Of a stretch of 64,000 bases of DNA, positions 1 through 64,000 are shown piece after piece. The DNA comes from Bryobacterales bacterium. Its GTDB lineage: Bacteria > Acidobacteriota > Terriglobia > Bryobacterales > Bryobacteraceae. Under the pieces are notes generated by a model that was given only the letters and a program-made list of their open reading frames with translations, did not search any database and had not been told where the DNA came from. The DNA lies in assembly GCA_963725455.1 (NCBI GenBank), contig CAVRZH010000112.1, positions 12,600-76,599 of the forward strand, read 5' to 3'. Numbering within the stretch: the first letter of the stretch is position 1; each line of letters starts with the position of its first letter. The translations under genes and the position numbers were made by a program.

Positions 1-402
1 GGTTTGATCCACGACATCGGCCGCCTGGCTTTCGCCATCATGCCGGTTGCGTTCCAGGAGCGTTTCCAGCGCCTCACTGACGGCGGTTGTCCTCCAGTGG
101 AAGTTGAAATGTGCCTATCTGGCCGCTGCCATGGCGAAGTGGGCGCCGAAACGCTGGCGCAATGGAAGTTTCCGGCGGAAGTCATTGAGGCGGTGCGCTG
201 GCACCATCGCCCCGAGCGCTCCACGCTTCCGCTCAGTTCGCTGCTCTATCTGGCCGAGTTCATTACCGAATCCCAGGAAGACCTTCCCTCCTATGTCCGC
301 CTCAACACCGCAACGCGCCTGGCTGGTGTCTCCATGGCTTCGATGACCGAGATTCGCCAGAAGGCCGCCGGGTCCCTCGAAAGCTTACGTTTCGCGGCTT
401 GA
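1..402 (+). CDS. HDOD-domain signalling protein, C-terminal part (5' end outside the window)
   Basis: Frame is open from the window edge to the stop at 400-402. The translation contains HDIGRLAF and VRWHHRPE, typical of the HD-related HDOD domain. Confidence 0.55.
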   Translation, partial: GLIHDIGRLAFAIMPVAFQERFQRLTDGGCPPVEVEMCLSGRCHGEVGAETLAQWKFPAEVIEAVRWHHRPERSTLPLSSLLYLAEFITESQEDLPSYVRLNTATRLAGVSMASMTEIRQKAAGSLESLRFAA

Positions 403-444
403 CCCAGCAGGTTTTGCGGACGGATTGCGAGCGAATGCGATTTC

Positions 445-468
445 GTCCGCGAAACGGTCCGCGAAACG
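445..468. repeat. Perfect tandem duplication of the 12-mer GTCCGCGAAACG
   Basis: Read directly: 445-456 and 457-468 are identical. It lies in the 95-nt spacer between the HDOD gene stop and the GTG start at 498. Confidence 0.9.
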
Positions 469-497
469 GGCTGGCGGTCTGCAATAATAATTGTTAA

Positions 498-2072
498 GTG
501 GCTGACGAGCGCAATGCGTTGTACGATCTGATCCGGCGTGGCCGGCGACGTCAAGTCTGGCATCTGCTCATCCACGCTGCGTCGTTTGCCGCGGTGGTCG
601 GAATAGGCGGCGCCATTTTACTGCTGATCGTCGGCGCGCAAATCCTCAACTGGTATTGGCTGGTGGTGCTCTTCGTCGGAAGCCTCGCGGCCAGTGCGTT
701 TCGTTCGCGCGCCAAGCTGCTTTCCGCTTACCAGGTGGCGCAGTCTATCGATCGGCACCTCGATCTCAAAGATGCGCTCTCGACTGCGTATTACTTCAGC
801 CAGTATCCGGACCGGGCCACCTCGGCCGAGTTCGTCGCCGAGCAGCGTAGCGTCGCGGAAGGCGTAGCGCGATCGGCTGACCTGGAGCGCGGCGTGCCGT
901 TCCTGATGCCGCGAACGGCCTATGTGAATTTGGCCCTGGTGGCCGTTGCGTTCGGCATGTTTGGATTGCGCTATGGAATCCATAGCAGCCTGGATCTCGG
1001 CTCGCCCTTGGTACACATCAATTTCGACGGGCTGTTTGGAACCACGCCGCAAGTAGCCAAGGCGAGGGCTGGCCGCCGCCCCGCCGATGCCGATGCCCAT
1101 CGCGAGCCTGGCGCGCCAGCGGACGCGTTGGAAGCCAAGAACGAGCTGGAACCATCCACCGAGACAACGCAGCAATCGATAGACAAATCCGATCCGAAAA
1201 ACGCCGCCACGTCTCCGGACGGCGCTGCCAAAGCCGACGCGAAAAGCAACGACCAGTTACCGCCGGAAGGCAATCCGCTCGACTCCGGAGACAAGAACGA
1301 TTCTTCGAAGCCGAGCGACGCGAACGCGAATTCTTCGCCGGGCGCCGATTCGAAATCGGGCCAGCAGAATCCGTCGAAGGATGCCGCTAAGGATTCCAAA
1401 GACGCCAGCCAGTCCGGAAGCTCCGGGGATAACTCCAACCTCGCCAGCAAGCTGCGCGACGCGCTGTCGAATCTACTGGCGAAGATGAAGCCGCAGCAGT
1501 CCAAACCAGGCGGCGGGAAGCCGAACGAGTCCTCGCAGTCGGCGAAATCGCAATCTTCCCAGCAGGGCGAAAAGCAGGAAGGCGCTCAGAAATCGCCCGG
1601 CCAGGAGCAAGCCGACGCCAGCGCGAATTCGCAATCGGAAGGTGACCAGCAGCAGGGCGGCACCGAACAGGCGTCGCAAGGCAAGAGCGAAGGACGCAGC
1701 AACAATCAACCCAACTCGCCGGATGGCAAGAGCGGCATCGGCAAACAGGATGGCGACAAGGCTGCTCGCGAAGCGGCCGAACTGGCCGCCATGGGCAAGC
1801 TCAGCGAGATTATCGGCAAGCGTGCGGCCAACATCCAGGGCGAAGTGATGGTGGAAGTCTCGTCCGGCAAGCAGCAGTTGAAGACCCAATATTCCGAGCA
1901 GAACGCCGCGCATGTGGAGGCGGGCGGGGAGATCAACCGCGACGAAGTCCCGCTGGCGTACCAGCAGTACGTGCAGCAGTATTTCGCCCAGGTACGCAAG
2001 CTGCCGGCGGGGAAGAGCAAAGCCGCGATCCCCGACGGGAAGACTAAGACGACGCCGTCCAGCCTGCCCTAG
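498..2072 (+). CDS. Hypothetical membrane protein with a long low-complexity linker
   Basis: 524-aa ORF with a GTG start. Two N-terminal hydrophobic segments (LLIHAASFAAVVGIGGAILLLIV, YWLVVLFVGSLAASAF), then a folded-looking region, about 250 aa rich in S/K/D/Q/G/N, and a conserved-looking C-terminus (EVPLAYQQYVQQYFAQVRK). Confidence 0.6.
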   Translation: MADERNALYDLIRRGRRRQVWHLLIHAASFAAVVGIGGAILLLIVGAQILNWYWLVVLFVGSLAASAFRSRAKLLSAYQVAQSIDRHLDLKDALSTAYYFSQYPDRATSAEFVAEQRSVAEGVARSADLERGVPFLMPRTAYVNLALVAVAFGMFGLRYGIHSSLDLGSPLVHINFDGLFGTTPQVAKARAGRRPADADAHREPGAPADALEAKNELEPSTETTQQSIDKSDPKNAATSPDGAAKADAKSNDQLPPEGNPLDSGDKNDSSKPSDANANSSPGADSKSGQQNPSKDAAKDSKDASQSGSSGDNSNLASKLRDALSNLLAKMKPQQSKPGGGKPNESSQSAKSQSSQQGEKQEGAQKSPGQEQADASANSQSEGDQQQGGTEQASQGKSEGRSNNQPNSPDGKSGIGKQDGDKAAREAAELAAMGKLSEIIGKRAANIQGEVMVEVSSGKQQLKTQYSEQNAAHVEAGGEINRDEVPLAYQQYVQQYFAQVRKLPAGKSKAAIPDGKTKTTPSSLP

Positions 2073-2145
2073 AGAGCCGAGCTTTTCTGGCGTAAGCACG
2101 TGCATTCGACTATAATCATTCTCCATTAAGACATTGGAGCGTGCG

Positions 2146-3144
2146 ATGAGATTAGTTTACTTAGGCTTTGTGTTTTCGCTGATTACACTTCAGAGTCAAG
2201 GGCAGGCCCAGAGCGAACCGGGCTCTCTTTTCATCTCCCTGAAAGATAAATCCTGGGCGCTCCAGATCGTCGCGCCTGGATTCGTCGTCACCCAAAACGT
2301 TACCAAGGCCGATGGGCGCCAATATCTGCTGGCCACCAACGACTCTTCTGGATACACACTGTCGGTGACACTCGAAAAAGTTTCCGGGGAGGCGGAGCTC
2401 GACGGGTGCCGGGAAAACTTTCGAGCGCGCACCAAGCCCGGAGGTCCATTCGAGCTGGCTGATATTAATCAATCGGAACTGGCTTCGATGCCGATTTTGG
2501 AATATATGATTCCTGAAGCGAATAAGGTCCCGGTGCGGCAAAAGAATATCTTCGGGTGCCTCGTGAAGGAAGACGTTTATGCCGACATCCACCTATCCAA
2601 GGCGGCGTTTCAAGAAGCGGATGAGCCACGTCTGAAGGCCATCCTGAGTTCCGCCCGGTTTCAGGACATCTCCGACGCCCAGAGTGCCAACTCCCGACCG
2701 GCCAGCAGCGCCGCATTGTTCGCTGAAGGCAGCCGTCACTTCCTGTTAAACGAATTCGATAAGGCGATTGGACCATATCAAAAAGCTCTCGATCGAGAAA
2801 GGACAACCCCGACACTCGATGCTTCGAATTGGCGCGTGCTGGTAGACAATCTAGCTATGTCGTACGGTATTACGGGCAACCTAACAGCGGCCGGCGAGGT
2901 ATTGAACTATGGCTTATCAAAGGATCCGGAGTATCCGATGTTTTACTTTATTCTGGGGGACGTGGCCGCCGAACGTGGCGATTTCGACAACACAATGAGG
3001 TATCTCCGGCGAGCCTTGAAGTTCCGCGCCAACTTGATTCCCGGAGAGAAATTGCCAGACCCTATGACCGACGATTCATTTAAAGCGTTTCGGAAAAACG
3101 ACGAGTTCAAGAAACTCGCGGCCGAGTTCGTGGCTTCGCCGTGA
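2146..3144 (+). CDS. Secreted hypothetical protein with a TPR-like C-terminal region
   Basis: The track ORF 2134-3144 starts at TTG. I prefer the in-frame ATG at 2146, which has GGAG 6 nt upstream. The N-terminus MRLVYLGFVFSLITLQSQGQAQS looks like a signal peptide, and the C-terminal third has TPR-like helical repeats (AIGPYQKALD, GDFDNTMRYLRRALKF). Confidence 0.65.
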   Translation: MRLVYLGFVFSLITLQSQGQAQSEPGSLFISLKDKSWALQIVAPGFVVTQNVTKADGRQYLLATNDSSGYTLSVTLEKVSGEAELDGCRENFRARTKPGGPFELADINQSELASMPILEYMIPEANKVPVRQKNIFGCLVKEDVYADIHLSKAAFQEADEPRLKAILSSARFQDISDAQSANSRPASSAALFAEGSRHFLLNEFDKAIGPYQKALDRERTTPTLDASNWRVLVDNLAMSYGITGNLTAAGEVLNYGLSKDPEYPMFYFILGDVAAERGDFDNTMRYLRRALKFRANLIPGEKLPDPMTDDSFKAFRKNDEFKKLAAEFVASP

Positions 3145-3387
3145 CAAGCCTGAGCCCGTTTATTCGCTATTAATGACTGATCCCATGTCTCGCGCTATGC
3201 GTGCTGCGGGTCCGGGCTTAAGGTTTTACTGCCGTACACTGGTGTCGAAAGGACCTTGCGCTCGGCTGGTTTGGAACAGATATGATGGCTTCCATTGATC
3301 CGCCGAAGCGACTAGCCATTTTTCTCGATGAGCCGGCACATTGTCTAAAATCCGGACATTGGGCATCACGCTCTTGCCCTTGCTCCC

Positions 3388-3567
3388 TTAGTGCTTCGTG
3401 CAGGCCAGCGATGGCTTCCCGATATTATCCTTCAGCTCGCCGATGGTTTGGCCCTGCGAACAGCAGCCTGGCAGCGCTGGGACCGCGCCCCAAAAGCAGC
3501 CCTCGGGATCTTCGTGGATGACGACCTGCGATGGGTCGAAGCCTTTCGCGACGGTACGAATCCGTAA
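3388..3567 (-). pseudogene. HicB/UPF0150-like antitoxin remnant (no canonical start, apparent 1-nt frameshift)
   Basis: My minus-strand translation immediately downstream of the PPIase stop gives GFDPSQVVIHEDPEGCFWGAVPALPGCCSQGQTIGELKDNI, then GKPSLACTKH and a stop. The HicB signature (PALPGCxSQGxTxxExxxNIxEAI) continues as (R)EAIAGLHEALREQGQ only in the -1 frame. I saw no ATG, GTG or TTG in the open part of the frame. Confidence 0.45.
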
Positions 3568-4593
3568 CTACTTGCCGTCTCTGCTCTGCGTCACCGCTTG
3601 CGCCAGATAGTTCACCACCGTCGCTTCGTCGCGCGCTACTTCGTAGTACGCGGCGCGGAGCAGCTGGTCCTTGCGATTGATCAGGGTCTCGCGAATATTT
3701 TGCTGCACCCGCGGATCGGTGAGCTCGCGCTGGCCGGCCGGCTCCTTGGAGTAAATCTTGAAGATGCGATAGCCTTCGGCCGTCTTCACCACCGGCGTTA
3801 CCTGGCCCGCGGGAGCCGTTTGAATTGCCGCGCGAATTTCCGGGTTGGCTTTCTCCAGCGCCGATGCCGGCACGAATCCCAGGTCCCCGCCATTTGGCGC
3901 CGTGGTGGGGTCCTCGGAAAAATTCTGCGCCAGCGTCACGAAATCCTCGCCTTGCTTGAGCCGCGCCACCAGCATGTCCATCTTTTTGCGCGCCTGTTCG
4001 TCGTTCTGCGCCTTATCGTTCTTCAGATTCCGCACGTTCGGGTCCGGCATCGGAGACACCAGGATCTGCGCCAGGTGCACCTGCGGCTCCGGGAAATTGA
4101 AGCTGGTTTTGTTGGCGTTGTAAAAGTCCGTGACGTCTTTGTCGGAAATCGAAATGTGCGACGTGATCTCTTTATTGAAGAGCTTGGTGATGCTCAAGTC
4201 CCGCTTGAGCTGAGCTTTCATGTCGTCCACGGTCATCTTGCGCGCGTCCAGCTGCTTCTGAAATTCTTCCTGGGTGTACGGCGCTTTCAACTCCGCGAAC
4301 CTGGACTCCACGTCCGCATCGGTGGCCATCAGGCCCAGCTTCTCGGCGCGCTGCAGCATGATTTCGTTGTCCACCAGCGTTCGCAGCACTTCCAGCTTTT
4401 GAATCTCCATCTGATCGACGCTGGGTTTTTCAGCCGACGACATGAACTGTGCTTGATACTGCTTGTCCAGGTCCGCATAGGTGATGATGCGGCCGTTCAC
4501 CGTGGCTGCCACGTTGTCGGACACGGCGCGCTTGCATCCGCAGGCGCATACGACCAGCAGAATGCTGCTGAGTGCGGGGAAAATACGGGACAT
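3568..4593 (-). CDS. SurA-like peptidyl-prolyl cis-trans isomerase lipoprotein (SurA N-terminal domain + PpiC rotamase)
   Basis: 341 aa with a lipobox-like N-terminus (LLVVCACGC), a chaperone-like helical region, and a parvulin motif region (FSEDPTTAPNGGDLGFVPASAL). Confidence 0.85.
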   Translation of the reverse strand: MSRIFPALSSILLVVCACGCKRAVSDNVAATVNGRIITYADLDKQYQAQFMSSAEKPSVDQMEIQKLEVLRTLVDNEIMLQRAEKLGLMATDADVESRFAELKAPYTQEEFQKQLDARKMTVDDMKAQLKRDLSITKLFNKEITSHISISDKDVTDFYNANKTSFNFPEPQVHLAQILVSPMPDPNVRNLKNDKAQNDEQARKKMDMLVARLKQGEDFVTLAQNFSEDPTTAPNGGDLGFVPASALEKANPEIRAAIQTAPAGQVTPVVKTAEGYRIFKIYSKEPAGQRELTDPRVQQNIRETLINRKDQLLRAAYYEVARDEATVVNYLAQAVTQSRDGK

Positions 4594-4654
4594 TCGGTAG
4601 ATGAAACCATTCTACAGTCTTGGCGCTCGGAAGCGCACTGCTACAATCGCGCGC

Positions 4655-5437
4655 ATGAGCCGCGTGATGAGCCGTTTTGCCGCGGGGGCGATCGCCGTTG
4701 TCGCTCTTGTCTTTGCCGCTGGCCCGCCCGCCAACGATTTCCGCTTCACCATTCTGGGCGACCGCACTGGCGATGCACAGTCTGGAGTCTACGAACGCGC
4801 CTGGAACGAGATTGACGCCCTGCATCCCGATTTCGTCATCAATGTCGGCGACACCATCCAAGGCGGCAACGATGCAACCGCGGGGTCAGAGTGGCGCGCG
4901 CTCCGACCGCTGTGGGACCGCTATCGTTATCCGATTTACTTCACGCCCGGCAATCACGACATCTGGTCCCCCGCTTCCCGCGCCATCTACGAACAACAAA
5001 CCACGCGTCCGGCGTTTTATGGCTTCAACTATCAGAACGCGCACTTCACCGTGCTGGACAACAGCGAGGCCCCGGATTTGAGCGATCTAAGCGACCAGCA
5101 AATGCAATTTCTAGCCCGGGATCTGGCCCAAAATCGCGATCGCAACCCCAAGTTCGTCTTCTTCCACAAACCTTTCTGGCTCATCCCAGTGAAGTTTCAA
5201 AACAGTCACTTTCCTTTTCATCAACTGATCGCCAGAAATGGCGTGCGTTATGTAGTGAGCGGCCATGGGCATCAGTACGTGCACGCCGTGCTGGATGACG
5301 TCACCTATCTGGAAGCGCCCAGTTCAGGAGGCAAGTTGAAAGGGCAAGGCGTCGCGCAAGGCTGGTTTTACGGCCACGTGCTGGTCACCGTGAAGGGCTC
5401 GAAAGTTGAGATGACGGTGAAGGAAGTCGGACGCTAG
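4655..5437 (+). CDS. Secreted calcineurin-like metallophosphoesterase
   Basis: Motifs GDRTGD, GDTIQGGND, GNHD and SGHGHQY. The track ORF starts at 4601, but the ATG at 4655 gives a signal-peptide-like N-terminus (MSRVMSRFAAGAIAVVALVFAAG) and leaves room for a divergent promoter. The start is uncertain. Confidence 0.8.
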   Translation: MSRVMSRFAAGAIAVVALVFAAGPPANDFRFTILGDRTGDAQSGVYERAWNEIDALHPDFVINVGDTIQGGNDATAGSEWRALRPLWDRYRYPIYFTPGNHDIWSPASRAIYEQQTTRPAFYGFNYQNAHFTVLDNSEAPDLSDLSDQQMQFLARDLAQNRDRNPKFVFFHKPFWLIPVKFQNSHFPFHQLIARNGVRYVVSGHGHQYVHAVLDDVTYLEAPSSGGKLKGQGVAQGWFYGHVLVTVKGSKVEMTVKEVGR

Positions 5438-5439
5438 GG

Positions 5440-6231
5440 CTATTTCTTTATGGGCGCTGGCGGTGGCGGAGGCGGCGGCAGGGGCACAGCGTCGACGTAC
5501 CCACGCTCTCCGTCCGAACGAATGGGCCCTGGACCAAATCCCAAGTGGTCGCGATCCACGGGATTTTCAGCGCACGAATATTCCGCGAGCCGCTGACCCG
5601 GATCGCCCGCTTCCCACGTCCGCGAATAGGTGAAGGTCTTGGTGTAAAACTTCGGATCTTCGATGGTGGTGTCCACGTGGATATGCTTCGCGTCCGGCCG
5701 GGTCCAGCGCTCGATCACGTGCAGGGCGTCGCTGTGCGGACTGCCGTTTTCATCGGCCCACACCTGGGTATCTTTGAACCCAACCGAATCGATCACGAAC
5801 GCATCGCCATCCCAATGGCCCACTTCGTCGCCAAAGAACGAGGGGTCCGGATCGTCGGGATGCTTGCGCCCGTCGGTAGGGATCAGCCGGTAGTAACTGT
5901 AGAAGTAAAGGAACGCAACGAAATTGGGAGTCTGCATCACCATAAACGGCAATCCGCTCGCGTTGTGGCGCGGGATTCCGCCGAGAATGCACAAGGCCTC
6001 GGGATCCACGGTGGCGGTGGTGTTGTGTTTCCAGGCAGCTTCGCCGGCCGGCGTGAGGGGCAATTTATGTCCGGGAAGATCCTTGGCAATATTCCCGCCG
6101 GGTTTGGTGTCCTTCATGCCCTTCCAGAACCCATTCAGGTCCGGGTGCCCATCGGCGGTGCGCGGCGCCTGAGCCGCAACCGGCGCGCAAGCCATCGCCA
6201 AGATCGCGCAAACAGCCGCCAGGAATCGCAT
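5440..6231 (-). CDS. Secreted protein, unnamed family (paralog P1; PDLxGxW, GHWxGDxxV.D and LHV.ER.TR blocks), polyproline C-terminal tail
   Basis: Signal peptide MRFLAAVCAILAMACAPVAAQA from the internal ATG at 6231 (the track ORF extends to 6270). Blocks DGHPDLNGFWKG, GHWDGDAFVIDSVGF, HSDALHVIERWTRP and YSCAEN are shared with ORFs at 8133, 54115 and 55248. The protein ends PLPPPPPPPAPIKK. Confidence 0.75.
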   Translation of the reverse strand: MRFLAAVCAILAMACAPVAAQAPRTADGHPDLNGFWKGMKDTKPGGNIAKDLPGHKLPLTPAGEAAWKHNTTATVDPEALCILGGIPRHNASGLPFMVMQTPNFVAFLYFYSYYRLIPTDGRKHPDDPDPSFFGDEVGHWDGDAFVIDSVGFKDTQVWADENGSPHSDALHVIERWTRPDAKHIHVDTTIEDPKFYTKTFTYSRTWEAGDPGQRLAEYSCAENPVDRDHLGFGPGPIRSDGERGYVDAVPLPPPPPPPAPIKK

Positions 6232-6287
6232 CTCGATGCTAGAGTATATGATGTGATCGACCTTCGTCAATGAAACGGAGACAGCTC

Positions 6288-6704
6288 ATGCGGACCAAAT
6301 TCGCAGCCCTCGTTGCTTTCGCGCTCTCGGCAACCGTTTTGCCGATGGAAGCGCACCATTCTTTCGCGGCCGAATACGACGCCAGCAAAGCCGTCCGCAT
6401 CACCGGCTTGATTAGCAAAGTGGAATGGACCAATCCGCATTCGTATCTATATATAGATGTGAAGGACGATCAGGGCAACTTCGTCACCTGGACCTGCGAG
6501 GGCGGGGCTCCGAACGCTTTATCGCGGCGCGGCTTTCGCAAAAATGACATCAAGCTCGGCGACACCGTCACTATCGACGGCTATGGAGCCAAGGACGGTT
6601 CGCACTTGATGGATGCGCGGCGCATCACGCTGACCGATGGACGAAGCTTTTATAGCGGTTCGCCGGGCGACGGCGGTCCTGGTGATCCAGGAAAAGGTCA
6701 GTAG
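6288..6704 (+). CDS. DUF6152 family periplasmic protein
   Basis: A signal peptide is followed by HHSFAAEYD...ITGLISKVEWTNPHSYLYIDV, the pattern I associate with DUF6152. The ATG at 6288 has GGAGA about 7 nt upstream (the track ORF starts at 6270). Confidence 0.8.
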   Translation: MRTKFAALVAFALSATVLPMEAHHSFAAEYDASKAVRITGLISKVEWTNPHSYLYIDVKDDQGNFVTWTCEGGAPNALSRRGFRKNDIKLGDTVTIDGYGAKDGSHLMDARRITLTDGRSFYSGSPGDGGPGDPGKGQ

Positions 6705-6707
6705 GCA

Positions 6708-7988
6708 CTACGCTACTCCGGCCCGCGCGATGGTTGTGCGACGGCCAATCTGCGTACCGAACACTTTTCGCAGCAGCGGTCTGAAACGAGGATCTTTCCG
6801 CAGCCCTTCGCCGCGCGGGTCTACATTGAGCTGGAATAAGGTGGCGGAATTCTCCCGCCGTGCCCGCTCCAGTTCGGCGAACGCCTGATCCCGTTTGCCT
6901 AGAGCATCCATCAGCAGAGCCACGTAATAGGCGTCCACGTATTCCCGCTCTCGCAGCTTCTGCAACTCATCCAACGCGGCTAGCGCACGGTCCCGTCGTC
7001 CGTTCCTGGCAAGTGAAGCGCCTTCGAGCGCCCGCAGCCACGGCAGATCCGGCGACATCACACAGGCCAGGCGCATTTCGGCGAGCGCTTCGTCCACGCG
7101 TCCGGTGCGTTCCAGGGCTTCGGCATAGTGGGCGCGTCCCACGTGCTGATAAGGATGCAGATCAATGGAGCTTTTTCCGCACACCACGGCTTCGTCAAAC
7201 TCGTGCCTGCACATCCGGATAAACGTCTCCACCGACAGCAGTACCGGACACAGCGGATCCGCCGCGCGGCCGTCGACAATCATCTCCAGCGCGTCGTCCA
7301 ATTGCCCCTTGGTAGAATACAAAATCGCCAGCCGGACGTAGATGGTTCCTAGTTTGGGTTCCTCGCGCAAAGCGTGCTTTAGTTCGGTTTCCGCTTCGTC
7401 CAGTTTTCGCTCGCAAATGTGCAGCGCGTGGCCCCAGTTCGATCGCAGGGACGCGGTCAAACCTCCCAATGCCACGGCCCGCTTGTGCGCTTCCAAAAAC
7501 TGCGGGTACATTTCGATGGGCGGAAGCATTCCATGGGTGCAAAGCAGCAGATGACAAAGTGATATGCCTTCGAACGCCTGGAAGTCGGTTCCATCCTCCC
7601 GCGCAGCCTGCTCGAAACACGCCTTGGCCTTCTCCAAGCCTTCGCGCGTCCGGCGCTCAAAGATGTGCCATCCCTTACGGATTAGGTTCTCCGCCTTTGG
7701 TACTTCCAGCGCATACCCCAGTTTAGGGCGGCAGCGTATCCACGATCCATACTCCTGCAACACCTTCTTCACTTCCACGATTGTCACTGCAACTGTATTT
7801 GGGGAGACTGATATGCCATTCCACGCTTCGCGGATCATCTGCTCGTGATGCACATACCGGCCACTATTCCGAATCAAGACGTTGAGCGCCCGAAATGCCT
7901 GCGGCCGTAATTCCAGTTCGGAATCGCCCCGCCGTAGCCGACGTCCCGCCATGTCTACCGAGAAGGGTCCAAAGGTTATGTGCTCCAT
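6708..7988 (-). CDS. Winged-helix (OmpR/CadC/SARP-type trans_reg_C) DNA-binding domain fused to TPR repeats; no receiver domain
   Basis: The N-terminus FGPFSVDMAGRRLRRGDSELELRPQAFRALNVLIRNSGRYVHHEQMIREAWNG...VAVTIVEVKKVL is a typical trans_reg_C fold signature. The remaining ~320 aa are TPR-like repeats. I saw no obvious TM segment. Confidence 0.85.
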   Translation of the reverse strand: MEHITFGPFSVDMAGRRLRRGDSELELRPQAFRALNVLIRNSGRYVHHEQMIREAWNGISVSPNTVAVTIVEVKKVLQEYGSWIRCRPKLGYALEVPKAENLIRKGWHIFERRTREGLEKAKACFEQAAREDGTDFQAFEGISLCHLLLCTHGMLPPIEMYPQFLEAHKRAVALGGLTASLRSNWGHALHICERKLDEAETELKHALREEPKLGTIYVRLAILYSTKGQLDDALEMIVDGRAADPLCPVLLSVETFIRMCRHEFDEAVVCGKSSIDLHPYQHVGRAHYAEALERTGRVDEALAEMRLACVMSPDLPWLRALEGASLARNGRRDRALAALDELQKLREREYVDAYYVALLMDALGKRDQAFAELERARRENSATLFQLNVDPRGEGLRKDPRFRPLLRKVFGTQIGRRTTIARAGVA

Positions 7989-8013
7989 AGTTCCCAGCCC
8001 ATCGATTTCATAA

Positions 8014-8097
8014 TTTTTTAACCCTGAGTTGTAGTGAATCTAGCATAGAACCGAGCCAAAGGCTAGACGCCATTTAGACGCTGGGGTGAATAGTAAT
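8014..8097 (+). promoter_or_regulatory. Candidate operator/promoter module A (TTTTTTAAC, ATAGAA-N12-CTAGAC-N5-TTAGAC, then AGTAAT)
   Basis: Located in the divergent region between the regulator (start 7988) and gene 8133. In my hand alignment about 48 of the first 69 positions are identical, without gaps, to 9183-9251. Hexamers start at 8045, 8063 and 8074 (spacing 18 and 11 bp), and a -10-like AGTAAT sits at 8092-8097. Confidence 0.5.
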
Positions 8098-8132
8098 TCT
8101 CTAACGCACGCGTACTTGATGGAGAATAGGAT

Positions 8133-9137
8133 TTGAAGCTTCTCGCTCTTCTCCTAGGCTTGGCATGGATTGCGGCTTTCGCCCAAAACACTGCTCCTGC
8201 CGGAGCCATCAGCGGCACTCTTTTCGATTCCATCGGCGATCCGATCGATCACAATGAAGTGCAGGCGGAGAACGCGGATACCCACGCCGTTTTTAAAGCC
8301 ACAACTTCCGCCGCTGGCAAATACATCTTGTCAGGCTTACCGCCCGGCAAGTATTTTGTTGTGGTCTCCGCGCCCGGACTGAAAACATTCGCGATGAAAG
8401 GCGTCGTTGTCAAAGCATCGCTCACCCTTCGGTTCGATATCCACCTTGCCGACACCACGCAGCTCAACACGCTGGGCGAAGATCGCTTGAGGATAACCGA
8501 GGACAACAAGCGAGACCATCCGCCCTCTGGCGCAGCGCCGCGCACTCCCGATGGCAAGCCCGATCTTTCGGGCGTCTGGTGGCAACCCCGCACCGTGGAT
8601 CCCGGCCAGCCTGAGTTTCTGCCTGCGGCGATTGCCATCCAGAAGGAGCGGCTCGAAAATAACTTGAAGGACAGTCCCCAGGCGCACTGCCTGCCGTCTG
8701 CCCCGCTCCGCAATGGTCCGCTGTGGGAGTTCGTCCAGAGCAAGGATTTTCTGGTCTATATTTCAGACGACGAGAGTCCGGGCTTTCATCAGATCTATCT
8801 GGACGGCCGCGGCCATCCTGCCGATCCGAATCCGGCCTGGTACGGTCACTCCATTGGCCGTTGGGACGGCGATACCCTGGTGGTCGATCGCGTCGCTTTC
8901 GATCCGCGAGTCTGGCTCGACATCCAAGCTCATCCGCATTCCGATAAGCTTCACATTATCGAGCGCTACCATCGCCCCGATCTCGGCCATCTCGAAATAG
9001 AAATCACGGTCGACGACCCGGGGGTTCTAGAAAAACCTTGGATACAGAAGCGCGTGGCAGACCTTGCGCACGAAGAGATCTTTGAGTTCATCTGCGCGGA
9101 AAACAACCGCGACCTCCAGCACTTAGTCGGCAAGTAA
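8133..9137 (+). CDS. Secreted fusion protein: CarboxypepD_reg-like domain + unnamed-family domain (paralog P2)
   Basis: TTG start with GGAG 8 nt upstream and signal peptide MKLLALLLGLAWIAAFA. The N-terminal ~100 aa (ISGTLFDSIGDPI...AAGKYILSGLPPGKYFVVVSAPGLKTF) resemble the carboxypeptidase regulatory-like fold. The C-terminal part has DGKPDLSGVWW, GRWDGDTLVVDRVAF, HSDKLHIIERYHRP and FICAEN. Confidence 0.8.
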   Translation: MKLLALLLGLAWIAAFAQNTAPAGAISGTLFDSIGDPIDHNEVQAENADTHAVFKATTSAAGKYILSGLPPGKYFVVVSAPGLKTFAMKGVVVKASLTLRFDIHLADTTQLNTLGEDRLRITEDNKRDHPPSGAAPRTPDGKPDLSGVWWQPRTVDPGQPEFLPAAIAIQKERLENNLKDSPQAHCLPSAPLRNGPLWEFVQSKDFLVYISDDESPGFHQIYLDGRGHPADPNPAWYGHSIGRWDGDTLVVDRVAFDPRVWLDIQAHPHSDKLHIIERYHRPDLGHLEIEITVDDPGVLEKPWIQKRVADLAHEEIFEFICAENNRDLQHLVGK

Positions 9138-9182
9138 CAGCGGCCAACCCCCTCAATAACTTAGACGAATTGAATTTCACAG

Positions 9183-9268
9183 TTTTTTAACAGCAGGCTG
9201 CATGCAATCTGGCTTAGAATCACGACAACGGCTAGACTGTACTTAGACGCTCAGGGTTGGACAGTAAT
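9183..9268 (+). promoter_or_regulatory. Candidate operator/promoter module B, paralogous to 8014-8097
   Basis: Same order and spacing as module A: TTTTTTAAC at 9183, TTAGAA at 9214, CTAGAC at 9232, TTAGAC at 9243 (spacing 18 and 11 bp), AGTAAT at 9263-9268. It lies 73 nt upstream of the receptor ATG. Confidence 0.5.
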
Positions 9269-9340
9269 CTATCTATCAGTTGTCGTAGTATTGGGCACTG
9301 ACCTAAGGCGCTAGCCCATAGTCAAAGGAGAATCAGGGGT

Positions 9341-12300
9341 ATGAGATTCAAGAAGCCACTCAGTATGTGGCTCGCAGTTGCTTCAATGTTGACGCTGTTG
9401 GCCATGTCGGCTTCCATCCTAATGGCCCAATCAGCCGGAACGTCGGGTTTAGCCGGCACGGTAACAGATCCATCCGGCGCAGCCGTTCCCAACGTCAGCG
9501 TAACTATTACCAGCAACGAAACCGGCCTAACGCGCACGGCAACTACCGGAGCCGATGGCACCTATAAGTTCAGCCTGCTGCCGCCGGGCAACTATCACGT
9601 ACGTTTCGCGGCCACCGGCTTTAAAACAGCGGAGGTTGGCGCAGTGACGTTGAACGTCACCGAGACGCCCGAGTTGAACCGTACGCTCGAGATCGGGCAG
9701 CAAACTGAAGAGGTGACTGTAGAAGCCACGGCCGAGAACCTGCAGACCCAAAGCTCCACCCTAGGAAGCGTGGCTACAGGTGCCGAGGTCACGGGTCTTC
9801 CGCTGAGCAATCGCAACTACACGCAGATCCTCAGCCTTGCGGCCGGCGCGAATGCCGCCGTGAACGACGCTCGCTCGCTCGGCAAAGGCACCCAGGACAT
9901 GAGTGTCAACGGAAACTCGCCCGGGTCGAACAACTTTCAGATGGACGGCGTGGCCATCAGTAGCATTGCCCATCCGGATACTGCGAACGATACCAACATC
10001 TATGCGGGCATCGGCATTCCCAGCCCGGATGCCATTCAGGAATTCAAGGTTCAAACATCCACGTATGACGCTAGCTACGGCCGCAATCCGGGCGCCAACG
10101 TCAACGTCGTGACGAAATCGGGTTCCAATCAATTCCACGGGACAGCCTTTGAGTTCTTTCGCAATGGCGATTTGGACGCGAACGACTTTTTCTATAACCG
10201 CGACACTTGCTCTATCACCTATGCGGGACAGAGCTGTCCTCACCAGGTTTTGAATATGAACCAGTTCGGGGGCGTGATCGGCGGGCCAATCAAGAAGGAT
10301 AAGCTTTTCTTTTTCGGTAGCTATCAGGGAACCCGTGAGAAGAACGGCGTAGCTGCGCAGGGCTTTACCGACGCAGTGCTGCCTCCCGTTCCAGCCGGTC
10401 CCAGGAGCACATCCCCCACCTCCGCATGGGCCCAGCAACTGGCCGCTCTGAATTGCACTGGCATCAGCTTTGGCCCGAACGTGGCGTGCAACGGCTCCAA
10501 CCTTAGCCCAGTTGCGCTCAACATCCTGAACCTGAAGCTGCCCAACGGCCAGTATTACTTTCCGAGCACCGGCGCCAGTGTTCCCACCAACGTCGGTTAC
10601 AGCATTCCCGCTCTATACAACGCCGATCAGATGGTCATCAACGGCGACTACCTGATCAACAGCAAGAACACTCTCGCGATGCGTTACTTCTACACGCGCG
10701 ATCCGCAGACCATTCCGCTGAACGGCTTTCTCCCGGGTGAGCCACAGACCGATTATTATTCCAACACCGACGCCTCCATCAAGCTCACCACCATCGTCAC
10801 GAACAGCCTGGTAAACGAACTGCGGGGATCGATGCAGCGCAACCTGGCTCGTTTGACCGATACCCCGATCCCAGGTAGTACGCCCGCCGACCTAGGCATC
10901 ACCCCCCTGGTGCCAGGGCTTCAGTTGACGCCGGGTATCGACATCATCACGGGGGGCTACACGATGTTCGACACCTTCAACCCAGCGTTCAGTCCCACCA
11001 CCGGGATCCAAATTTCCGACCAGGTCTCCTGGTCGCATGGGAAGCACACCATTCGCGCCGGCTACGAGTATGAAGAGAACCAATGGAACATCGTCTACCA
11101 GGGCTTCGAGCGCGGTTGGCTTTTGATGGGCACGTTCAACGATTTCCTGGTCGGCGGTCCAGGCAATGAATTGAGTTGCATCTTTTGCGTAGCCGGCCCT
11201 GAGCAGGGCGTAGTTCACGGCTATCGGCTGCCCGATCAGAACGCCTTCGTGCAGGACGACTACAAAGTCAGTTCTAAGTTCACCCTGAATCTTGGCGTCC
11301 GCTGGGAGTATGACGGTTCATTGAGCGACAAGTACGGAAACTTGACCAACCTGTGGACTAGCCAGTTGCAAAAGGTTCCCGTTCCGCCCACCGGTCCCAA
11401 CATGGGCGCCAACAATCTGGTCGGCTGGGTGGTTCCAGCGAACTACAGCACAGCTACGTACGGAGCAGTGCCGGCCGGTGTTCTGCAGAATTCCGGTAAC
11501 TTGCCGATTTCGAGTCGTGTTCCGCTCAGCAACTTCGCACCCCGAGTGGGATTTGCAGACCAGTTGACCGATAAGCTGGTTCTGCGTGGCGGCGTCGGTT
11601 TGTTCTACGACCGCGTGGATGTCGGCGCTCTGGTGCACGGCCTGGAGCAGGGCCCTCCCTACTCGGGAACCGCCGATGTCGGCTCGGGCAACGAGCAGAC
11701 CCTGGCGAATCCTTTCCCGGTTACTCCGATCGGTGTGTTTCCGCAGCGTTATTTCAATCCGGCATGTTTGAGCGCGGCGCCCACCGCGGCGGCGCCCATC
11801 CCCTGCAACTCCCCCGCCTATAACTCCTATTTGAGCGCGCCGTTCGTTTACCAGGATATGCACACACCCCTGGTGCGCCAGTACAACCTCAACCTGCAGT
11901 ACGAATTCGCGAAGAATTGGGTGTTGGAAACGGCTTATGTGGGATCGAGCGGCATCAACCTGCTGGATGCTTACCACAATTACAATACGGCGCAGTTGGC
12001 AAGTGCCAGCAACCCCATCAACGGCCAGACCACGAACTCGCTGGAAAACGTAGCTCTGCGCGTTCCCTATCTCGGTTATCAGCCGGTAGGCGTGCAGGGT
12101 AGCGCATTCGATGGTAGCTCCAACTACAACAGTCTGCAGGTAACGCTCCGCAAAAGCTTTTCCCACGGACTTTTTGTGCAGGCGTCTTACACCTATAGCA
12201 AGGACTTGACCGACATCAACTACTACAGTGGCGGAGCGGTGGGCGCGAACATCAACAACGCAAGCAACCTGGCCGCACAGTACGGACCGGCGTATTTCAG

Positions 12301-12904
12301 CCGGCCGCAACGTGTAGTCATCAATTATAGCTACGATCTGCCCCTCGGCACTCACCAGGGCGCCCTCGGCAAGCTGCTCAGCGGCTGGAATGTCTCGGGC
12401 GTAACCACCATCCAGGATGGTGGGCCTATGACGATCATCGATCCAAACGCGGGGTCCATCTATGGCACGAACTCCGTTGCCAATACGGCGCAGCTTTGTC
12501 CCGGACAGACCTACAGTTCCATCCTTTCAAGCGGCGGCCTTACCTCCCGCCTGGGTGGCAACAGCGGTGGCTCCGGCTACTTTAACTCCAACGCGTTTTG
12601 CTCCGCTCCAACCGGAGGCATCTACGGCAACGGAACGGGGTATGGCGACTCGGGCGTTGGTATCGTTCTGGGCCCCGGTCAATTCAACTGGGACATCACA
12701 ATCGTGAAGACGACAAAAATCACCGAACGCCAGACACTGATATTCCGCACCGAGTTCTTCAACGCCTTCAATCACGCTCAGTTCAACAATCCGCTCGCTA
12801 CGCCCTCCCCGGGCTTAGCTGAACTGGGATCAACGTTCGGTGAAATCACTTCCACCAGCGTCAATCCCAGGATTCTGCAGTTTGGGCTCAAGTACGTCTT
12901 TTAG
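9341..12904 (+). CDS. TonB-dependent outer-membrane receptor with N-terminal CarboxypepD_reg domain (acidobacterial type)
   Basis: 1187 aa with RBS AAAGGAGAA upstream and a signal peptide. GLAGTVTDPSGAAVPNVSVTITSNETGLTRTATTGADGTYKFSLLPPGNYHV is a CarboxypepD_reg signature. This is followed by a plug-like region, a long beta-rich region and a C-terminal aromatic residue (GLKYVF). Confidence 0.9.
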   Translation: MRFKKPLSMWLAVASMLTLLAMSASILMAQSAGTSGLAGTVTDPSGAAVPNVSVTITSNETGLTRTATTGADGTYKFSLLPPGNYHVRFAATGFKTAEVGAVTLNVTETPELNRTLEIGQQTEEVTVEATAENLQTQSSTLGSVATGAEVTGLPLSNRNYTQILSLAAGANAAVNDARSLGKGTQDMSVNGNSPGSNNFQMDGVAISSIAHPDTANDTNIYAGIGIPSPDAIQEFKVQTSTYDASYGRNPGANVNVVTKSGSNQFHGTAFEFFRNGDLDANDFFYNRDTCSITYAGQSCPHQVLNMNQFGGVIGGPIKKDKLFFFGSYQGTREKNGVAAQGFTDAVLPPVPAGPRSTSPTSAWAQQLAALNCTGISFGPNVACNGSNLSPVALNILNLKLPNGQYYFPSTGASVPTNVGYSIPALYNADQMVINGDYLINSKNTLAMRYFYTRDPQTIPLNGFLPGEPQTDYYSNTDASIKLTTIVTNSLVNELRGSMQRNLARLTDTPIPGSTPADLGITPLVPGLQLTPGIDIITGGYTMFDTFNPAFSPTTGIQISDQVSWSHGKHTIRAGYEYEENQWNIVYQGFERGWLLMGTFNDFLVGGPGNELSCIFCVAGPEQGVVHGYRLPDQNAFVQDDYKVSSKFTLNLGVRWEYDGSLSDKYGNLTNLWTSQLQKVPVPPTGPNMGANNLVGWVVPANYSTATYGAVPAGVLQNSGNLPISSRVPLSNFAPRVGFADQLTDKLVLRGGVGLFYDRVDVGALVHGLEQGPPYSGTADVGSGNEQTLANPFPVTPIGVFPQRYFNPACLSAAPTAAAPIPCNSPAYNSYLSAPFVYQDMHTPLVRQYNLNLQYEFAKNWVLETAYVGSSGINLLDAYHNYNTAQLASASNPINGQTTNSLENVALRVPYLGYQPVGVQGSAFDGSSNYNSLQVTLRKSFSHGLFVQASYTYSKDLTDINYYSGGAVGANINNASNLAAQYGPAYFSRPQRVVINYSYDLPLGTHQGALGKLLSGWNVSGVTTIQDGGPMTIIDPNAGSIYGTNSVANTAQLCPGQTYSSILSSGGLTSRLGGNSGGSGYFNSNAFCSAPTGGIYGNGTGYGDSGVGIVLGPGQFNWDITIVKTTKITERQTLIFRTEFFNAFNHAQFNNPLATPSPGLAELGSTFGEITSTSVNPRILQFGLKYVF

Positions 12905-12923
12905 TCCCTGGCATTGAAGATTG

Positions 12924-12965
12924 TGGCCGCGGCTCTCACCTTGAGTCGCGGCCATTTTCTTTTTC
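12924..12965 (+). terminator. Rho-independent terminator downstream of the TonB-dependent receptor gene
   Basis: TGGCCGCG (12924-12931) pairs with CGCGGCCA (12947-12954). The stem can extend inward by 4 more pairs. It is followed by TTTTCTTTTTC. Confidence 0.75.
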
Positions 12966-12998
12966 GGTGTGCCACATCCAACCCCGTAAAATGGCCGT

Positions 12999-13511
12999 AT
13001 GGTACCCGTTCTTGAAACCGAGAGGCTCAAACTTCGCGGCCACCGTCTTGAAGATTTTGCGGCTTCGGCTGCGATGTGGGCCGACCCAATTGTCACTCGT
13101 TACTTCGGTCATTCGTTTATCGAAGAAGAGTCTTGGACCAGGTTTCTGCGGTATGTGGGCCATTGGGACCTGCTGGGCTTTGGTTATTGGCTGGTCGAAG
13201 AAAAGGCCAGTGGGAATTTCGTAGGCGAAATCGGATTCGCGGACTACAAGCGCGATATCCAATCGTCGGTGGAGCTGGCGCCGGAAATTGGTTGGGTGCT
13301 GGCCGCCGCGTCGCACGGTAAGGGCTACGCCACAGAGGCAGTTCGCGCCGCCACCGAATGGGGCGACCGGAATTTTGAAGCGTCCCAGACTACCTGCATC
13401 ATCCATCCGGAGAATCTTCCATCAATTCGCGTAGCCGAGAAATGCGGTTACAGGGAATTTGAACGGACCGCGTACAAGGGACAGCCTTCCGTGGTGTTTG
13501 TGCGTGCGTGA
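12999..13511 (+). CDS. GNAT family N-acetyltransferase (RimJ/RimL-like)
   Basis: 170 aa. The N-terminal LETERLKLRGHRLEDF and the core GEIGFADY...GWVLAAASHGKGYATEAV are typical of Acetyltransf_3 GNATs. Confidence 0.8.
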   Translation: MVPVLETERLKLRGHRLEDFAASAAMWADPIVTRYFGHSFIEEESWTRFLRYVGHWDLLGFGYWLVEEKASGNFVGEIGFADYKRDIQSSVELAPEIGWVLAAASHGKGYATEAVRAATEWGDRNFEASQTTCIIHPENLPSIRVAEKCGYREFERTAYKGQPSVVFVRA

Positions 13512-13514
13512 GCG

Positions 13515-14021
13515 TCAACCAAACGGGTTTTCGTCCGCGCTTGGTCCGTACACCGACGGAACGGGAATTTCGAGCAATCGCAAGTAGACCGATAACTGTC
13601 CGCGATGATGATACCAGTGGTTGAGCATCAGGGTTCGGAGCATAACGGCGCGCGGCATGGCCATGAGATCGCGTCCCCCCAGTGTTGCCCGCCACGGTCC
13701 TACCGCAGCCGATTCACTTACTCCGCCCAAATACGCTTGTGCGGCTTGAACGCTTGCATCCAGAGCTTTGACAATTTCGTCGGAACTCTTGGGATCGGGC
13801 GGATTAAAATTGGCAGGGTCGACTTCGAAGGCATCCACTTCCGCCAGTTTCGAAATTGCTCCCGGAATCATGGCCACATGCATCGCGAGTTGCCCCAGCG
13901 ACATCGATTTCGGATGAGGCTTCCAGGTTAGTTTGTCCGCGGGTACGCGCTGCAGCATTCGTTTGGTAGTGGCCGCCTCCTGGGTAATCTCACCGCTCAT
14001 TGGTTCCAGCATCTTAATCAT
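13515..14021 (-). CDS. DinB-family (DinB_2/YfiT-like) metal-dependent protein
   Basis: Contains HVAMIPG and HWYHHRGQLSVYLRLLEIPVPSVYGPSADE. I chose the ATG at 14019-14021, which forms an ATGA overlap with the stop of the upstream gene (the track ORF extends to 14078). Confidence 0.8.
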   Translation of the reverse strand: MIKMLEPMSGEITQEAATTKRMLQRVPADKLTWKPHPKSMSLGQLAMHVAMIPGAISKLAEVDAFEVDPANFNPPDPKSSDEIVKALDASVQAAQAYLGGVSESAAVGPWRATLGGRDLMAMPRAVMLRTLMLNHWYHHRGQLSVYLRLLEIPVPSVYGPSADENPFG

Positions 14022-14800
14022 TTTGTGCCTCCTTGTTTCGCGGACAAGCTCACATCCACCAACCCGCTGTCCGCGCATTTATCGTGATGCCGCACCCATT
14101 CCATGGTGTGCTTCAAGCCGTCTTCATCGCGGCCTTTCGGCGCCAGGTCCAGAAAGTTGTATGTGCCAACTAAAATATCCAGGCCGCGGGCGTAGGCGGA
14201 GTAGGTGTGGAAGATGGCGCCAGCCTGGTCTTTATAGAACACGCTGGCGCCCGGCGCTTCTTCACTCGGAAACTCCGTCACTCCGTAGTTGTAATACACC
14301 TTGCCGGTTGCAATTTCGTCTTTGGTGAACGACACGTGAAAGTCATAATTGAAATCGTTCCCGAAGGACGATACCCACCCGAAGCGCCAGCCCATCCGCT
14401 TCTTGAATGCTTCGATCTGCGGCAGAGGTGCTTGCGATATACACAAGAGCGTGACGTCGCGATGCGCCAGATGGATGAGCATGCCGTCAAAATGATCGCC
14501 CAGATACGAGCAACTCTTGCAGCCCTCTTCCCATCCGGGGCCAAGCATGAAGTGGTAAACGATTAGCTGGTTTCGAACGCCAAATAAGTCCGCCAGAGCT
14601 TTCTTTCCACCCGGCGCATCGAAGACATACTCTTTGGTCACCTTCACCCAGGGCAACTTGCGGCGCTCCGCGCTTAGCGCGTCCCGTTGGCGGGTGAATT
14701 CCTTTTCCTTAGCCAGCAGATCCTTGCGCGCGGCCAGCCACTCGGCTTCAGTGACAATCCTGGGATGTTCGATTTCAGACTTGGTCATCCCCTTGGTCAT
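14018..14800 (-). CDS. DUF899 thioredoxin-like family protein
   Basis: EAEWLAARKDLLAKEKEFTRQRDALSAERRKLPWVKV...LIVYHFMLGPGWEEGCKSCS matches the DUF899 pattern. Confidence 0.85.
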   Translation of the reverse strand: MTKGMTKSEIEHPRIVTEAEWLAARKDLLAKEKEFTRQRDALSAERRKLPWVKVTKEYVFDAPGGKKALADLFGVRNQLIVYHFMLGPGWEEGCKSCSYLGDHFDGMLIHLAHRDVTLLCISQAPLPQIEAFKKRMGWRFGWVSSFGNDFNYDFHVSFTKDEIATGKVYYNYGVTEFPSEEAPGASVFYKDQAGAIFHTYSAYARGLDILVGTYNFLDLAPKGRDEDGLKHTMEWVRHHDKCADSGLVDVSLSAKQGGTK

Positions 14801-15252
14801 CCCAGGCCTCCTTCCGCACGCGCCCGCACGCGATCGTGCAGGTTGGTCCAGCCGGTTGACACGTTCTTCCTCAGCTCTTCCGGCATCGGCCCGAACGCCA
14901 GGTGGTGGAACTTGATCAGCGTTCTTCCATCCGCTTCAGTCAGCCGGTATTGCAGGTTCGACATGGTAGGAGATGACATGAAGAGCGGACCATAGATTTC
15001 GAGCAACGCCGGACGCTTGATGGCTTGCACGTGTCCCCAAAGATGGCCGTTGTTATCGCCCAGGTCCCGATACCACCTGCCTCCCGGCCACGGCTCAATC
15101 TTCATTGGCATGGGCTTGCCGTCCATCACCACATTGTGTGGTCCCATCTGTTCCAGAAGTGCCGCGAACGTTACGTCGAGCGATGCCCGGATGTGTATCT
15201 CCTGCGTGACGTTCAAAATAAAATCGTCGATGGCTTGCGCCGTTGCGTTCAT
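14797..15252 (-). CDS. SRPBCC superfamily protein (AHSA1/START-like)
   Basis: 151 aa. Both size and position (between an ArsR regulator and a DUF899 gene) are typical. It has 4-nt overlaps at both ends. Confidence 0.75.
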   Translation of the reverse strand: MNATAQAIDDFILNVTQEIHIRASLDVTFAALLEQMGPHNVVMDGKPMPMKIEPWPGGRWYRDLGDNNGHLWGHVQAIKRPALLEIYGPLFMSSPTMSNLQYRLTEADGRTLIKFHHLAFGPMPEELRKNVSTGWTNLHDRVRARAEGGLG

Positions 15253-15584
15253 GATTCCTCCATGCTTTTCTTCTCAGCTCGCTCTTTGATTCGTTGCAAC
15301 TGATTCGACCAGTAACGCTCGAACGTGCCGGTCCATTCGTGCAGCGGCCGAATCGCCTCTGCGTTGGTTCGATAAAACGCGCGGCGTCCTTCTCGCCGCA
15401 CGCGCACCAATCCAACGTCCTTGAGCACCCGCAGATGTTTTGAGACCGAGGGCTGTTCCAGCCTCAGGCTGGTCACAATGTCCCCCACCGGCCGCTCCTT
15501 CAGCGCCAGATAGCTCAGGATTTCCCGCCGCCGTGGTTCGGCAACCGCATTGAAGGCGTCGGAGGTTGTGGCAGCACGTGGCAC
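15249..15584 (-). CDS. ArsR/SmtB family transcriptional regulator
   Basis: FNAVAEPRRREILSYLALKERPVGDIVTSLRLEQPSVSKHLRVLKDVGLVRVRREGRRAFYR is a classic ArsR winged HTH. GTG start. Confidence 0.9.
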   Translation of the reverse strand: MPRAATTSDAFNAVAEPRRREILSYLALKERPVGDIVTSLRLEQPSVSKHLRVLKDVGLVRVRREGRRAFYRTNAEAIRPLHEWTGTFERYWSNQLQRIKERAEKKSMEES

Positions 15585-15594
15585 AAAGACATTG

Positions 15595-15612
15595 TATTCC
15601 TATATAGGAATA
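15595..15612. promoter_or_regulatory. 18-bp perfect palindrome TATTCCTATATAGGAATA, candidate ArsR-family operator
   Basis: Read directly. It lies 11 nt from the arsR-like start (15584) and 31 nt upstream of the divergent permease ATG (15644). The centre TATATA could double as a -10 element. Confidence 0.55.
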
Positions 15613-15643
15613 TGTCAAGACCCGCACCCGGTAAGCTGGAGAA

Positions 15644-17977
15644 ATGAGATCCGCTCTGCGTTCTCTGCGTCACCGGCCGGAGTTCGCCGTGGCCGCGATT
15701 CTCACCATTGCGCTCGGCGTTGGAGCCAACATTGCGCTGTTCAGTGTCATCTATGCGGTGCTGATTCAGCCTCTGCCCTTTCGCGATCCCGGCAAGTTAG
15801 TCCGGATCTGGGAGACCCATCCAGCGTTGCCTCAGTTGCAGGTGGCCGTGCCCGATTTTCGCGACTGGCGAAGTCAAGCTCGTAGCGTTGATGCGATGGC
15901 CGCACATACTGCCTCGGCCATGAATACCGTTACGCTGCTGGGGCGCGGTCAGCCGGAGATGGTTCATGGCGCCATGGCGACCAGCGATCTGTTCTCCACT
16001 ATGGGCATTCAACCGATTATGGGACGGGACTTCAGCGACGCCGAAGAACGGGCGAAGCGGCATGTCGCGGTCATCGGCGAAACCTTGTGGCGGCGGAAGT
16101 TCGCGGCTGATCCAGCAATTGTCGGCAAGCAGATTCGTCTCGATAAGGAATCGTTCACGGTTGTGGGAGTTGTATCGCAGCGCCAGGCCTTTCCCAGCTG
16201 GGCGGACTTCTGGATGCCGCTGTCGCTGATCGGCTCCGATTATCAGGATCACCGCAAGTATCACCCGCTCGAAGTAGTCGCGCGCCTGAAGCCGGGTGTG
16301 ACGGCGGAGCAGGCGCAGATCGAAATTCAATCCATAGCGCACAGCTTGGCCCAGGCTTATCCGGATACGAATGCAACCATCGGCGCTTACGCTATTCCGC
16401 TGCAGCGAGAGATGACCAGCGCCATTCGTCCTTCGTTGTTGCTGGCGTGGGCTGCGGTGGGCCTGGTGCTGCTGATGGCGTGCGCTAATCTCGCGCATCT
16501 GTTCCTGGCGCGCATGCTAGAGCGGAGGGATGAAATGGCGATTCGGCAGGCGTTAGGTGCGCAAGCGGGACACCTGATTCGTCAGGTGTTGTCGGAAAGC
16601 CTGCTACTGGCCGCTCTGGGCGGAGCGCTTGGCGTCGGATTAGCGATTGGCGCGGGACAGCTCCTGCCTTCCGAGCCGAAGGCTTGGCAAGCCCCTGTTT
16701 GGCTATTTGCGATCGCGATTTCGGCCGCGGTTGGGGTACTGTTCGGCTTGCCCGCGTGCTGGCATGTTTTGCGCGAACGACGCAGTCTCACAGCTTCCAC
16801 CAGGTCGGTGGCACGCGGCCGTTCGCGCCTTGGGGCGGCGCTTTTGGCGGCCGAGGTCGCCATGGCTTTTCTGGTTCTGGCCGGTACTACGCTCCTCGCA
16901 CGCAGCTTCGCTGCTTTACTCGATGAAGCTTCCGGTTTTCAGTCTGAGCGCGTGCTCGAAATCCCGAATCTTCCGCTACGCCCGGATTGGGACAAGTCTC
17001 TCCTTCCGGCTTTACGGCGTATTCGGGGGGTTCAAGCTGTAGCTGCGGTAAATTCCGCTCCCATGACTTTGGGACCCGGCGAGCAGAGCCGCTTCGCCAC
17101 GCGTTTCGGGATTGAAGGCAGAACGTTCGACTCCGGCAGTTACCCGGTGGCGCAGACGCGACTGGTAACGCCGGACTATTTTCACGTACTCGGAATCCCT
17201 TTGCTGCGCGGAAATTGGCTCACGGACTCCCGAGCGGACCAGAACCGCATGCTGATTAATGAAACCCTGGCCCGCCGCTTCTTCGGAAACCGAAACCCCG
17301 TGGGACGGCGCCTGATCTTTGGAGTCATGGATCCGCAACAGAGTTCGAGCGAAATCGCGGGTGTTGTCGGCGACGTCCGGGATTTAGGATTGGACCAGGA
17401 AGTGGAGCCGACGTTTTATGCCATTTCCTCCGGAACGGCAATGACCCTTCTCGTCAAGACTGCTGCCGAGCCAATGCAGTTCGCGCCCATGGTTCGGGAC
17501 ACGATCCAAGCCAGCGACCCGGAAATGCCGATATCGAAGATCCAGCCGCTTTCTCAGAACGTCGCTGATTCCCTAGCCCGGCGTCGTTTTGCGCTCCTGC
17601 TTCTCGGCATATTCGGGGCAATGGCTGCGTTGCTCACCGCGGCCGGTGTATACGGTCTGCTCGCCTATTCAGTGAGCGTGCGAGTGCGCGAGTTCGGTGT
17701 GCGGGGAGCAGTAGGCGCGTCGCGTGGTGATCTGGTCGCGATGATCCTGCGGGAGGCGGCGACGCTCACGGCCCCAGGACTCGCTCTCGGTCTGGCACTC
17801 GCCTTGGCTTTCTCCAGCCTGATGAAGAGCTTCGTTTACCGGCTCTCGCCTCTCGATCCCTGGTCGCTTGCGAGTGCGGCGGGTTTCCTCATTCTACTGA
17901 CTCTCATAGCGGCGCTGATACCGGCGCGCCGGGCTGCGGCGGTGGAGCTGGCCACTGCGCTCCGAGCGGACAATTAA
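15644..17977 (+). CDS. ADOP-type duplicated FtsX/MacB-like ABC permease (acidobacterial duplicated orphan permease)
   Basis: 777 aa. The N-terminus LRSLRHRPEFAVAAILTIALGVGANIALFSVIYAVLIQPLPFRDPGKLVRIW is the typical ADOP/MacB start. There are two FtsX-like TM bundles separated by periplasmic domains, and no adjacent ATPase gene. Confidence 0.85.
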   Translation: MRSALRSLRHRPEFAVAAILTIALGVGANIALFSVIYAVLIQPLPFRDPGKLVRIWETHPALPQLQVAVPDFRDWRSQARSVDAMAAHTASAMNTVTLLGRGQPEMVHGAMATSDLFSTMGIQPIMGRDFSDAEERAKRHVAVIGETLWRRKFAADPAIVGKQIRLDKESFTVVGVVSQRQAFPSWADFWMPLSLIGSDYQDHRKYHPLEVVARLKPGVTAEQAQIEIQSIAHSLAQAYPDTNATIGAYAIPLQREMTSAIRPSLLLAWAAVGLVLLMACANLAHLFLARMLERRDEMAIRQALGAQAGHLIRQVLSESLLLAALGGALGVGLAIGAGQLLPSEPKAWQAPVWLFAIAISAAVGVLFGLPACWHVLRERRSLTASTRSVARGRSRLGAALLAAEVAMAFLVLAGTTLLARSFAALLDEASGFQSERVLEIPNLPLRPDWDKSLLPALRRIRGVQAVAAVNSAPMTLGPGEQSRFATRFGIEGRTFDSGSYPVAQTRLVTPDYFHVLGIPLLRGNWLTDSRADQNRMLINETLARRFFGNRNPVGRRLIFGVMDPQQSSSEIAGVVGDVRDLGLDQEVEPTFYAISSGTAMTLLVKTAAEPMQFAPMVRDTIQASDPEMPISKIQPLSQNVADSLARRRFALLLLGIFGAMAALLTAAGVYGLLAYSVSVRVREFGVRGAVGASRGDLVAMILREAATLTAPGLALGLALALAFSSLMKSFVYRLSPLDPWSLASAAGFLILLTLIAALIPARRAAAVELATALRADN

Positions 17978-17991
17978 GTACAATACCAGCC

Positions 17992-18873
17992 ATGCGACGC
18001 AGAGAATTCGTTAGCGCGGCTGCCCTGGTCGGCGCCGCTACCGTTGCCGGCACCCAGGCAAGTGCCCAGGCCGGAACACCGGTTCCCAGCAAGGGACGCC
18101 TCAAACAATGCGTCACTGGGTTCCCGTTCGATCCCAAAATGCCGCTCGAAGACCGTTGCCGGGAGGCCGCGCGGCTGGGGTGCGTTGGCTACGATCTGAT
18201 TGGTCCCAAGGACTGGCCGACGCTGAAGAAATATGGCTTGATTCCAACCATGGCGCCGACGGGTGGCGTCACTATGGAGAACGGAATCATCCACAAAGAG
18301 ACCCACGAAAAGTTTCTGGCCTTGCTTGGCCCGGCCATCGATGAATGCGCAGCCGCCGGATGCCCCAATATTATTACGGTGGGTGGCCAGCGCAAAGGCA
18401 TGCCGGACGCGGAAGGCGCCGACAACGCGGTTGAATTCCTGAATCGGATCAAGTCGCGCGCCGAGGACAAGGGCGTCACCATCTGCATCGAAGTGATGAA
18501 CAGTATCCTTCAGGACCCGGGCCTTGGCAGAAAGGACCAGATGTGCGACCACATGGCTTGGGCCGTCAATGTGGTGCAACGCGTAAACTCACCACGGGTG
18601 AAGATCCTCTACGACATTTATCATGCCCAGATCATGGACGGCGATATCTGCCGCCACATCCAGGAAAACTTCCAGTGGATCGCGCATTTCCACACCGGCG
18701 GCGTGCCGGGCCGGCACGAGATCGACGATACGCAAGAGCTGAATTACCGGTTTATTGCGAAAACGATCGCTGATTTGGGATACAGCGGCTACATCGCGCA
18801 TGAATTCCGTCCGTCGGCCGGCCGCGATCCGCTCGAGAGTTTGAAGCAGGCCATCGAAATTATCACGGTGTAA
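17992..18873 (+). CDS. Xylose isomerase-like TIM-barrel protein (hydroxypyruvate isomerase family) with Tat-type signal
   Basis: MRRREFVSAAALVGAATVAG is a twin-arginine signal. IEVMN, ILYDIYHAQIMDGD and HFHTGGVPGRHE are typical of AP_endonuc_2 / hydroxypyruvate isomerase-like proteins. Confidence 0.8.
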   Translation: MRRREFVSAAALVGAATVAGTQASAQAGTPVPSKGRLKQCVTGFPFDPKMPLEDRCREAARLGCVGYDLIGPKDWPTLKKYGLIPTMAPTGGVTMENGIIHKETHEKFLALLGPAIDECAAAGCPNIITVGGQRKGMPDAEGADNAVEFLNRIKSRAEDKGVTICIEVMNSILQDPGLGRKDQMCDHMAWAVNVVQRVNSPRVKILYDIYHAQIMDGDICRHIQENFQWIAHFHTGGVPGRHEIDDTQELNYRFIAKTIADLGYSGYIAHEFRPSAGRDPLESLKQAIEIITV

Positions 18874-20506
18874 CGGAGGCTGGCGGCGCGTTTGTTCCAT
18901 TGGGCGCCGGGACGGCCGCCGGCGCGTAACTGATGGTAGCCTGGGTAGGCACCGCCAGCGCGGTGCCCGCGGCTTCCACTGCGTCCAGGATTGCCAGGAA
19001 CAGATCCTGCTGGATCTTATTGAACTCATCGCCATCCAGGGTGCGAACGTACATAAATATTTCGATATCCAGCGAATATGTGCCGATTCCCACGAAACGA
19101 ACCGGCATGGGTCCGGTTTCGAATTTTGCATTATCTTTGAGCAGTTTGGTGAGGGATTGAAGCAGCGTCCTCACTTGATCGGGCGTGGTGTTTCGGCGGA
19201 GATTGAGGACCACGTGGAAAAGCGTCTTATCCTTGCGGTCGAAATTTTCGAGCGTCATGGTGGAGAACGAACCATTGGGGACGGTGACCAGCGTTCGATC
19301 CAGCGTGCGAACACGGGTGGAGCGCAGGCCGATGTCTTCCACGGTACCCGTGGTGGTGCCGAACTTGCAAAAGTCACCAACCGAAACAGGCCGGTCACTA
19401 ATTACCGCGACGCTGCCGAAGAGATTCTCAATGGTCTTTTGAGACGCCAGGGCCAGGGCTACGCCACCGATGCCGAGCCCCGCCAGAAGCGTAGTTGTGT
19501 TGTATCCCCATGCAGTGAGTAGCGCTGCAACTATGAGCGCGAACAGCACAATCTTCGCGATTCGTCCGGAGAGCGGCAGAACCGAATACGAGAATGCCCG
19601 GTGTTTTGCTTCCAGGCGTGTGCGAAGATGCCGCACGATGGCGTCGATGATGACGGCGCAGAGCCAGAATATGCCCCAGAAGAACAGCAGCGCGAGAACG
19701 CGGCCTAAGTAAAGCCGCAGCAGCGCCGAAGGTTCAAACCATTCCATGCCCGCGCGAAAAAGGGAGACCGAAAGCAGCAGGCGGAGGGGCCCAAGAAAAG
19801 TTTGCAGCAGGCTGAGGTCCCAGGTGGGCGCTAAGCGCTTGACTACTTGTTGCGTCAGCCACAGGGCCACGCGCGAGAGCAATTTTGAAAACGCCGCCAA
19901 CGCAAAAGCCAATAAAACCAGTCCGATCCAGCGCCACACCGGAGTGCCGATCAATTGGAAGTTAACCAGCGGAAGAGGCAGGTGCCGCTCGATCGCGGAG
20001 TTGTCGGTCATCTGGGCAATCTCTGGGATATTGGCGATGCTGTCGGAAGAAAACAGCCAGACGCGGAGTCCCGAATGCAACGTCACTCGTTCCAGATCCA
20101 GTTCAAGTGTTTTGCCATTTACGTGAAACGTATCCACTCGATCGCGGTTCGGCGCAAGATTATCGGCGACATCGCCTTCCGGGCTGCGGCTGAGATTGCC
20201 GACGTCGAATTGGGTGTCGCGGTCCAGAATTGTTTCCAGCTCGCGCGCCAGTTCGGTCCCTCCCGCGAGCCGCCGATCCTCCGGCATGCTGCGGAGATCC
20301 AGGTATCGCCACGCCTTGGCATAGTTGTGGGCGTGGGCGGCTTCAAGAAACGCGACGACGGAGCTTTGTGGAGAATCACGATCCAGTGGGTCAGTGTTCG
20401 CGGATGGGCTGGCTGGTTTGGCGGATGGCAGGATTTGTGCGGAGGCGCCGAAGCTGAAGAGCAGAAGGCAAAAGACAGTCCGAGCGTTCTTCATGGTAGG
20501 CACCAA
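18863..20506 (-). CDS. Mechanosensitive ion channel (MscS family) with N-terminal periplasmic domain
   Basis: Signal peptide, several TM helices and the MscS core GSVAVISDRPVSVGDFCKFGTTTGTVEDIGLRSTRVRTLDRTLVTVPNGSF. Confidence 0.85.
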   Translation of the reverse strand: MVPTMKNARTVFCLLLFSFGASAQILPSAKPASPSANTDPLDRDSPQSSVVAFLEAAHAHNYAKAWRYLDLRSMPEDRRLAGGTELARELETILDRDTQFDVGNLSRSPEGDVADNLAPNRDRVDTFHVNGKTLELDLERVTLHSGLRVWLFSSDSIANIPEIAQMTDNSAIERHLPLPLVNFQLIGTPVWRWIGLVLLAFALAAFSKLLSRVALWLTQQVVKRLAPTWDLSLLQTFLGPLRLLLSVSLFRAGMEWFEPSALLRLYLGRVLALLFFWGIFWLCAVIIDAIVRHLRTRLEAKHRAFSYSVLPLSGRIAKIVLFALIVAALLTAWGYNTTTLLAGLGIGGVALALASQKTIENLFGSVAVISDRPVSVGDFCKFGTTTGTVEDIGLRSTRVRTLDRTLVTVPNGSFSTMTLENFDRKDKTLFHVVLNLRRNTTPDQVRTLLQSLTKLLKDNAKFETGPMPVRFVGIGTYSLDIEIFMYVRTLDGDEFNKIQQDLFLAILDAVEAAGTALAVPTQATISYAPAAVPAPNGTNAPPASVTP

Positions 20507-20541
20507 TATTGCACGTTAGCGGCCACGAATATTTGTAACGG

Positions 20542-21102
20542 TTAGAGGCTGGCTAATACCGACGAAGAAGTGGTTAAGCGTCCGCCGGCCCTTGCGAATT
20601 CGGCGAACATATCGCTGGCCTTTTGTTCATCCAGAGCTTTGACCGCATCGGTCACAATCTCCACCGGTTTGCCCGTTTTGAGCAGGCCAAAGGCGGCATA
20701 CCGCACGCAGATTTCGGTGACCACGCCGTAGACGACGTAGCGATCGGCGTTGAGTTGCGCAAGCAGCGGCTCCAGATGCGGACTGCTGAAGCAATCGAGC
20801 TGTTGTTTTTCCAGGATCCACTGGCGAACCCCTTCGGGTGAGCCTGGAACCGTCGCGCGCCGGTCCAGCAACGTGATGGCGGGCTTATGCTGCCCTGTGG
20901 TCCCGACCACGCAATGGTGCGGATAAATCTGAAATTCGGGATCGTCTTCGGAGTGTGCATCCATGGTGGACACGACCACGGGCGCGCAGCGATTCAGCGC
21001 GCCGACTATGGGGAGAATGTGCTCGGCGCGCGGCACGTAAAGCGAGCCGGCCGGATAAACGAAATCAATCTGCGTGTCGATGTCGAAGAAGACCGTTTTC
21101 AT
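20542..21102 (-). CDS. pncA: Isochorismatase-family hydrolase, probable nicotinamidase
   Basis: Contains KTVFFDIDTQIDF (catalytic Asp region) and VVTEICVRYAAF (catalytic Cys region). It sits directly downstream of, and overlapping, the nicotinate phosphoribosyltransferase gene. Confidence 0.7.
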   Translation of the reverse strand: MKTVFFDIDTQIDFVYPAGSLYVPRAEHILPIVGALNRCAPVVVSTMDAHSEDDPEFQIYPHHCVVGTTGQHKPAITLLDRRATVPGSPEGVRQWILEKQQLDCFSSPHLEPLLAQLNADRYVVYGVVTEICVRYAAFGLLKTGKPVEIVTDAVKALDEQKASDMFAEFARAGGRLTTSSSVLASL

Positions 21103-22411
21103 CCTGGACCTTTTCGTACAGCTTCATCAGCTCATGGCTCTGGTCGACGCTATATTCCTGGCCGATATCGAACAGGCTGCGGACGGCGGTGGGCAATCGC
21201 TTTACGCACTCGGCGGCGTACTGCCGCGCGGCGCCGGCGGTAGGCAAAGGCTCGATCAACTTTCCGCCCAACATTACGGGACGCAGCAATGCTTTCGCCT
21301 CCGGTTCGTCGGGGCCGCAGCCCAGGCACTCCCAGGAGCAAGCGATCACGTCATGAGAAGCGAATCGAAACACTTGCTTCGCGCCCGGGAGCGTGTGTTT
21401 ATCTTCGCTGAATTTGGCGGTGAAGCGGCCGTTGAGTTCCACCAGTTTGTAGACCACGCCAAGGTGCGGCGAGTCAGCCGATGTGGCCAGATCGGTGCCC
21501 ACTCCAAAAGCGTCGATGGGCGCGCCGGCGGCCGCGAATTCCAGGATCTTGTATTCATTCAGATCGCTGGTGGCCATGATTTTGGCGGTCTTCAATCCAG
21601 CGTCGTCCAGGATCCGGCGCACCTGGCGCGAGAGCTCCACCAGGTTGCCGCTGTCCAGACGCACGCCCCACAATGGCTGGCCGAGCGCGGCGGCGGATCG
21701 TGCTCCTTCCAGAGTGTCGTAGGTGTCGATCAAATACGCGGTGGCATCGCCGAGAAGATTCTGGAGCCGCTGAAAGGCCTCCATCTCCGTGGCAAAGGAC
21801 TGCACCCAGGAGTGCGCCGCGGTTCCAAAAACAGGAATGCCGTAGCGGAATCCGGTTTCAGTATTGCTGGTGCCGATGCAGCCGCCAATGTAGGACGCCC
21901 GTCCGGCCAGAACGCCCGCTTCCGCGGAATGCGCCCGCCGCGCACCGAAATCGACCACTGCCCGGCCGCCCGCCACCTCCACGATGCGCGATGCTTTGGT
22001 GGCCACCAGTGATTGAAATCCAATGGTGGCGAGCAGATATGTTTCGGCGATCTGCGCTTCCATCAATGGCGCGCGAACGGTGAGAAACGGTTCATTGGCG
22101 AAGATGGGCGTGCCTTCGGGCATGGCGAAAAGATCGCCCGTGAAATGGAGTTGGCGCAGTGCATCGAAGAAACCGCCCGACACGCGGCGGAATTGGGGCA
22201 GTCCGCGCAGATAATCGATTTCCTCGTCCGTGAACTTTAGATTCAGGAGATAGTCGACGGCTTGCGCCAGGCCCGCCGCCACAACGTAATTACGATATCT
22301 GGGCAGGCGGCGGAAAAAGAGCTCGAAGGTGGCGTTTTCCGTTGTTTTGCCGGCTTCGAAGTAACCGGCCGCCATGGTGAGCTGGTAGAGGTCGGTCAGG
22401 AGGCCTGTCAC
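21065..22411 (-). CDS. pncB: Nicotinate phosphoribosyltransferase
   Basis: The N-terminus LLTDLYQLTMAAGYFEAGK and the core GTSNTETGFRYGIPVFGTAAHSW are hallmark NAPRTase sequences. Confidence 0.85.
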   Translation of the reverse strand: MTGLLTDLYQLTMAAGYFEAGKTTENATFELFFRRLPRYRNYVVAAGLAQAVDYLLNLKFTDEEIDYLRGLPQFRRVSGGFFDALRQLHFTGDLFAMPEGTPIFANEPFLTVRAPLMEAQIAETYLLATIGFQSLVATKASRIVEVAGGRAVVDFGARRAHSAEAGVLAGRASYIGGCIGTSNTETGFRYGIPVFGTAAHSWVQSFATEMEAFQRLQNLLGDATAYLIDTYDTLEGARSAAALGQPLWGVRLDSGNLVELSRQVRRILDDAGLKTAKIMATSDLNEYKILEFAAAGAPIDAFGVGTDLATSADSPHLGVVYKLVELNGRFTAKFSEDKHTLPGAKQVFRFASHDVIACSWECLGCGPDEPEAKALLRPVMLGGKLIEPLPTAGAARQYAAECVKRLPTAVRSLFDIGQEYSVDQSHELMKLYEKVQDENGLLRHRHAD

Positions 22412-22454
22412 TCACTGTATTCTATCAACCGCTTACTAACGTGCGTGGCCCGGT

Positions 22455-23756
22455 TTAGCGTGCGGCTCCGTCGGCGGCGGCTTTGAGCGCCAGTCCCATG
22501 GCCACCGATGTGAACTCGTTGCCGGTCTTGATCCGTTCCCGGCCGAACCGCAGGTCGAAGATTCGCCGGACGGCAGGAACCAGAGACGAACCACCCGTCA
22601 GGAATACCATGTCGACATCGCGCGCGTGGATGCCGGAGGATTTTAGCAGGTCATCCACACAGGTCTCGATCAGAGCCAGCTCTTCTGAGATCCACTCTTC
22701 GAAATCCCGGCGCTCGACCACGGAGTTCAGTTTGACGGCGCCATCGGAGAACGTGAATTGCGCGGTCTCCTGGTTCGACAAATCGACTTTGGTCCGCTGA
22801 ATGGCACGGTGAAGCTGGTAGCCAAGATCTTCTTCGACAAGATCGATGAGCGCCTCTATCATTTCAGGATGGAATGCCTGGGTTTTGACACTCCGCAGCA
22901 TGTTCATCACTTCCCTGGTGCGCAGGAAAGACAAGTGATGCCATCGTTCGAGCTTGAAATAAACCCAGTTAGGGACCGGGAGGACCTTGTTCATGGATCG
23001 CATTTCGGATCCGGCTCCCAGCGCCGGCGAGACGATGTGACGAATCATTTTGGAATCGAATGAGTCGCCCGCCAGCCCAATTCCAGCGTTGCCGAGCAAA
23101 TCTTTTGGCGACCTGCCACGACGCCGTATGCCCGGTCCAACCCGCAGCAGTGAAAAGTCACTGGTGCCGCCTCCGAAATCGCCGATCAGGATGAGTTCGT
23201 CATGATTCAAAGTGGATTCGTAATAGTGCGCGGCCGCAACCGGCTCAAGCTCAAAACTGACGGATTCAAAACCCGCTAGGTGGAAGGCTATTTCCAGACG
23301 TCCCTGCGCGTACTGATCGTCTTCGTCCGTCTCCGCGCCGACGAAGTGGACCGGCCGCCCAGCGACGGCGTGCCGGATACTGTTTCCAAATTGACGTTCG
23401 GCCTTCTCGCGGAGGTCCGAGAGAATGCACGCGATCAAAGCCTCCAGAGTCCGCCGCTGACCAAAGACCTCGGTAGTCTGGAGGGTGCGGCTGCTGAGAA
23501 ACGACTTCATCGATTGGATCAAGCGGCCTTTGTGATCGGCTCCCAGATAGTGCGCGATGCCTTCCGGGCCGGTCCAGGGCTTGATCAGGACTTTATTCTG
23601 CTGCTTAATCTGTTCCAGGTAAAGTAGAGACCGGTACGAATCAGTAAGGCCGCCATCAAAGGGGAAGCTCGCCAGCGTGACGCCGGAACCCGGTAGGGCG
23701 CGCGCGATGGAGCTATTGGTGGTGCCGAAATCGATACCGATCGCGACGTCCGTCAT
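22455..23756 (-). CDS. Hsp70-family actin-fold ATPase, YegD-like
   Basis: IGIDFGTTNSS, LIGDFGGGTSDFSL and VFLTGGSSLVPAVR are the phosphate-1, phosphate-2 and adenosine motifs. The 433-aa protein lacks the Hsp70 substrate-binding domain. Confidence 0.85.
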   Translation of the reverse strand: MTDVAIGIDFGTTNSSIARALPGSGVTLASFPFDGGLTDSYRSLLYLEQIKQQNKVLIKPWTGPEGIAHYLGADHKGRLIQSMKSFLSSRTLQTTEVFGQRRTLEALIACILSDLREKAERQFGNSIRHAVAGRPVHFVGAETDEDDQYAQGRLEIAFHLAGFESVSFELEPVAAAHYYESTLNHDELILIGDFGGGTSDFSLLRVGPGIRRRGRSPKDLLGNAGIGLAGDSFDSKMIRHIVSPALGAGSEMRSMNKVLPVPNWVYFKLERWHHLSFLRTREVMNMLRSVKTQAFHPEMIEALIDLVEEDLGYQLHRAIQRTKVDLSNQETAQFTFSDGAVKLNSVVERRDFEEWISEELALIETCVDDLLKSSGIHARDVDMVFLTGGSSLVPAVRRIFDLRFGRERIKTGNEFTSVAMGLALKAAADGAAR

Positions 23757-23771
23757 GACCGGTTTCGCGGT

Positions 23772-25094
23772 CTACTTCTTGACCGGCGGCGGAGGCTTCA
23801 CGTCGGAGGCCGCTTGGGAGAGGTCGTTCACAGTCTTCGCATCGAGACCATACAGCGCCGGTTCGTTTTCGCGCTGCGCGACATAGTCCGCGCCCTGCTT
23901 GGCGATCAACAGTTTTTCGGTTAGCTTGCCGCTGTTCGAAACCACTGTGATGTCGATGGTTGGAGCGCCGAGCGTACCGGTATCGATGAACTTACTCGCC
24001 GATAAGTCGCGCAATTTATCGAGGAAGGACTGCACGCTGGTGCTGTCCATCTTCTTGCCGTTCGAGAACCAGTCATCGCCGCCTTTCTGGAAGTCATAGG
24101 TCTTGCCGTTGGCGTGCACCTGGATCTTGCTGGGATCGTTGAATCCGAAGTCGAAGAGCTTCTTGTTGCGGAAATCATCGAGAGATTTGTCGACGCCGGT
24201 GCCCAGATCGGCAGTTACTTTGAAAACGCCCGGCACGGTGCTCGACTTAGCGTAGTAATCGTCCTTATTTTTACGGATATCAATCTGCTGTGTGCCCGAA
24301 GGATCGGTCAGCTTCACGGTGGCAATTTGCATTCCGGAAGCAAACGCGGCGGCGGCTTTCTTCGAGTCGTCGTCGGAAAGCGTCAAGTCCATCTTCGCGT
24401 CCTTCAGCTTCCTCAGCATTTCGTCCACTTGCAAGCCGTCGGTACGCAGAGGCTTGGGCTTCACAATTTGCCATTGATCTTTGTCGCGGCCGAACTCGAT
24501 GTCCTGCTTCTTGGCCATCAGTTCCACGCGGCTCAGCTTGTCCTGATCGAAGGTCAACAGGCGCTTGTCCCGAAGATCGTTAGCGGACTTATCCACTCCA
24601 GTCTTCACGTAGCTCGCCACTGTATACACGCGCGGATTGCCCGCCAGCATGGCGTAGGAACCGCTATTAGTCGGAGTGTCGTCGCCAATCTCGAGTTGAC
24701 TTACCTTGCCGCCTTTCCCGGTAATGTCCACTTCCAGGCTGGGCGTGCTTAACCCATAGGCCGAGAGATTGGAAGCTTTCTCGTCGACGATCCGATCGCC
24801 ACTAACATTGGCAACCGACGCTACTAACTGGCTGGCGGCGTCCTCGTCCGCCGGATAGGGCTTAGGCGCGGTAAGCTGCCACTTACCATCGGTCTTTTGC
24901 AGAACGGTCTCGTCCGCGCCCTTCTTCTTTAAGGCGATTTTAGTGATGTCACCTTCGGTAAGCGCGAGTATCTTGGGTGGGGCGTCGGCGGGAGGTTTAG
25001 CCGCCTCGGCGGCTTTTTCTTTGTTCGAGAAATACAGGCCGACACCCAGCCCGGCTAACAGGACGACAGCAACTAACAAACCACGAAACCGCAT
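23772..25094 (-). CDS. DUF4340-like protein (N-terminal TM anchor, repeated beta-rich modules)
   Basis: Single N-terminal TM (LLVAVVLLAGLGVGLYF). Both size and position (immediately after a GldG-like gene) are typical of DUF4340. This is a context-based call. Confidence 0.65.
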   Translation of the reverse strand: MRFRGLLVAVVLLAGLGVGLYFSNKEKAAEAAKPPADAPPKILALTEGDITKIALKKKGADETVLQKTDGKWQLTAPKPYPADEDAASQLVASVANVSGDRIVDEKASNLSAYGLSTPSLEVDITGKGGKVSQLEIGDDTPTNSGSYAMLAGNPRVYTVASYVKTGVDKSANDLRDKRLLTFDQDKLSRVELMAKKQDIEFGRDKDQWQIVKPKPLRTDGLQVDEMLRKLKDAKMDLTLSDDDSKKAAAAFASGMQIATVKLTDPSGTQQIDIRKNKDDYYAKSSTVPGVFKVTADLGTGVDKSLDDFRNKKLFDFGFNDPSKIQVHANGKTYDFQKGGDDWFSNGKKMDSTSVQSFLDKLRDLSASKFIDTGTLGAPTIDITVVSNSGKLTEKLLIAKQGADYVAQRENEPALYGLDAKTVNDLSQAASDVKPPPPVKK

Positions 25095-25118
25095 TCTTTA
25101 TCTCCTCGGCTATCGCCA

Positions 25119-26498
25119 CTATCTCCTTTTCGCCCAAACCATGACCCCGCCCAAAATCACGATCAACGGCAGGAAGAACTGGCTAAAGAGTTGCACCATG
25201 CGGAACTGCGCGATCGTTAAACTGATGCGGCGATCCTCGGGCGCCTTGGGGCGAATGGAGATGAGATCTTCATCCGATGACAACCAGTTGACCATGTTCA
25301 ATAGAAGATTGCGATTGCCGCTGAAGCCAAGCGCCTGGTTGGAGGCCCAACCCGAATTTCCGACCACGACGAAGCGTCCGGAATCGCTGGGTTTGGCGCC
25401 GGTGTAGGTGCCCGCGACGGCGAGGGTAAATGGCCCGTGTTTATCTTTGTTCGGATCGATCCGAATCTGCGATGAAGCCAGATCATTGGTGGCGAAGCTG
25501 TCGGCGGAAGTAGAGAACAGCTTGGTGACGGTGGTTTTATCCGTGTTCTTGGTTTCCAACGATCGGGACAACGGGAAGGCCGTGGAGATATTGGTGAGAT
25601 CGTTCACGATAGGATGCGAATCGTATTGCAGCACAACTGGCGCTTCGGGCCCGCCGCCCAATAGTTGCGACGCGGCGCTCTCATCCAGCAGCAAGTCCTT
25701 GTCGGGGGTAACACCCCAGCTTTCGAGAAGACTCGCCAGGGCATCGTTATCCGCGATCTGTTTATGTCCGAGCTTCAGCGGAGGGTCCAGCATGAAGAGC
25801 GCGCGGCCGCCGCCTTCCACATATTTCTTGATGGCGTCTACTTCGGGCTGGATGTAATCGCCCGTCGGGCCGGCCACCACCAGCACGGTGCAACTGGCGG
25901 GGACTTCGGCTTTCTCCTGCAAATTGACACTCTGAACTTTATAATTGTCTTTCTCCACGACACCTTGAAAGCCGGAGAAACCGTCGCCTTGGGAAGAATC
26001 GTCCAGGCGATGCTCGCCGTGTCCGGAGACCACGCAGACCTGGCGCTCGCCGCCTTTGAGCGCCCGGATCAGAGCGCCGGTGACGCCTTCCTCATCGAAC
26101 GTCTTGGCATCCTCGCGCCTGGATCCGACGCTAATCACAGCTTCGCCCTCGCGAGTGACGTTCTCGGCGCGGGCCAGAGTCGGATTCTTCAGCAAATCGA
26201 CATACTGGATGTGCACCTTGGGCGACAGATTCTGGTACCGGTCCAGCAGGTCCTTGGCGGCTTGCATGCCATTGGCGCGATCGAAATAGCTGATAGTCAC
26301 GTCCTGTTTCAACTCGCCGACCACTTTCTTGGTCTGGTCCGATAGGGTGAAACGTTTATTCGCAGTGGCGTCGTAGGATTTGTTATAGCGATTGGCGAAA
26401 AAATTCGCCAGCACCAGCACGGCCAGAATCACGACGATGTAAACCGTCGCGTACGCCGCGTACTTGGTTTGTCTTGCTTGCATCCATCCATTACTCAT
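25119..26498 (-). CDS. GldG-like accessory protein of an ABC-2 type transporter
   Basis: N- and C-terminal TM anchors flank a large extracytoplasmic domain. The N-terminus YIVVILAVLVLANFFANRYNKSYDATANKRFTLSDQTK resembles GldG / ABC_transp_aux proteins. Confidence 0.75.
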   Translation of the reverse strand: MSNGWMQARQTKYAAYATVYIVVILAVLVLANFFANRYNKSYDATANKRFTLSDQTKKVVGELKQDVTISYFDRANGMQAAKDLLDRYQNLSPKVHIQYVDLLKNPTLARAENVTREGEAVISVGSRREDAKTFDEEGVTGALIRALKGGERQVCVVSGHGEHRLDDSSQGDGFSGFQGVVEKDNYKVQSVNLQEKAEVPASCTVLVVAGPTGDYIQPEVDAIKKYVEGGGRALFMLDPPLKLGHKQIADNDALASLLESWGVTPDKDLLLDESAASQLLGGGPEAPVVLQYDSHPIVNDLTNISTAFPLSRSLETKNTDKTTVTKLFSTSADSFATNDLASSQIRIDPNKDKHGPFTLAVAGTYTGAKPSDSGRFVVVGNSGWASNQALGFSGNRNLLLNMVNWLSSDEDLISIRPKAPEDRRISLTIAQFRMVQLFSQFFLPLIVILGGVMVWAKRR

Positions 26499-26525
26499 CT
26501 AAAACCTCCACAGGTCGCCAGGCAT

Positions 26526-27293
26526 TTACGACCTCCACCGCAGGGATTCCATGGAGCGGGATGTTAGAAAGAGCCCCAGGAATATCATAGAAACGTAAAA
26601 CACCGCGTCCTTGGTATCGAGCACGCCCTTGGAAAAGGAATCGTAATGCGTGATGACGGAGAAATACGCGAGCACTTTGGCCCACGTCGCCGTTTCGTAT
26701 CCCGAGACCCATTCCAGAACCCAAAGCAGGAGGCAGACGCCAAAGGTGGCGGCGCCCGCGATAATTTGATTCTTGGTCAGCGTGGAAATAAACGTCCCGA
26801 TGGCCAGGAGCCCGCCGGCTTGCAATAACAACCCCAGGTATCCGATGGCCAACGGCTTCCAATCCGGATTGCCGTAGCGGAACAGAAACGCGAAGTTGAT
26901 GGCGCTGAACAGCAGGAGCACGCCATACAGAATCAGGGCTGATAGCCACTTGCCGATGATCACTTCGATGTCGCGAATGGGCGAGGTGGCCAGCAGTTCA
27001 ATGGTGCCCATGCGCTTCTCTTCCGCAAACAGCCGCATGGTGATCATGGGAATGAAGAACAGGCCGACCACGCTAATGTTGCTGAGCAGCGGACGGATGA
27101 CATATTCGTTCACGCTCATCGGCATGGCTTGGCCGCTCATTTGCGATTGCAGGCTGGCGGCGTTGAAATATCCCACCGAGTTCCAAAAGAAGAACCCGAA
27201 AATGATGGCGAACATCGTCAGCAGCAGATACGCGACGGGCGAAACGAAATAGCTGTGCAGCTCTTTCTGAGCGATAACCCAGATATTTCTCAT
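26526..27293 (-). CDS. ABC-2 type transporter permease (GldF-like)
   Basis: 255 aa with six predicted TM helices. KELHSYFVSPVAYLLLTMF is a typical ABC-2 start. Its ATGA start overlaps the ATPase stop. Confidence 0.8.
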   Translation of the reverse strand: MRNIWVIAQKELHSYFVSPVAYLLLTMFAIIFGFFFWNSVGYFNAASLQSQMSGQAMPMSVNEYVIRPLLSNISVVGLFFIPMITMRLFAEEKRMGTIELLATSPIRDIEVIIGKWLSALILYGVLLLFSAINFAFLFRYGNPDWKPLAIGYLGLLLQAGGLLAIGTFISTLTKNQIIAGAATFGVCLLLWVLEWVSGYETATWAKVLAYFSVITHYDSFSKGVLDTKDAVFYVSMIFLGLFLTSRSMESLRWRS

Positions 27294-28303
27294 TTGCTCT
27301 CTCCTTGTGCAACCACCTCGGCGGAGACGGCTTCCTCACTCTTTTCGGCGGACGCCGCTTCTCCGCCGGTCAACTGCAGGAAGATTTCTTCCAGGCTCAT
27401 CGCGGAGGGACGCAGTTCGTTCAGATTCCAACCGGACTCTACAATCGCGCGGGCCAGATCGCCGCGAATAAAACGATCCTTCAGACTCTCTACTTCAAAG
27501 ACGGATCGATTGCCGCGAGAATCCTTCAGCAGCACGCGGCTCACGCCGTTGACGGTTTCCAGCCGATGCTGGATGGTCTGTGCGTCGATTGCGCCGCCGC
27601 GGCCTTCCACTTCAAGCATCACCGACTCGGCGCCGCGCGCACGATTCTGGAGATTGTGCACCGAATCCGTCGCCACCAGCTTGCCCTTGTTGATGATCAG
27701 CACCTGCTCGCAGGTGGCTTCCACTTCCGGCAAGATGTGCGTACTCAGAAGGACAGTGTGATCGGGCGCCAGGCTGCGGATCAGATCGCGCGTTTCATTG
27801 ATCTGCTTGGGATCCAGTCCCGCGGTGGGTTCGTCCAGAATGAGAACGTCGGGATTGTGGATGATGGCCTGCGCCAATCCGACGCGCTGCCGGTAGCCTT
27901 TGGATAACTTGCCGATTAATTTGGTGCGTACGTCGGCCACCGAGCAGCGCTCAGCTACCTCGGTCACGCGGTTCGCCAGGCTCTGGCCCGACATACCCTT
28001 CAGCTTTCCGACAAATGTGAGGTATTCTTGCACCTCCATTTCCTGATACACGGGCGGAGATTCCGGCAGATAGCCGATGCGTTTTTTCACTTCCATCGGC
28101 TGTTCCAGCACATCGAAGCCGGCTACCGTGGCGCTGCCTTCCGAAGGCGGAAGAAAACACGTCAGGATGCGCATGGTTGTGGTCTTGCCGGCGCCGTTCG
28201 GTCCCAGAAAGCCCACAATCTGGCCCTTCTTCACTTCAAACGAAATGTGATCCACCGCAAGCGTGCGGGCGTATCTCTTCGTGAGGCCTTGAACTGTAAT
28301 CAT
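27290..28303 (-). CDS. ABC transporter ATP-binding protein (GldA-like)
   Basis: Walker A GPNGAGKTT, signature LSKGYRQR, Walker B LILDEPTAGLD, plus a C-terminal extension. Confidence 0.9.
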   Translation of the reverse strand: MITVQGLTKRYARTLAVDHISFEVKKGQIVGFLGPNGAGKTTTMRILTCFLPPSEGSATVAGFDVLEQPMEVKKRIGYLPESPPVYQEMEVQEYLTFVGKLKGMSGQSLANRVTEVAERCSVADVRTKLIGKLSKGYRQRVGLAQAIIHNPDVLILDEPTAGLDPKQINETRDLIRSLAPDHTVLLSTHILPEVEATCEQVLIINKGKLVATDSVHNLQNRARGAESVMLEVEGRGGAIDAQTIQHRLETVNGVSRVLLKDSRGNRSVFEVESLKDRFIRGDLARAIVESGWNLNELRPSAMSLEEIFLQLTGGEAASAEKSEEAVSAEVVAQGESK

Positions 28304-28478
28304 AGTTAGACTCGGAGGAGCTGCGATGACTGGCCGGAAGCGCCTGCGAAGAGGCCTGCTACGGTCAGTCGGCTGCTATTACATGATAAAAATCGCTGGA
28401 GGCGAATGTCAATTTGAACCAGGGCTTCGGATTGGCTAACTGCAATTGCGTCTCTCGATATGTTAGACGTGGATGACA

Positions 28479-29291
28479 TCATTCCGTCAGGGCGAAGCCC
28501 ATAATTTGCATGCCTGCATCGACATAAATTATGTTGCCGGTGACGCCGCGGCCCAGGTCGCTGGCCAGAAAAACGGCGGTGTCGGCTACTTCCATAGGGT
28601 CCGTATTGCGCCGGAGCGGAGCCAGTTTTGCGCCACCTTCCAGCATTTTTGAAAAGTCGCGAATTCCGCGCGCCGATGTAGTTTTGACGGCTCCCGCCGA
28701 GATTGCGTTAACGCGAATGTTAGACGGGCCGAGGTCGGCCGCCAGGTATCGCACGGAGGCTTCCAGCGACGCTTTGGCTACGCCCATGACGTTGTAATTC
28801 TTGACCACCCGGGTAGATCCCAGGTAGGTGAGCGTCATAACGGAACCCCCACCCTGATCCGGCGGAGCCATCAGAGGCGCCGTAGCGCGCGCCACCGCTA
28901 CCAGCGAATAGGCACTGACGTCCTGGGCGAGCGCGAAGCCGGCCCGCGAAGTCTCCATAAACGGGCGGCTTAAGTCTTCACGATTGGCGAATGCGATGCC
29001 GTGTACCACGGCGTTGAGCGCCGCTCCCCGGCTCTTCAGCTCACTCGCCAACATGTTCGCTAAGGCGTCCACTTGGGCGTCCTGGGTTACATCGCAAGGC
29101 AGCACCTGCCGCGCTTTTATCTCGGCGGCCAGCTCCTCCACGGTCTGTTTTTGACGATCGCCCTGGTAGGTGAGGATCACTTCCGCGCCTTCGCGAATAA
29201 AGGCTTTGGCGATTGCGTGGGCGATGCTCCATCGGTTAGCGACTCCAAGGACAAGGGCAACCTTGCCCTCCATCAGGTGGGGCATGAACAT
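28479..29291 (-). CDS. fabI: Enoyl-[acyl-carrier-protein] reductase (NADH)
   Basis: GKVALVLGVANRWSIAHAIAKAF... with the Y-x6-K region (YNVMGVAKASLE) and AISAGAVKT. The exact start (29291, 29285 or 29273) is uncertain. Confidence 0.9.
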   Translation of the reverse strand: MFMPHLMEGKVALVLGVANRWSIAHAIAKAFIREGAEVILTYQGDRQKQTVEELAAEIKARQVLPCDVTQDAQVDALANMLASELKSRGAALNAVVHGIAFANREDLSRPFMETSRAGFALAQDVSAYSLVAVARATAPLMAPPDQGGGSVMTLTYLGSTRVVKNYNVMGVAKASLEASVRYLAADLGPSNIRVNAISAGAVKTTSARGIRDFSKMLEGGAKLAPLRRNTDPMEVADTAVFLASDLGRGVTGNIIYVDAGMQIMGFALTE

Positions 29292-29322
29292 TTCATTGTA
29301 ACTCGCGTGAGTAACGCGCGGG

Positions 29323-29350
29323 ACTACTTATCGCGCACTACTTATCGCGC
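29323..29350. repeat. Perfect tandem duplication of the 14-mer ACTACTTATCGCGC spanning a stop codon
   Basis: Read directly: 29323-29336 equals 29337-29350. The stop codon of the upstream minus-strand gene (29338-29340) lies in the second unit. Confidence 0.9.
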
Positions 29351-31395
29351 ACCTTCAAGATCTGGAACAAATTGCTGTAGTCGTCCGTCCAAGGGCGCAG
29401 GTTGGGCCGGAGGTGGGTGGGTTGGACGCTGGACGATTTGAACGCCGCGTCATGGAAGATGCTGCCGCCGTTCGTAACCAGCACCCAGTCGCTGTTGGCA
29501 AAATAGTCCTCCTCTTCGTCCTCGTCGTCCACGTCCACGGAGGCTTTTCCAAAATCGTGCGCGTTGCGCGCCACCACCGGCACCAGATCCAGATAGCGAT
29601 TGGATACGTGAACCGCTAGAATCCCCGTGGGCTTCAGGTGCCGGAAGTAGAGCGCGAAAGCTTCGCGCGTGAGCAGGTGGACGGGAATGGCGTCGCTCGA
29701 AAACGCGTCGATGGCCATCAGATCATACTGCTGGCTGGGTTGCGCTTCCAGTGTCAGGCGTGCGTCGCCGAGCAGCACCTGATGGTCGGCTTGGCAGTCG
29801 CGCAGAAACGTGAACCAGGTGCTGGCGATGGAAAGCGCCAGGGGATTTATTTCATAGAAGCGAAACACGTCGCCGGCCCGGCAGTAGCTGGCGGTGACCC
29901 CGGCGCCCAGTCCGATAACCCCCACGCGAACCGGACCACGATGCCGCAGGTAGGTCATGGCGCGGCCCAACCCGGAGTAAGGGCCGTAGTAGCTGGTGGG
30001 TTCGTCGCGATGGGCGGCGTCCAGCAGCTGGGTGCCGTGATTGATGGTGCCGTGAATCAAGCGGCGGACGGGAGTGGTCTCTTCATCCTCGGGAATGTCG
30101 CGAACGCGCAGGACGCCATAGAAATTGCGCGCCGACAGTCGAAATACCTGATCGGAGCGATGCTTTTCATAGCCCAGATGGATGGCCAGACCCACGGTGA
30201 AAGCCAGCATTGCGATGCGCACGGCGGAGACTGGGATCTTGCCCTTCCAGTTTTCAGGTGAGATCCACAGAACCAGGGAGACCAGCGCGCTACAAGCCAC
30301 CATCGATAAAGGAAGCTCAAAATAGGTGTGAAAAATGTGTGGGGCTACGATCGCCACGAACACGCCGCCTAACGTCCCGCCGAGCGAGATCATCATGTAG
30401 AAGCTGGTGAGATGCCGCGGGTCCGGCTTCAGGCGCGCCAGTTCGCCGTGGCACACCATGCAGCAGATGAACAGCGCTGCGACAAAGGTTGGCACGGCCC
30501 AGGCGATATTCGGATTCCCCTGGTTCGCGTAAATGGTATAGCCAGCGCCATCCAGAGCAACCACGAGCAAAGGCAGGAACACACCACGGTTGTAAACTTT
30601 ATCGCGCTCGAAGCACAGGATGAAGCTCAGCAGATAAGCGGCCAGCGGCAGGACCCAGAGAAACGGAATGGGCGCGACGTTGGAACTCAGATGATTGCTG
30701 ATGGCCAGCAGCAGGGTAGAAGCGCAGGCCGCCAGCGCCGTCCACAGAATGCGGATGGCCCAAGTAGGAGGCGGGGCCGGCGTTTCCGCGACGGTTTCCT
30801 GGGATTCAAGCGGAGCCGTCCGCATCGCTCTCCACGCCACGGCGGCGCAGATCAATACGAATACGGCGTAGATGCCCGACCATCCGAAGGCCTGCCCATG
30901 CGTGGTGAACGCGGGCTCGACCAACACCGGGTAGCTGAGCAGCGCGAGCAGCGAGCCGAAATTCGAAAGAGCGAACAAGCGGTAAGGGATGGCGCCGGGT
31001 TTGGCCGCGACGTACCAGGCCTGCAGAAGGGGGCTGGTGGTGGAAAGCAACAGGTAGGGAAGGCCTATGGTCGCGGAGAGCAGCAGCAGAATACGCAGAG
31101 AAGGGTCGCCGGCGTGGGATGGCTTCCAACTAGGAGATGGCAGGATGGGAAGCAGCGCCAGGCTGACGGCCATGAGTGCGATGTGCAGCCTAGATTGTTG
31201 TTTCGGCTTGAGCCAGCGCGTGGAGCGGTCGGCATAGAAGTAACCTGCGAGTAACGCGGCTTGAAAGAAAAGCAGGCAGGTGCTCCAGACGGCGGCCGAT
31301 CCGCCAAACCACGGCAGAATGATCTTACCGATCATGGGCTGCACGGCGAAAAGAAGAAATGCGCTTAGAAAAATAGTGAAAGCGTAGGCGAGCAT
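29338..31395 (-). CDS. Polytopic membrane domain fused to a spermidine synthase-like methyltransferase-fold domain
   Basis: The N-terminal ~430 aa carry many TM helices. The C-terminus has VGVIGLGAGVTASY (SAM/dcSAM-binding glycine loop) and DLMAIDAFSSDAIPVHLLT. I prefer the start at the ATG at 31395 (MLAYAF...); the track ORF extends to 31440. Confidence 0.75.
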   Translation of the reverse strand: MLAYAFTIFLSAFLLFAVQPMIGKIILPWFGGSAAVWSTCLLFFQAALLAGYFYADRSTRWLKPKQQSRLHIALMAVSLALLPILPSPSWKPSHAGDPSLRILLLLSATIGLPYLLLSTTSPLLQAWYVAAKPGAIPYRLFALSNFGSLLALLSYPVLVEPAFTTHGQAFGWSGIYAVFVLICAAVAWRAMRTAPLESQETVAETPAPPPTWAIRILWTALAACASTLLLAISNHLSSNVAPIPFLWVLPLAAYLLSFILCFERDKVYNRGVFLPLLVVALDGAGYTIYANQGNPNIAWAVPTFVAALFICCMVCHGELARLKPDPRHLTSFYMMISLGGTLGGVFVAIVAPHIFHTYFELPLSMVACSALVSLVLWISPENWKGKIPVSAVRIAMLAFTVGLAIHLGYEKHRSDQVFRLSARNFYGVLRVRDIPEDEETTPVRRLIHGTINHGTQLLDAAHRDEPTSYYGPYSGLGRAMTYLRHRGPVRVGVIGLGAGVTASYCRAGDVFRFYEINPLALSIASTWFTFLRDCQADHQVLLGDARLTLEAQPSQQYDLMAIDAFSSDAIPVHLLTREAFALYFRHLKPTGILAVHVSNRYLDLVPVVARNAHDFGKASVDVDDEDEEEDYFANSDWVLVTNGGSIFHDAAFKSSSVQPTHLRPNLRPWTDDYSNLFQILKVRDK

Positions 31396-31504
31396 GGAAC
31401 GATACGCAGCAATGATCGCACAGGCCGCGCGAGCGCGCACCCAGCTTCTTCCACGCCGATTTTACTGCGATGTAACGGCGTTCCTATGCTAGACTTTAGG
31501 CGGT

Positions 31505-33157
31505 TTGAGGCTTGCCCCTGTCGACTATCTGATCCTGTCGCTGTATTTCGTTTTCGTTCTTTCCATCGGCTGGATCGTCAAACGCAAGGTGGCCACCAGC
31601 GCCGATTTCCTCACCTCCGGCCGCTCCGTCCCGGTTTGGATCACCAGCCTGGCGTTCATCGCCGCGAACCTTGGTGCGCAGGAAGTGATCGGCATGTGCG
31701 CTTCTGGCGCTAAGTACGGGATCATGACCGCGCATTTCTATTGGATCGGCGCGGTGCCGGCCATGCTGTTCGTCGGCGTGTTCATGATGCCCTTTTATTA
31801 CGGAAGCCGCGCGCGCAGCGTGCCCGAGTATTTGAAGCTGCGGTTCGATGAGAAGACGCGGGCTCTCAACGCCATTACGTTTGCGGTGATGACGATATTT
31901 TCGTCCGGCATTTCGATGTACGCGCTGGGACTTTTGTTCGAACTGGTGCTGCACTGGAGCTTCACTGCTTCGGTGCTGCTTTCGGCCGCCATCGTTTTGG
32001 TCTACACATTTCTGGGCGGACTCACCAGCGCGATTTACAACGAAGTTCTGCAGTTTTTCCTGATCGTGCTGGGCTTTGCGCCGCTGTCGATTTTCGTCGT
32101 CATCAAGACGGGCGGCTGGAGCGGCATGGCATCGCGCTTGCCCATGGTGATGACGCACACCTGGCGATACGCGTCTAAAGCATCTGAAAATCCCATGGGC
32201 GTGGAAGTGTTCGGCCTGGTGGCGGGACTGGGTTTCGTGCTCTCGTTCGGCTATTGGTGCACGGATTTTCTGGTGGTGCAGCGGGCCATGGCCGCGGACT
32301 CTATGTCGGCCGCGCGACGCACGCCTTTGATCGCCGCGTTTCCGAAAATGGTGATGCCGTTTGTGGTGATTATTCCCGGCGTCGCTGCGCTGGCGCTTTC
32401 GCACATGGCGCTGGGCTATTCGATTCCGATGAAGCCCGGGGGCGGCCCCGACTACGATCAAACGTTGACCACCCTGATGGCCCAGTTCTATCCTTCGGGC
32501 ATGCTCGGGCTCGGATTAACGGCGCTAATGGCATCGTTCATGTCGGGCATGGCCGGCAACGTCACGGCCTTCAATACGGTTTGGACCTACGATCTCTACC
32601 AGGGCCACATTCGCAAGCACGCTCCCGATGAGCATTACTTGTGGGTGGGGCGCGTGACCACCGTTGTTGGCGTTGCGCTCTCCATCGGGACGGCTTATCT
32701 GGCAAGCCACTTCAACAACATCATGGACTTTCTGCAACTGGTGTTTGGCTTCGTCAACGCGCCGCTGTTTGCAACATTCCTCTTGGGGATGTTCTGGAAG
32801 CGCGCCACCGGCCATGGCGCATTTTCTGGATTGCTGGCCGGTACGGGGGCCGCGGCTGCGACGCACGGATTGACTTTGGCCGAAGGCAAGGGCGGCTGGC
32901 TGGGTAGCGTGGTCCACACCTTCCCCTCCACCATGGCGCAAAACTTCTGGATTGCTATTTTCGCCTGGTCCACGTGTTTTCTCGTTACGCTGTTGGTGAG
33001 CCTGATGTCGGCGCCAAAAGTAGAAGCGGAACTTCACAATCTGGTCTACGGCCTGACCAAGATTCCGCATGAGGATGTTCGCTGGTACAAGCGTCCGGCG
33101 CCTTTAGCGCTGATTGTTATCGCCGCGCTGGTATTGCTGAATATTTTGTTCTGGTAA
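31505..33157 (+). CDS. Sodium:solute symporter family transporter (SSF)
   Basis: 550 aa, about 13-14 TM helices, TTG start. The N-terminal DYLILSLYFVFVLSIGWIVKRK and GRSVPVWITSLAFIAANLGA are typical SSF motifs. Confidence 0.85.
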   Translation: MRLAPVDYLILSLYFVFVLSIGWIVKRKVATSADFLTSGRSVPVWITSLAFIAANLGAQEVIGMCASGAKYGIMTAHFYWIGAVPAMLFVGVFMMPFYYGSRARSVPEYLKLRFDEKTRALNAITFAVMTIFSSGISMYALGLLFELVLHWSFTASVLLSAAIVLVYTFLGGLTSAIYNEVLQFFLIVLGFAPLSIFVVIKTGGWSGMASRLPMVMTHTWRYASKASENPMGVEVFGLVAGLGFVLSFGYWCTDFLVVQRAMAADSMSAARRTPLIAAFPKMVMPFVVIIPGVAALALSHMALGYSIPMKPGGGPDYDQTLTTLMAQFYPSGMLGLGLTALMASFMSGMAGNVTAFNTVWTYDLYQGHIRKHAPDEHYLWVGRVTTVVGVALSIGTAYLASHFNNIMDFLQLVFGFVNAPLFATFLLGMFWKRATGHGAFSGLLAGTGAAAATHGLTLAEGKGGWLGSVVHTFPSTMAQNFWIAIFAWSTCFLVTLLVSLMSAPKVEAELHNLVYGLTKIPHEDVRWYKRPAPLALIVIAALVLLNILFW

Positions 33158-33159
33158 TT

Positions 33160-33363
33160 ATGAACGACCTTCGAATTCCTATCGGAAGCTTCTTCGCGTT
33201 GGTGGGCCTGATCCTGATGACCGTCGGCCTAACGGTTGATTACCAAGCCCGACTTGAATCCGCGAACGTAAATCTCGATTGCGGCATCTCCATGCTGATA
33301 TTCGGAGCGGTGATGTTAGGCCTGGCGCGGCGAAAGTGGATCAATCGTCGCGATGAACCGTAG
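33160..33363 (+). CDS. Small two-TM membrane protein immediately downstream of the symporter
   Basis: 67 aa. The start lies 3 nt after the symporter stop. Two hydrophobic helices (FFALVGLILMTVGLTV, GISMLIFGAVMLGLA). The 3' end overlaps the convergent cupin gene by 23 nt. Confidence 0.5.
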   Translation: MNDLRIPIGSFFALVGLILMTVGLTVDYQARLESANVNLDCGISMLIFGAVMLGLARRKWINRRDEP

Positions 33364-33697
33364 CGGGGTCGAATGCGGCCAGGCACACGGCGATGTACTC
33401 GGCGCCGTCTGGTCCTGGAGTGCTATAACGCACCCATTCGCCGCGCGGCGAGATGATGGCTTGACCGGCCTTCACTTCGAGGACACCGCTCTTCGATTCT
33501 ACGCGCAGCGTTCCCTTTAAAACCACGGTGTATTCGTCGAACTCGGGTTGCTGGCCGGGCTCGCTCCATCCCGACGGGCTATGCATGTGGGCGATGCTAA
33601 CGGCTGAATCCTTGGTATTCACGCGGCCGACGTATTCGTCGATTTGTTTGCCGCCGGGGACAGGGATGCGCGTGGGGCTGGGAACGAGTTGGGGCAT
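33341..33697 (-). CDS. Cupin domain protein
   Basis: 118 aa with beta-rich small-barrel motifs (HMHSPSGWSEPGQQPEFDEYTVVLKGTLRVE...GQAIISPRGEWVRY). Confidence 0.7.
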   Translation of the reverse strand: MPQLVPSPTRIPVPGGKQIDEYVGRVNTKDSAVSIAHMHSPSGWSEPGQQPEFDEYTVVLKGTLRVESKSGVLEVKAGQAIISPRGEWVRYSTPGPDGAEYIAVCLAAFDPATVHRDD

Positions 33698-33703
33698 GGC
33701 GAA

Positions 33704-34714
33704 TTAGTGATCGCGATCGGTGACCAACTCGGTTAGCGCGAACATGGCGCGTTGGTTGGGCGAATCGGGAAACTCGCTCATGATGGCGCGCGCTCGCTCG
33801 GTGAAGGATTGCGCGCGTTCGCGCACACGATCGAATCCATGGCGGACCTGGATCATTCGAAGGATTTTCTGGAAAGGCACCTGGTCGTAATTGCCGTCTT
33901 TAAGCACCGTCGCCACAGATTGCCGCTCTTCCGGCGTGGCTTCTTCGAGCGCATAGATCAGCGGCAGCGTAACCTTGCCCTCGCGAAGATCGCTGCCCAC
34001 CGGCTTTCCGAGCACCTTCTCGTGCGAAGTAAAGTCGAGCATGTCGTCGACGAGTTGGAATGCGATGCCGAGGTTCCAGGCGAATTCGCCCAGTCGCGTC
34101 TCAGTAGCCTCGTTGGGGCCGCCCGTTTGCCCCATAATAGCGCCCAGCCGCGCGCAGGCGGAGAAGAGGCTGGCGGTCTTGCGATCTACAAGTTCCATGT
34201 AGTCGGCTTCGGAAATGTCGATCTTGCCGATGCGTTCTAACTGCAGCAGTTCGCCTTCCACCATCATCTGTGTCAGCGCGATCAGTAGATCCAGCACGTG
34301 GAAATTGCGCTCGCGCAGCGCGAGTTGGAAAGCCTGCATGTACAGCCAGTCGCCCGCCAGCACGCAAGTATGATTGCCCCAGATGGCGTTGGACGACGGC
34401 CGGCCGCGCCGTGTTTTGGCGATATCGATGACATCGTCGTGCACCAGCGTGGCGGCGTGAATCATTTCCACAACCGCGGCCATGCGAATGGTGCCATCGC
34501 TGACGCCGCCCACCAGTTGCGAAGCCAGCAGCACCAGAATCGGCCGTAGGCGCTTGCCGCCACCATCCTGGAGGTAGCGCGAAATGGTGGTGACCGCGTC
34601 GACACTGGCCACGGACTCCAGGCTGATCTCGCGCTCCACCCGCTCGAGGTCTTTCTTGACCAGATCGAAGATTTCCTTCGCGGTTAGAGTTTGCCCGAGC
34701 CTGCCGAGTCCCAT
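33704..34714 (-). CDS. Long-chain trans-polyprenyl diphosphate synthase
   Basis: First DDxxD box LVHDDVIDIAKTRRGRPS and second box FQLVDDMLDF. The product chain length cannot be read from the sequence. Confidence 0.9.
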   Translation of the reverse strand: MGLGRLGQTLTAKEIFDLVKKDLERVEREISLESVASVDAVTTISRYLQDGGGKRLRPILVLLASQLVGGVSDGTIRMAAVVEMIHAATLVHDDVIDIAKTRRGRPSSNAIWGNHTCVLAGDWLYMQAFQLALRERNFHVLDLLIALTQMMVEGELLQLERIGKIDISEADYMELVDRKTASLFSACARLGAIMGQTGGPNEATETRLGEFAWNLGIAFQLVDDMLDFTSHEKVLGKPVGSDLREGKVTLPLIYALEEATPEERQSVATVLKDGNYDQVPFQKILRMIQVRHGFDRVRERAQSFTERARAIMSEFPDSPNQRAMFALTELVTDRDH

Positions 34715-34755
34715 GGGATTATTAAGTTTAGCAGGTTGCTTGAAACCGCCGTCTC

Positions 34756-35958
34756 ATGCTTCCAGAGCAACTTCAGCTCCTATCGATGTTGTATGTGCGG
34801 CCGGTGCGCGCGGCCGGTGGAATCATCGACCGCGGACGTTTCTGGTTTGCCCTGTGTGCCGCTCTGCTGGTGCTGCTTCTGATGCCAAGCGGCATTTTCC
34901 TGCCTGCCGGTGTTCGGCCCAGCCTGTTCGCGACGATTATCTTGGCCATTGCCCCCACGTCGGTGATCAAGGTTCTGGGCACCATCGCGCTGGTGTTTGT
35001 ACCGGCGGTGATCCTGATTGTGACGATCTACCGGTGGCAGGAAAGCTTTGCAGTAATGCTGCGGCGCGACTATTTAACGCTCCTGAATTGTGTCTTATTG
35101 TCGATGGCGGCGGCATTCCTGCCGCTAGCGGTGGTGAGCAGATTTCTTCCGTTCATGGGATATGGGTTCACGCTGTTGCTTCTCGGTGCGGAGGAGATTT
35201 ATTTCCTGGTCCTTCTCACATTCTGCATACGAACGCTGTGGGGGAGCGGGCTGGCCGTGGCGGGTGGTGCGGCTGTGGTGGGTTTGGCCGCGATGCTGGG
35301 AGGCTTGGTCGCATTCGTATTGCTGGGCCCCGTGATGTACTACCTGTCGTCTCCATTCGTCTTGTTTTACGCTTACATCCTGCTTGGATCGGACCTGCAG
35401 TCCCTGGGCGAAGGTTTGCGCGCGCGCCAGCATCTGCGACGCCAGTTGGAGATCGCCGCCACGAATCCCCGCGACGCCGATGCGCACTATCAAATTGGAC
35501 TGATCTACCAACAGCGCCATCAATACGACGAAGCGAAGCAGAGATTCCAGCGCGCTATGGAGATCGATGCCAGAGAAGCAGATCCGGTATATCAGCTCGG
35601 GCGGATCGCGCTGGATGAGGAACGCTTCGCCGACGCGATCGATCTGTTGAGCCAGGCCGCGGCGTTGGACGACAAATGCAATTCGAGCGAAGTATGGCGC
35701 GATTTAGGCGTTGCGTATTTCCGATCCGGACGGCTGGAGGAGGCCCGGCTCGCTTTGAGCAAGTACGTGGAGCGCAGGGCGTACGATCCCGAAGGGCTTT
35801 ATTGGTATGGCAAAGTCCTGCTCGCATTAAGCCAACTGGACGCTGCGAAACAGCAGTTCCGGCAATGCCGTGAGGCGGTGGAAACCATGCAACCCAATCG
35901 CCGCAGGCAATTGGCGAAATGGAAGCGGTTGGCGGTCGCGGAGTTGAAGAGCCTCTAA
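34756..35958 (+). CDS. Membrane protein: N-terminal multi-TM (Yip1-like) region + C-terminal TPR repeats
   Basis: Five or more hydrophobic helices in residues ~25-230, then TPR motifs (AHYQIGLIYQQRHQYDEAKQRFQRAMEID, PVYQLGRIALDEERFADAIDLLSQAA). Confidence 0.7.
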   Translation: MLPEQLQLLSMLYVRPVRAAGGIIDRGRFWFALCAALLVLLLMPSGIFLPAGVRPSLFATIILAIAPTSVIKVLGTIALVFVPAVILIVTIYRWQESFAVMLRRDYLTLLNCVLLSMAAAFLPLAVVSRFLPFMGYGFTLLLLGAEEIYFLVLLTFCIRTLWGSGLAVAGGAAVVGLAAMLGGLVAFVLLGPVMYYLSSPFVLFYAYILLGSDLQSLGEGLRARQHLRRQLEIAATNPRDADAHYQIGLIYQQRHQYDEAKQRFQRAMEIDAREADPVYQLGRIALDEERFADAIDLLSQAAALDDKCNSSEVWRDLGVAYFRSGRLEEARLALSKYVERRAYDPEGLYWYGKVLLALSQLDAAKQQFRQCREAVETMQPNRRRQLAKWKRLAVAELKSL

Positions 35959-36725
35959 ATCGCCATCAGTCGTCGAAAATTTTCCGTGGTAGCTGCGCAG
36001 ACCTCTTCGTAAGATTCCCCGCGCAGTTCGGCCAGTTTACGCGCGGTGTGAACCATAAGCGCTGGTTCATTGCGCTTGCCCCGTTTGGGAACGGGCGCAA
36101 GATACGGTGCATCGGTTTCGATCAAGATGCGATCGCGTGGCGTGGACTTCGCCGCTTCTTGAACGACGAGCGCCTTCGGAAACGTTACGATGCCACCGAA
36201 GCTCAGATAAAAGCCGAGATCGATTGCGCGGCGCGCTTCCTCCGGCCCTCCAGAAAAGCAATGCATGATCCCGCCGATGCCGTGCTGCGTCCAATGCCCT
36301 TCGATCAGCGCCAGCGTGTCATCCCAGGCCTCCCGCGTATGAATCACGATCGGTTTCCGGGCCTGCGCCGCGATTTCCATCTGCTCAATAAACGCCGATT
36401 GTTGCACTTCACGCGGCGAAAAATCGTAGTGATAATCCAGACCGATTTCACCGACGGCGAGCACCTTGGGATGAGCGAGCAAATCGGAGAGGCGCTTAAA
36501 ATCGTCCGGGGCCGCCTTGGCGGCGTCATGCGGATGAATGCCGGCGGTGGCGAAGAAGGCCGGGTGTTTGTCCGCCATCCGAACGCCGGCTTCCAGATCG
36601 GGCGGGCCATTGCCGGTTCCGATCGCCAGCATCTGCTCCACACCGGCCGCCACCGCGCGCTCGATCACGGCATCGCGATCTTCGTCGAATTCCGCACTAT
36701 CCAGATGGCAGTGCGAGTCGATCAT
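35955..36725 (-). CDS. tatD: TatD family metal-dependent hydrolase
   Basis: MIDSHCHLD start, internal HTRE and ETDAPYL motifs. ATGA overlap with the metG stop. Confidence 0.9.
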   Translation of the reverse strand: MIDSHCHLDSAEFDEDRDAVIERAVAAGVEQMLAIGTGNGPPDLEAGVRMADKHPAFFATAGIHPHDAAKAAPDDFKRLSDLLAHPKVLAVGEIGLDYHYDFSPREVQQSAFIEQMEIAAQARKPIVIHTREAWDDTLALIEGHWTQHGIGGIMHCFSGGPEEARRAIDLGFYLSFGGIVTFPKALVVQEAAKSTPRDRILIETDAPYLAPVPKRGKRNEPALMVHTARKLAELRGESYEEVCAATTENFRRLMAI

Positions 36726-38653
36726 TTGAGACGCGCACCTACCGGTACATCTTCTAGAAATCCCGCCAGCACCGGCTTGCCGCCCTCGAGCGAGGCAGCC
36801 ACAATCATGCCGTTCGATTCGATGCCACGCAGTTTGCGCGGCTGAAGATTGGCGACGATCACTACCTTGCGGCCCAGCATCTGTTCGGGCGGATAAGATT
36901 CGGCGATGCCGGCGACTATGGTCCGCGGTTGTTCCTCGCCGATGTCCACCTTCATGTGGAGCAGCTTGTCGGCGCCTTTTACTTTCTCGGCGCTTACCAC
37001 CTGGCCGACACGCAGGTCCACTTTCACGAAATCGTCGATGTTGATTTTAGCGGCGTCGGGCGCCGCGGCAGCGCTAGTAGCAGCTTTCGAGTGTCCGAAC
37101 AACTCCGCCTGGCGCGCCTTCTCTTGCACTTCCAGGGTCTCCATCTTGACGATGGCGCTCGCGTCCAGGCGGGGAAACACGGCGGCCACCGAGCCGATCT
37201 TTTGTCCAGCCGGCAATTTACCCCAGTGCAAGTCGGCGAACGTGACGGATTCAATGGGCGACGCCATGCCGAGCTGGATCCAAATATTGCGAGCCGAGTT
37301 CGGCATCACCGGATAGACCCAGGCGCAGATGATGCGCAGGGCCTCCGCCGCGCTGTACAACGTTTCGTTCAGCTTGTTCTGCGCGAACTCGGATGTGTCC
37401 TTGCCCAGCTTCCAGGGCGCGCGCTCCACGATGAACTTGTCGATCACCGAGATGAAGCTCCACAGAGTCTCCAGGCCGCGCGAAAAATTGAAGTCGCAGA
37501 AAGCGTCCATGGTCACTTCGGTGGCGTGCCGCGCCGCCTCGGCGATGTCGGGCGACCCCGGGGAATCGGGAATCAGTCCATTGCGATATTGATGGATCAT
37601 CGTCAATGTGCGGCTGGCAAGATTTCCGAGACCGTTGGCGAGATCGGCGTTGTAGCGCTGGATCAAAGCGTCATAGCTGAAGCTGCCGTCCTGGCCAAAA
37701 GTAATCTCACGCAGCAGGAAGTAGCGCAACGCGTCGGCCCCGACCACGTCCACAATGGGACCGGGACGCACCACGTTGCCGCGCGACTTGCTCATCTTAT
37801 TTTCTTCGTGCAAAATCCAGCCGTGCGCGAAGACCTGTTTGGGCAGCGGAAGATCGGCGGCCATCAGGAACGCGGGCCAATAGACGGCGTGGAAGCGCAG
37901 AATATCTTTACCGATCAGGTGCAGATCAGCCGGCCAAAAGTCGTCCTCCTTCACCGCGCTCATGTAGGAGATCAGCGCGTCAAACCAAACGTAGAAGACG
38001 TGATGGCCTTCCACGGGCGCGCGAATGCCCCATTGCAGGCTGGTTCTGGTGATGGAGAGGTCGTTCAAGCCGCCCTGAACGAACGCGATCATTTCGTTGC
38101 GCCGGTGATCGGGCTTCACGAATTCCGGATGATCTTCGTACAACGTCAGCAACGGTTTCTGGAATGCGGAAAGCTTGAAGAAATAATTCTCCTCAGTGAC
38201 GCTCTCGGTCGGATTGCCGCAGGTTGGGCAAGGGTCGCCGGGTTGTACGTCGTTGACGTATGCTTCATCGCTGACGCAATAAGCACCGGTATAAGAGCCC
38301 TTGTATATGTAGCCGTTCTTCTCACAGCGCTCGAACAGCCAACGCACAGTGTCGTGGTGCTTGGGATCGGACGTGCGGATGAAATGGTCGTAGTCAATAC
38401 CGAGTTTGGCCCACTGGCTGATGAACTCGGCTGCCATCTTGGTGGTGTACGCCAGCGGGTTGACGCCCGCGGCTTGAGCGGCGCGCTCCACTTTCAGGCT
38501 GTGCTCGTCCGAGCCCGTGGTCAGGACCACCGGATGGTAGCCCTCCATTTTCTTGAAGCGCTTGATCAGGTCCGCGACGAACGTGGAGTAAGCGGTTCCC
38601 AGGTGCGGCGCCGCATTGACGTAATAGATGGGAGTGGTCAGGTAATATTTCAT
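36722..38653 (-). CDS. metG: Methionine--tRNA ligase with C-terminal tRNA-binding (EMAP-like) domain
   Basis: TTPIYYVNAAPHLGTAYS (HIGH region), KMSKSRGN (KMSKS), and a C-terminal OB-fold tRNA-binding domain (VDLRVGQVVSAEKVKGADKLLHMKVDIG). Confidence 0.95.
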   Translation of the reverse strand: MKYYLTTPIYYVNAAPHLGTAYSTFVADLIKRFKKMEGYHPVVLTTGSDEHSLKVERAAQAAGVNPLAYTTKMAAEFISQWAKLGIDYDHFIRTSDPKHHDTVRWLFERCEKNGYIYKGSYTGAYCVSDEAYVNDVQPGDPCPTCGNPTESVTEENYFFKLSAFQKPLLTLYEDHPEFVKPDHRRNEMIAFVQGGLNDLSITRTSLQWGIRAPVEGHHVFYVWFDALISYMSAVKEDDFWPADLHLIGKDILRFHAVYWPAFLMAADLPLPKQVFAHGWILHEENKMSKSRGNVVRPGPIVDVVGADALRYFLLREITFGQDGSFSYDALIQRYNADLANGLGNLASRTLTMIHQYRNGLIPDSPGSPDIAEAARHATEVTMDAFCDFNFSRGLETLWSFISVIDKFIVERAPWKLGKDTSEFAQNKLNETLYSAAEALRIICAWVYPVMPNSARNIWIQLGMASPIESVTFADLHWGKLPAGQKIGSVAAVFPRLDASAIVKMETLEVQEKARQAELFGHSKAATSAAAAPDAAKINIDDFVKVDLRVGQVVSAEKVKGADKLLHMKVDIGEEQPRTIVAGIAESYPPEQMLGRKVVIVANLQPRKLRGIESNGMIVAASLEGGKPVLAGFLEDVPVGARLK

Positions 38654-38663
38654 CGAAAGTTTT

Positions 38664-39824
38664 TCAAATAGTCCGGCCCTTTAGGTACGCGGTGTTTGCC
38701 TCGGCCAGGATTTGTTTGAGTGCAACGCCTGATTCACGTGCCAGCTTGCGGCAATCCTCGTATTCGGGCGCGTACGATCCGTTCTCTGCGACCTTCATTC
38801 TTACTGTACCGTGCGGCGTCGCCACGTCGATAGAATGCCGGGCCTTGACGCGGCGTTCGGCCGAATAAATCCGGAGGCCCAGCGTGGAAGTTTCCTCAAA
38901 CATCAGGCGCGCCAGCGCCTCGCGATCTTCGGGCCGCGCGATGACGCTTAAGAGCGTCCCGGGCCGGCTCTTCTTCATTTGAACGGGTGCCAGTGTCACG
39001 TCGAGCGCGCCGGCTTCGAGCAAACGCTCCATGGCGTAGCCGAGCACTTGCGGGCTGGAATCGTCGATGTTGGCTTCGAGCACCGCGACGGTTGTGGATT
39101 CATCCGCGGCGCTGGTTTCGCCGATCAGGATCCGCAGCACGTTGGCGTGTTCGGGAAAATCGTAGTCGCCCGCGCCGTAGCCGCTCGCGATCACACGCAT
39201 GGGCGGCAGCGCGCCGAACTCGCCGGCGAGCGTCGTGGCGATAGCGGCGCCGGTGGGCGTGGTGAGCTCCAGCGCTGGGCCACGCGCATAGATGGGCTTG
39301 CCGGCTAGAAGCTCGGATGTTGCTGGAGCCGGGACGGGCAGGATGCCATGCTCGGTCTTCACGGTCCCGCTTCCGACATTCACCGGTGAACTATAGACGG
39401 CGCCGATATCCAGCAAATCAAAACCAATGCACGCGCCCACTATGTCGCAGATGGAATCCACCGCGCCAACTTCATGGAAGTGAACCTTCTCGATAGAAAC
39501 GTCGTGAACTTTGGCTTCCGCCTCGCCCAGCCGTTGAAACACGGCTGACGCATTCTTTTTGGCGCGTTCCGGGATGCCGGAGCCTGCAATGATTTCGAGG
39601 ATGTGCTTCAGATGGCGATGGGTTTTGCCGTCGCCCCCGATCACGCGAAATTTCGAGGCCGCAATTCCGCGCCGCTTGGTCTTTTCCACTTCGAACCTGG
39701 CGCCGGTGCCCAGGGCTTCGAGCGATTCAACAAGCCTCTTGCTGTCGGCTCCCGCGTCGATCAGCGCGCCAACCGTCATATCTCCGCTAATCCCGGAGAA
39801 CGCGTCTAAGTAACAAATCCTCAT
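38664..39824 (-). CDS. larC: LarC family nickel insertion protein (DUF111)
   Basis: The N-terminus YLDAFSGISGDMTVGALIDAGAD and HFHEVGAVDSICDIVG are hallmark LarC/DUF111 motifs. Confidence 0.85.
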   Translation of the reverse strand: MRICYLDAFSGISGDMTVGALIDAGADSKRLVESLEALGTGARFEVEKTKRRGIAASKFRVIGGDGKTHRHLKHILEIIAGSGIPERAKKNASAVFQRLGEAEAKVHDVSIEKVHFHEVGAVDSICDIVGACIGFDLLDIGAVYSSPVNVGSGTVKTEHGILPVPAPATSELLAGKPIYARGPALELTTPTGAAIATTLAGEFGALPPMRVIASGYGAGDYDFPEHANVLRILIGETSAADESTTVAVLEANIDDSSPQVLGYAMERLLEAGALDVTLAPVQMKKSRPGTLLSVIARPEDREALARLMFEETSTLGLRIYSAERRVKARHSIDVATPHGTVRMKVAENGSYAPEYEDCRKLARESGVALKQILAEANTAYLKGRTI

Positions 39825-40543
39825 GCGATCAATTGGGGTAGCAGTTCGCCGGACGGACCTTGCAGAAATTCGTCGATTGAATCCGACAGACCGGTTTCCG
39901 CGATGTTAATCTCCACCACGCGCGCGCCCGACGATTTCGCCATGGAGGCCAAGCCCGCGGCCGGATAAACCACCGCCGACGTTCCGATCAGCAGAAACAA
40001 ATCCGCCTGGCGCGCGGCAGTTTCTGCGTCCTGCCAAACTTGTGCGGGCAATAACTCGCCAAACCAAACCACGCCCGGGCGCAGCATGCCTCCACACTCG
40101 CACAGCGGCGGGATTTCGGGAAGCGGCGTTCGACGGTCTTCGCGTTCGCTCTTGCATTCCAGGCATCGCGTCGTCCAAATGCTTCCATGCAGGCGAAGAA
40201 TGTTGCGGCTGCCTGCCAGTTCATGCAATCCGTCGACGTTTTGTGTGATCAGCGTGAACTTGCGCGCGCGCGATTCGGCGGCTGCCAGTGCATAGTGCCC
40301 CGGATTCGGTTTGGCTTGCGCGAGCAGTGACCGCCGCCAGTCATACCATTCCCAAACCAGTTTCGGATCGCGCGCAAATGCGCCCGGAGTGGCGAGGTCT
40401 TCGGCACGATACTGCTTCCACAGGCCCTGATTGCCCAAGGTGCCGCCGCGGAAGGTGGGCACACCGCTCTCGGCTGACACTCCCGCGCCGGTGAGTACGG
40501 CGATGGAGGAAGCTTCGCGCAGCCATTCGCGAACAGCGTGCAT
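39821..40543 (-). CDS. cobB: NAD-dependent protein deacylase (Sir2 family)
   Basis: GAGVSAESGVPTFRG, QNVDGLH and a Zn-binding pair of Cys pairs (CLECKS...CECGG). Confidence 0.85.
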   Translation of the reverse strand: MHAVREWLREASSIAVLTGAGVSAESGVPTFRGGTLGNQGLWKQYRAEDLATPGAFARDPKLVWEWYDWRRSLLAQAKPNPGHYALAAAESRARKFTLITQNVDGLHELAGSRNILRLHGSIWTTRCLECKSEREDRRTPLPEIPPLCECGGMLRPGVVWFGELLPAQVWQDAETAARQADLFLLIGTSAVVYPAAGLASMAKSSGARVVEINIAETGLSDSIDEFLQGPSGELLPQLIA

Positions 40544-40579
40544 TACTTTTAGAGTAACCCACGGGTCGTGAGTAGCCCA

Positions 40580-41629
40580 CTAATAAGTGGCCATTTCTTC
40601 AATCAGCCGGGCCACCAGATCGGCGGCCGGCATGGCACGCGCACGGGCAACGCCCTGGCCGGCCCACAACGATAGATAATCTGTCAGTCCTTGTTGAGCG
40701 GCAGCGTTGCGCATGGGGCGGGTGAGAGCATTCTGCAAAGGATAAGGCAGGACGAGTTCCCGGCCGTCCACGCTTGCCATAAATGCGTTCTTGAGCCCGC
40801 GCGCGGGGCGCCCGGAGAAGGCTCGTGTGACAACGGTGGAGTCTTCTTTAGCCGCGAGAATCGCGCGCTTATGCACTTCGGATGCACCCGATTCGGGACA
40901 GGGAAGAAATGCCGTCCCCAGTTGCGCCGCCGCTGCTCCCGCGTTCAATGCAGCCAGGATATCGCGGCCGTCCATCAGGCCTCCGGTGGCGATCACAGGA
41001 ACGTGTACCGCGCCGACGGTGGCGCGGACCAGATCCAGCGTCGGAATCATGCTCGATTCAAACGAATCCAGAAATGTTCCGCGGTGCGCGCCGGCTTCCG
41101 ATCCCTGCGCGACGACGGCATCCACTCCAACTCGCTCCAACTGCCGTGCCTCCTCCACTGTCGTTGCCGTGCCGAGAATCGCGATACCGCGCGCTTTAAG
41201 CCGGAAGAGCGAGTCAGGATCGGGAATGCCGAAGGTGAAGCTGAAGATGGGCGGGCGTGCAGCGAGCACCGATTCAAACTGCCCAGGGAACGGATCCGGC
41301 GCCGGACTCGGCGGGATAGGAGGGGGAATACCTAGTTTTTCGTGAACATCTTCCAGGACCGCGAGCATCGGTGCTGCATCGCAGTCGGCCCGCGCGTTCC
41401 ATCCACCGGCGAATAGATTTACGTTGAACGGCTGCGAAGTAAGCGAGCGAATCCGCCGGATCGCGCTGGTAATCTGATCGGGCGTTAAGTACGCCGCGCC
41501 GAGCGATCCCAGTCCACCCGCGTTTGAGACGGCTGCGACCAACTCCGGCGTGGAGGGCCCGCCGCCCATGGGGCCTTGGATGATAGGATGCTCGATGCCG
41601 AGAAGTTCGAGGAACTCGTTATTGCCCAC
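40580..41629 (-). CDS. Nitronate monooxygenase family flavoprotein (NMO/FabK-like)
   Basis: The N-terminal LGIEHPIIQGPMGGG and GSEAGAHRG are NMO-family motifs. Confidence 0.85.
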   Translation of the reverse strand: MGNNEFLELLGIEHPIIQGPMGGGPSTPELVAAVSNAGGLGSLGAAYLTPDQITSAIRRIRSLTSQPFNVNLFAGGWNARADCDAAPMLAVLEDVHEKLGIPPPIPPSPAPDPFPGQFESVLAARPPIFSFTFGIPDPDSLFRLKARGIAILGTATTVEEARQLERVGVDAVVAQGSEAGAHRGTFLDSFESSMIPTLDLVRATVGAVHVPVIATGGLMDGRDILAALNAGAAAAQLGTAFLPCPESGASEVHKRAILAAKEDSTVVTRAFSGRPARGLKNAFMASVDGRELVLPYPLQNALTRPMRNAAAQQGLTDYLSLWAGQGVARARAMPAADLVARLIEEMATY

Positions 41630-41681
41630 CAGTGTTCATTGTCGCGCTTCTGGATTGCTATTATCGTCCACAAAGAAGCCT

Positions 41682-42344
41682 GTGACCACAAGTTCAACAG
41701 TACTGGCGGTCCCATTCCGTTTGAATCGATTCTTGCAGGCTCTGATTGTCGCCTTGGCATTCGCGTGGACGTGGTCTGTAATTCAGCCCGCGATTCCAGA
41801 AGACAGGCTGCTCGAAAACTTGCTGGTGTTCTTGCTAGTGGCGCTACTGGTTATTTCTTATCGGTGGCTCACACTATCGGATTTGTCCTACTTGTTCATC
41901 TTGATCTTTCTTGTCCTCCACGAATGTGGCGCGCACTATCAGTATTCCGACGCGGTACCCGGGAAGTGGCTAAAGCGCGTTTTTCACACGCAGAGGAATC
42001 ACTATGATCGCGTCGTCCACTTCGCATTCGGGTTACTCCTCTCCTATCCGCAGCGCGAAATATTAGTCCGAAAAGCAGGGCTCCGCGACAGGTGGGCGTG
42101 TGCCTTACCGATTCTCACCACACTCGGCTTGGGCGCGGCATATGAGATCGTTGAAGCGGCCGTGGCCTCGATCGTCGATCCTACCGACGCGGCTGCGTTT
42201 CTAGGCATGCAGGGAGATCCGTGGGACTCGCAAGAGGATATGTTTATGGGCTTAGCGGGAGCATGTGTCGCAATGTTCGCGCTCGCGGTAGTAACGGCAC
42301 GTCAGCGCGCCAGGCTGTCGCGAGCGGCGAGCACCGTCCGATAG
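41682..42344 (+). CDS. DUF2238 (YjdF-like) membrane protein
   Basis: ISYRWLTLSDLSYLFILIFLVLHECGAHYQYSDAVPG matches the DUF2238 core. The track ORF (41550) would overlap the divergent NMO gene. I chose the in-frame GTG at 41682, so the start is uncertain. Confidence 0.65.
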   Translation: MTTSSTVLAVPFRLNRFLQALIVALAFAWTWSVIQPAIPEDRLLENLLVFLLVALLVISYRWLTLSDLSYLFILIFLVLHECGAHYQYSDAVPGKWLKRVFHTQRNHYDRVVHFAFGLLLSYPQREILVRKAGLRDRWACALPILTTLGLGAAYEIVEAAVASIVDPTDAAAFLGMQGDPWDSQEDMFMGLAGACVAMFALAVVTARQRARLSRAASTVR

Positions 42345-43449
42345 GCTTCCTCCGGGTCGTGGTTCAGCGCCGTCAGGTGTCCCATTTTGCGGCCGGGGCG
42401 GGGCTCCAGTTTGCCGTACAAGTGCAGCTTGACGCCGGGAAACGCACAGGCGGCGGCCCAATCGGGTTCGCCGTTGGCCCAGAGATCGCCCAGCAAGTTC
42501 GCCATCGCCGCGGGACGATGCATCTCGGTGGATCCCAAGGGCAGTCCACACACCGCCCGCAACTGTTGCTCGAACTGGCTGGTGACGCAAGCGTCCACTG
42601 TCAGATGCCCGGAGTTGTGCGGCCGCGGCGCCAGCTCGTTGATCAGCAGCGAGCCGTCGTGCGTCACGAAAAACTCGACGCAAAGCACGCCCACCACGTC
42701 CAGTTCTTCCAGAACGCAACGCGCCAGATCAACCGCTTCCTCGGCCACCTTGGGTGGTACGCGCGCCGGGGCGATGGACACATCCAGGATATGCCGGCTG
42801 TGCTTATTTTCGATGGCACCGTAGTGCACGAACTGGCCGTTCTCGCCACGTGCGGCGACCACCGAAATCTCGCATTGGAAATCGATGAATGCTTCAAGCA
42901 CCGCGTTCTGCTTGCCGATCGCGGCCCATGCGTCGGCCGTTTGCTCCGGCGCGTCAATCCGGAATTGACCCTTGCCATCGTAGCCGAACGCGGCCGTCTT
43001 CAGAACCGCCGGGCAGCCCAGATCGGCAAGAGCGCGATGCAAGCCTTCCAGCGAGTGCACCTCGCGATAGGGCGTGGTCGGCAGGCCGGCACGAGTCAGA
43101 AACGATTTTTCACGGATACGCTGCTGCGTGGTGTGAAGAACGAACCCGCTGGGCCGGACGGGTGCGCAGCGGGCCGCGGCCTCGGCCGTGGGTGCAGGAA
43201 CATTCTCAAACTCGAATGTAACTACGCTGACGTGCCGGGCGAAATCGGAAACCGCGTCCAGGTCGTCATAGGATGCTTGCACTTCCAAGTCCGCGACCTG
43301 GCCGGTGGGCGTGTCCTCATCCGGCGACAGCGTGTGGACACGATAGCCCATGCGCCGCGCCGCGATGGCGAACATGCGCCCCAGCTGGCCGCTTCCCAAC
43401 ACACCGATGGCGGCGCCCGGCCCAATGCAGCGGGGAGAGACCGATTGAA

Positions 43450-43453
<4 letters not shown>
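42302..43453 (-). CDS. purK: N5-carboxyaminoimidazole ribonucleotide synthase
   Basis: [13 protein letters not shown] plus an ATP-grasp core. The GTG start forms a GTGA overlap with the purE stop. Confidence 0.9.
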
Positions 43454-43932
<479 letters not shown>

Positions 43933-44194
43933 CAGCTACTGGCCTTGAAGGAGCGTGTAGCCGACCGCGCAGTTGTGGGAGTGAAGCGTTTCGGTCTTGA
44001 CCATTTCCAGATCCACTCGCGCGCCAGGATCTTGGCCGATGTGGAGGGCGCCCTCCACGATCTCCGGGCCGATTCCGACGCCATGGGCGACCGAGCTGGG
44101 GACGTTGCTGGACATAAATCGGGAACCCACCAAAATACCACGTGGGACCAATCGGCGCGCGTACAATTTGGTACGCGGTCAGTGTCGCGGTGAC

Positions 44195-46576
44195 CTATTT
44201 CACTTGCGCCAGCAGGTTCCGAAGCTCGGTTGCGGTTTCCGCCGGTGGTTTCTTGGACAACGCCGTCTCCACCTGAAGCCTCGCAGCGGAAGAATTACCG
44301 GTGTCAGCCAACGCAACCGCATAGTGATAGCGGAACGTCACGTCGTCGGGATGCTCCTTGGTTAGCGCTTCCAGAATCCGAAGCGCGGCGGACTCATTGT
44401 GCAGCTTGATTTGCACCCACGCCAAGGTGTCCTGCAACTGGGGAGCGTTGGGTGCTTTCAGGATGGCCCTGTTCACCAGGCGCAAAGCTTCCGCGGTATC
44501 GCCACCAGTGTCCGCGATCAGGAATGCCAGATTGTTGAGCGTTGCCGGATCGTCTGGCGACTTTGTAAGAGCCTTGCGGTAGTTCTGGATGGCTTCCGAT
44601 TTCTTGCCCAAGCGCTCCTGCAGGTTCGCGACCACTTGATCCAGGCCCTTGCGATCCGGAGCCAGCTGGCGCGCTCTTTCGAACGCCTGTAGCGACTCTT
44701 GCAGCTTGCCATTGGCCTGCTCCAAAGCGCCAATCCGGATCTGCACATCAGCCGAAGTCGGATTCTGCGCGGCCATCTTCTGCAGTTCCGAAAGCGCCAT
44801 ATCCTTTTTCCCATCGGCTTCCGCTGTAGCGATGAGGAGCGCCTCCTTCCCCTTAGATTCCGGAGAATGTTGTGTTTCTTGCTCCATCAACGCCAAGGCG
44901 CGGTCTGGCATATGTTCCGCCTCGAACGTGTTTACCAGCCCGGCCAGGGGCTGAATGTCGGGTGACCCTTCCTTGTAGAGTTTGCGGAACAGTTGTTCGG
45001 CCTCCGCGTAGTGCCCTTGTCCCAGCGCGATGACGCCCAGTTGCATCTCCACCTGGGGCGCGTCCTTGGTGTCATGGGCCAGTTGCTCAGCCTCGGTCTT
45101 AGCCGCTCCGTAGGAGTGCGTCCCGGTCAAACCAATCACGCGAAAAAGCCGCGCGCTCGGATCGCTGCTGCGAATCCTTAGAGCCGCGTCGGCATGTTGC
45201 AGCACAGCGGCATAGTTTTTCCGCGCCACTTCCAGGCGCGCCAAAGCCAATTGCGCGGTCTCCGATGGTGGATTGGCCTGGGCCGCGTTTTGAAGATGCG
45301 AGTATGCTTCGTCCACCTTGCCTGCGAGCAGGAGAGCCTGCCCGGCCAGCAGTTGAAGCCTCGTGTTATTGGGAGCCTCTTTTACAAGATCGGTTGCCAG
45401 GGTGGCCGCTGCATTCAAGTTCTGTGCTCCGCCCATCCGCTCCAGTGCCTGTACTTTCAGAGCACGGGCAAATTGGTTCTTCGGATCCTTGGCCAGGATG
45501 TCGTCCGCGGCCTTGATTGCATCCGGGAATTTCCCCAGCTTGGCCAGCGTGCTGGCTATCCGTTCCTGGTAGACCTGCAGGCGCTCATGATCCTTGGATT
45601 CACCCCGCTGATAATCCGCCAGCGCCTTGTCCAGATTGCGCGTCAAGGAATGAAAATCCCCCACCAGCAAATCCGCCTGTGGGAACTGAGCACGCCGGTC
45701 GAGCAGCGAGTCCAGCGTTTTCTCGGCATTCTCCGGCTGCTTTCGAGCGTAGTAGAACGACGCCAGACGGAGTATTGGACTCGATTCCTTGGGGTTATTC
45801 GCCACCCACGACTTCAAAAGCGCCTCCGCTTTTTCCCAGTTTTGCTGCGATGCGTAAATGGCGTACAACACTTCGTACGACTGGTTATATTGCGGATGCT
45901 GGTCCAAGGTTTGCCGCGCCGTCTTCTCGGATTCATCGATTTGGTTGTCACGCAGCAGCGCCCGGGCCAAGTCGCTTTGCACTTCCGCGTTACCCGGCGC
46001 GATCCCAGCCGCTTCCCGCAGACTTTGCACGGCGGCGCCCGGCTGATTGTCGATCAGCGACAGCGCGCCTTTTAAACGCAGGCCTTCCATGCGATTGCCC
46101 CCCGGCGCCAGTAGTTCATCGGCGATGGCCATGGCTTGCTTGTAGAATGCGGGGGGGTGCTTTGCATCGCGCGTATAGATAATCAGTGCCAAGTTCGCAA
46201 GTTGTATCTTGGCTGGAACATTCTTCGCATCGAGCGACACTGCGCGGCCGAAGGCCTGATAGGCATTACCCACCTGGTTTTGCTTCTCCAGCGTCAGTCC
46301 AAGATGGTAATAAGCGTCGCCGGAATTGGGGCTCTTCTTGATCGCATTCCGATAGTTGAGCGCCGCGTCGGCATACTTCCCATCGGCCGCCAGCTTGTTG
46401 CCCCGGTCAATGTATTGAGCGGCGCTTTTGCCGCATGCCACCACGCACAGGCTGGCCACGACACACACCAGCGCCGGAAAAATTGCGGGCAAGCTATGCG
46501 TCCGCGCGCAGCCGATCCGACGTTCAGGAAGTTGGGGAGGCGTCAAAATCTTACGGTAGCATAGCGCGGAGTTCAT
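44195..46576 (-). CDS. Large TPR-repeat lipoprotein
   Basis: 793 aa with a lipobox-like SLCVVACGKS. TPR motifs run essentially end to end (e.g. GKYADAALNYRNAIKKSPNSGDAYYHLGLTLEKQ). Confidence 0.8.
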   Translation of the reverse strand: MNSALCYRKILTPPQLPERRIGCARTHSLPAIFPALVCVVASLCVVACGKSAAQYIDRGNKLAADGKYADAALNYRNAIKKSPNSGDAYYHLGLTLEKQNQVGNAYQAFGRAVSLDAKNVPAKIQLANLALIIYTRDAKHPPAFYKQAMAIADELLAPGGNRMEGLRLKGALSLIDNQPGAAVQSLREAAGIAPGNAEVQSDLARALLRDNQIDESEKTARQTLDQHPQYNQSYEVLYAIYASQQNWEKAEALLKSWVANNPKESSPILRLASFYYARKQPENAEKTLDSLLDRRAQFPQADLLVGDFHSLTRNLDKALADYQRGESKDHERLQVYQERIASTLAKLGKFPDAIKAADDILAKDPKNQFARALKVQALERMGGAQNLNAAATLATDLVKEAPNNTRLQLLAGQALLLAGKVDEAYSHLQNAAQANPPSETAQLALARLEVARKNYAAVLQHADAALRIRSSDPSARLFRVIGLTGTHSYGAAKTEAEQLAHDTKDAPQVEMQLGVIALGQGHYAEAEQLFRKLYKEGSPDIQPLAGLVNTFEAEHMPDRALALMEQETQHSPESKGKEALLIATAEADGKKDMALSELQKMAAQNPTSADVQIRIGALEQANGKLQESLQAFERARQLAPDRKGLDQVVANLQERLGKKSEAIQNYRKALTKSPDDPATLNNLAFLIADTGGDTAEALRLVNRAILKAPNAPQLQDTLAWVQIKLHNESAALRILEALTKEHPDDVTFRYHYAVALADTGNSSAARLQVETALSKKPPAETATELRNLLAQVK

Positions 46577-46827
46577 AACTCAGCCAATATAATCGGCAGA
46601 ATCGTCCATTCGCGTTATCGTCGAGTAACATTTGCAGTCCCGCTCCGATTGCAACGTAGGATCTTCAGAAATGGCAGACGGCGCAATGTTGGATGCTTAC
46701 CGCAGCGATCAGAGACATTCCTTTATATTCAAAGGTTTATGGTCTGCCTGGGGCAGCCGAATCGATGTCCTGATGGTTGGAAGGAAAACTGCCTGCCTGG
46801 TTACGCAGGGAAAGGAAACGCAGCTTT

Positions 46828-46983
46828 ATGTTGATCCTGTTAATTCTGTTAATTGTTTTGTTGATCGGCGCCACGCCGGCCTGGCCCTATAGCCGGGGCT
46901 GGGGCTACTATCCGACCGGAGTTCTCGGAACGATTCTCGTGATCTTTCTGGTGCTCATTCTCCTGGGGCAAGTGAACCTGTGA
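46828..46983 (+). CDS. DUF3309 family small membrane protein
   Basis: MLILLILLIVLLIGATPAWPYSRGWGYYPTGVLGTILVIFLVLILLG matches the DUF3309 pattern. I use the internal ATG at 46828 of the track ORF 46777-46983, with AAAGGAAAC upstream. Confidence 0.8.
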   Translation: MLILLILLIVLLIGATPAWPYSRGWGYYPTGVLGTILVIFLVLILLGQVNL

Positions 46984-47017
46984 TTCGAGAAGCAATGCGA
47001 GAAAAGAGGAGAACTGC

Positions 47018-47707
47018 ATGAAATATGCCGCCAGTTTGGCATTGTCATTATCTTTGGCATCCTTGACATATGCCGTGGAGCCGGAGAATGGCGCGCAGAA
47101 GCGTGTTACTGCCTCCGCTGAGGTATTGAGCGAGATTCTGCACGCCAAAGACCGGGGGATTCCAGAGGATCTCTTGGCGAAAGCCCAGTGTGTCGGCATT
47201 GTGCCCAGTTTGAAGCGCGCCGGCTTTATTGTCGGCGCGAAATACGGGAAGGGCGAAGTAGTCTGCCGGACCGATCACGGCTGGAGCGCGCCATCCACCA
47301 TTCGTATTGAAGGCGGAAGTTTTGGCTTTCAGATTGGGGCCGGTGAGACGGACCTGGTTTTCATCGTGATGAACCGTCATGGAGTCCGGGACCTGATGAA
47401 AGACAAGTTCACACTGGGTGGCGACGCCAGTGCAATGGCGGGGCCCCTGGGCCGGTCGAGCGAGGCTCAAACCGACGCATTGATGCGGGCGGAAATCCTC
47501 GGGTACTCACGGTCCCACGGCATTTTCGCGGGAGTGGCGCTGGAGGGGTCCACACTTCGTCCCGACAATGCCGACAACCGTGAACTATATGGCCGCGACG
47601 TAACCCAGCGAGAAATTCTCTTGGGCCACGTGAGGCGTCCCGCGGTCGCCGGTCCGCTCTATGCCGAACTGGACCGTTACGCGCGTGTGAAACGGGCTTC
47701 CCGATAA
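47018..47707 (+). CDS. SYLF (Ysc84/DUF500) lipid-binding domain protein, secreted
   Basis: Signal peptide, then KAQCVGIVPSLKRAGFIVGAKYGKGEVVCR...WSAPSTIRIEGGSFGFQIGAGETDLVFIVMN, typical of the SYLF domain. Confidence 0.8.
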   Translation: MKYAASLALSLSLASLTYAVEPENGAQKRVTASAEVLSEILHAKDRGIPEDLLAKAQCVGIVPSLKRAGFIVGAKYGKGEVVCRTDHGWSAPSTIRIEGGSFGFQIGAGETDLVFIVMNRHGVRDLMKDKFTLGGDASAMAGPLGRSSEAQTDALMRAEILGYSRSHGIFAGVALEGSTLRPDNADNRELYGRDVTQREILLGHVRRPAVAGPLYAELDRYARVKRASR

Positions 47708-47806
47708 CCTGCGCTTCGCGCTTGAGACCGTTACGTCCAGAAACATCGCAGCTCGCCACTGGGTCTCACAAGTGAAGTCAAATTACTTATCAGGAAGGAT
47801 TACATT

Positions 47807-48001
47807 ATGACTAAAGATCCAGTATGTGGAAAGCAAGTTGACGAGAACCGGGCTCCGGCCACCAGTATGTACCAAGGCAAGAAGTATTCATTCTGCGGCC
47901 AAGACTGCAAGAATAAGTTCGACCAGCAGCCACAGAACTACTCCCAGGCGTCATCGCAGCAGAATAAACAACAGCCTCAGCAGGAACACGTCAACCGGTA
48001 G
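47807..48001 (+). CDS. YHS/TRASH-domain small protein with Q-rich tail
   Basis: DPVCGKQVDE...YQGKKYSFCGQDCKNKFDQQP is the YHS-domain cysteine pattern. The C-terminal tail is SQQNKQQPQQ. Confidence 0.8.
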   Translation: MTKDPVCGKQVDENRAPATSMYQGKKYSFCGQDCKNKFDQQPQNYSQASSQQNKQQPQQEHVNR

Positions 48002-48013
48002 TTTCCTCAGCGC

Positions 48014-48046
48014 GGCTCCCGGAGCTATGTGGTGGCTCCGGGAGCC
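48014..48046 (+). terminator. Strong GC-rich hairpin (12-bp perfect stem) between the YHS gene and the GH15 gene; terminator or translational control element
   Basis: GGCTCCCGGAGC (48014-48025) pairs perfectly with GCTCCGGGAGCC (48035-48046) around a 9-nt loop. It is followed by CTCCTTTC, which is only weakly U-rich. The GH15 ATG lies 14 nt downstream. Confidence 0.4.
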
Positions 48047-48059
48047 CTCCTTTCAATAA

Positions 48060-49931
48060 ATGCCCTATCAGCCGATTGAAGACTACGGGGTAGTCGGTAA
48101 TCTGCGCACTACTGCCTTGGCCGGGAAGAACGGCTCCGTCGACTGGTTTTGTTTTCCTCATTTCGATTCGCCGAGCATATTCGGCGCCATCCTTGACGAG
48201 CAAAAGGGCGGCTATTTTCAGATCTCGCCTGGTATCGATGGGTTCTCGCGCAAGCAAGTCTATTGGCCCGACACCAACGTCCTGGTGACTCGGTTTCTTT
48301 CCGCGGACGGAGTCGGCGAAATAATCGATTACATGCCAGTGGGCGAATCGAAGACCGAGCCGCCTTACCGCGGGCTGGTACGCCGGGTGAAAGTGGCGCG
48401 GGGGTCCATGCGGTTTCGCCTGGAATGTGTTCCGGCCTTTAATTACGGACGCGACCAACACACCGTGGAGATTGTTCCGGAAGGGGCACGTTTCACTTCT
48501 CCCAATTTGCGCATGGGGCTGGGTTCGTCTATCCCACTGCGGAAGTTTTCCAGAGACGGAATGGCGGACAATGGCGTGGCCGTCGAGTTTACGCTCGACG
48601 AAGGGCAGACCCAGAGCTTCGAGATGCATGGCCTGGCTGAGGGCGTTCGCGAACAAATCGGGCTGGCGGAGAAGGAGAGTGAAAAACTCTTTCACGACAC
48701 CATTCATTTCTGGCGCCAGTGGATCGGCAAGTGTACCTACCGCGGCCGGTGGCGTGAAATGGTTCATCGTTCGGCGCTGCTGCTGAAGCTGCTCACTTTT
48801 GAGCCCACCGGGGCCATTGTGGCCGCGCCCACCTGCAGCTTGCCGGAAAGCCTGGGGGGCCCGCGCAACTGGGATTATCGCTACACCTGGATTCGCGATG
48901 CCGCTTTTACCGTCTATAGTCTGATGCGTATTGGCTTCACTGACGAAGCTGCGGAGTTCGTTTCTTTTCTCGATGCGCGCTGCCACGAGATGGATCCCGA
49001 CGGATCGCTGCAGACGGTGTATGGCATTGACGGCCGGCATGTGCTGACGGAAGAAACGCTGGATCATTGGGAAGGCTACAAAGGATCGAAGCCGGTGCGC
49101 ATCGGCAACGGCGCATACCAGCAGCTCCAGCTCGATATCTACGGGGAGTTGATGGACTCGTTGTACCTCTACAACAAATATGGGACCCCGATTTCTTATG
49201 ACCTTTGGAATTATCTCCGCCGACTGACCGACTGGGTCGCGAAGCATTGGAAGGACAAAGACGACGCCATCTGGGAAGTGCGCGGCGGACCGCGTGATTT
49301 CGTCTACTCCAAGATGATGTGTTGGGTAGCGGTGGATCGCGCCTTGCGATTGGCCAGCAAGCGCTCTTTTCCGGCGGATTGGAGCGGCTGGACCTCGGTC
49401 CGCGATGAGATCTACGAGACCGTAATGAAGCGGGGATGGAACAAGGAACGCGGGGCTTTCGTGCAGCAGTTCGACGGTGATGCGCTGGATGCGTCCACGC
49501 TCCTAATGCCGCTGGTGTTTTTCGTTTCGCCCACCGATCCGCGCATGCTCCAGACCATTGACGCTATCAATCGGTCGCCCAAGGCCGGCGGGCTGGTCTC
49601 TGATGGGCTGGTCTTTCGTTACGACGTGGAAAAAACGCCGGATGGGTTGAAGGGCACGGAGGGTACTTTCAATCTCTGCACGTTTTGGCTGGTGGAAGCT
49701 TTAACGCGCGCCAGTCCCGCCGACCCCAAACGTCTGGGGCGGGCGCGCCTGTTGTTCGAGCAAATGATCGGATTCGCGAATCATTTGGGCTTGTATGCGG
49801 AGCAGATCGGCCCCCAGGGCCAGGCGCTCGGCAATTTCCCGCAAGCGCTTACGCACCTGGCGTTGATCAGCGCGGCGTTTAATTTGGATCGCTACCTGGA
49901 CGGCCGGGAAAAGACGCCGCCAGTGAAGTAG
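48060..49931 (+). CDS. Glycoside hydrolase family 15 (glucoamylase/trehalase-like)
   Basis: The N-terminus [43 protein letters not shown] and WIRDAAFT are GH15 hallmarks. Confidence 0.9.
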
Positions 49932-50007
49932 TTGCGGGCCGCTCGAAGGCGTTCCTCTCGCTGACCACAGGTATTCACCCTGGGTGGATACCGTAACCGA
50001 ACCGGAG

Positions 50008-52266
50008 TCAATCCGAGCGTGTATTCATAAACTCAAGAATCAGCTGTGTGGACACTGGTTGAACGGCTGGAGTGTATGGCGCTTTCACTCGCGCAGCGAC
50101 TCTTTTCCGCACGCGGGCCAACTCCTCCAGCAACGTTTCGATCTGGAAGGGTTTCGAGACATAACCGTCCATCCCAGCCGCCCGACAGGCCTCCATATCT
50201 TCCTTGAGTGCATGGGCCGTCATCGCGATGATAGGCAAATGTTTTCCCGTCTCCCGTTCGCGGATCCGAATCGCCGCCGTGGCTTCCCAACCGTTCATCA
50301 CTGGCATCTGCACGTCCATGAGAACTAGGTCGAACACGTCTCGTGAAGTGGCGTTCAACCCTTCATATCCGTTAACCGCGGTAGTTACATAATGGCCGCG
50401 CTTGTTGAGCATCGACACCGCGACCTTTCGATTGACTGCGTTGTCTTCTACCAGAAGGATACGCAAGGCTGCACCGGATTCCTCCTGCGGCCGGTGGTTT
50501 GCTGGGCGCGTCACGGGGGCGCTATCCACCAGATTCCGTAATACCTGCTCGAGGCAGGCTTGATCCCACGGTTTAGAGATGAACGCGTCCCCAACGGAAC
50601 ATCCGCATGCCGGAGCGCCATCGGCTTCACCGTTGGAGACGAGTACAACGATGCGAGTGCACTGATTTCGCCGACGGATCTGCTGGATAACGTCGAAGTC
50701 GTTGGTGCAAAACTGTTCATGATCAATCAATACGAAGGGAAATGGAGTGCCCCTGAAATCGGCGGCATCCAGCGCAGCGAGAGCGGTGGATGCATCGTCG
50801 TAGAGCGCAGGTTTCATTCCGAATCGCAGCAACATCTCCTTCAAGTTCGCGCTATCGGGAGCCGTGCCGCCCATCGCGAGCACGGAGACACCGGCGAGCG
50901 AATCCTCCAGGGCCGGCGTCGATTTCTTTTCTGCTAGCCCCAGCGTTACCGTGAAGTGGAAGGTGCTACCCCTGCCCGCTTCGGACTCGAGCCAGATGCA
51001 CCCACCCATGGCATTTACGAGGCGACTGGAGATGGCCAACCCCAGTCCCGTTCCGCCGAAACGACGTGAAATGGAGCCGTCCGCCTGCGTAAAGGCGTTA
51101 AAGACGGTGCCTTGTTTTTCGATTGGGATTCCGATCCCGGTGTCTTCGACCGAAAAATGCCAGCGGCAAGCAGGCTGGCCGCCCGTTGCTTGTTCGTAGC
51201 CTGTCTTCTCCACCGTTACGGTAATGCCGCCGCGCTCGGTGAATTTGATCGCATTACTCAACATGTTTATGAGGATTTGCCGCAACCGCGTAGGATCTCC
51301 CACCACGGAACCGTCCGCAAGTTGCCGAACGACCAGCCGCAACTCGGATTTGCGGGCGCGGGGGGTGAGCAGCCGCGTTACGCCGTTCACTATGTCGCTC
51401 AATATGAACTCGGTCGATTCCAGCTCCAGATTGCCCGATTCGATCTTGGAAAAATCCAAGATGTCGTTGATGATCGTCAGCAAAGAATCCGCCGATTCCT
51501 TGATCGTCTCGGCGGCCTCGCGTTGGTCGGCGGAAAGCGGTGTGTCCAGCAATACCTGCGTCATCCCGAGTACGCCATTCATGGGAGTGCGAATCTCGTG
51601 GCTCATGGTAGCCAGGAAATTACTTTTGGCACGATTTGCCGATTCCGCGGCCGCTATCGCCTGTTCCAGTTGCTGGGTGCGCTCCGCCACTCGCGATTCC
51701 AACTCCGCCTGCGCTCGTTCCAGAGACGCTTCCGCGCGCTTCATCTCCGTAATATCGAAGCCGGCGCCGTGGATGAACCAGGGCTGCCCGTCCTCGGATC
51801 GGATCATCTTAGCTTCGCAGCGCAACCACACCGTGCTCCCATCCCGGGCCAGCAGCCGGTAGGTGGATCTAAGCGGCGCACCCTTTACGAAAAACTGTAC
51901 AGCTTCATGGCTCCAACGTTCCTTATCGTCGGGATGCAACTGCCGGAACCACAAGATAGGACTCTCCAGCCATTCTTCCTGAGTGAAGCCTAGGATGGTC
52001 TCTATCTGCGGGCTTACGTAAGCTTCCCCTATGCCCCCTTCCATGGGTGCGAAGAAGACCACGGCCGGGACCTGTTCAATGAGTGCCCGGTAGCGGTCTC
52101 CCGCGCTCAGTGGGGAATAAGCTCGGCGTTTCAGGTTCGAGGTTGCCTGAGAGTGGGCACAAGCCAACTCCAGCAGCACTGCTTCGGCGTCACGCAGTAC
52201 GGCTGCAGTGTCGGGTTGCAGACTGACCGGGTTTTCCCACTCTTCCCACAAGGGTATATCTCTCAC
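50008..52266 (-). CDS. Hybrid sensor histidine kinase: PAS, HisKA, HATPase_c, degenerate receiver, canonical receiver
   Basis: H-box [17 protein letters not shown] boxes (NAIKFT, DTGIGI, GGTGLGL), and a final receiver [10 protein letters not shown]...[10 protein letters not shown]...SKP. The intermediate receiver-like region has LAMGGT where the acidic pair normally sits. Confidence 0.9.
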
Positions 52267-52528
52267 GCTCTCATCGGCACCATGCTATTCGACCTTTAGC
52301 TTCCTAATCGATGAAACTATTGACGATTTAGCGGATAAATTGCTTACGATCGCTTTCCGAGCTCTCGGTTACACGCCTGCGCGCAGATGTCGAATCTCTC
52401 AATACCACGAATAGGGTACGCTTCTCCCCACTAAACTGGTTACTCGAAAACCCTTCCATCTTGTGATTCGGCCGGCTCGCTAATTGGGCATAAATGAGGA
52501 GCGTAGTCTTCCTGAAGGAGGAACCACT

Positions 52529-53050
52529 ATGAAAAGGATCACGCCGTTGTTGCTTGCCGCTGCAATCTTGGCAAGTATCGCCGCTTTTACGGCGCCTGCG
52601 TCCCTGCGCGCCAATGACTCGGCCGCCCCAATCTTCGTTACAAAAATCCCCGCCGGATACCGGGACTTTCGGTTGATCTCGGTCGCCCACGAAGAAGGCA
52701 GCCTGAACAGTCTTGGCGCTGTGTTGGGCAACAACGTGGCGATCCAGGCCTATCGCGACGGGAAGCTTCCTTTCCCGGATGGAACCATCATTGCCGCTTT
52801 GCACTATAGTCACGTCCCGTCGGCGGAAAACAACAAGGTCTTTGGCCAAGCGCAATCTTTCGTCCCTGGCGCCCCCACGAACATTCAGTTTATGGTCAAG
52901 GACTCCACGAAGTACGCCGCAACGGGCGGCTGGGGGTTCGCTACCTTCGTGGACGGTAAACCCGCGGCTGCGGCGTCCATGAAATCCTGCTTCCCCTGCC
53001 ACAATCAAGCCAAGTCGAGTGACCTGGTCTTCACGCGTTACGCGCCTTAG
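52529..53050 (+). CDS. Cytochrome P460 family protein (secreted, single c-type heme)
   Basis: Signal peptide from the ATG at 52529 (GGAGGA upstream) and IPAGYRDFRLISV. The C-terminal CFPCH heme motif is followed by DLVFTRY, as in the P460 family. Confidence 0.75.
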   Translation: MKRITPLLLAAAILASIAAFTAPASLRANDSAAPIFVTKIPAGYRDFRLISVAHEEGSLNSLGAVLGNNVAIQAYRDGKLPFPDGTIIAALHYSHVPSAENNKVFGQAQSFVPGAPTNIQFMVKDSTKYAATGGWGFATFVDGKPAAAASMKSCFPCHNQAKSSDLVFTRYAP

Positions 53051-53070
53051 TCGTGCGCGACAAGCGCGTT

Positions 53071-53976
53071 CTAGTGAGGGTCGGCGTAGACGCTTTTGAC
53101 GAATCCCGCTGCGTTCGTGTTGGGCCAATCGGGATGCAACGTTTTGAGAGCTGTGCTGACTTCTTTCCCAGCGTCATCCGCCGACACACCCTTTTGCTTG
53201 AGAGCGAGCGCTCGTGTGCGAATTTCCGATATCAGCTTTCGCTCCTCCGCAACCAGCGAACCATCGCCGGGAGCACTGTGGTCGGGCAGGACGTGCGCCA
53301 CGTTGAGGCTCGCGATTTTATCCACCACGGCCAGCCACGTAGTAGGCGTGCCACCGTCGCCGAAGATCATCGGCATGGTCTTGTTCTGCACGACGTCGCC
53401 CGAAATCAGCGTGCGATCCGGCTCAACAAAGGTAAGCTCATCGCCCTTGGTGTGCGCTTCGCCGAACCAGATCAGGCGCGCCGCCACGCCGCCCAGATCG
53501 ATCCTCGCTTCTTGATCGAACATCACGTCAGGGGTGCGCAACACCACGCCCGCGAGCAACTCACTGTTCTGCGCTGAACCCTTGCTGAACATATCGATCA
53601 TCTCCTGCCCGTGCTTCTCCATTTCTTTCTGCTGCATTGTGTTGCGGATCAGGATCGTGCTGGGAGGAAAGCCGGGCTCGCCGGCGGCGTGCTCCGGATG
53701 GAAGTGGGTTGTGGTGAGGAACAGCTTGTGGTTATTGGGCGCCAGTTTGGTGGCCACGCGCGCGGCCGTAGCTCCATTTTTCGGGCCCAGGCCCGTATCC
53801 ACCACCAGCGTTGCGCGGCTACCAACCACGATAGCGATGTTAGGAAAGCCCATAATCGCCCAGACGTGGTCGGAAACCTGGGTCGTCTTCTCGCTAACCA
53901 GGGGCTGGGCCATTTGCCCGAATGCGCCGGCGGTCGTCAGAGCGGCCAGCGCCAAGACTTTCGTGGGTGACTTCAT
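53071..53976 (-). CDS. Secreted MBL-fold metallo-hydrolase
   Basis: Signal peptide MKSPTKVLALAALTTAGAFG from the ATG at 53976 (the track ORF extends to 54096). The metal motif is THFHPEH (an HxHxEH variant of HxHxDH), with later H and D residues. Confidence 0.8.
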   Translation of the reverse strand: MKSPTKVLALAALTTAGAFGQMAQPLVSEKTTQVSDHVWAIMGFPNIAIVVGSRATLVVDTGLGPKNGATAARVATKLAPNNHKLFLTTTHFHPEHAAGEPGFPPSTILIRNTMQQKEMEKHGQEMIDMFSKGSAQNSELLAGVVLRTPDVMFDQEARIDLGGVAARLIWFGEAHTKGDELTFVEPDRTLISGDVVQNKTMPMIFGDGGTPTTWLAVVDKIASLNVAHVLPDHSAPGDGSLVAEERKLISEIRTRALALKQKGVSADDAGKEVSTALKTLHPDWPNTNAAGFVKSVYADPH

Positions 53977-54114
53977 AGTCTTTCCCTTGTACCATGCCAA
54001 GATTCGGGCCGGCGCCGGATACGACGAATAGGTAGGATTTCTGAACTCGGCAGCGACGTTCCCTCGTGGTGCATCGGCCCGCCGAGGGATGAGCACCCAA
54101 GGCCGTTTACACGC

Positions 54115-55233
54115 TTATTTCGCCGCTGCTTCCTTAGCCTCATGCCGGCGGGCGCCTCGTAATATATCGGCGAGCGCGTAATTGCCTTCGTGGCAGGCAT
54201 ATTCGTAAATCGGCTTGCTGGTCGCCGGCCAGGCGTACTCGCCGGTCCAGGGCCGGTCCCACGTTTCCGGGTCTTCCACGGTGAACCGATACAGCAGCGT
54301 TTGGTTGTCGACGCGGGTGAAACGCTCCACTACGTGGAGATTTTCCGTGGATCCGCGAAAGCGTGTCTTGTCGTTGAAATTCGTGGTGTCCACAACCAAC
54401 GTGTCGCCTTCCCAATGGCCCACCGAGTCACCCATCCAGCGGCGAATATTTTTCGGCAGATGTTGCGCGTTCATTCGCACGATGCGGGCGTCGTGTACCA
54501 TCTCGCTTAGAATCATGATCGAATCGGGAGTCTGCACAATCTGGTGCAGATCGTTATAGAAATAATCTGGAAGCGCCGGTGGCCCGGACGTGGAACCGAA
54601 CCCAAGCAGACAGCGCTCGCCTAAAGGCCGCTGCTCCGGATTATCGAACGCGCCGGGCGGTTCGGCCGTCGGGTCCTGGCTTTCGCGTGCGTCCGAGGTT
54701 GGCGCCGCCTGGGCGGCCGCTAGCCGTTTGCGCGCGATGGCATTGTAGGGAGGCACGCGTCCATCCGGCGGATCCACTACAATCGACGTTCGAATCTGAC
54801 CGTCCACCATGGTGTATGCCGAACCCTGCTGCAGCCAGAAATGATTGTAGCCACCGACGGTGCCGCCACCGGCCCGCTCCAGAATTTCAAAGAACGATTT
54901 AGGCTCGCTCTTATCGCCACCCACCGGCGGGGCGGGGCGATCCGCTGATTCCTGCTGGTTATCCTTGGCTCTGCGCGCTGTTTCAGCCTTCTCCAGCGCC
55001 TGCGCTTTCTCTTTGCTCAGAAACGGTGGATCTCCAGGCAGCCGTTCGAGCGGCGTCATCATTGAGAGATCGTAGGTGCCTCCCAGGTCCGGATGTCCGT
55101 CGGGTGTGCGAGGTCCCGGCGATTGAGCGGCCAAGGGCAGACCGGCCAAAGGAAGACCGGCCATAGAAAGAGCGGCGAAAGACAGCAGCGCAAGCGCGAG
55201 ATTCCGCATATCAATCCGCATATCACTTCGCAT
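54115..55233 (-). CDS. Secreted protein, unnamed family (paralog P3, with a ~130-aa low-complexity insertion)
   Basis: The ATG at 55233 has GGAGG 9 nt upstream, overlapping the stop of the upstream paralog. Blocks DGHPDLGGTYD, GHWEGDTLVVDTTNFND, LHVVERFTRV, VEDPETWDRPW and YACHEGN. Confidence 0.75.
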   Translation of the reverse strand: MRSDMRIDMRNLALALLSFAALSMAGLPLAGLPLAAQSPGPRTPDGHPDLGGTYDLSMMTPLERLPGDPPFLSKEKAQALEKAETARRAKDNQQESADRPAPPVGGDKSEPKSFFEILERAGGGTVGGYNHFWLQQGSAYTMVDGQIRTSIVVDPPDGRVPPYNAIARKRLAAAQAAPTSDARESQDPTAEPPGAFDNPEQRPLGERCLLGFGSTSGPPALPDYFYNDLHQIVQTPDSIMILSEMVHDARIVRMNAQHLPKNIRRWMGDSVGHWEGDTLVVDTTNFNDKTRFRGSTENLHVVERFTRVDNQTLLYRFTVEDPETWDRPWTGEYAWPATSKPIYEYACHEGNYALADILRGARRHEAKEAAAK

Positions 55234-55247
55234 AACCAGGTGCCTCC

Positions 55248-56102
55248 TTACTTGCTCAGGGGATGCTTTCGATACTGGCCATACAACAACTCTTCCACAA
55301 ACTCGGCGCACTTGAAATCCAGGAGTTGTGCATTCTTTTCCTGGCGGCGGTACAGCGGCATACTGATCCGCCATGCGCGCGTGAAGACCTCCGGATCGTC
55401 AATCGTGGCCTGGTAGGAGATTACCTCCGGACTGGTGCGGGTGTAGCGCTCCACAACGTGCAGTTTGTCGCTGTGGAAGTCCCCGGCGCGGTCAAACCAG
55501 CTCTGATCGTTGAAGCCGGTGACGTCGATCACCAGCGTTTCGCCCTCCCAGTGTCCGACGGACTGGCCCATCCAGGAATCTGTTGGAGCGGGTCCGGGAT
55601 CTTTCAGAAAAATGTTCCGCACCGCACCCGCATATTCGTAGACGAACGTCAGCGCGTTCGCGCTTTCGAGGACCTGAAACGGATACGGCATGTAGTTGGC
55701 GCGTGGCACGCCGGGGAGATAGCATTTGATCTCGGGGTCGCGGTTCAACCAGTCCTGCTGGTTCTGCTTTTTGCGCGCGAGCGCCTCGGGCTTGTAGGGG
55801 ATCTCGCCGCCCTCCACCACGCCCAGGCCGGGCGGGACTGCGCCGACCGAGCCCAGCGCCAGGACAGCAGCGGCCGGCACCGGACCGTATGGCCCGGGGC
55901 GCAGCGCCAGCGCAGGCCGTGCGTCGTGACCTTGCAGGTCGTAATTCGCTTCGTTGAGCGCCTGCCAGATTCCGTTCAGATCGGGCTTGCCGCCGGGCCC
56001 GAGTGGCGCGTGATAAGACTGCCCGGCCAGCGGCATCACGCCGATCGCTACGATTGCCGCCAGGGCGCATCTGGCTTTGGGTCTGCGAGGGATTCTTCTC
56101 AT
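55248..56102 (-). CDS. Secreted protein, unnamed family (paralog P4)
   Basis: Blocks GGKPDLNGIWQAL, KCYLPGVPR, GHWEGETLVIDVTGFND, HSDKLHVVERYTRT, IDDPEVFTRAW and FKCAEF. Confidence 0.75.
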   Translation of the reverse strand: MRRIPRRPKARCALAAIVAIGVMPLAGQSYHAPLGPGGKPDLNGIWQALNEANYDLQGHDARPALALRPGPYGPVPAAAVLALGSVGAVPPGLGVVEGGEIPYKPEALARKKQNQQDWLNRDPEIKCYLPGVPRANYMPYPFQVLESANALTFVYEYAGAVRNIFLKDPGPAPTDSWMGQSVGHWEGETLVIDVTGFNDQSWFDRAGDFHSDKLHVVERYTRTSPEVISYQATIDDPEVFTRAWRISMPLYRRQEKNAQLLDFKCAEFVEELLYGQYRKHPLSK

Positions 56103-56119
56103 GGAACCGAACCGGTTCC
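56103..56119 (-). promoter_or_regulatory. 7-bp stem / 3-nt loop hairpin abutting the start codon of paralog P4
   Basis: On the plus strand GGAACCG AAC CGGTTCC lies at 56103-56119, immediately 5' (on the minus strand) of the ATG at 56100-56102. I saw no Shine-Dalgarno sequence. Confidence 0.35.
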
Positions 56120-56153
56120 GATCATTATCACTCGCCCGCGAGTCGCGTGCTTG

Positions 56154-57779
56154 TTAGTTCGCTTCCGGCACCATTTCGATCGCGCCGCAAGGGCATTCTT
56201 GCGCGCACAATCCACAGCCCTGGCAGTAATCGTAGTCGAAGCGGAAGCGCTGGCCCGGCCCCAACTTCACAACCGCGTTCTCCGCGCATACATTCAGGCA
56301 GTTGTCGCACTCATAGCAGTTCCCGCAGGACAGGCAGCGCTGCGCTTCTAAGCGTGCATTGGAGTGATCCAGTCCTCCGATGACTTCGTCGAAAGTGGAT
56401 CGGCGGAGTTCCATGTCCAACACCGGCTGCACAGTCTCGGCAGCATGCTGATAATGCCAGGTACTCAGCCGGTCGAACGTGGCGACAGCGTGCTGGGGCG
56501 CCGGCGTATACACGGTTCCTCTCAGCCATGCGTCGATATTGCGCGCCGCTTTTTTGCCGTGGCCGATCGCTACCGTCACGGTGCGCTCGCACGGAACCAT
56601 ATCGCCCCCAGCGAATACGCCCGGGCTTCCAGTCATCATCCGCGCGTCCACTTTCACCACGCCGTTCACCATCTCCAGGCCACGTACATTTTGCAGGAAG
56701 CGCAGATCCACTTCCTGGCCTAGCGCCAGAACCAGCGAGTCCGCCTCAATCCGCTCGAATTCTCCGGTGGGCTGCGGGAAGCCGGCCTCGTCCAGTTTCA
56801 TCTTCTCCACGACAAACGCGTGTTCTTCGGCTTCTTTTATGGTGGATAACCACTGGATACGGATGCCCTCATCCAGCGCCTCCTGCACTTCGAAGTCGTG
56901 CGCGGGCATCTTCTCGCGGGTGCGCCGATAAATAATCAGGGACTCAGCGGCGCCCAGCCGCGTTGCGGTGCGCGCTACATCCAGCGCCGTATTACCGCCG
57001 CCATAAATCAGGACCCGGCGGCCCAGAAGCGGCTTTTCGTCCGATTCCATACTCCGCAGAACGCTGAGCGCGTCCACAATTCTGGTTGCGTCGGCGGCCG
57101 GGATGGACACTCGCTTGGCCTGGTGGGCGCCCACCGCGAGGAATGCCGCATCGAAGCCGCCATCGCGCATTTGGGCGGAAAGATCGACTACTTTGGCAGA
57201 GAGCAGGATCTCGACTCCCATGGCCTCAATGCGTGCGATCTCGGCGTCCAGAATATGGCGCGGCAACCGATACTTGGGAATGCCAAAACGCAGCATGCCG
57301 CCGGACTGGGGAGCGCATTCCCGAATCGTCACAGCGTGCCCAAGCCGCCTCAAGTGGTACGCGGCGCATAAACCCGAGGGGCCAGCCCCTACTACTAATA
57401 CGCGCCTTCCGGTCGACGGCGCGGAGACGTCGAACTTCCAACCTTGCCGGATGGCTTCATCGCCTAAGAATCGCTCCACCGCGTGGATGCCGACCGTCTG
57501 ATCGAACTGTGCACGGTTACAGGCTCCCTCGCAAGGGTGATAGCAGACCCGCCCCACTACGGCGGGAAGGGGATTGTCGAGCGTCAAGGTGTTCCACGCT
57601 GCGCGATACTCGCCCGATTGGGCTTGATTTAACCAGGCCTGAATATTCTCGCCCGCGGGGCATGCCTGGTTACAGGGCGGCAAGCGGTCCCTGTAAACCG
57701 GGCGTTCGGAGCGCCAGGCACCTACGGATTTCGCGACATGGGAGCTAGCTTCGGGCTGGATTGACGGCTGGTTCGGCAT
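56154..57779 (-). CDS. GltD-like NAD(P)H-dependent Fe-S flavoprotein with C-terminal 2x[4Fe-4S] ferredoxin domain
   Basis: N-terminal Cys clusters (CNQACPAGENI, CYHPCEGAC), the dinucleotide fold VLVVGAGPSGLCAAYHL, a second VLIYGGGNTALDVA, and C-terminal CLSCGNCYECDNC plus CQGCGLCAQECPC. Confidence 0.85.
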   Translation of the reverse strand: MPNQPSIQPEASSHVAKSVGAWRSERPVYRDRLPPCNQACPAGENIQAWLNQAQSGEYRAAWNTLTLDNPLPAVVGRVCYHPCEGACNRAQFDQTVGIHAVERFLGDEAIRQGWKFDVSAPSTGRRVLVVGAGPSGLCAAYHLRRLGHAVTIRECAPQSGGMLRFGIPKYRLPRHILDAEIARIEAMGVEILLSAKVVDLSAQMRDGGFDAAFLAVGAHQAKRVSIPAADATRIVDALSVLRSMESDEKPLLGRRVLIYGGGNTALDVARTATRLGAAESLIIYRRTREKMPAHDFEVQEALDEGIRIQWLSTIKEAEEHAFVVEKMKLDEAGFPQPTGEFERIEADSLVLALGQEVDLRFLQNVRGLEMVNGVVKVDARMMTGSPGVFAGGDMVPCERTVTVAIGHGKKAARNIDAWLRGTVYTPAPQHAVATFDRLSTWHYQHAAETVQPVLDMELRRSTFDEVIGGLDHSNARLEAQRCLSCGNCYECDNCLNVCAENAVVKLGPGQRFRFDYDYCQGCGLCAQECPCGAIEMVPEAN

Positions 57780-57917
57780 AAGTCAGGCTCTCGGAGGGAT
57801 ACTGCATGTGGACAACCACCCCGAGACCTTCTAGCTCGAACCATTGGCGTACTCATCCTGGCGGAGATCCCCGGACTGCGCCATATTGCGCATGGGCTGT
57901 GGGGTGAAAACTTCCAG

Positions 57918-60335
57918 TCAGTCCGCAACCCGCAACGAGAGCAAGCCGGCTAATTCCCGAAATTGCCCAGCCCAGCGCGCATCCTGCTTTTCGTGCGCCG
58001 CTTTCTCTCGAACTTGGGGATAGACCTTCTGGAGTACTTCGTAGCAGCGGTTCTGCACCGACCAAAGCACCAACGGAAATGGCAACGAACGCGCCGCCAC
58101 CAGGTTGTCATGGAATTTCGTAAGACGCGCCAGATTTCTGGGATCTTCAAAGAAGTGATCGGCGCCTTTTTCAAGATTGCGGCGCAGAACAATTTCCAGG
58201 CCGCCCTGATCCAGGGGAATTCCGGCGATGCGCATCTCTTCCAACAGACCCTGGATGGTGGTTCTATCAAGTTCGGCGGCAGCCAGCGCCTGCCGTAGCA
58301 GGCCGTTCAAAGCTACTTCGGCCGCGGCTTTGAGTTCACGGGGGATCGGAATGCCGCAATCGCTCATGAACCTCAGCAACTGGGCCTGATCTTCATAGAT
58401 CTCGCGAGCCACCGAGAAAGAATGCTCCACGGTGGACTCCAGTACTTCGGTCAAAACCTTGCGTTGCTCGTCGCGGAATAGATTCTTGAGCGAATAGGTG
58501 TGGTCGGCAAATCCCTGGTCCAGGCAATGAATAGTGGCCGCCAGGTCCGAACGGCTGAAGGCATCGCGAGTAGACTTGCTCAGCTCGCGATAAGCTTCCT
58601 CGGAACGGTACAGAGCCACTCCGCCGTGCAGATTGTGGTCTCCGAAATGGAGCACGCCGAACGTCAGCATTTCCGAATCCTGCGTAATTTCCGAGGTGAA
58701 CCGGGCCTTGCCGAACGCTAGCCGCATTTTGCCCGAGCGCTTTAGGCGGTAGTCCTTGTTGTCCACCGAATAGGCGTAAATGCGCGTGTTCTCCGGATAG
58801 CTTTCAAATAACGAACTCATGGCGTAATGCGCACCCAGTTTGAGCAGATCCACGCTGGCGGGCTTCACAAACTTTTCGTAAACCGCGGCGCCGTCGCCGT
58901 GCTGGGGTATGTTGCTCTGAGCCAACGCCAGTTTTTCGAGAAACCCACGCTCCATGTCTTTGCCGAAAAGCTCATGGGCCAATTGCACCACCCGGCCGGC
59001 ATACTGCATCACCTGCACCGTTTCGATGCCCGTCAGCTCGTCGAAGAACCAGCCGCAACTGGTATACATCAGCATGGCGTGCCGCTCCATTTCGAGCAGT
59101 TTCCAGGCCTTTACGCGATCGCCGCTCTTCAGCGACTTGCGCCTGAAATTGGCTGCCGCGAAGCGCTCACGGCTTTCGGGCGAACGGTCCAGGATCACGT
59201 GAATATAGTTGTTGCGCGCCGCCCAGGGATCTTTGAACAAACGCCCGGCCATTTTTTCGTAGCAGGGAGTGATCTCATCCCGCAGCCAGTCCAATGCCGC
59301 CCGCAGGGGTGCGCGCCATTCCTGGTTCCAATCGCCATGCCCCCCGGAGTTGCAGCCGCAGTTATTGTTCCAGCGGCCCACCCCGTGGACGCAGCTCCAC
59401 GCCGTGTTCTCCAGGATCTCCACCTCGTGCTGGGCCGGAAACTTCTCCAGAAACTCGCCGTAGTTGGTGACCTTCGCCAACCCGCTGGACTCAATGTGAT
59501 CCAGCGCATAAGCCAGCGCCATGTCGCCGAACGCGTGGTGATGCCCGTAGGTTTCTCCGTCGGTGGCGATGTGGGCCAACTGCGGACCTTCGCGTTGATC
59601 TGACAACGCATCCACAAGCCGCCGGGCGAAGCGTTCACCGTTGCTTAACAAGCGTTCAAACGCCACCGCCTGGGATACCGGTCCGTCGTAGAAAAATAGA
59701 TGGATGGAGCGGCCGGAAGGCAGCTTCTGGCGGTAGGCGCGCGCCGGGTCGATCCGCTGGCCGGTTACGTCGGCACCGTCCATGGACTTGGCCTGCGAGG
59801 GCGCCAGAATGGTGAACTGGACGCCGTGTTTGGCCATTAGATCCAGCGTTTCCAGATCTACGGCGGTTTCGGGAAGCCACATGCCTTCCGGATCGCGGCC
59901 GAAGCGGAAGCGGAAATCTTCGATGCCCCAGATCACCTGCGTCAGCTTGTCGCGCGCATTGGCGAGCGGCATGATCATGTGGTTGTAGCACTGCGCGAGC
60001 GCCGAACCATGTCCTGAGAATCGCTGCGCGCTGGCACGGTCGGCCTCTAAGATTGCTTGATACGCCTCCGGCGCCTTGTCCTTCATCCAGGAGAGCAGAG
60101 TGGGGCCGAAGTTGAAGCTGATGCTGGAGTAATTGCTGACAATTTTTGCGATGCGGCCTTCTAAGTCCAAAATTCGGGCGGCGCTATTCGGTGCGTAGCA
60201 CTCCGCTGTGATGCGCTCGTTCCAATCGTGATAGGGCGCCGCGGAGTCCTGGAGCTCGATCGCTTCCAGCCACGGGTTCTCGCGGGGCGGCTGATAGAAG
60301 TGGCCGTGAATGCAGAGATAGCGGTCTTGGTTCAC
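57918..60335 (-). CDS. Glycoside hydrolase family 57 alpha-glucan-active enzyme with C-terminal DUF3536-like region
   Basis: YLCIHGHFYQPPRENPW is the GH57 N-terminal hallmark. I chose the GTG at 60333-60335, which forms a GTGA overlap with the ybjQ-like stop (the track ORF uses TTG at 60377). Confidence 0.9.
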   Translation of the reverse strand: MNQDRYLCIHGHFYQPPRENPWLEAIELQDSAAPYHDWNERITAECYAPNSAARILDLEGRIAKIVSNYSSISFNFGPTLLSWMKDKAPEAYQAILEADRASAQRFSGHGSALAQCYNHMIMPLANARDKLTQVIWGIEDFRFRFGRDPEGMWLPETAVDLETLDLMAKHGVQFTILAPSQAKSMDGADVTGQRIDPARAYRQKLPSGRSIHLFFYDGPVSQAVAFERLLSNGERFARRLVDALSDQREGPQLAHIATDGETYGHHHAFGDMALAYALDHIESSGLAKVTNYGEFLEKFPAQHEVEILENTAWSCVHGVGRWNNNCGCNSGGHGDWNQEWRAPLRAALDWLRDEITPCYEKMAGRLFKDPWAARNNYIHVILDRSPESRERFAAANFRRKSLKSGDRVKAWKLLEMERHAMLMYTSCGWFFDELTGIETVQVMQYAGRVVQLAHELFGKDMERGFLEKLALAQSNIPQHGDGAAVYEKFVKPASVDLLKLGAHYAMSSLFESYPENTRIYAYSVDNKDYRLKRSGKMRLAFGKARFTSEITQDSEMLTFGVLHFGDHNLHGGVALYRSEEAYRELSKSTRDAFSRSDLAATIHCLDQGFADHTYSLKNLFRDEQRKVLTEVLESTVEHSFSVAREIYEDQAQLLRFMSDCGIPIPRELKAAAEVALNGLLRQALAAAELDRTTIQGLLEEMRIAGIPLDQGGLEIVLRRNLEKGADHFFEDPRNLARLTKFHDNLVAARSLPFPLVLWSVQNRCYEVLQKVYPQVREKAAHEKQDARWAGQFRELAGLLSLRVAD

Positions 60336-60691
60336 GTGCGAGATGCCGGCTTCACCACCACGGCGGTGCCGTAACAAAGCACCTCAGTCACTCCTTGCAT
60401 GATTTCCGTCGCGTCATAGCGAACTCCTACCACCGCGTTGGCGCCCAGTTGAGCGGCGTGCTGTGCCATGCGCTGGTAGGCGTGGGCACGGGTTTCCTCG
60501 CAGAGATTGGTAAAGAGCGTGATGTCGCCGCCCACCATGGTTTGCAGGCTGGCGCCCAGGGTTCCGAAAATGGAGCGGGACCGCACGATAATGCCACGTA
60601 CGATCCCGATGGTACGGTCAATGGCGAAGCCATCCAGCGTAAACGCGGTGGTCACCATGGAATCGAGCACGGCTAGTGAATCGTCAGCCAT
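60332..60691 (-). CDS. YbjQ/UPF0145 family protein
   Basis: IVRGIIVRSRSIFGTLGASLQTMVGGDITLFTNLCEETRAHAYQRMAQHAAQLGANAVVGVRYD is a close match to the YbjQ_1 pattern. Confidence 0.85.
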   Translation of the reverse strand: MADDSLAVLDSMVTTAFTLDGFAIDRTIGIVRGIIVRSRSIFGTLGASLQTMVGGDITLFTNLCEETRAHAYQRMAQHAAQLGANAVVGVRYDATEIMQGVTEVLCYGTAVVVKPASRT

Positions 60692-60812
60692 CGCGGTAAG
60701 GCTAGTATTTTAGCATTGGCCGCGGCAGTGGCGGTTCGGACGGGGCGCCAAACATAGAGCGACCGCGCGGCCGGGTTGGCCCACCGCTTCCATAGGTTTG
60801 CTCTCGAGGCTG

Positions 60813-61109
60813 TTACTGCGGCTTGTTCCCCTCGAGTTTCCCAACACGCTCCGAGAGCGATTCCATCTCCAGATCGATAGCGCGCAATGCCGCCGCGTGG
60901 GTACGCTGGCGTGCGTCGGAAGGAGATGCCCAATTGTGAAAGGCGGTCAGCAGCTTCGTTTCCGTGATCTCGACTCGTTCGTCAACGTACGTTCGCAATC
61001 GAGTCTCCATCGCGTCAAGTCGTGTTTGCAATCCAGTTTCAACGCCATCGATGCGCGCAGTGAGACGACCCTCAAGCTGCGTGAACGCCTGTTGTAAATC
61101 CTGATCCAC
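60813..61109 (-). CDS. Small coiled-coil hypothetical protein
   Basis: 98 aa with heptad-like repeats (LEGRLTARIDGVETGLQTRLDAMETRLRTYVDERV). Divergent from glgP. There is no homology call, and coding status rests on ORF length and position only. Confidence 0.45.
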   Translation of the reverse strand: MDQDLQQAFTQLEGRLTARIDGVETGLQTRLDAMETRLRTYVDERVEITETKLLTAFHNWASPSDARQRTHAAALRAIDLEMESLSERVGKLEGNKPQ

Positions 61110-61343
61110 GAGCTCAGCTTAGCACTTTCCCCTTTCCGCAATTTTCCACCGTTCACCCTAGGCGAAATTCGCCACCTGCCGATGGAATTAAGTAGGCGAG
61201 GAGGGGGAGCGGCGGTCGCGCCGCTTGAAGAGAAATTAATGGAGCGTATCTAACTGATTATGCAGCCGACCATTACGGGAGCCACGTCCAAGGTATGGGC
61301 GCGCTCATGCCCGGTGTTATATTTGAGAGTCAATCGTTAGTCC

Positions 61344-63893
61344 ATGCCCTTTCAGATTCAACCGGTTAAGGAATTCCTTGTCCGGCCTGCGTTACCGTCT
61401 ACTATCGCTCGAATGAGCGACCTTGCGTATAACGTGTTGTGGAGCTGGGATCACACGGTGCGATCCTTATTCCGGAGGCTGGATTCGGCGCTTTGGAGGA
61501 ATTGCGGCCACAATCCCGTTCTGATGTTAGGGCGGGTGCCCCAAGCCACCCTGGAACGCGCCGCCGCCGACCCGCGATTTCTGGCGGCCTATCGCCGGGC
61601 GTGCGACCGCTATTCCACCTATCTGGAACGCCCGGAGCTGGCGGACAGCCGGCTGATCGCGTACTTTTCCATGGAGTACGGGCTGGTGGAGTGCATGCCA
61701 ATCTACGGCGGAGGATTGGGTGTTCTCTCCGGCGATCATTTGAAGGCGGCCAGCGATGGCGCCGTTCCGCTGGTTGGTGTGGGTCTGTTGTACCAAAAAG
61801 GCTACTTACAGCAGTCCCTGAATCCGGACGGCTGGCAACAGGAGCGCAACCCGGTCAACGATTTCTACACGCTTCCGGTCCGGCCGGTTCGCAGCGAACA
61901 GGGCAAGGACGTGATGGTCACCGTGAAGCTTCCAACCGGCGATGTTTCCATCAAAGTGTGGAGCATCGACGTGGGACGCGTGAAGCTCTATCTGCTGGAT
62001 ACCAACGTTCCCGAGAATGAGCGCCCGGAAGATCGCGAAATCACCGCGCAGCTTTATGGCGGCGACAATCTAACCCGCATCCGCCAGGAGATTGTCTTAG
62101 GGATCGGCGGCCTGCGCGCTCTGGACCGGCTCAATCTGAAACCCACCGTATGGCATATGAACGAAGGGCATTCGGCGTTTCTGGCCATCGAGCGTATTCG
62201 CCGGTTCATCAAAGAGTACAAGCTCACTTTCGAGGAGGCTTACGAGGCCTGCCGCTCCAACAGCGTCTTCACCACGCACACCCCGGTTCCGGCCGGTATC
62301 GATTTGTTCGATCCGGGACTGCTGTACGAATATTTTGGCGAGTATTGCTCGGAGAGCGGTATTCCTTTCGAGAAGTTCCTGGCCCTTGGCCGCTTCCGTC
62401 CCGAGAATCATCACGAGCCGTTTTCCATGGCCATCTCGGCCATTCAGACCTCGGCGTTCCGCAATGCGGTGAGCAGCCTGCATCGACAGGTTTCGCAGGA
62501 AATGTGGCAAGAGCTGTGGCCGAAGCTGCCGGTGTGGGAAGTGCCGATTACCTCGGTAACCAACGGCGTTCATCTGCTGACCTGGCTTAATGGCGATCTG
62601 GCCCAGCTTTACGATCAGCACCTGCAGCCGGACTGGCGCGAGCGAAATTCAGACCCGCGCATCTGGGATTTGGTGGAGGACATTCCGCAGCAGGAGCTTT
62701 GGGAAGCCCATCGGCGCCGTAAACGTTACCTGGTTTCCTTTGTGCGCGAGCGCGTGGTGGCCGCTGCCATGGGGCGCAAGGCTCCTGCCGCGGAGCAGCG
62801 GCGTTTAGCCGAAGTGCTGGACCCGGACACCCTGACCATCGGCTTTGCGCGCCGGTTCGCAACTTACAAACGCGCGACGCTGCTGTTCCGGGATCTCGAT
62901 CGGCTCAAGCGGCTCCTGACTAATCCCGAGCGTCCGGTGCAGATCGTGATTGCCGGTAAGGCGCATCCCCGGGACTTGCCGGGAAAGACGCTGATTCGCG
63001 AAATCGTGCAACTTTCCCGCGCGCCCGAGATTGCCAAGCACATCGTCTTCGTGGAGGACTACAGCATCGAGGTGGCCCGTGAATTGGTTCAGGGTGTGGA
63101 CTTGTGGCTGAACACCCCGCGGCGCGGCGAGGAGGCCTGCGGGACCAGCGGCATGAAAGCGGGCATCAACGGCGTGCTGAACCTGAGCATCCTGGATGGC
63201 TGGTTCGATGAAGGCTATGAGATCTCGGGCGGCTGGGCCATCGGTGACCGCGAGCCTTACTCCGACGACCAGGACGAGATTCACGCGCGCGCTATCTATT
63301 CCATACTCGAAAACGAAATTGTGCCGATGTACTACCAGGACCGCGAGGGCGGTGTGCCGGTGGAGTGGATGCGGCGGGTGAAGCAGTCGCTCATGCATCT
63401 CAGCCACCAGTTCAACTCCGGACGCATGGTGGGTGAGTACCTCGCGCAGCTGTATGAGCCTGCCCATCAAGCTTACTTGGATGTGTCCCACGATTGTTTC
63501 CAGCCGGCGCGCGATCGGGCTGGGTGGAACCACCGGGTCCACGAGGTATGGGAGAAGGTTAAATTTGTCGAAATCGGTCCCGGGCCCGATTTGTCCGTTT
63601 TGACGGGCCTTCCCATTCCTGTAAGGGCGGTGGTGAACCTGGCCGGACTGTCGCCCAGGGATGTGCGTGTGGAGGCTGTGGTCGGCCGTATCGGTGTCAA
63701 CGGGAATCTCGAAGAAACTCAGGTGATGACGCTTCCGGCGGTGGAGCAAGCCGGCAACGAATATGTGTTCTTAAAAGAGTTCGTGCCGCATCAAACAGGC
63801 AGGCTAGGGTATTCGCTACGAATTAGTCCGAATCACTACGATGATCCTCTGACCCGGCCCTGCAACTCGTTGCTGAAATGGAGCTCTGATTGA
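61344..63893 (+). CDS. glgP: Alpha-glucan phosphorylase (GT35, DUF3417-containing bacterial type)
   Basis: The N-terminal [18 protein letters not shown], the [25 protein letters not shown] pyridoxal-phosphate lysine region, and the 849-aa length. Confidence 0.9.
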
Positions 63894-64000
63894 ACCTGGT
63901 ACCGAAAACCCTTAGTACTGACACGGAAACGTCACCGGATGGCCGTGAAATTTCAGTAGCTTCTGGCATTGATTCGTGGTACATAGTTATTTAGGCGCAA

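Follow-up and report, generated by a model that had tools for sequence, protein, structure and literature searches.

Five open reading frames lie between positions 5440 and 12904 of the window, the 64-kb stretch of DNA analyzed here: P1 (5440-6231, minus strand), DUF6152 (6288-6704, plus strand), a regulator (6708-7988, minus strand), a fusion protein (8133-9137, plus strand) and a TonB-dependent receptor (9341-12904, plus strand). All five, together with their domains, a duplicated upstream module of about 100 bp and a terminator, were found where the preliminary description of this DNA had placed them. P1, DUF6152, the fusion protein and the receptor have signal-peptide-like N-termini, as read from the sequences, and a lipobox cysteine occurs in none of them.

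P1 is an exported stand-alone P-domain protein of 263 residues, with a signal peptide, conserved residues Cys81 and Cys220, and a Pro-rich C-terminal tail. A sigma70-like, promoter-like site, TTGACG-16-TATACT, recognized by consensus match alone (10 of 12 positions), lies before it at 6243-6270 on the minus strand; because of this site, the start at 6231 is preferred over an alternative TTG start at 6270. Searches of Pfam and NCBIfam assigned P1 to no family, and its homologs, more than 1,700 in number, are without exception named hypothetical. DUF6152 (Pfam PF19649, E=2.6e-30) is an exported protein with a predicted OB-fold, a mature N-terminus His-His-Ser-Phe and an Asn-Pro-His loop. Its start is placed at 6288 rather than 6270 because of the GGAGA found 6 nt upstream and the alignment of orthologs.

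The fusion protein (334 residues, TTG start) joins a CarboxypepD_reg domain at residues 26-105 (E=3.5e-16) to a C-terminal part that has no Pfam family. This C-terminal part and P1 are paralogs, 35% identical over 222 residues (E=2e-36). P domains are joined to CarboxypepD_reg repeatedly, in 5 of 125 diverse representatives. A search with the fusion protein found 6,591 proteins at E <= 0.001, of which the best 120 are full-length, 73-100% identical, and in every case matched by CarboxypepD_reg. The receptor, of 1187 residues, is recognized by OMP_b-brl_4 (E=2.2e-177) and CarboxypepD_reg (E=5.5e-22), while its Plug match is weak (E=0.0018) and below the cut-off. It is built, in order, of a signal peptide, the CarboxypepD_reg N-terminal extension, a TonB-box-like sequence EEVTVEA, the plug, a large barrel and a C-terminal Phe. 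An intrinsic terminator follows the gene at 12923-12965 on the plus strand, with a 13-pair stem (12923-12955) that includes nine GC pairs and then a T-run, TTTCTTTTTC.

Regulator and promoter modules

The regulator has an OmpR/PhoB-type winged helix at its very N-terminus (Trans_reg_C, residues 23-94, E=6.5e-10), followed by TPR repeats (TPR_19, TPR_14, TPR_2). The winged helix aligns to the DNA-binding domains of KdpE and PhoB in sequence matches to PDB. Pfam finds neither a receiver nor a BTAD domain, so the protein is not a two-component regulator and, by comparison with AfsR/SARP, not a SARP; inspection found no long hydrophobic stretch, and the protein is classed as a one-component regulator. 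Its TPR C-terminal domain recalls HilA in architecture only; the HilA model gives it 22.9 bits, where the cut-off is 589.

The two copies of the upstream module, both read on the plus strand, precede the fusion gene (8001-8100) and the receptor gene (9168-9272). Copy 1 contains the direct repeat DR1, TTTCAT-N5-TTTAAC (8006-8022), a -10-like TAGAAC (8046-8051), a second repeat pair DR2, CTAGAC-N5-TTAGAC (8063-8079), and AGTAAT (8092-8097). Copy 2 contains DR1 as TTTCAC-N5-TTTAAC (9175-9191), TAGAAT (9215-9220), the identical DR2 (9232-9248) and AGTAAT (9263-9268). Each is about 100 bp long, with a mean column identity of 74%, and each contains two hexamer pairs phased at 11 bp, one helical turn, plus -10-like hexamers with no -35. 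If TAGAAT is the -10, DR2 falls downstream of it, as might be expected of a repressor site or of a second promoter. An nhmmer search over the 64 kb found these two copies and no other, and the pattern TAGAC-N6-TAGAC occurs at exactly two sites in the window, one per copy. Both copies are kept at the same place in the related loci L088 and L090 (E=5e-24 to 3e-12). Among six copies compared, DR1, TAGAA, DR2 and AGTAA are invariant and the spacers vary. The pattern DR-N21-25-TAnAAT occurs nine times in 2.25 Mb, each time 160-200 bp upstream of a receptor from a fusion-type cluster. As RNA, the module matches nothing in Rfam, shows no covariation and folds with a z-score of +0.97; it is therefore taken to be a DNA element.

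Because the cluster recurs and shares a cluster-specific promoter architecture, a dedicated regulon covering 8133-12904 is a reasonable reading. To this extent the earlier proposal of one regulon for both plus-strand genes is supported, since the regulator/fusion/receptor cluster and its specific promoter architecture both recur in relatives. Its extension to P1 and DUF6152 is not: the module is absent at both genes, and P1 has its own sigma70-like site.

Conservation of two gene sets

In 66 of 80 species the DUF6152 gene lies no more than 1 kb from a gene of the P1 type, the 66 pairs being divergent (35), ordered DUF6152 then P (24), or P then DUF6152 (7). The pairing extends to Sphingomonad plasmids, in Novosphingobium, where the DUF6152 and P genes overlap by 4 bp, and in Croceibacterium. 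The P1/DUF6152 pair is conserved across Acidobacteriota and in Sphingomonadales. It mostly stands without the regulator, which is found near P1 in a single species of the 80. With one receptor per 64 kb taken as a crude background, adjacency of a receptor (7/80) reaches only about twice the expected level, and a receptor within 10 kb (30/80) is no commoner than expected. The ties of the pair to regulator and receptor that had been proposed are thus not supported. Neighbors of the P and DUF6152 genes vary between genomes.

The regulator, fusion and receptor genes recur together in related metagenome contigs. Where both flanks are available, the receptor directly abuts the fusion gene in 12 of 16 orthologs of at least 80% identity, in 4/16 at 75-80% identity and in none of five below 75%; at less than 80% identity, many fusion orthologs lack a receptor next to them. 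Regulator orthologs of the same architecture are found upstream of related clusters, divergently in 10 loci, although, of the 26 fusion loci whose upstream flank extends for 5.5 kb or more, only 6 have one. L090 and L094 retain the order regulator, fusion and, in part, receptor, while L091, L098, L099, L102 and L114 show a minus-strand regulator followed by receptor, fusion and receptor.

Comparative data therefore divide the region into Module A, the P1/DUF6152 pair (5440-6704), and Module B, the regulator, fusion and receptor with the terminator (6708-12965), where the preliminary description had seen a single regulator-centred system. Conservation of the neighborhood is found for the P1-DUF6152 pairing and for the regulator/fusion/receptor cluster; the complete five-gene order is repeated in L088 alone, a very close relative. 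On balance we favor the view, held jointly with the functional reading given below, that 5440-12965 comprises two separately conserved modules side by side in soil Acidobacteria, not one system.

We consider it unlikely that the five genes make up a single import system, with P1 and DUF6152, under the same regulator, as periplasmic partners dedicated to this receptor. The identical gene order in L088 speaks for it, at 87-96% identity, as do the P domain common to P1 and the fusion protein, the Croceibacterium plasmid on which DUF6152-DUF6152-P stand in a row with a TonB-dependent receptor directly after, and the loci L001/L018, where a 54%-identical regulator is convergent to DUF6152/P1 with a P-like gene and two receptors upstream. 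It must be set against the separate promoter-like site of P1 and the single species with a regulator near P1. Furthermore, L019 and L069, the genomes closest on the P1 side, keep the synteny with Metallophos and SurA genes, with regulator, fusion and receptor all missing there, and most regulator/receptor/fusion clusters among related loci (L089-L119) lack P1 and DUF6152.

The P domain and DUF6152

The AF2 model of the P domain is a beta-barrel (pLDDT 72, pTM 0.70) with eight strands listed at residues 96-208, and we assign a disulfide-bearing barrel with moderate confidence. A Foldseek search of this model against PDB gave nothing significant (best E=0.08, calycin-like, TM 0.45-0.57 for the target only), so the reading of a ligand-binding barrel is based on topology alone. 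Since neither Pfam nor NCBIfam has a model for P, PDB offers no match by sequence or fold, and DUF6152 appears in no paper, the earlier statement that the non-receptor components lack an assigned function holds. The weak best matches are to calycins (lipocalins, avidins, fatty-acid- and retinoid-binding proteins, Tp0751), which the eight strands after a helix resemble. All these matches have E>=0.08 and a query TM of about 0.2-0.3, and P is about twice the size; the conserved disulfide of P and its N-terminal motif PDL[S/N]GxW are to our knowledge not associated with calycins.

The DUF6152 model (AF2, pLDDT 73), assigned with similarly moderate confidence, gives OB-fold matches by Foldseek at E of about 5e-4. 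HHS[F/Y] and NPH motifs are conserved to at least 90% in an alignment of 97 sequences (the DUF6152 of the window and 96 others taken from related loci), and they occur also in Sphingomonad and Alphaproteobacteria copies. We read this N-terminus and loop as a putative metal- or ligand-binding site; the model has pLDDT <50 at the N-terminus, so proximity of HH and NPH lies outside its support.

It is quite improbable, more so than a single five-gene system, that P is a periplasmic enzyme (hydrolase, lyase, isomerase or redox-linked) rather than a binder, acting on an imported compound or an envelope component with DUF6152 as a metal-delivering or substrate-presenting partner. Invariant or nearly invariant charged residues (E174, R175, R115, D192, with H171 conserved within the P1 and fusion subfamilies) are consistent with catalysis, but could be structural salt bridges, and no catalytic family resembles P by sequence or fold. 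A fusion with a c-type cytochrome occurs in one family member, redox and sulfur neighbors recur (a CxxCH protein with redoxin, cysteine desulfurase with encapsulin, a rhodanese-like protein), and in Novosphingobium a GH39-like gene lies directly upstream of P on the same strand with a 14-bp gap; such neighbors, however, change between genomes. Least probable of all is ordinary paralog clutter, produced by local duplication and drift among abundant receptors, winged-helix/TPR regulators and P-family genes: the P domain does match some 18,000 clusters at 50% identity (18,360 at E<=1e-3), with four copies in the window, related loci carry paralogous receptors in arrays of two or three, and L085 and L087 have the fusion in unrelated contexts, but the receptor flanks 12/16 close fusion orthologs, the promoter pattern is restricted to the cluster type, and the P1-DUF6152 adjacency reaches across phyla.

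Known systems and proposed function

The receptor resembles SusC-type transporters of Bacteroidota polysaccharide utilization loci, in which a signal peptide and an Ig-like CarboxypepD_reg domain precede the TonB box, the plug and a very large barrel, and which likewise lie in a dedicated locus that also encodes a regulator of its own and an exported accessory protein. Unlike those loci, this one lacks both a SusD-like lipoprotein and glycoside hydrolases, its accessory protein being the non-lipoprotein CarboxypepD_reg::P fusion; the TonB_dep_Rec_b-barrel and SusC models are not among the nine Pfam and one NCBIfam families listed. DUF6152 resembles the N-terminal-His metallochaperones (CopC/YobA with CopD/YebZ; YcnI) in being small and exported, with an invariant His as residue 1 after signal-peptide cleavage, and its frequent place beside a small polytopic membrane pair (DUF6644, 12/80 loci) recalls CopC/CopD gene pairing. 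The copper chaperone CusF is an OB-fold, as DUF6152 is by model, whereas CopC is an Ig-like sandwich; DUF6152 lacks a Met-rich motif, and a metal role is putative. By hhalign, DUF6152 matches YobA with a probability of 0.3% and DUF6644 matches YebZ with 0.1%, so that neither CopC nor CopD is linked to them by sequence.

Within the two-module reading, and as part of the same joint judgment, Module B is probably a regulated TonB-dependent uptake locus. A cytoplasmic regulator, encoded divergently from two genes that would be separately promoted, fusion and receptor, would bind head-to-tail to one of the repeat pairs and make the contact for which a -35 is lacking, in the way that PhoB acts on a pho box. 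The shared features are the OmpR/PhoB-family winged helix, hexamers phased at 11 bp, and a -10-like element with no -35; the sites are predicted, and differ in that 23 nt separate DR1 from the -10-like hexamer (10 nt in the pho box) and that DR2 follows. Autoregulation is proposed as well, because module copy 1 begins 13 bp from the regulator start codon. The fusion protein, whose N-terminal Ig-like domain appears to be a paralog of the receptor's own N-terminal extension, would act with the receptor in the periplasm, its P domain taking over or processing the imported ligand. Module A would be a divergent pair with promoters of its own; P1 and DUF6152 may form a portable periplasmic ligand-handling unit, partnered according to genome with a receptor, the DUF6644 inner-membrane pair, an encapsulated cysteine desulfurase, or a heme/redoxin pair.

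Gene content of the region and its division into two modules

The open reading frame list and translations reproduce all five genes of the preliminary description: P1 (5440-6231, -), the DUF6152 protein (6288-6704, +), the regulator (6708-7988, -), the CarboxypepD_reg::P fusion, which has a TTG start (8133-9137, +), and a 1187-residue receptor (9341-12904, +). The strong terminator proposed to follow the receptor was found as a 13-pair stem and T-run at 12923-12955. P1 has an alternative in-frame TTG at 6270; the start at 6231 is likely the correct one because a consensus match to a sigma70-like site, TTGACG-16-TATACT, occupies 6270-6243 on the P1 side. For the DUF6152 protein, GGAGA lies 6 nt 5' of the start codon, and the equivalent Met begins its aligned orthologues. 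Profile searches against Pfam, as had been proposed, identified DUF6152, Trans_reg_C with TPR, CarboxypepD_reg, and OMP_b-brl_4, leaving the P domain without a family. The fusion carries a signal peptide and lacks a lipobox; CarboxypepD_reg spans its residues 26-105, and the remainder has no Pfam family. P1 matched no family in Pfam or NCBIfam profile scans. P1 and the C-terminal 200 residues of the fusion are paralogous (35% identity, E=2e-36), and the fusion and receptor have in common an Ig-like N-terminal domain (33% identity). Anatomically, the locus is unremarkable among Acidobacteria. An exported calcineurin-like phosphoesterase (Metallophos, 4601-5437, +) is convergent with P1 across a 2-bp gap. 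Glycogen-type genes at 57918-63893, encoding GH57 plus DUF3536 (819 aa, -) and alpha-glucan phosphorylase plus DUF3417 (849 aa, +), are unrelated to the region.

The sample of loci centred on P1-type genes covers 80 species-level genomes, the majority of them labelled Acidobacteriota (Bryobacterales, Terriglobia, Vicinamibacterales), together with one gammaproteobacterial MAG and three Actinomycetota-labelled bins (Solirubrobacteraceae, Rugosimonospora, Bifidobacteriaceae). In 66 of the 80 species, a DUF6152 gene is no more than 1 kb away from the P1-type gene, divergent as in the window in 35, reading from DUF6152 into P in 24, and from P into DUF6152 in 7; tblastn adds a few further neighbors. 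A receptor is found within 1.5 kb in 7/80 and within 10 kb in 30/80. Against a crude background of one receptor per 64 kb, taken from the window, chance would give about 5% adjacent and about 38% within 10 kb, so the association of receptors with the pair is at best a weak enrichment. The regulator is near a P1-type gene in a single species of the 80. Two loci whose P1 is 90-92% identical to that of the window (L019 and L069) keep the order SurA-like, Metallophos, P1, DUF6152, with no regulator, fusion, or receptor beside DUF6152.

A second sample, centred on the fusion, consisted of 80 metagenome contigs and three long contigs. The whole window order occurs in the very close relative L088 (P1 92%, DUF6152 96%, regulator 87%, fusion 90%, receptor 91% identity). 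Contigs L090 and L094 keep the regulator and fusion, with or without the receptor, and five others (L091, L098, L099, L102, L114) have a minus-strand regulator followed by receptor, fusion, and receptor, the regulators being 55-60% identical to that of the window with the same Trans_reg_C plus TPR architecture. The order receptor, fusion, receptor recurs in many further contigs. Where both flanks are present, a receptor directly abuts the fusion in 12/16 loci at 80% identity or more, in 4/16 at 75-80%, and in none of the 5 less similar ones. P1 and DUF6152 are absent from all these regulator/receptor/fusion and receptor/fusion/receptor contigs other than L088.

The region thus comprises two modules, brought side by side recently: the P1/DUF6152 pair is distinct from, and much more widespread than, the regulator/fusion/receptor group, which is itself a real, recurring, specifically promoted unit. 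The rival reading, one integrated five-gene system centred on the regulator as the preliminary description had it, keeps the part that concerns regulator, fusion, and receptor, which recur with a shared promoter element, and loses P1 and DUF6152, which stand apart. The co-localization once expected of P, DUF6152, and the receptor divides likewise, holding for P with DUF6152 and falling to about the crude background for the receptor. One caveat to this division comes from L001 (8390-9529) and L018, where in a Terriglobia MAG a 54%-identical winged-helix/TPR regulator is convergent to DUF6152/P1 as in the window; upstream of it lie a P-like gene, DUF4154, a classical TonB-dependent receptor, and a CarboxypepD_reg receptor. 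The arrangement may be a vestige of a connection between the two modules.

The regulator, the receptor, and the shared upstream module

The regulator contains a Trans_reg_C domain (PF00486, residues 23-94, E=6.5e-10) followed by matches to several TPR families. The DNA-binding domain matches those of KdpE and PhoB in PDB searches, so the winged helix is of the type found in OmpR/PhoB response regulators, but the receiver is missing: the winged helix starts at about residue 3, and no Response_reg match was found in Pfam or NCBIfam at E<=0.01. Unlike a SARP, the protein has no BTAD match, only TPR families following the winged helix in Pfam. Its likeness to HilA is one of architecture only, the HilA/EilA model NF009037 scoring 22.9 bits against a cut-off of 589 and matching the winged helix only. 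A 793-residue protein at 44195-46576, suggested by jackhmmer as a second regulator, was ruled out as TPR-only.

The receptor appears to be a TonB-dependent transporter of CarboxypepD_reg/SusC-like architecture. Pfam identifies a CarboxypepD_reg domain and an OMP_b-brl_4 barrel at residues 257-1180, where all 838 positions of the model are matched (E=2.2e-177), and gives a sub-threshold Plug match at residues 157-249 (19.2 bits against a cut-off of 23.9, E=0.0018). Read by eye, the sequence has a signal peptide ending LMA|QS, a TonB-box-like EEVTVEA at about residues 122-128, and a C-terminus ...KYVF with an aromatic last residue. SusC-like as it is, it differs from the receptor of a SusC/SusD polysaccharide utilization locus in lacking a SusD partner; Pfam found no SusD-like lipoprotein among its neighbors, which are the P fusion, the regulator, and a GNAT protein. 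Our literature searches found no publication on Acidobacteria TonB-dependent carboxypeptidase regulatory-like receptors.

The duplicated module with direct repeats that had been described before both plus-strand genes is borne out, in two copies with four shared elements. The intergenic regions upstream of fusion and receptor, 144 bp and 203 bp, align over about 100 bp, and a profile built from the two copies matches only those two sites within the window. Read base by base, each copy has a first direct repeat, TTTCAy-N5-TTTAAC (8006-8022 and 9175-9191); TAGAAy 23 nt further on (8046-8051 and 9215-9220); a second direct repeat, CTAGAC-N5-TTAGAC (8063-8079 and 9232-9248); and AGTAAT 12-14 nt after that. 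Both repeat pairs keep an 11-bp register. Of the metagenome relatives, the two closest, L088 and L090, also have the module ahead of both genes (E=5e-24 to 3e-12), and the invariant blocks of the resulting six-copy alignment are exactly the four elements. The spacers carry signatures specific to fusion-type or receptor-type copies while the blocks are invariant; selection thus acts on the blocks, and the duplication predates the three genomes.

In more distant clusters, receptors are preceded by TTTGAC-N5-TTTGAC-N23-TACAAT with the same AATCTGG spacer motif. A regular expression for a direct repeat, N21-25, and TAnAAT gave nine matches in 2.25 Mb of fetched DNA, every one of them preceding a receptor of a fusion-type cluster by 160-200 bp; it matched upstream of none of the approximately 35 receptors in P1-centred loci. 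Of the second repeat, the exact pattern GGCTAGAC-N5-TTAGACGCT was not found in the first 87 loci, and an HMM of the module recovered the form with the second repeat in L088 and L090 only. An RNA motif was ruled out as a reading of the module, since Rfam has no match at E<=1 over 5000-13500, the consensus fold reaches -1.75 kcal/mol with zero compensatory pairs, and the 5'-UTR folding z-score is +0.97.

The P domain and its pairing with DUF6152

A profile search of 1.84 billion representatives of 50%-identity clusters places 18,360 clusters in the P family at E<=1e-3, of which 10,297 remain at E<=1e-10. Among 125 diverse members, the P domain proper has no Pfam or NCBIfam match, only accessory domains being recognized: an N-terminal CarboxypepD_reg in 5 and cytochrome c in 1. 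Several members carry tandem P domains. A Cys pair (C81 and C220 in P1) is nearly invariant, as are W140, E174, R175, R115, D192, and P193. In the AlphaFold model (pLDDT 72, pTM 0.70), a helix leads into a beta-barrel, with eight strands between residues 96 and 208 and an N-terminal strand at 34-38. Sequence and profile searches of PDB returned no match at E<=10. Foldseek, the check proposed earlier for the predicted structure, gave no significant PDB match to any characterized family. The best hits (E=0.08 at best) are calycin-type barrels, among them streptavidin, CRABP2, and Tp0751, whose TM reaches 0.45-0.57 on the target only; a likeness to calycins and lipocalins would be that of an eight-stranded barrel. 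The P domain falls outside every described family, and the earlier statement that it has no assigned function stands. That the P domain is instead an enzyme is unlikely; the near-invariant charged residues would suit this reading, and the sequence and structure searches gave no similarity to a catalytic family.

Orthologues of P1 end in a conserved Pro-rich tail, APLPPPxxPxxPxKK after GFGPGPIRPDGxRGY (5440-5490 in the window), absent from the fusion and other P paralogues. Two further P paralogues without a Pfam family lie in tandem at 54115-56102 (-; 419 and 284 aa), between genes for a metallo-beta-lactamase-fold protein and for a Pyr_redox_2/Fer4_20 oxidoreductase (53071-54096 and 56154-57779, both -). 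This second locus (53071-57779) has no DUF6152, receptor, or promoter module.

The DUF6152 protein matches PF19649 with 104.8 bits against a gathering score of 27 (E=2.6e-30), and its homologues carry the name DUF6152 in their sources. We found no publication on DUF6152, DUF6644, PF19649, PF20349, or PF25183, which agrees with the preliminary view that this protein too has no assigned function. The model is an OB-fold (pLDDT 73) with a poorly modelled N-terminus, matching the LysRS anticodon-binding domain and SSB in Foldseek (E about 5e-4 to 3e-3); the sole match among PDB sequences, EF-1alpha at E=1.7, is spurious. In an alignment of 97 sequences, 96 from related loci and the window's own, conservation is at least 90% both for HHSF directly after the predicted cleavage site and for a WxNPH loop, and three Sphingomonad copies also have A|HHS[F/Y] and NPH. 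By the predicted cleavage site, the first residue of the mature protein is His. Histidine-brace metal sites are typified by an invariant His as the first residue of the mature periplasmic protein, and by that analogy a possible brace formed by the His-His of DUF6152 is a lead; a literature search for histidine-brace OB-fold periplasmic proteins found no papers. CopC/CopD resembles DUF6152 in the N-terminal His of the mature protein, with no sequence or profile relation to YobA. Kinship with CopC/CopD was rejected on negative hhalign comparisons (DUF6152 with E. coli YobA, 0.3% probability; DUF6644 with E. coli YebZ, 0.1%), for which single-sequence templates make a weak test, and the comparison is kept as a functional analogy alone. 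DUF6644 itself shows a sub-threshold match to DUF2214. Long DUF6152 "fusions" in two loci, L074 and L076, were discarded as spurious upstream extensions of reading frames in high-GC DNA.

The neighbors of the pair recur in part. A pair of DUF6644 membrane-protein genes lies within 1.5 kb of P1/DUF6152 in 12/80 species. A SrpI-like encapsulin, with a Family-2A-type shell (PF19307), and a cysteine desulfurase (Aminotran_5) adjoin P1 orthologues in L003, L006, L017, and L062. In L003 (7697-10852) the stop of the desulfurase gene overlaps the start of P1, next come DUF6152 and a pair of DUF6644 genes, and the whole run lies downstream of a receptor. A CxxCH-haem-motif protein of about 416 aa with no Pfam family and a redoxin-domain protein of about 439 aa occur together near the pair in approximately 8-10 P1 loci (for example, L039 10295-11545 and L060 12174-13493). 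Weak matches were also seen to a rhodanese-like domain in the same L003 locus (21.0 bits against a cut-off of 22.2) and to glutaredoxin in L002.

The pairing of P and DUF6152 crosses phyla, from Acidobacteriota to Sphingomonadales. In L168 (6098-10834), from the Novosphingobium humi plasmid NZ_CP103870.1, genes for a GH39-like protein, P, and DUF6152 form a tight run in which P and DUF6152 overlap by 4 bp; a TetR gene is next, and the DUF6644 pair is divergent. This run, in a cultured Alphaproteobacterium, is a possible genetic model for the pair. A Croceibacterium atlanticum plasmid has the order DUF6152, DUF6152, P, TonB-dependent receptor, MarR.

Proposed mechanism and significance

That the region is paralogue clutter with no functional unit is unlikely; it would suit the size of the P family and its four copies in the window, and fits poorly with the recurrence of both modules. 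We regard the regulator/fusion/receptor module as a probable regulated TonB-dependent uptake locus of a familiar kind with undescribed periplasmic partners. The cytoplasmic regulator would bind an 11-bp-phased repeat pair as a head-to-tail dimer or oligomer and activate promoters that have no -35, its TPR domain presumably sensing a signal. Autoregulation is likely because the first copy of the module starts 13 bp from the regulator ATG. The receptor would import a compound, and the fusion probably docks at its periplasmic site, where the P barrel would be offered to cargo. P1 and DUF6152 would form a periplasmic two-protein unit, DUF6152 probably providing a metal or ligand site, that may feed, or be fed by, a receptor or the DUF6644 membrane pair.

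A wider reading, which we consider unlikely, is that P, DUF6152, a facultative DUF6644 pair, and a TonB-dependent receptor make up an undescribed periplasmic trafficking system of several phyla, in which the histidine-brace-like N-terminal His-His of the OB-fold would bind a metal or thiophilic ligand and pass it to, or accept it from, a beta-barrel protein of a new type. If this is true, the encapsulated cysteine desulfurase, rhodanese, and redoxin neighbors would point to metal or sulfur handling.

Acidobacteria rank among the most abundant bacteria in soil. Their genomes carry large numbers of CarboxypepD_reg TonB-dependent receptors, hardly any of which, to our knowledge, has a known substrate, partner, or mode of regulation. 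The receptor locus offers a handle in its dedicated one-component regulator and defined, cluster-specific promoter motif. The P domain offers another, as a recurrent exported partner with some 18,000 clusters at 50% identity and no Pfam model, and the presence of the P/DUF6152 pair in cultured Novosphingobium and Croceibacterium makes genetics possible. The main interest lies in the size of the unannotated P family, its cross-phylum coupling to DUF6152, and the invariant N-terminal His-His, all concrete and testable; a function for P/DUF6152 would annotate thousands of hypothetical proteins.

What the first reader, a model, noticed from the sequence alone, without database searches (positions are those of the whole stretch)
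8014..8097. Paralogous promoter/operator module with TAGA(A/C) direct repeats at 11-bp spacing in the regulator-target divergent region
The sequence TTTTTTAAC-N22-ATAGAA-N12-CTAGAC-N5-TTAGAC-N12-AGTAAT recurs upstream of the receptor gene (9183-9268) with identical hexamer spacing (18 and 11 bp). In my ungapped hand alignment about 48 of 69 positions are identical, far above what I expect for unrelated intergenic DNA. Winged-helix activators of the OmpR/PhoB/SARP class bind direct repeats one helical turn apart that replace the -35 element, and the only such regulator nearby is encoded divergently at 6708-7988. The module would therefore serve both autoregulation and activation of 8133.
Basis: partly seen in the sequence, partly recalled or inferred. 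Interest (0 to 1): 0.65.

Follow-up and report, generated by a model that had tools for sequence, protein, structure and literature searches.

The report
Duplicated promoter-operator module, acidobacterial receptor locus
The repeat is real: it is a roughly 95-bp control region, conserved across soil Bryobacterales (Acidobacteriota), that sits between a winged-helix/TPR regulator gene and its outer-membrane receptor gene and was duplicated here when an extra gene was inserted. It is ordinary promoter/operator biology, but a clean and testable case.

Summary
Observation confirmed. Window 8005-8082 and 9174-9251 match at 55/78 positions without gaps (score 32; shuffles 8.3 +/- 1.1, max 14).

The same module lies in front of the orthologous TonB-type receptor gene in every related locus fetched (26 distinct copies). 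It occurs once per genome in 12 Bryobacterales MAGs. It is 64-90% identical where 4-fold sites of the neighbouring gene are 31-55%.

Interpretation partly supported. The CTAGAC-N5-TTAGAC repeats are conserved, but three details change:
- "ATAGAA" is the right arm of a 21-bp near-palindrome, GTGAATCTA-GCA-TAGAATCAC. It reads TAGAAT towards the receptor and TGnTAGATT (extended -10) towards the regulator.
It lies about -52..-36 of the receptor promoter and +9..+25 of the regulator promoter.
- AGTAAT is a weak -10 candidate.

Each -10 is present or absent according to which gene is adjacent. In duplicated loci the two copies have decayed in complementary ways.

Best model: a bidirectional promoter with tandem-hexamer operators for the divergent OmpR/PhoB-type regulator. 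No transcription start or binding data exist. This is a new member of a known kind, of moderate interest.

The parts
6708..7988 (-). Regulator gene: N-terminal OmpR/PhoB-type winged helix (aa 23-94) followed directly by a TPR solenoid; no receiver domain and no membrane segment
   Evidence: Pfam Trans_reg_C 39.4 bits (cut-off 26.2) plus TPR families. AlphaFold2 model pLDDT 92: four strands, three helices and a beta-hairpin wing, then helices 99-425. Orthologues at 55-95% identity are always divergent from the receptor gene.
8005..8022 (+). Copy A, tandem pair 1 (O1): ATTTCAT 8005-8011 and TTTTAAC 16-22, hexamers TTTCAT/TTTAAC 11 bp apart. Predicted at -52..-36 of the rightward promoter and +9..+25 of the regulator transcript
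   Evidence: Near-invariant columns in 26 module copies. Positional equivalent of TTTGAC-N5-TTTGAC in distant orthologous loci.
8034..8054 (.). Copy A, 21-bp core GTGAATCTA-GCA-TAGAACCGA (near-palindrome in the consensus)
   Evidence: Most conserved block of the module.
8037..8045 (-). Copy A, TGCTAGATT on the minus strand: extended -10 (TGnTAnnnT) predicted for the regulator promoter. Predicted start near 8030, giving a 42-nt leader
   Evidence: TGnTAnnnT is present 13-14 nt from pair 1 in every element adjacent to a regulator gene and absent from elements adjacent only to a receptor gene. TAGATT is kept in 14/14 single and 4/5 A copies.
8046..8051 (+). Copy A, TAGAAC: decayed version of the TAGAAT -10 hexamer (T-7 lost)
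   Evidence: All 5 A copies are altered here (TAGAAC x2, TAGAGT x2, TAGAAG). It is intact in 14/14 single and 7/7 receptor-proximal copies.
8061..8082 (+).
   Evidence: Both hexamers are conserved in all window-type modules, including A copies that lack the downstream complementary block. Absent from distant orthologous loci.
8092..8097 (+).
   Evidence: Weakly conserved block AGTAA(T/G). In A the alternative register is TAATTC, only 13 nt after TAGACG.
8133..9137 (+). Inserted gene: signal peptide, CarboxypepD_reg domain and an unassigned C-terminal part; TTG start, GGAG at 8121-8124
   Evidence: Pfam. Present only in the window's closest relatives (L006, L007, L023, L030) and absent from 11+ other orthologous loci.
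9174..9191 (+). Copy B, tandem pair 1 (O1): ATTTCAC / TTTTAAC (hexamers 9175-9180 and 9186-9191)
9203..9223 (.). Copy B core TGCAATCTG-GCT-TAGAATCAC. The left arm has decayed (minus strand CAGATT, no TG). The right arm TAGAAT 9215-9220 is intact. Predicted receptor transcript start near A9227
9232..9248 (+). Copy B, tandem pair 2 (O2): CTAGAC-N5-TTAGAC, predicted at +6..+22 of the receptor transcript
9263..9270 (+). Copy B, AGTAATCT. The alternative -10 register TAATCT lies 15 nt after TAGACG and is a possible second promoter
   Evidence: TAAnnT with A-11 and T-7 in 15 of 21 receptor-proximal copies, read from the sequences.
9308..9316 (+). GCGCTAGCC in the receptor leader, complementary to GGCTAG(A)CGC of pair 2
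   Evidence: RNAalifold helix: 91% of cells paired against 37-63% when slid, with a few compensatory changes. Not thermodynamically significant.
9341..12904 (+). TonB-dependent-receptor-like outer-membrane protein (CarboxypepD_reg, Plug, OMP_b-brl_4): the conserved target gene
   Evidence: Pfam. 75-93% identical orthologues follow the module in all loci.

Best explanation
The 8005-8097 and 9174-9270 stretches are two copies of the promoter/operator region of a conserved two-gene cassette. The cassette pairs a cytoplasmic one-component regulator (N-terminal OmpR/PhoB-type winged helix plus a TPR sensor) with a divergently transcribed TonB-type receptor gene.

Shown:
- The module is under purifying selection.
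- It is found once per genome at this locus only.
- It always precedes the receptor gene.
- It was duplicated in the window's subclade when gene 8133 was inserted.

Inferred anatomy:
- A bidirectional core AATCTA-GCA-TAGAAT carries two back-to-back -10 elements. TAGAAT drives rightward transcription (receptor). It has no TG and no -35, so it should depend on an activator. TGnTAGATT on the other strand is an extended -10 that drives the regulator gene.
- A tandem hexamer pair 11 bp apart (TTTCAY-N5-TTTAAC, ancestrally TTTGAC-N5-TTTGAC) forms a 22-bp box centred near -41.5 of the receptor promoter. The same box covers +9..+25 of the regulator transcript.
- The regulator, bound head-to-tail as OmpR/PhoB-family domains are, would activate the receptor promoter and at the same time block its own promoter.
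It lies at +6..+22 of the receptor transcript. It most likely serves as an extra operator, either repressing or looping, or feeding a weak second promoter.

After duplication the two copies split the job. Copy A kept the regulator-side -10 and lost T-7 of TAGAAT. Copy B kept TAGAAT and lost the regulator-side -10.
For: 1. Real repeat: 55/78 identical, score 32 against shuffles of 8.3 +/- 1.1.

2. Conservation. nhmmer finds the module in every orthologous locus, 26 distinct copies. Module identity to the window is 64-90%, while 4-fold degenerate sites of the adjacent regulator gene are 31-55%.

3. Locus specificity. A scan of 185,579 genomes with AAGGYTAGACGNNNNTTWGACG gave 20 hits. Twelve were in Bryobacterales/Bryobacteraceae MAGs, one per genome, all at the orthologous receptor gene. 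The other 8 fall outside that clade (seven in other phyla, one in an unclassified MAG) and none carries a full module.

4. The regulator-receptor pairing persists down to 55% regulator identity while the flanking genes differ.

5. The -10 assignment follows the neighbouring gene. Elements next to a regulator only (L018d, L040d, L041d) have minus-strand TGATATACT or TGATATAAT; L018d and L040d lack a plus-strand TAnAAT, and L041d has only TATAGT. Elements next to a receptor only (L018p, L040p, L041p, window B) have TAGAAT or TACAAT and no minus-strand TGnTAnnnT. Compact elements (L017, L039, L010, L002) have both. Spacings are fixed at 22-23 nt and 13-14 nt from the tandem pair. The third base of TAnAAT varies (G, A, T, C) while A-11 and T-7 do not.

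6. Complementary decay. TAGAAT is intact in 14/14 single and 7/7 receptor-proximal copies and altered in 5/5 A copies in three different ways. TAGATT is intact in 14/14 single and 4/5 A copies. It reads CAGATT or CAGAAT in 6/6 B copies of loci that carry the inserted gene.

7. Regulator fold and family.

8. The recognition-helix difference (P/R-N against K/R-H at residues 63-64) coincides with the TTTCAC/TTTAAC versus TTTGAC change.

9. Tandem repeats one helical turn apart that engage RNA polymerase are the established mode for this fold (SARP/AfsR: PMC10936776).
Against: - No transcription start site is mapped. There were no RNA runs for the window. Peat and rhizosphere metatranscriptome contigs on relatives are thin and undirected. 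One spans the whole intergenic region; another leaves it uncovered.
- No binding data exist.
- Promoter rules are borrowed from E. coli-type sigma-70. The tool's consensus scan flagged neither promoter.
- Counts across loci are not phylogenetically independent. The B-copy change TAGATT to CAGATT may be a single ancestral event. L015's second copy keeps both arms.
- Under this model gene 8133 is left with a poor -10 (TAGAAC), so how it is transcribed is unexplained.
- The role assigned to the TAGAC pair is the weakest step.
- The recognition-helix correlation rests on one split in the tree.
Confidence: 0.55

Rival explanations
1. The regulator binds CTAGAC-N5-TTAGAC, which replaces the -35 of a promoter whose -10 is AGTAAT (or TAATCT, 2 nt downstream). 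This would be the main promoter of 8133 and 9341.
For: - Both hexamers and their flanks are conserved in all window-type modules.
- The spacing from TTAGAC to AGTAA is 14 nt in most copies.
- The geometry is near the SARP rule, with the 3' repeat about 8 bp from -10 and repeats 11 bp apart (PMC10936776).
- TAAnnT with A-11 and T-7 is present in 15/21 receptor-proximal copies.
- Variants with a roughly 33-bp insertion (L006A, L023A, L030A, L008) carry a third TTAGAC in helical phase, again 14 nt before AGT.
Against: - The pair is absent from orthologous loci with 55-58% identical regulators, which keep the other tandem pair plus TAnAAT.
- The -10 candidate is lost or lacks T-7 in 6/21 receptor-proximal copies that keep the repeats (L011, L034, L012, L029, L028, L008).
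- AGTAAT has G at -11.
- In copy A, the finding itself, the spacer is 13 nt and the hexamer is TAATTC.
Confidence: 0.2
2. The 21-bp near-palindrome GTGAWTCTA-N3-TAGAWTCAC is an operator for a second, dimeric regulator (or for this regulator binding in inverted fashion), rather than two -10 elements.
For: - 16/21 positions are symmetric, and it is the most conserved block.
- L017 shows symmetric changes at the outer positions (GGGA...TCCC).
Against: - The arms decay independently, according to which gene is adjacent. A dimer site needs both arms.
- In L018, L040 and L041 the two halves occur hundreds of bp apart, each next to its own gene.
Confidence: 0.12
3. The downstream half (GGCTAGACGC ... 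GGGG) acts as RNA. It pairs with CCCC...GCGCTAGCC in the receptor leader to control mRNA stability or ribosome access.
For: - The consensus helix has 91% of cells paired, against 37-63% with slid partners.
- The covariation score is 0.218 against 0.158 in shuffles (3/500), with 9 doubly changed cells.
- It is only relevant if transcription starts upstream of pair 2, which the TAGAAT model predicts.
Against: - Folding energy is not better than shuffles (z +0.55 for window B, -1.55 for L003).
- Most pairs are invariant.
- The second repeat is unpaired in the model yet equally conserved.
- A copies keep both hexamers with no 3' partner.
- There is no Rfam match.
- In window B the helix is partly broken (CTAGACTG).
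Confidence: 0.12
4. The similarity is a passive remnant of a segmental duplication, gene conversion, or a dispersed repeat, and has no function.
For: The two copies do derive from a duplication, and the RBS regions are also similar.
Against: - The duplication predates the split of lineages whose regulators are 81-87% identical, since A copies cluster with A and B with B.
- Conserved blocks persist while 4-fold sites are near saturation.
- There is one module locus per genome.
Confidence: 0.02

Closest known systems
PhoB / pho box (OmpR/PhoB family class II activation)
   Same: Same DNA-binding fold (Pfam Trans_reg_C; weak PhoB and KdpE matches). Tandem direct repeats with an 11-bp period lie next to a promoter that lacks a -35.
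   Different: There is no receiver domain: the winged helix is N-terminal and fused to TPR. From established knowledge the pho box ends about 10 bp from the -10, whereas pair 1 ends 23 bp from TAGAAT. The hexamer sequence is unrelated to CTGTCAT.
SARP activators (AfsR, ActII-ORF4) and the afs box
   Same: A winged helix followed by a helical domain (large SARPs also carry TPR). Direct repeats are 11 or 22 bp apart, and a side-by-side dimer contacts RNA polymerase (PMC10936776).
   Different: No BTAD or NOD domain was detected. The afs box is centred at -29.5 and its 3' repeat is 8 bp from -10. Here pair 1 is centred near -41.5. Only the younger pair 2 approaches SARP geometry. The phylum also differs.
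HilA-type one-component regulators (Salmonella SPI-1)
   Same: A cytoplasmic protein with an N-terminal OmpR/ToxR-type domain and C-terminal TPR-like repeats that activates specific promoters (PMC7232297). From memory only, the HilA box is a direct hexamer repeat at about -54..-37, which would match pair 1.
   Different: The sequence match is far below the family cut-off (22.9 against 589 bits). HilA-box geometry could not be verified in the held literature. The target here is a receptor gene, and the regulator is divergent and apparently autoregulated.
Bacterial bidirectional promoters arising from -10 symmetry (Warman et al. 2021, as summarised in PMC10268837)
   Same: A pseudo-symmetrical -10 region drives divergent transcription of two genes.
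   Different: The described class has overlapping -10 elements with starts 7-25 bp apart (mode 18). Here the hexamers are back-to-back with a 3-bp spacer, and the predicted starts are about 28 bp apart. The starts are unmapped.
Other control systems of TonB-dependent receptor genes (Fur boxes, FecI/FecR ECF sigma signalling, Bacteroidetes hybrid two-component systems)
   Same: A dedicated local regulator sits next to a TonB-type receptor gene.
   Different: There is no ECF sigma/anti-sigma pair, no Fur-like box and no N-terminal signalling extension. The regulator class (winged helix plus TPR) differs.

Membership tests
OmpR/PhoB-type winged-helix DNA-binding domain (regulator 6708-7988) | Match to Pfam Trans_reg_C above the gathering score | tested here: met
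   39.4 bits against a 26.2 cut-off, residues 23-94.
OmpR/PhoB-type winged-helix DNA-binding domain (regulator 6708-7988) | Fold: N-terminal four-stranded sheet, three helices, C-terminal beta-hairpin wing | tested here: met
   AlphaFold2 model pLDDT 92: strands 3-25, helices 29-40, 48-55 and 63-83, hairpin 84-94.
Two-component response regulator | Receiver (REC) domain with a phospho-acceptor | tested here: not met
   The DNA-binding domain is at the N-terminus. The rest is TPR only.
SARP | Bacterial transcriptional activation domain (BTAD) after the winged helix | tested here: not met
   No BTAD hit at E <= 0.01. The fold search returns generic TPR proteins, not EmbR or AfsR.
SARP | Direct repeats 11 or 22 bp apart, with the 3' repeat about 8 bp from the -10 (PMC10936776) | tested here: inconclusive
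   The 11-bp period is met for both pairs. The distance rule is not met for pair 1 (23 nt to TAGAAT). It is only roughly met for pair 2 with a doubtful -10.
Tandem direct-repeat operator of a winged-helix regulator | Two or more similar hexamers or heptamers on one strand, one helical turn apart, conserved in orthologues | tested here: met
   TTTCAY-N5-TTTAAC and CTAGAC-N5-TTAGAC occur in 26 copies. TTTGAC-N5-TTTGAC occurs in distant loci.
Tandem direct-repeat operator of a winged-helix regulator | Bound by the cognate protein | not testable with these tools
   Needs EMSA, footprinting or DAP-seq.
Sigma-70-type -10 element | TAnnnT with invariant A-11 and T-7, tolerant at other positions, at a fixed place before the gene | tested here: met
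   TAGAAT, TAAAAT, TATAAT or TACAAT in all 26 receptor-proximal elements. TGnTAnnnT in all regulator-proximal elements except L023A and L030A.
Sigma-70-type -10 element | A transcription start 6-8 nt downstream | tested here: inconclusive
   No RNA runs for the window. Metatranscriptome contigs on L010 and L038 cannot place 5' ends.
Symmetry-type bidirectional promoter (PMC10268837) | Divergent starts 7-25 bp apart with reciprocally overlapping -7 and -11 positions | tested here: not met
   The hexamers are adjacent rather than overlapping. Predicted starts are about 28 bp apart (8030 and 8058). The starts are not mapped.
Known cis-regulatory RNA (Rfam) | Match to a covariance model | tested here: not met
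   Only a chance JUMPstart hit inside the regulator CDS, 18.7 against 35 bits, E 1.2.
Dispersed repeat / MITE | Many copies per genome at unrelated loci | tested here: not met
   One exact match per genome, always at the orthologous locus. Only two copies in the window.

The most novel reading that the evidence does not exclude
Two tandem-hexamer operators of the same orientation flank back-to-back -10 elements. Each promoter then has one operator near its -35 region and the other in its early transcribed region. One winged-helix/TPR protein would thereby set the direction of transcription (own gene versus receptor gene), perhaps by O1-O2 looping that is released by a ligand at the TPR domain. 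After duplication this bidirectional switch sub-functionalised into a regulator-only and a receptor-only copy, which would be a rare, sequence-resolved case of promoter subfunctionalisation in bacteria.
Probability: 0.2. Interest if true: 0.55.

Novelty: new member of a known kind. Interest (0 to 1): 0.35.

Why it matters
TonB-type receptors with CarboxypepD_reg domains, and winged-helix/TPR one-component regulators, are among the most expanded gene families in soil Acidobacteriota. I found no characterised example of how they are controlled.

This locus offers three things:
- a compact regulator-operator-target unit, conserved across many uncultured Bryobacterales;
- base-level predictions (hexamers, -10 elements, start sites) that can be tested with one protein domain and two 100-bp fragments;
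- promoter-like consensus elements (TAnAAT, TGnTAnnnT) inferred for an acidobacterial lineage.

The complementary decay of the two copies is a tidy evolutionary illustration. It does not change any general principle.

Tried and rejected
- **Rfam.** A scan of 7000-10500 at E <= 5 found only a chance JUMPstart hit.
- **Sigma-70 and terminator consensus scan.** Nothing was found in the modules under its 16-18-nt and 9/12 criteria.
- **RNA evidence.** There were no RNA runs for the window. Peat and rhizosphere metatranscriptome contigs laid on L010 and L038 show that relatives of both genes are transcribed. They are too shallow, undirected and possibly DNA-contaminated to place 5' ends.
- **RNA structure of the receptor leader.** There is a suggestive long-range helix but no thermodynamic support. 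It is kept only as a minor rival.
- **ECF-sigma or sigma-54 promoter readings.** GAATC-N15-CGC and TGGCAC-type patterns were considered by eye and dropped, because the critical bases are not conserved.
- **A minus-strand -35/-10 pair inside the module.** None has acceptable spacing. The extended -10 reading replaced it.
- **Regulon search.** The degenerate tandem pattern finds no further site in the 64-kb window. The strict pattern finds none elsewhere in 12 genomes. Diverged sites could not be searched genome-wide.
- **Structural neighbours of the regulator.** Only generic TPR proteins were returned.
- **HilA-box geometry.** It could not be verified, because the paper is not held.
Full report
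**1. The observation**

The two stretches exist as described. A repeat search finds one 78-nt ungapped family, 8005-8082 and 9174-9251, at 71% identity. After a 2-nt indel it finds a second block, 8083-8097 and 9254-9268, at 80%. My own local-alignment score is 32. One thousand dinucleotide-preserving shuffles gave 8.3 +/- 1.1, with a maximum of 14.

The hexamer spacings of 18 and 11 bp are identical in both copies. The last spacer before AGTAAT is 12 nt in copy A and 14 nt in copy B.

The proteins encoded downstream share only 33% identity over their first 92 residues. The non-coding similarity is therefore not simply what an old duplication leaves behind. The window holds no third copy.

**2. 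The genes**

- 6708-7988 (minus strand) encodes a 426-aa protein. It has an N-terminal Trans_reg_C winged helix (39.4 bits, cut-off 26.2) followed by TPR repeats.
- A high-confidence model (pLDDT 92) shows the OmpR/PhoB fold: four strands, three helices and a hairpin wing. From residue 99 it runs straight into a TPR solenoid. There is no receiver domain, no BTAD domain and no membrane segment.
- 8133-9137 encodes a secreted CarboxypepD_reg protein with an unassigned C-terminal part.
- 9341-12904 encodes a 1187-aa TonB-type receptor (CarboxypepD_reg, Plug, OMP_b-brl_4).
- No other winged-helix gene lies between 500 and 18,000.

**3. Relatives**

The regulator has hundreds of homologues at 55-95% identity. 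I fetched orthologous loci by protein look-up, by a metagenome scan and by a DNA-pattern scan of one genome per species.

- In every locus the regulator is divergent from an orthologous receptor gene, while the flanking genes differ.
- The pattern scan returned 20 hits. Twelve are in Bryobacterales/Bryobacteraceae MAGs, one per genome, each at the orthologous receptor gene.
- The other eight hits fall outside that clade: seven in other phyla and one in an unclassified MAG. None carries a full module (L032 gives only a weak partial profile hit, E 2.4e-5).
- The source is therefore a soil or peat member of Bryobacterales (Acidobacteriota), and the module is locus-specific rather than a dispersed repeat.

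**4. Conservation**

A profile built from the first alignment finds the module in all window-type loci, giving 26 distinct copies. The consensus is:

AATTTCAC-N3-TTTTTTAA-N12-GTGAATCTA-GCA-TAGAATCAC-N3-CAAAGGCTAGACGC-N3-TTAGACGCT-AGGGG-N6-8-AGTAA(T/G)

Between the window and eight orthologous loci the module is 64-90% identical. Four-fold degenerate sites of the adjacent regulator gene are only 31-55% identical. The module is under purifying selection.

Most loci have a single module between regulator and receptor. The window's nearest relatives (L006, L007, L023, L030) share the three-gene arrangement with two modules. L015 has a second receptor paralogue with its own module. A copies cluster with A copies and B copies with B copies across genomes. 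The duplication is therefore old, and gene 8133 is a derived insertion.

**5. What the blocks are**

Its right arm reads TAGAAT on the plus strand. Its left arm plus the spacer reads TG(C/G)TAGATT on the minus strand, which is an extended -10.

*Distant loci.* Orthologous loci with 55-58% identical regulators (L017, L018, L039, L040, L041) decide the matter.
- They lack the CTAGAC/TTAGAC pair.
- They keep ATTTGAC-N4-TTTTGAC followed, after 22-23 nt, by TATAAT, TACAAT or TAGAAT before the receptor gene.
- Where the intergenic region is long, a separate regulator-proximal element carries the same tandem hexamers 13 nt from a minus-strand TGATATAAT or TGATATACT.

*The pattern across twelve elements in four configurations*.
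- The plus-strand TAnAAT is present when a receptor gene lies to the right.
- The minus-strand TGnTAnnnT is present when a regulator gene lies to the left.
- Both are present in compact loci.
- Neither is present without its gene, apart from a weak TATAGT on the plus strand of L041d.

*Variation.* The third base of TAnAAT varies (G, A, T, C) while A-11 and T-7 do not, as expected of a -10 hexamer.

*The duplicated loci*.
- TAGAAT is intact in 14/14 single and 7/7 receptor-proximal copies. It is altered in all five A copies, in three different ways (TAGAAC, TAGAGT, TAGAAG).
- TAGATT is intact in 14/14 single and 4/5 A copies. It reads CAGATT or CAGAAT in the six B copies of three-gene loci.

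I read the core as two back-to-back -10 elements, not as a dimer operator.

**6. Geometry in the window**

| Feature | Copy A | Copy B |
|---|---|---|
| Pair 1 hexamers | TTTCAT 8006-8011, TTTAAC 8017-8022 | TTTCAC 9175-9180, TTTAAC 9186-9191 |
| Plus-strand -10 | TAGAAC 8046-8051 | TAGAAT 9215-9220 |
| Predicted rightward start | A8058 | A9227 |
| Minus-strand extended -10 | 8045-8037 | decayed (CAGATT, no TG) |
| Predicted leftward start | about 8030 (42-nt leader) | none expected |
| Pair 2 hexamers | 8063-8068, 8074-8079 | 9232-9237, 9243-9248 |

Pair 1 is then at -52..-36 of the rightward promoter. As two 11-bp units it forms a 22-bp box centred near -41.5. The same pair is at +9..+25 of the regulator transcript. 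The rightward promoter has neither TG nor a -35 at 17 bp, as activator-dependent promoters often lack. Pair 2 lies at +6..+22 of the rightward transcript.

All four hexamers are within one or two mismatches of TTTGAC and point the same way. The regulator's recognition helix reads VS(P/R)NTVAVT in the window-type group and VS(K/R)HTVAVT in the distant group. This matches the TTTCAC/TTTAAC versus TTTGAC difference, but it rests on a single split in the tree.

**7. Mechanism proposed**

Shown:
- conservation of the module;
- its restriction to this one locus;
- the gene-dependent presence of the two -10 motifs;
- the tandem hexamers at fixed distances;
- the regulator's fold.

Inferred:
- The regulator binds the tandem hexamers head-to-tail, as this fold does in PhoB and SARPs (PMC10936776).
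- At pair 1 it activates the receptor promoter and obstructs its own promoter.
- Pair 2 is an additional, lineage-specific site. It may repress, loop to pair 1, or feed a weak second promoter (TAGACG-15-TAATCT).
- The TPR domain senses an unknown signal.

**8.

AGTAAT has G at -11. The block is AGTAAG in L026, L033, L034 and L015B. It is missing in L012, L028, L029 and L008, although the repeats are intact there.

Shifted by two bases, TAATCT has A-11 and T-7 in 15/21 receptor-proximal copies. It sits 15 nt after TAGACG or TTGACG, so a secondary promoter cannot be excluded. In copy A itself the spacer is 13 nt and the hexamer is TAATTC.

Variants with a roughly 33-bp insertion carry a third TTAGAC in helical phase, 14 nt before AGT.

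**9. An RNA alternative**

In receptor-proximal copies GGCTAG(A)CGC and GGGG are complementary to CCCC...GCGCTAGCC (9308-9316) in the leader. On 13 sequences 91% of cells pair, against 37-63% with slid partners. The covariation score exceeds all but 3 of 500 shuffles.

Several points weigh against it:
- Folding energies are unremarkable (z +0.55 and -1.55).
- The second repeat is unpaired in the model.
- A copies keep both hexamers without a partner.
- Window B breaks part of the helix.

I keep this as a minor, possibly additional, layer.

**10. Limits**

- No start site or binding datum exists. RNA runs for the window were not found, and contigs from peat and rhizosphere metatranscriptomes cannot place ends.
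- Promoter rules come from E. coli-type sigma-70.
- Locus counts are phylogenetically correlated.
- Transcription of 8133 from a TAGAAC hexamer is unexplained.
- HilA-box geometry is recalled from memory, not verified.

**11. Verdict**

The finding is real, and its general idea is right: it is a regulator-linked promoter/operator module. Its anatomy needs revision. It is a new, well-conserved member of a known kind of system, and of moderate interest.

Noticed in passing
L040:3854-4500 (regulator-receptor intergenic region, read on the minus strand): About 15 tandem copies of a roughly 14-nt unit (GACCCGGAACGACA / GACCCGGAATGTCA) fill the 647-bp intergenic region between the two promoter elements of this distant orthologous locus.
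   Followed up: no
L017, L039, L040, L041 receptor leaders; also L039:608-797: A short palindrome, TTGCATGCAA (core TGCATGCA), is conserved 20-40 nt downstream of the TAnAAT hexamer in the distant group. The window-type group instead has GCGCTAGCC (window 9308-9316). Its function is unknown.
   Followed up: partly
L006:5881-5988, L023:5299-5399, L030:6075-6152, L008:2238-2362: These module variants carry a 32-33-bp insertion after the second TAGAC repeat. It ends in a third TTAGAC, 43-44 bp (four helical turns) from the first. L008 looks like an A/B hybrid sitting directly before the receptor gene, as if the inserted gene had been deleted by recombination between the two modules.
   Followed up: partly
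window 8113-8135 vs 9318-9343: The ribosome-binding regions of 8133 and 9341 are also alike (GGAGAAT). Both proteins start with a signal peptide and a CarboxypepD_reg domain (33% identity). Gene 8133 may therefore have arisen from a partial duplication of the receptor's 5' end fused to another C-terminal domain.
   Followed up: no
window 9161-9166: An extra TTAGAC (AACTTAGACGAA) lies 14 nt upstream of pair 1 of copy B. It is out of helical phase and is not conserved in L007.
   Followed up: partly
L006:991-4260: The orthologous receptor gene is split into five called ORFs. Either it is a pseudogene or the long-read assembly contains frameshift errors.
   Followed up: no
window 6270-6704; L039:5861-6262: A DUF6152 gene lies next to the regulator's 3' end, both in the window and in a distant orthologous locus. 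In L039 it is followed by another receptor paralogue.
   Followed up: no
window 9138-9173: No terminator-like hairpin lies between the stop of 8133 and copy B. Read-through from 8133 into the receptor gene is therefore possible in addition to the copy-B promoter.
   Followed up: no
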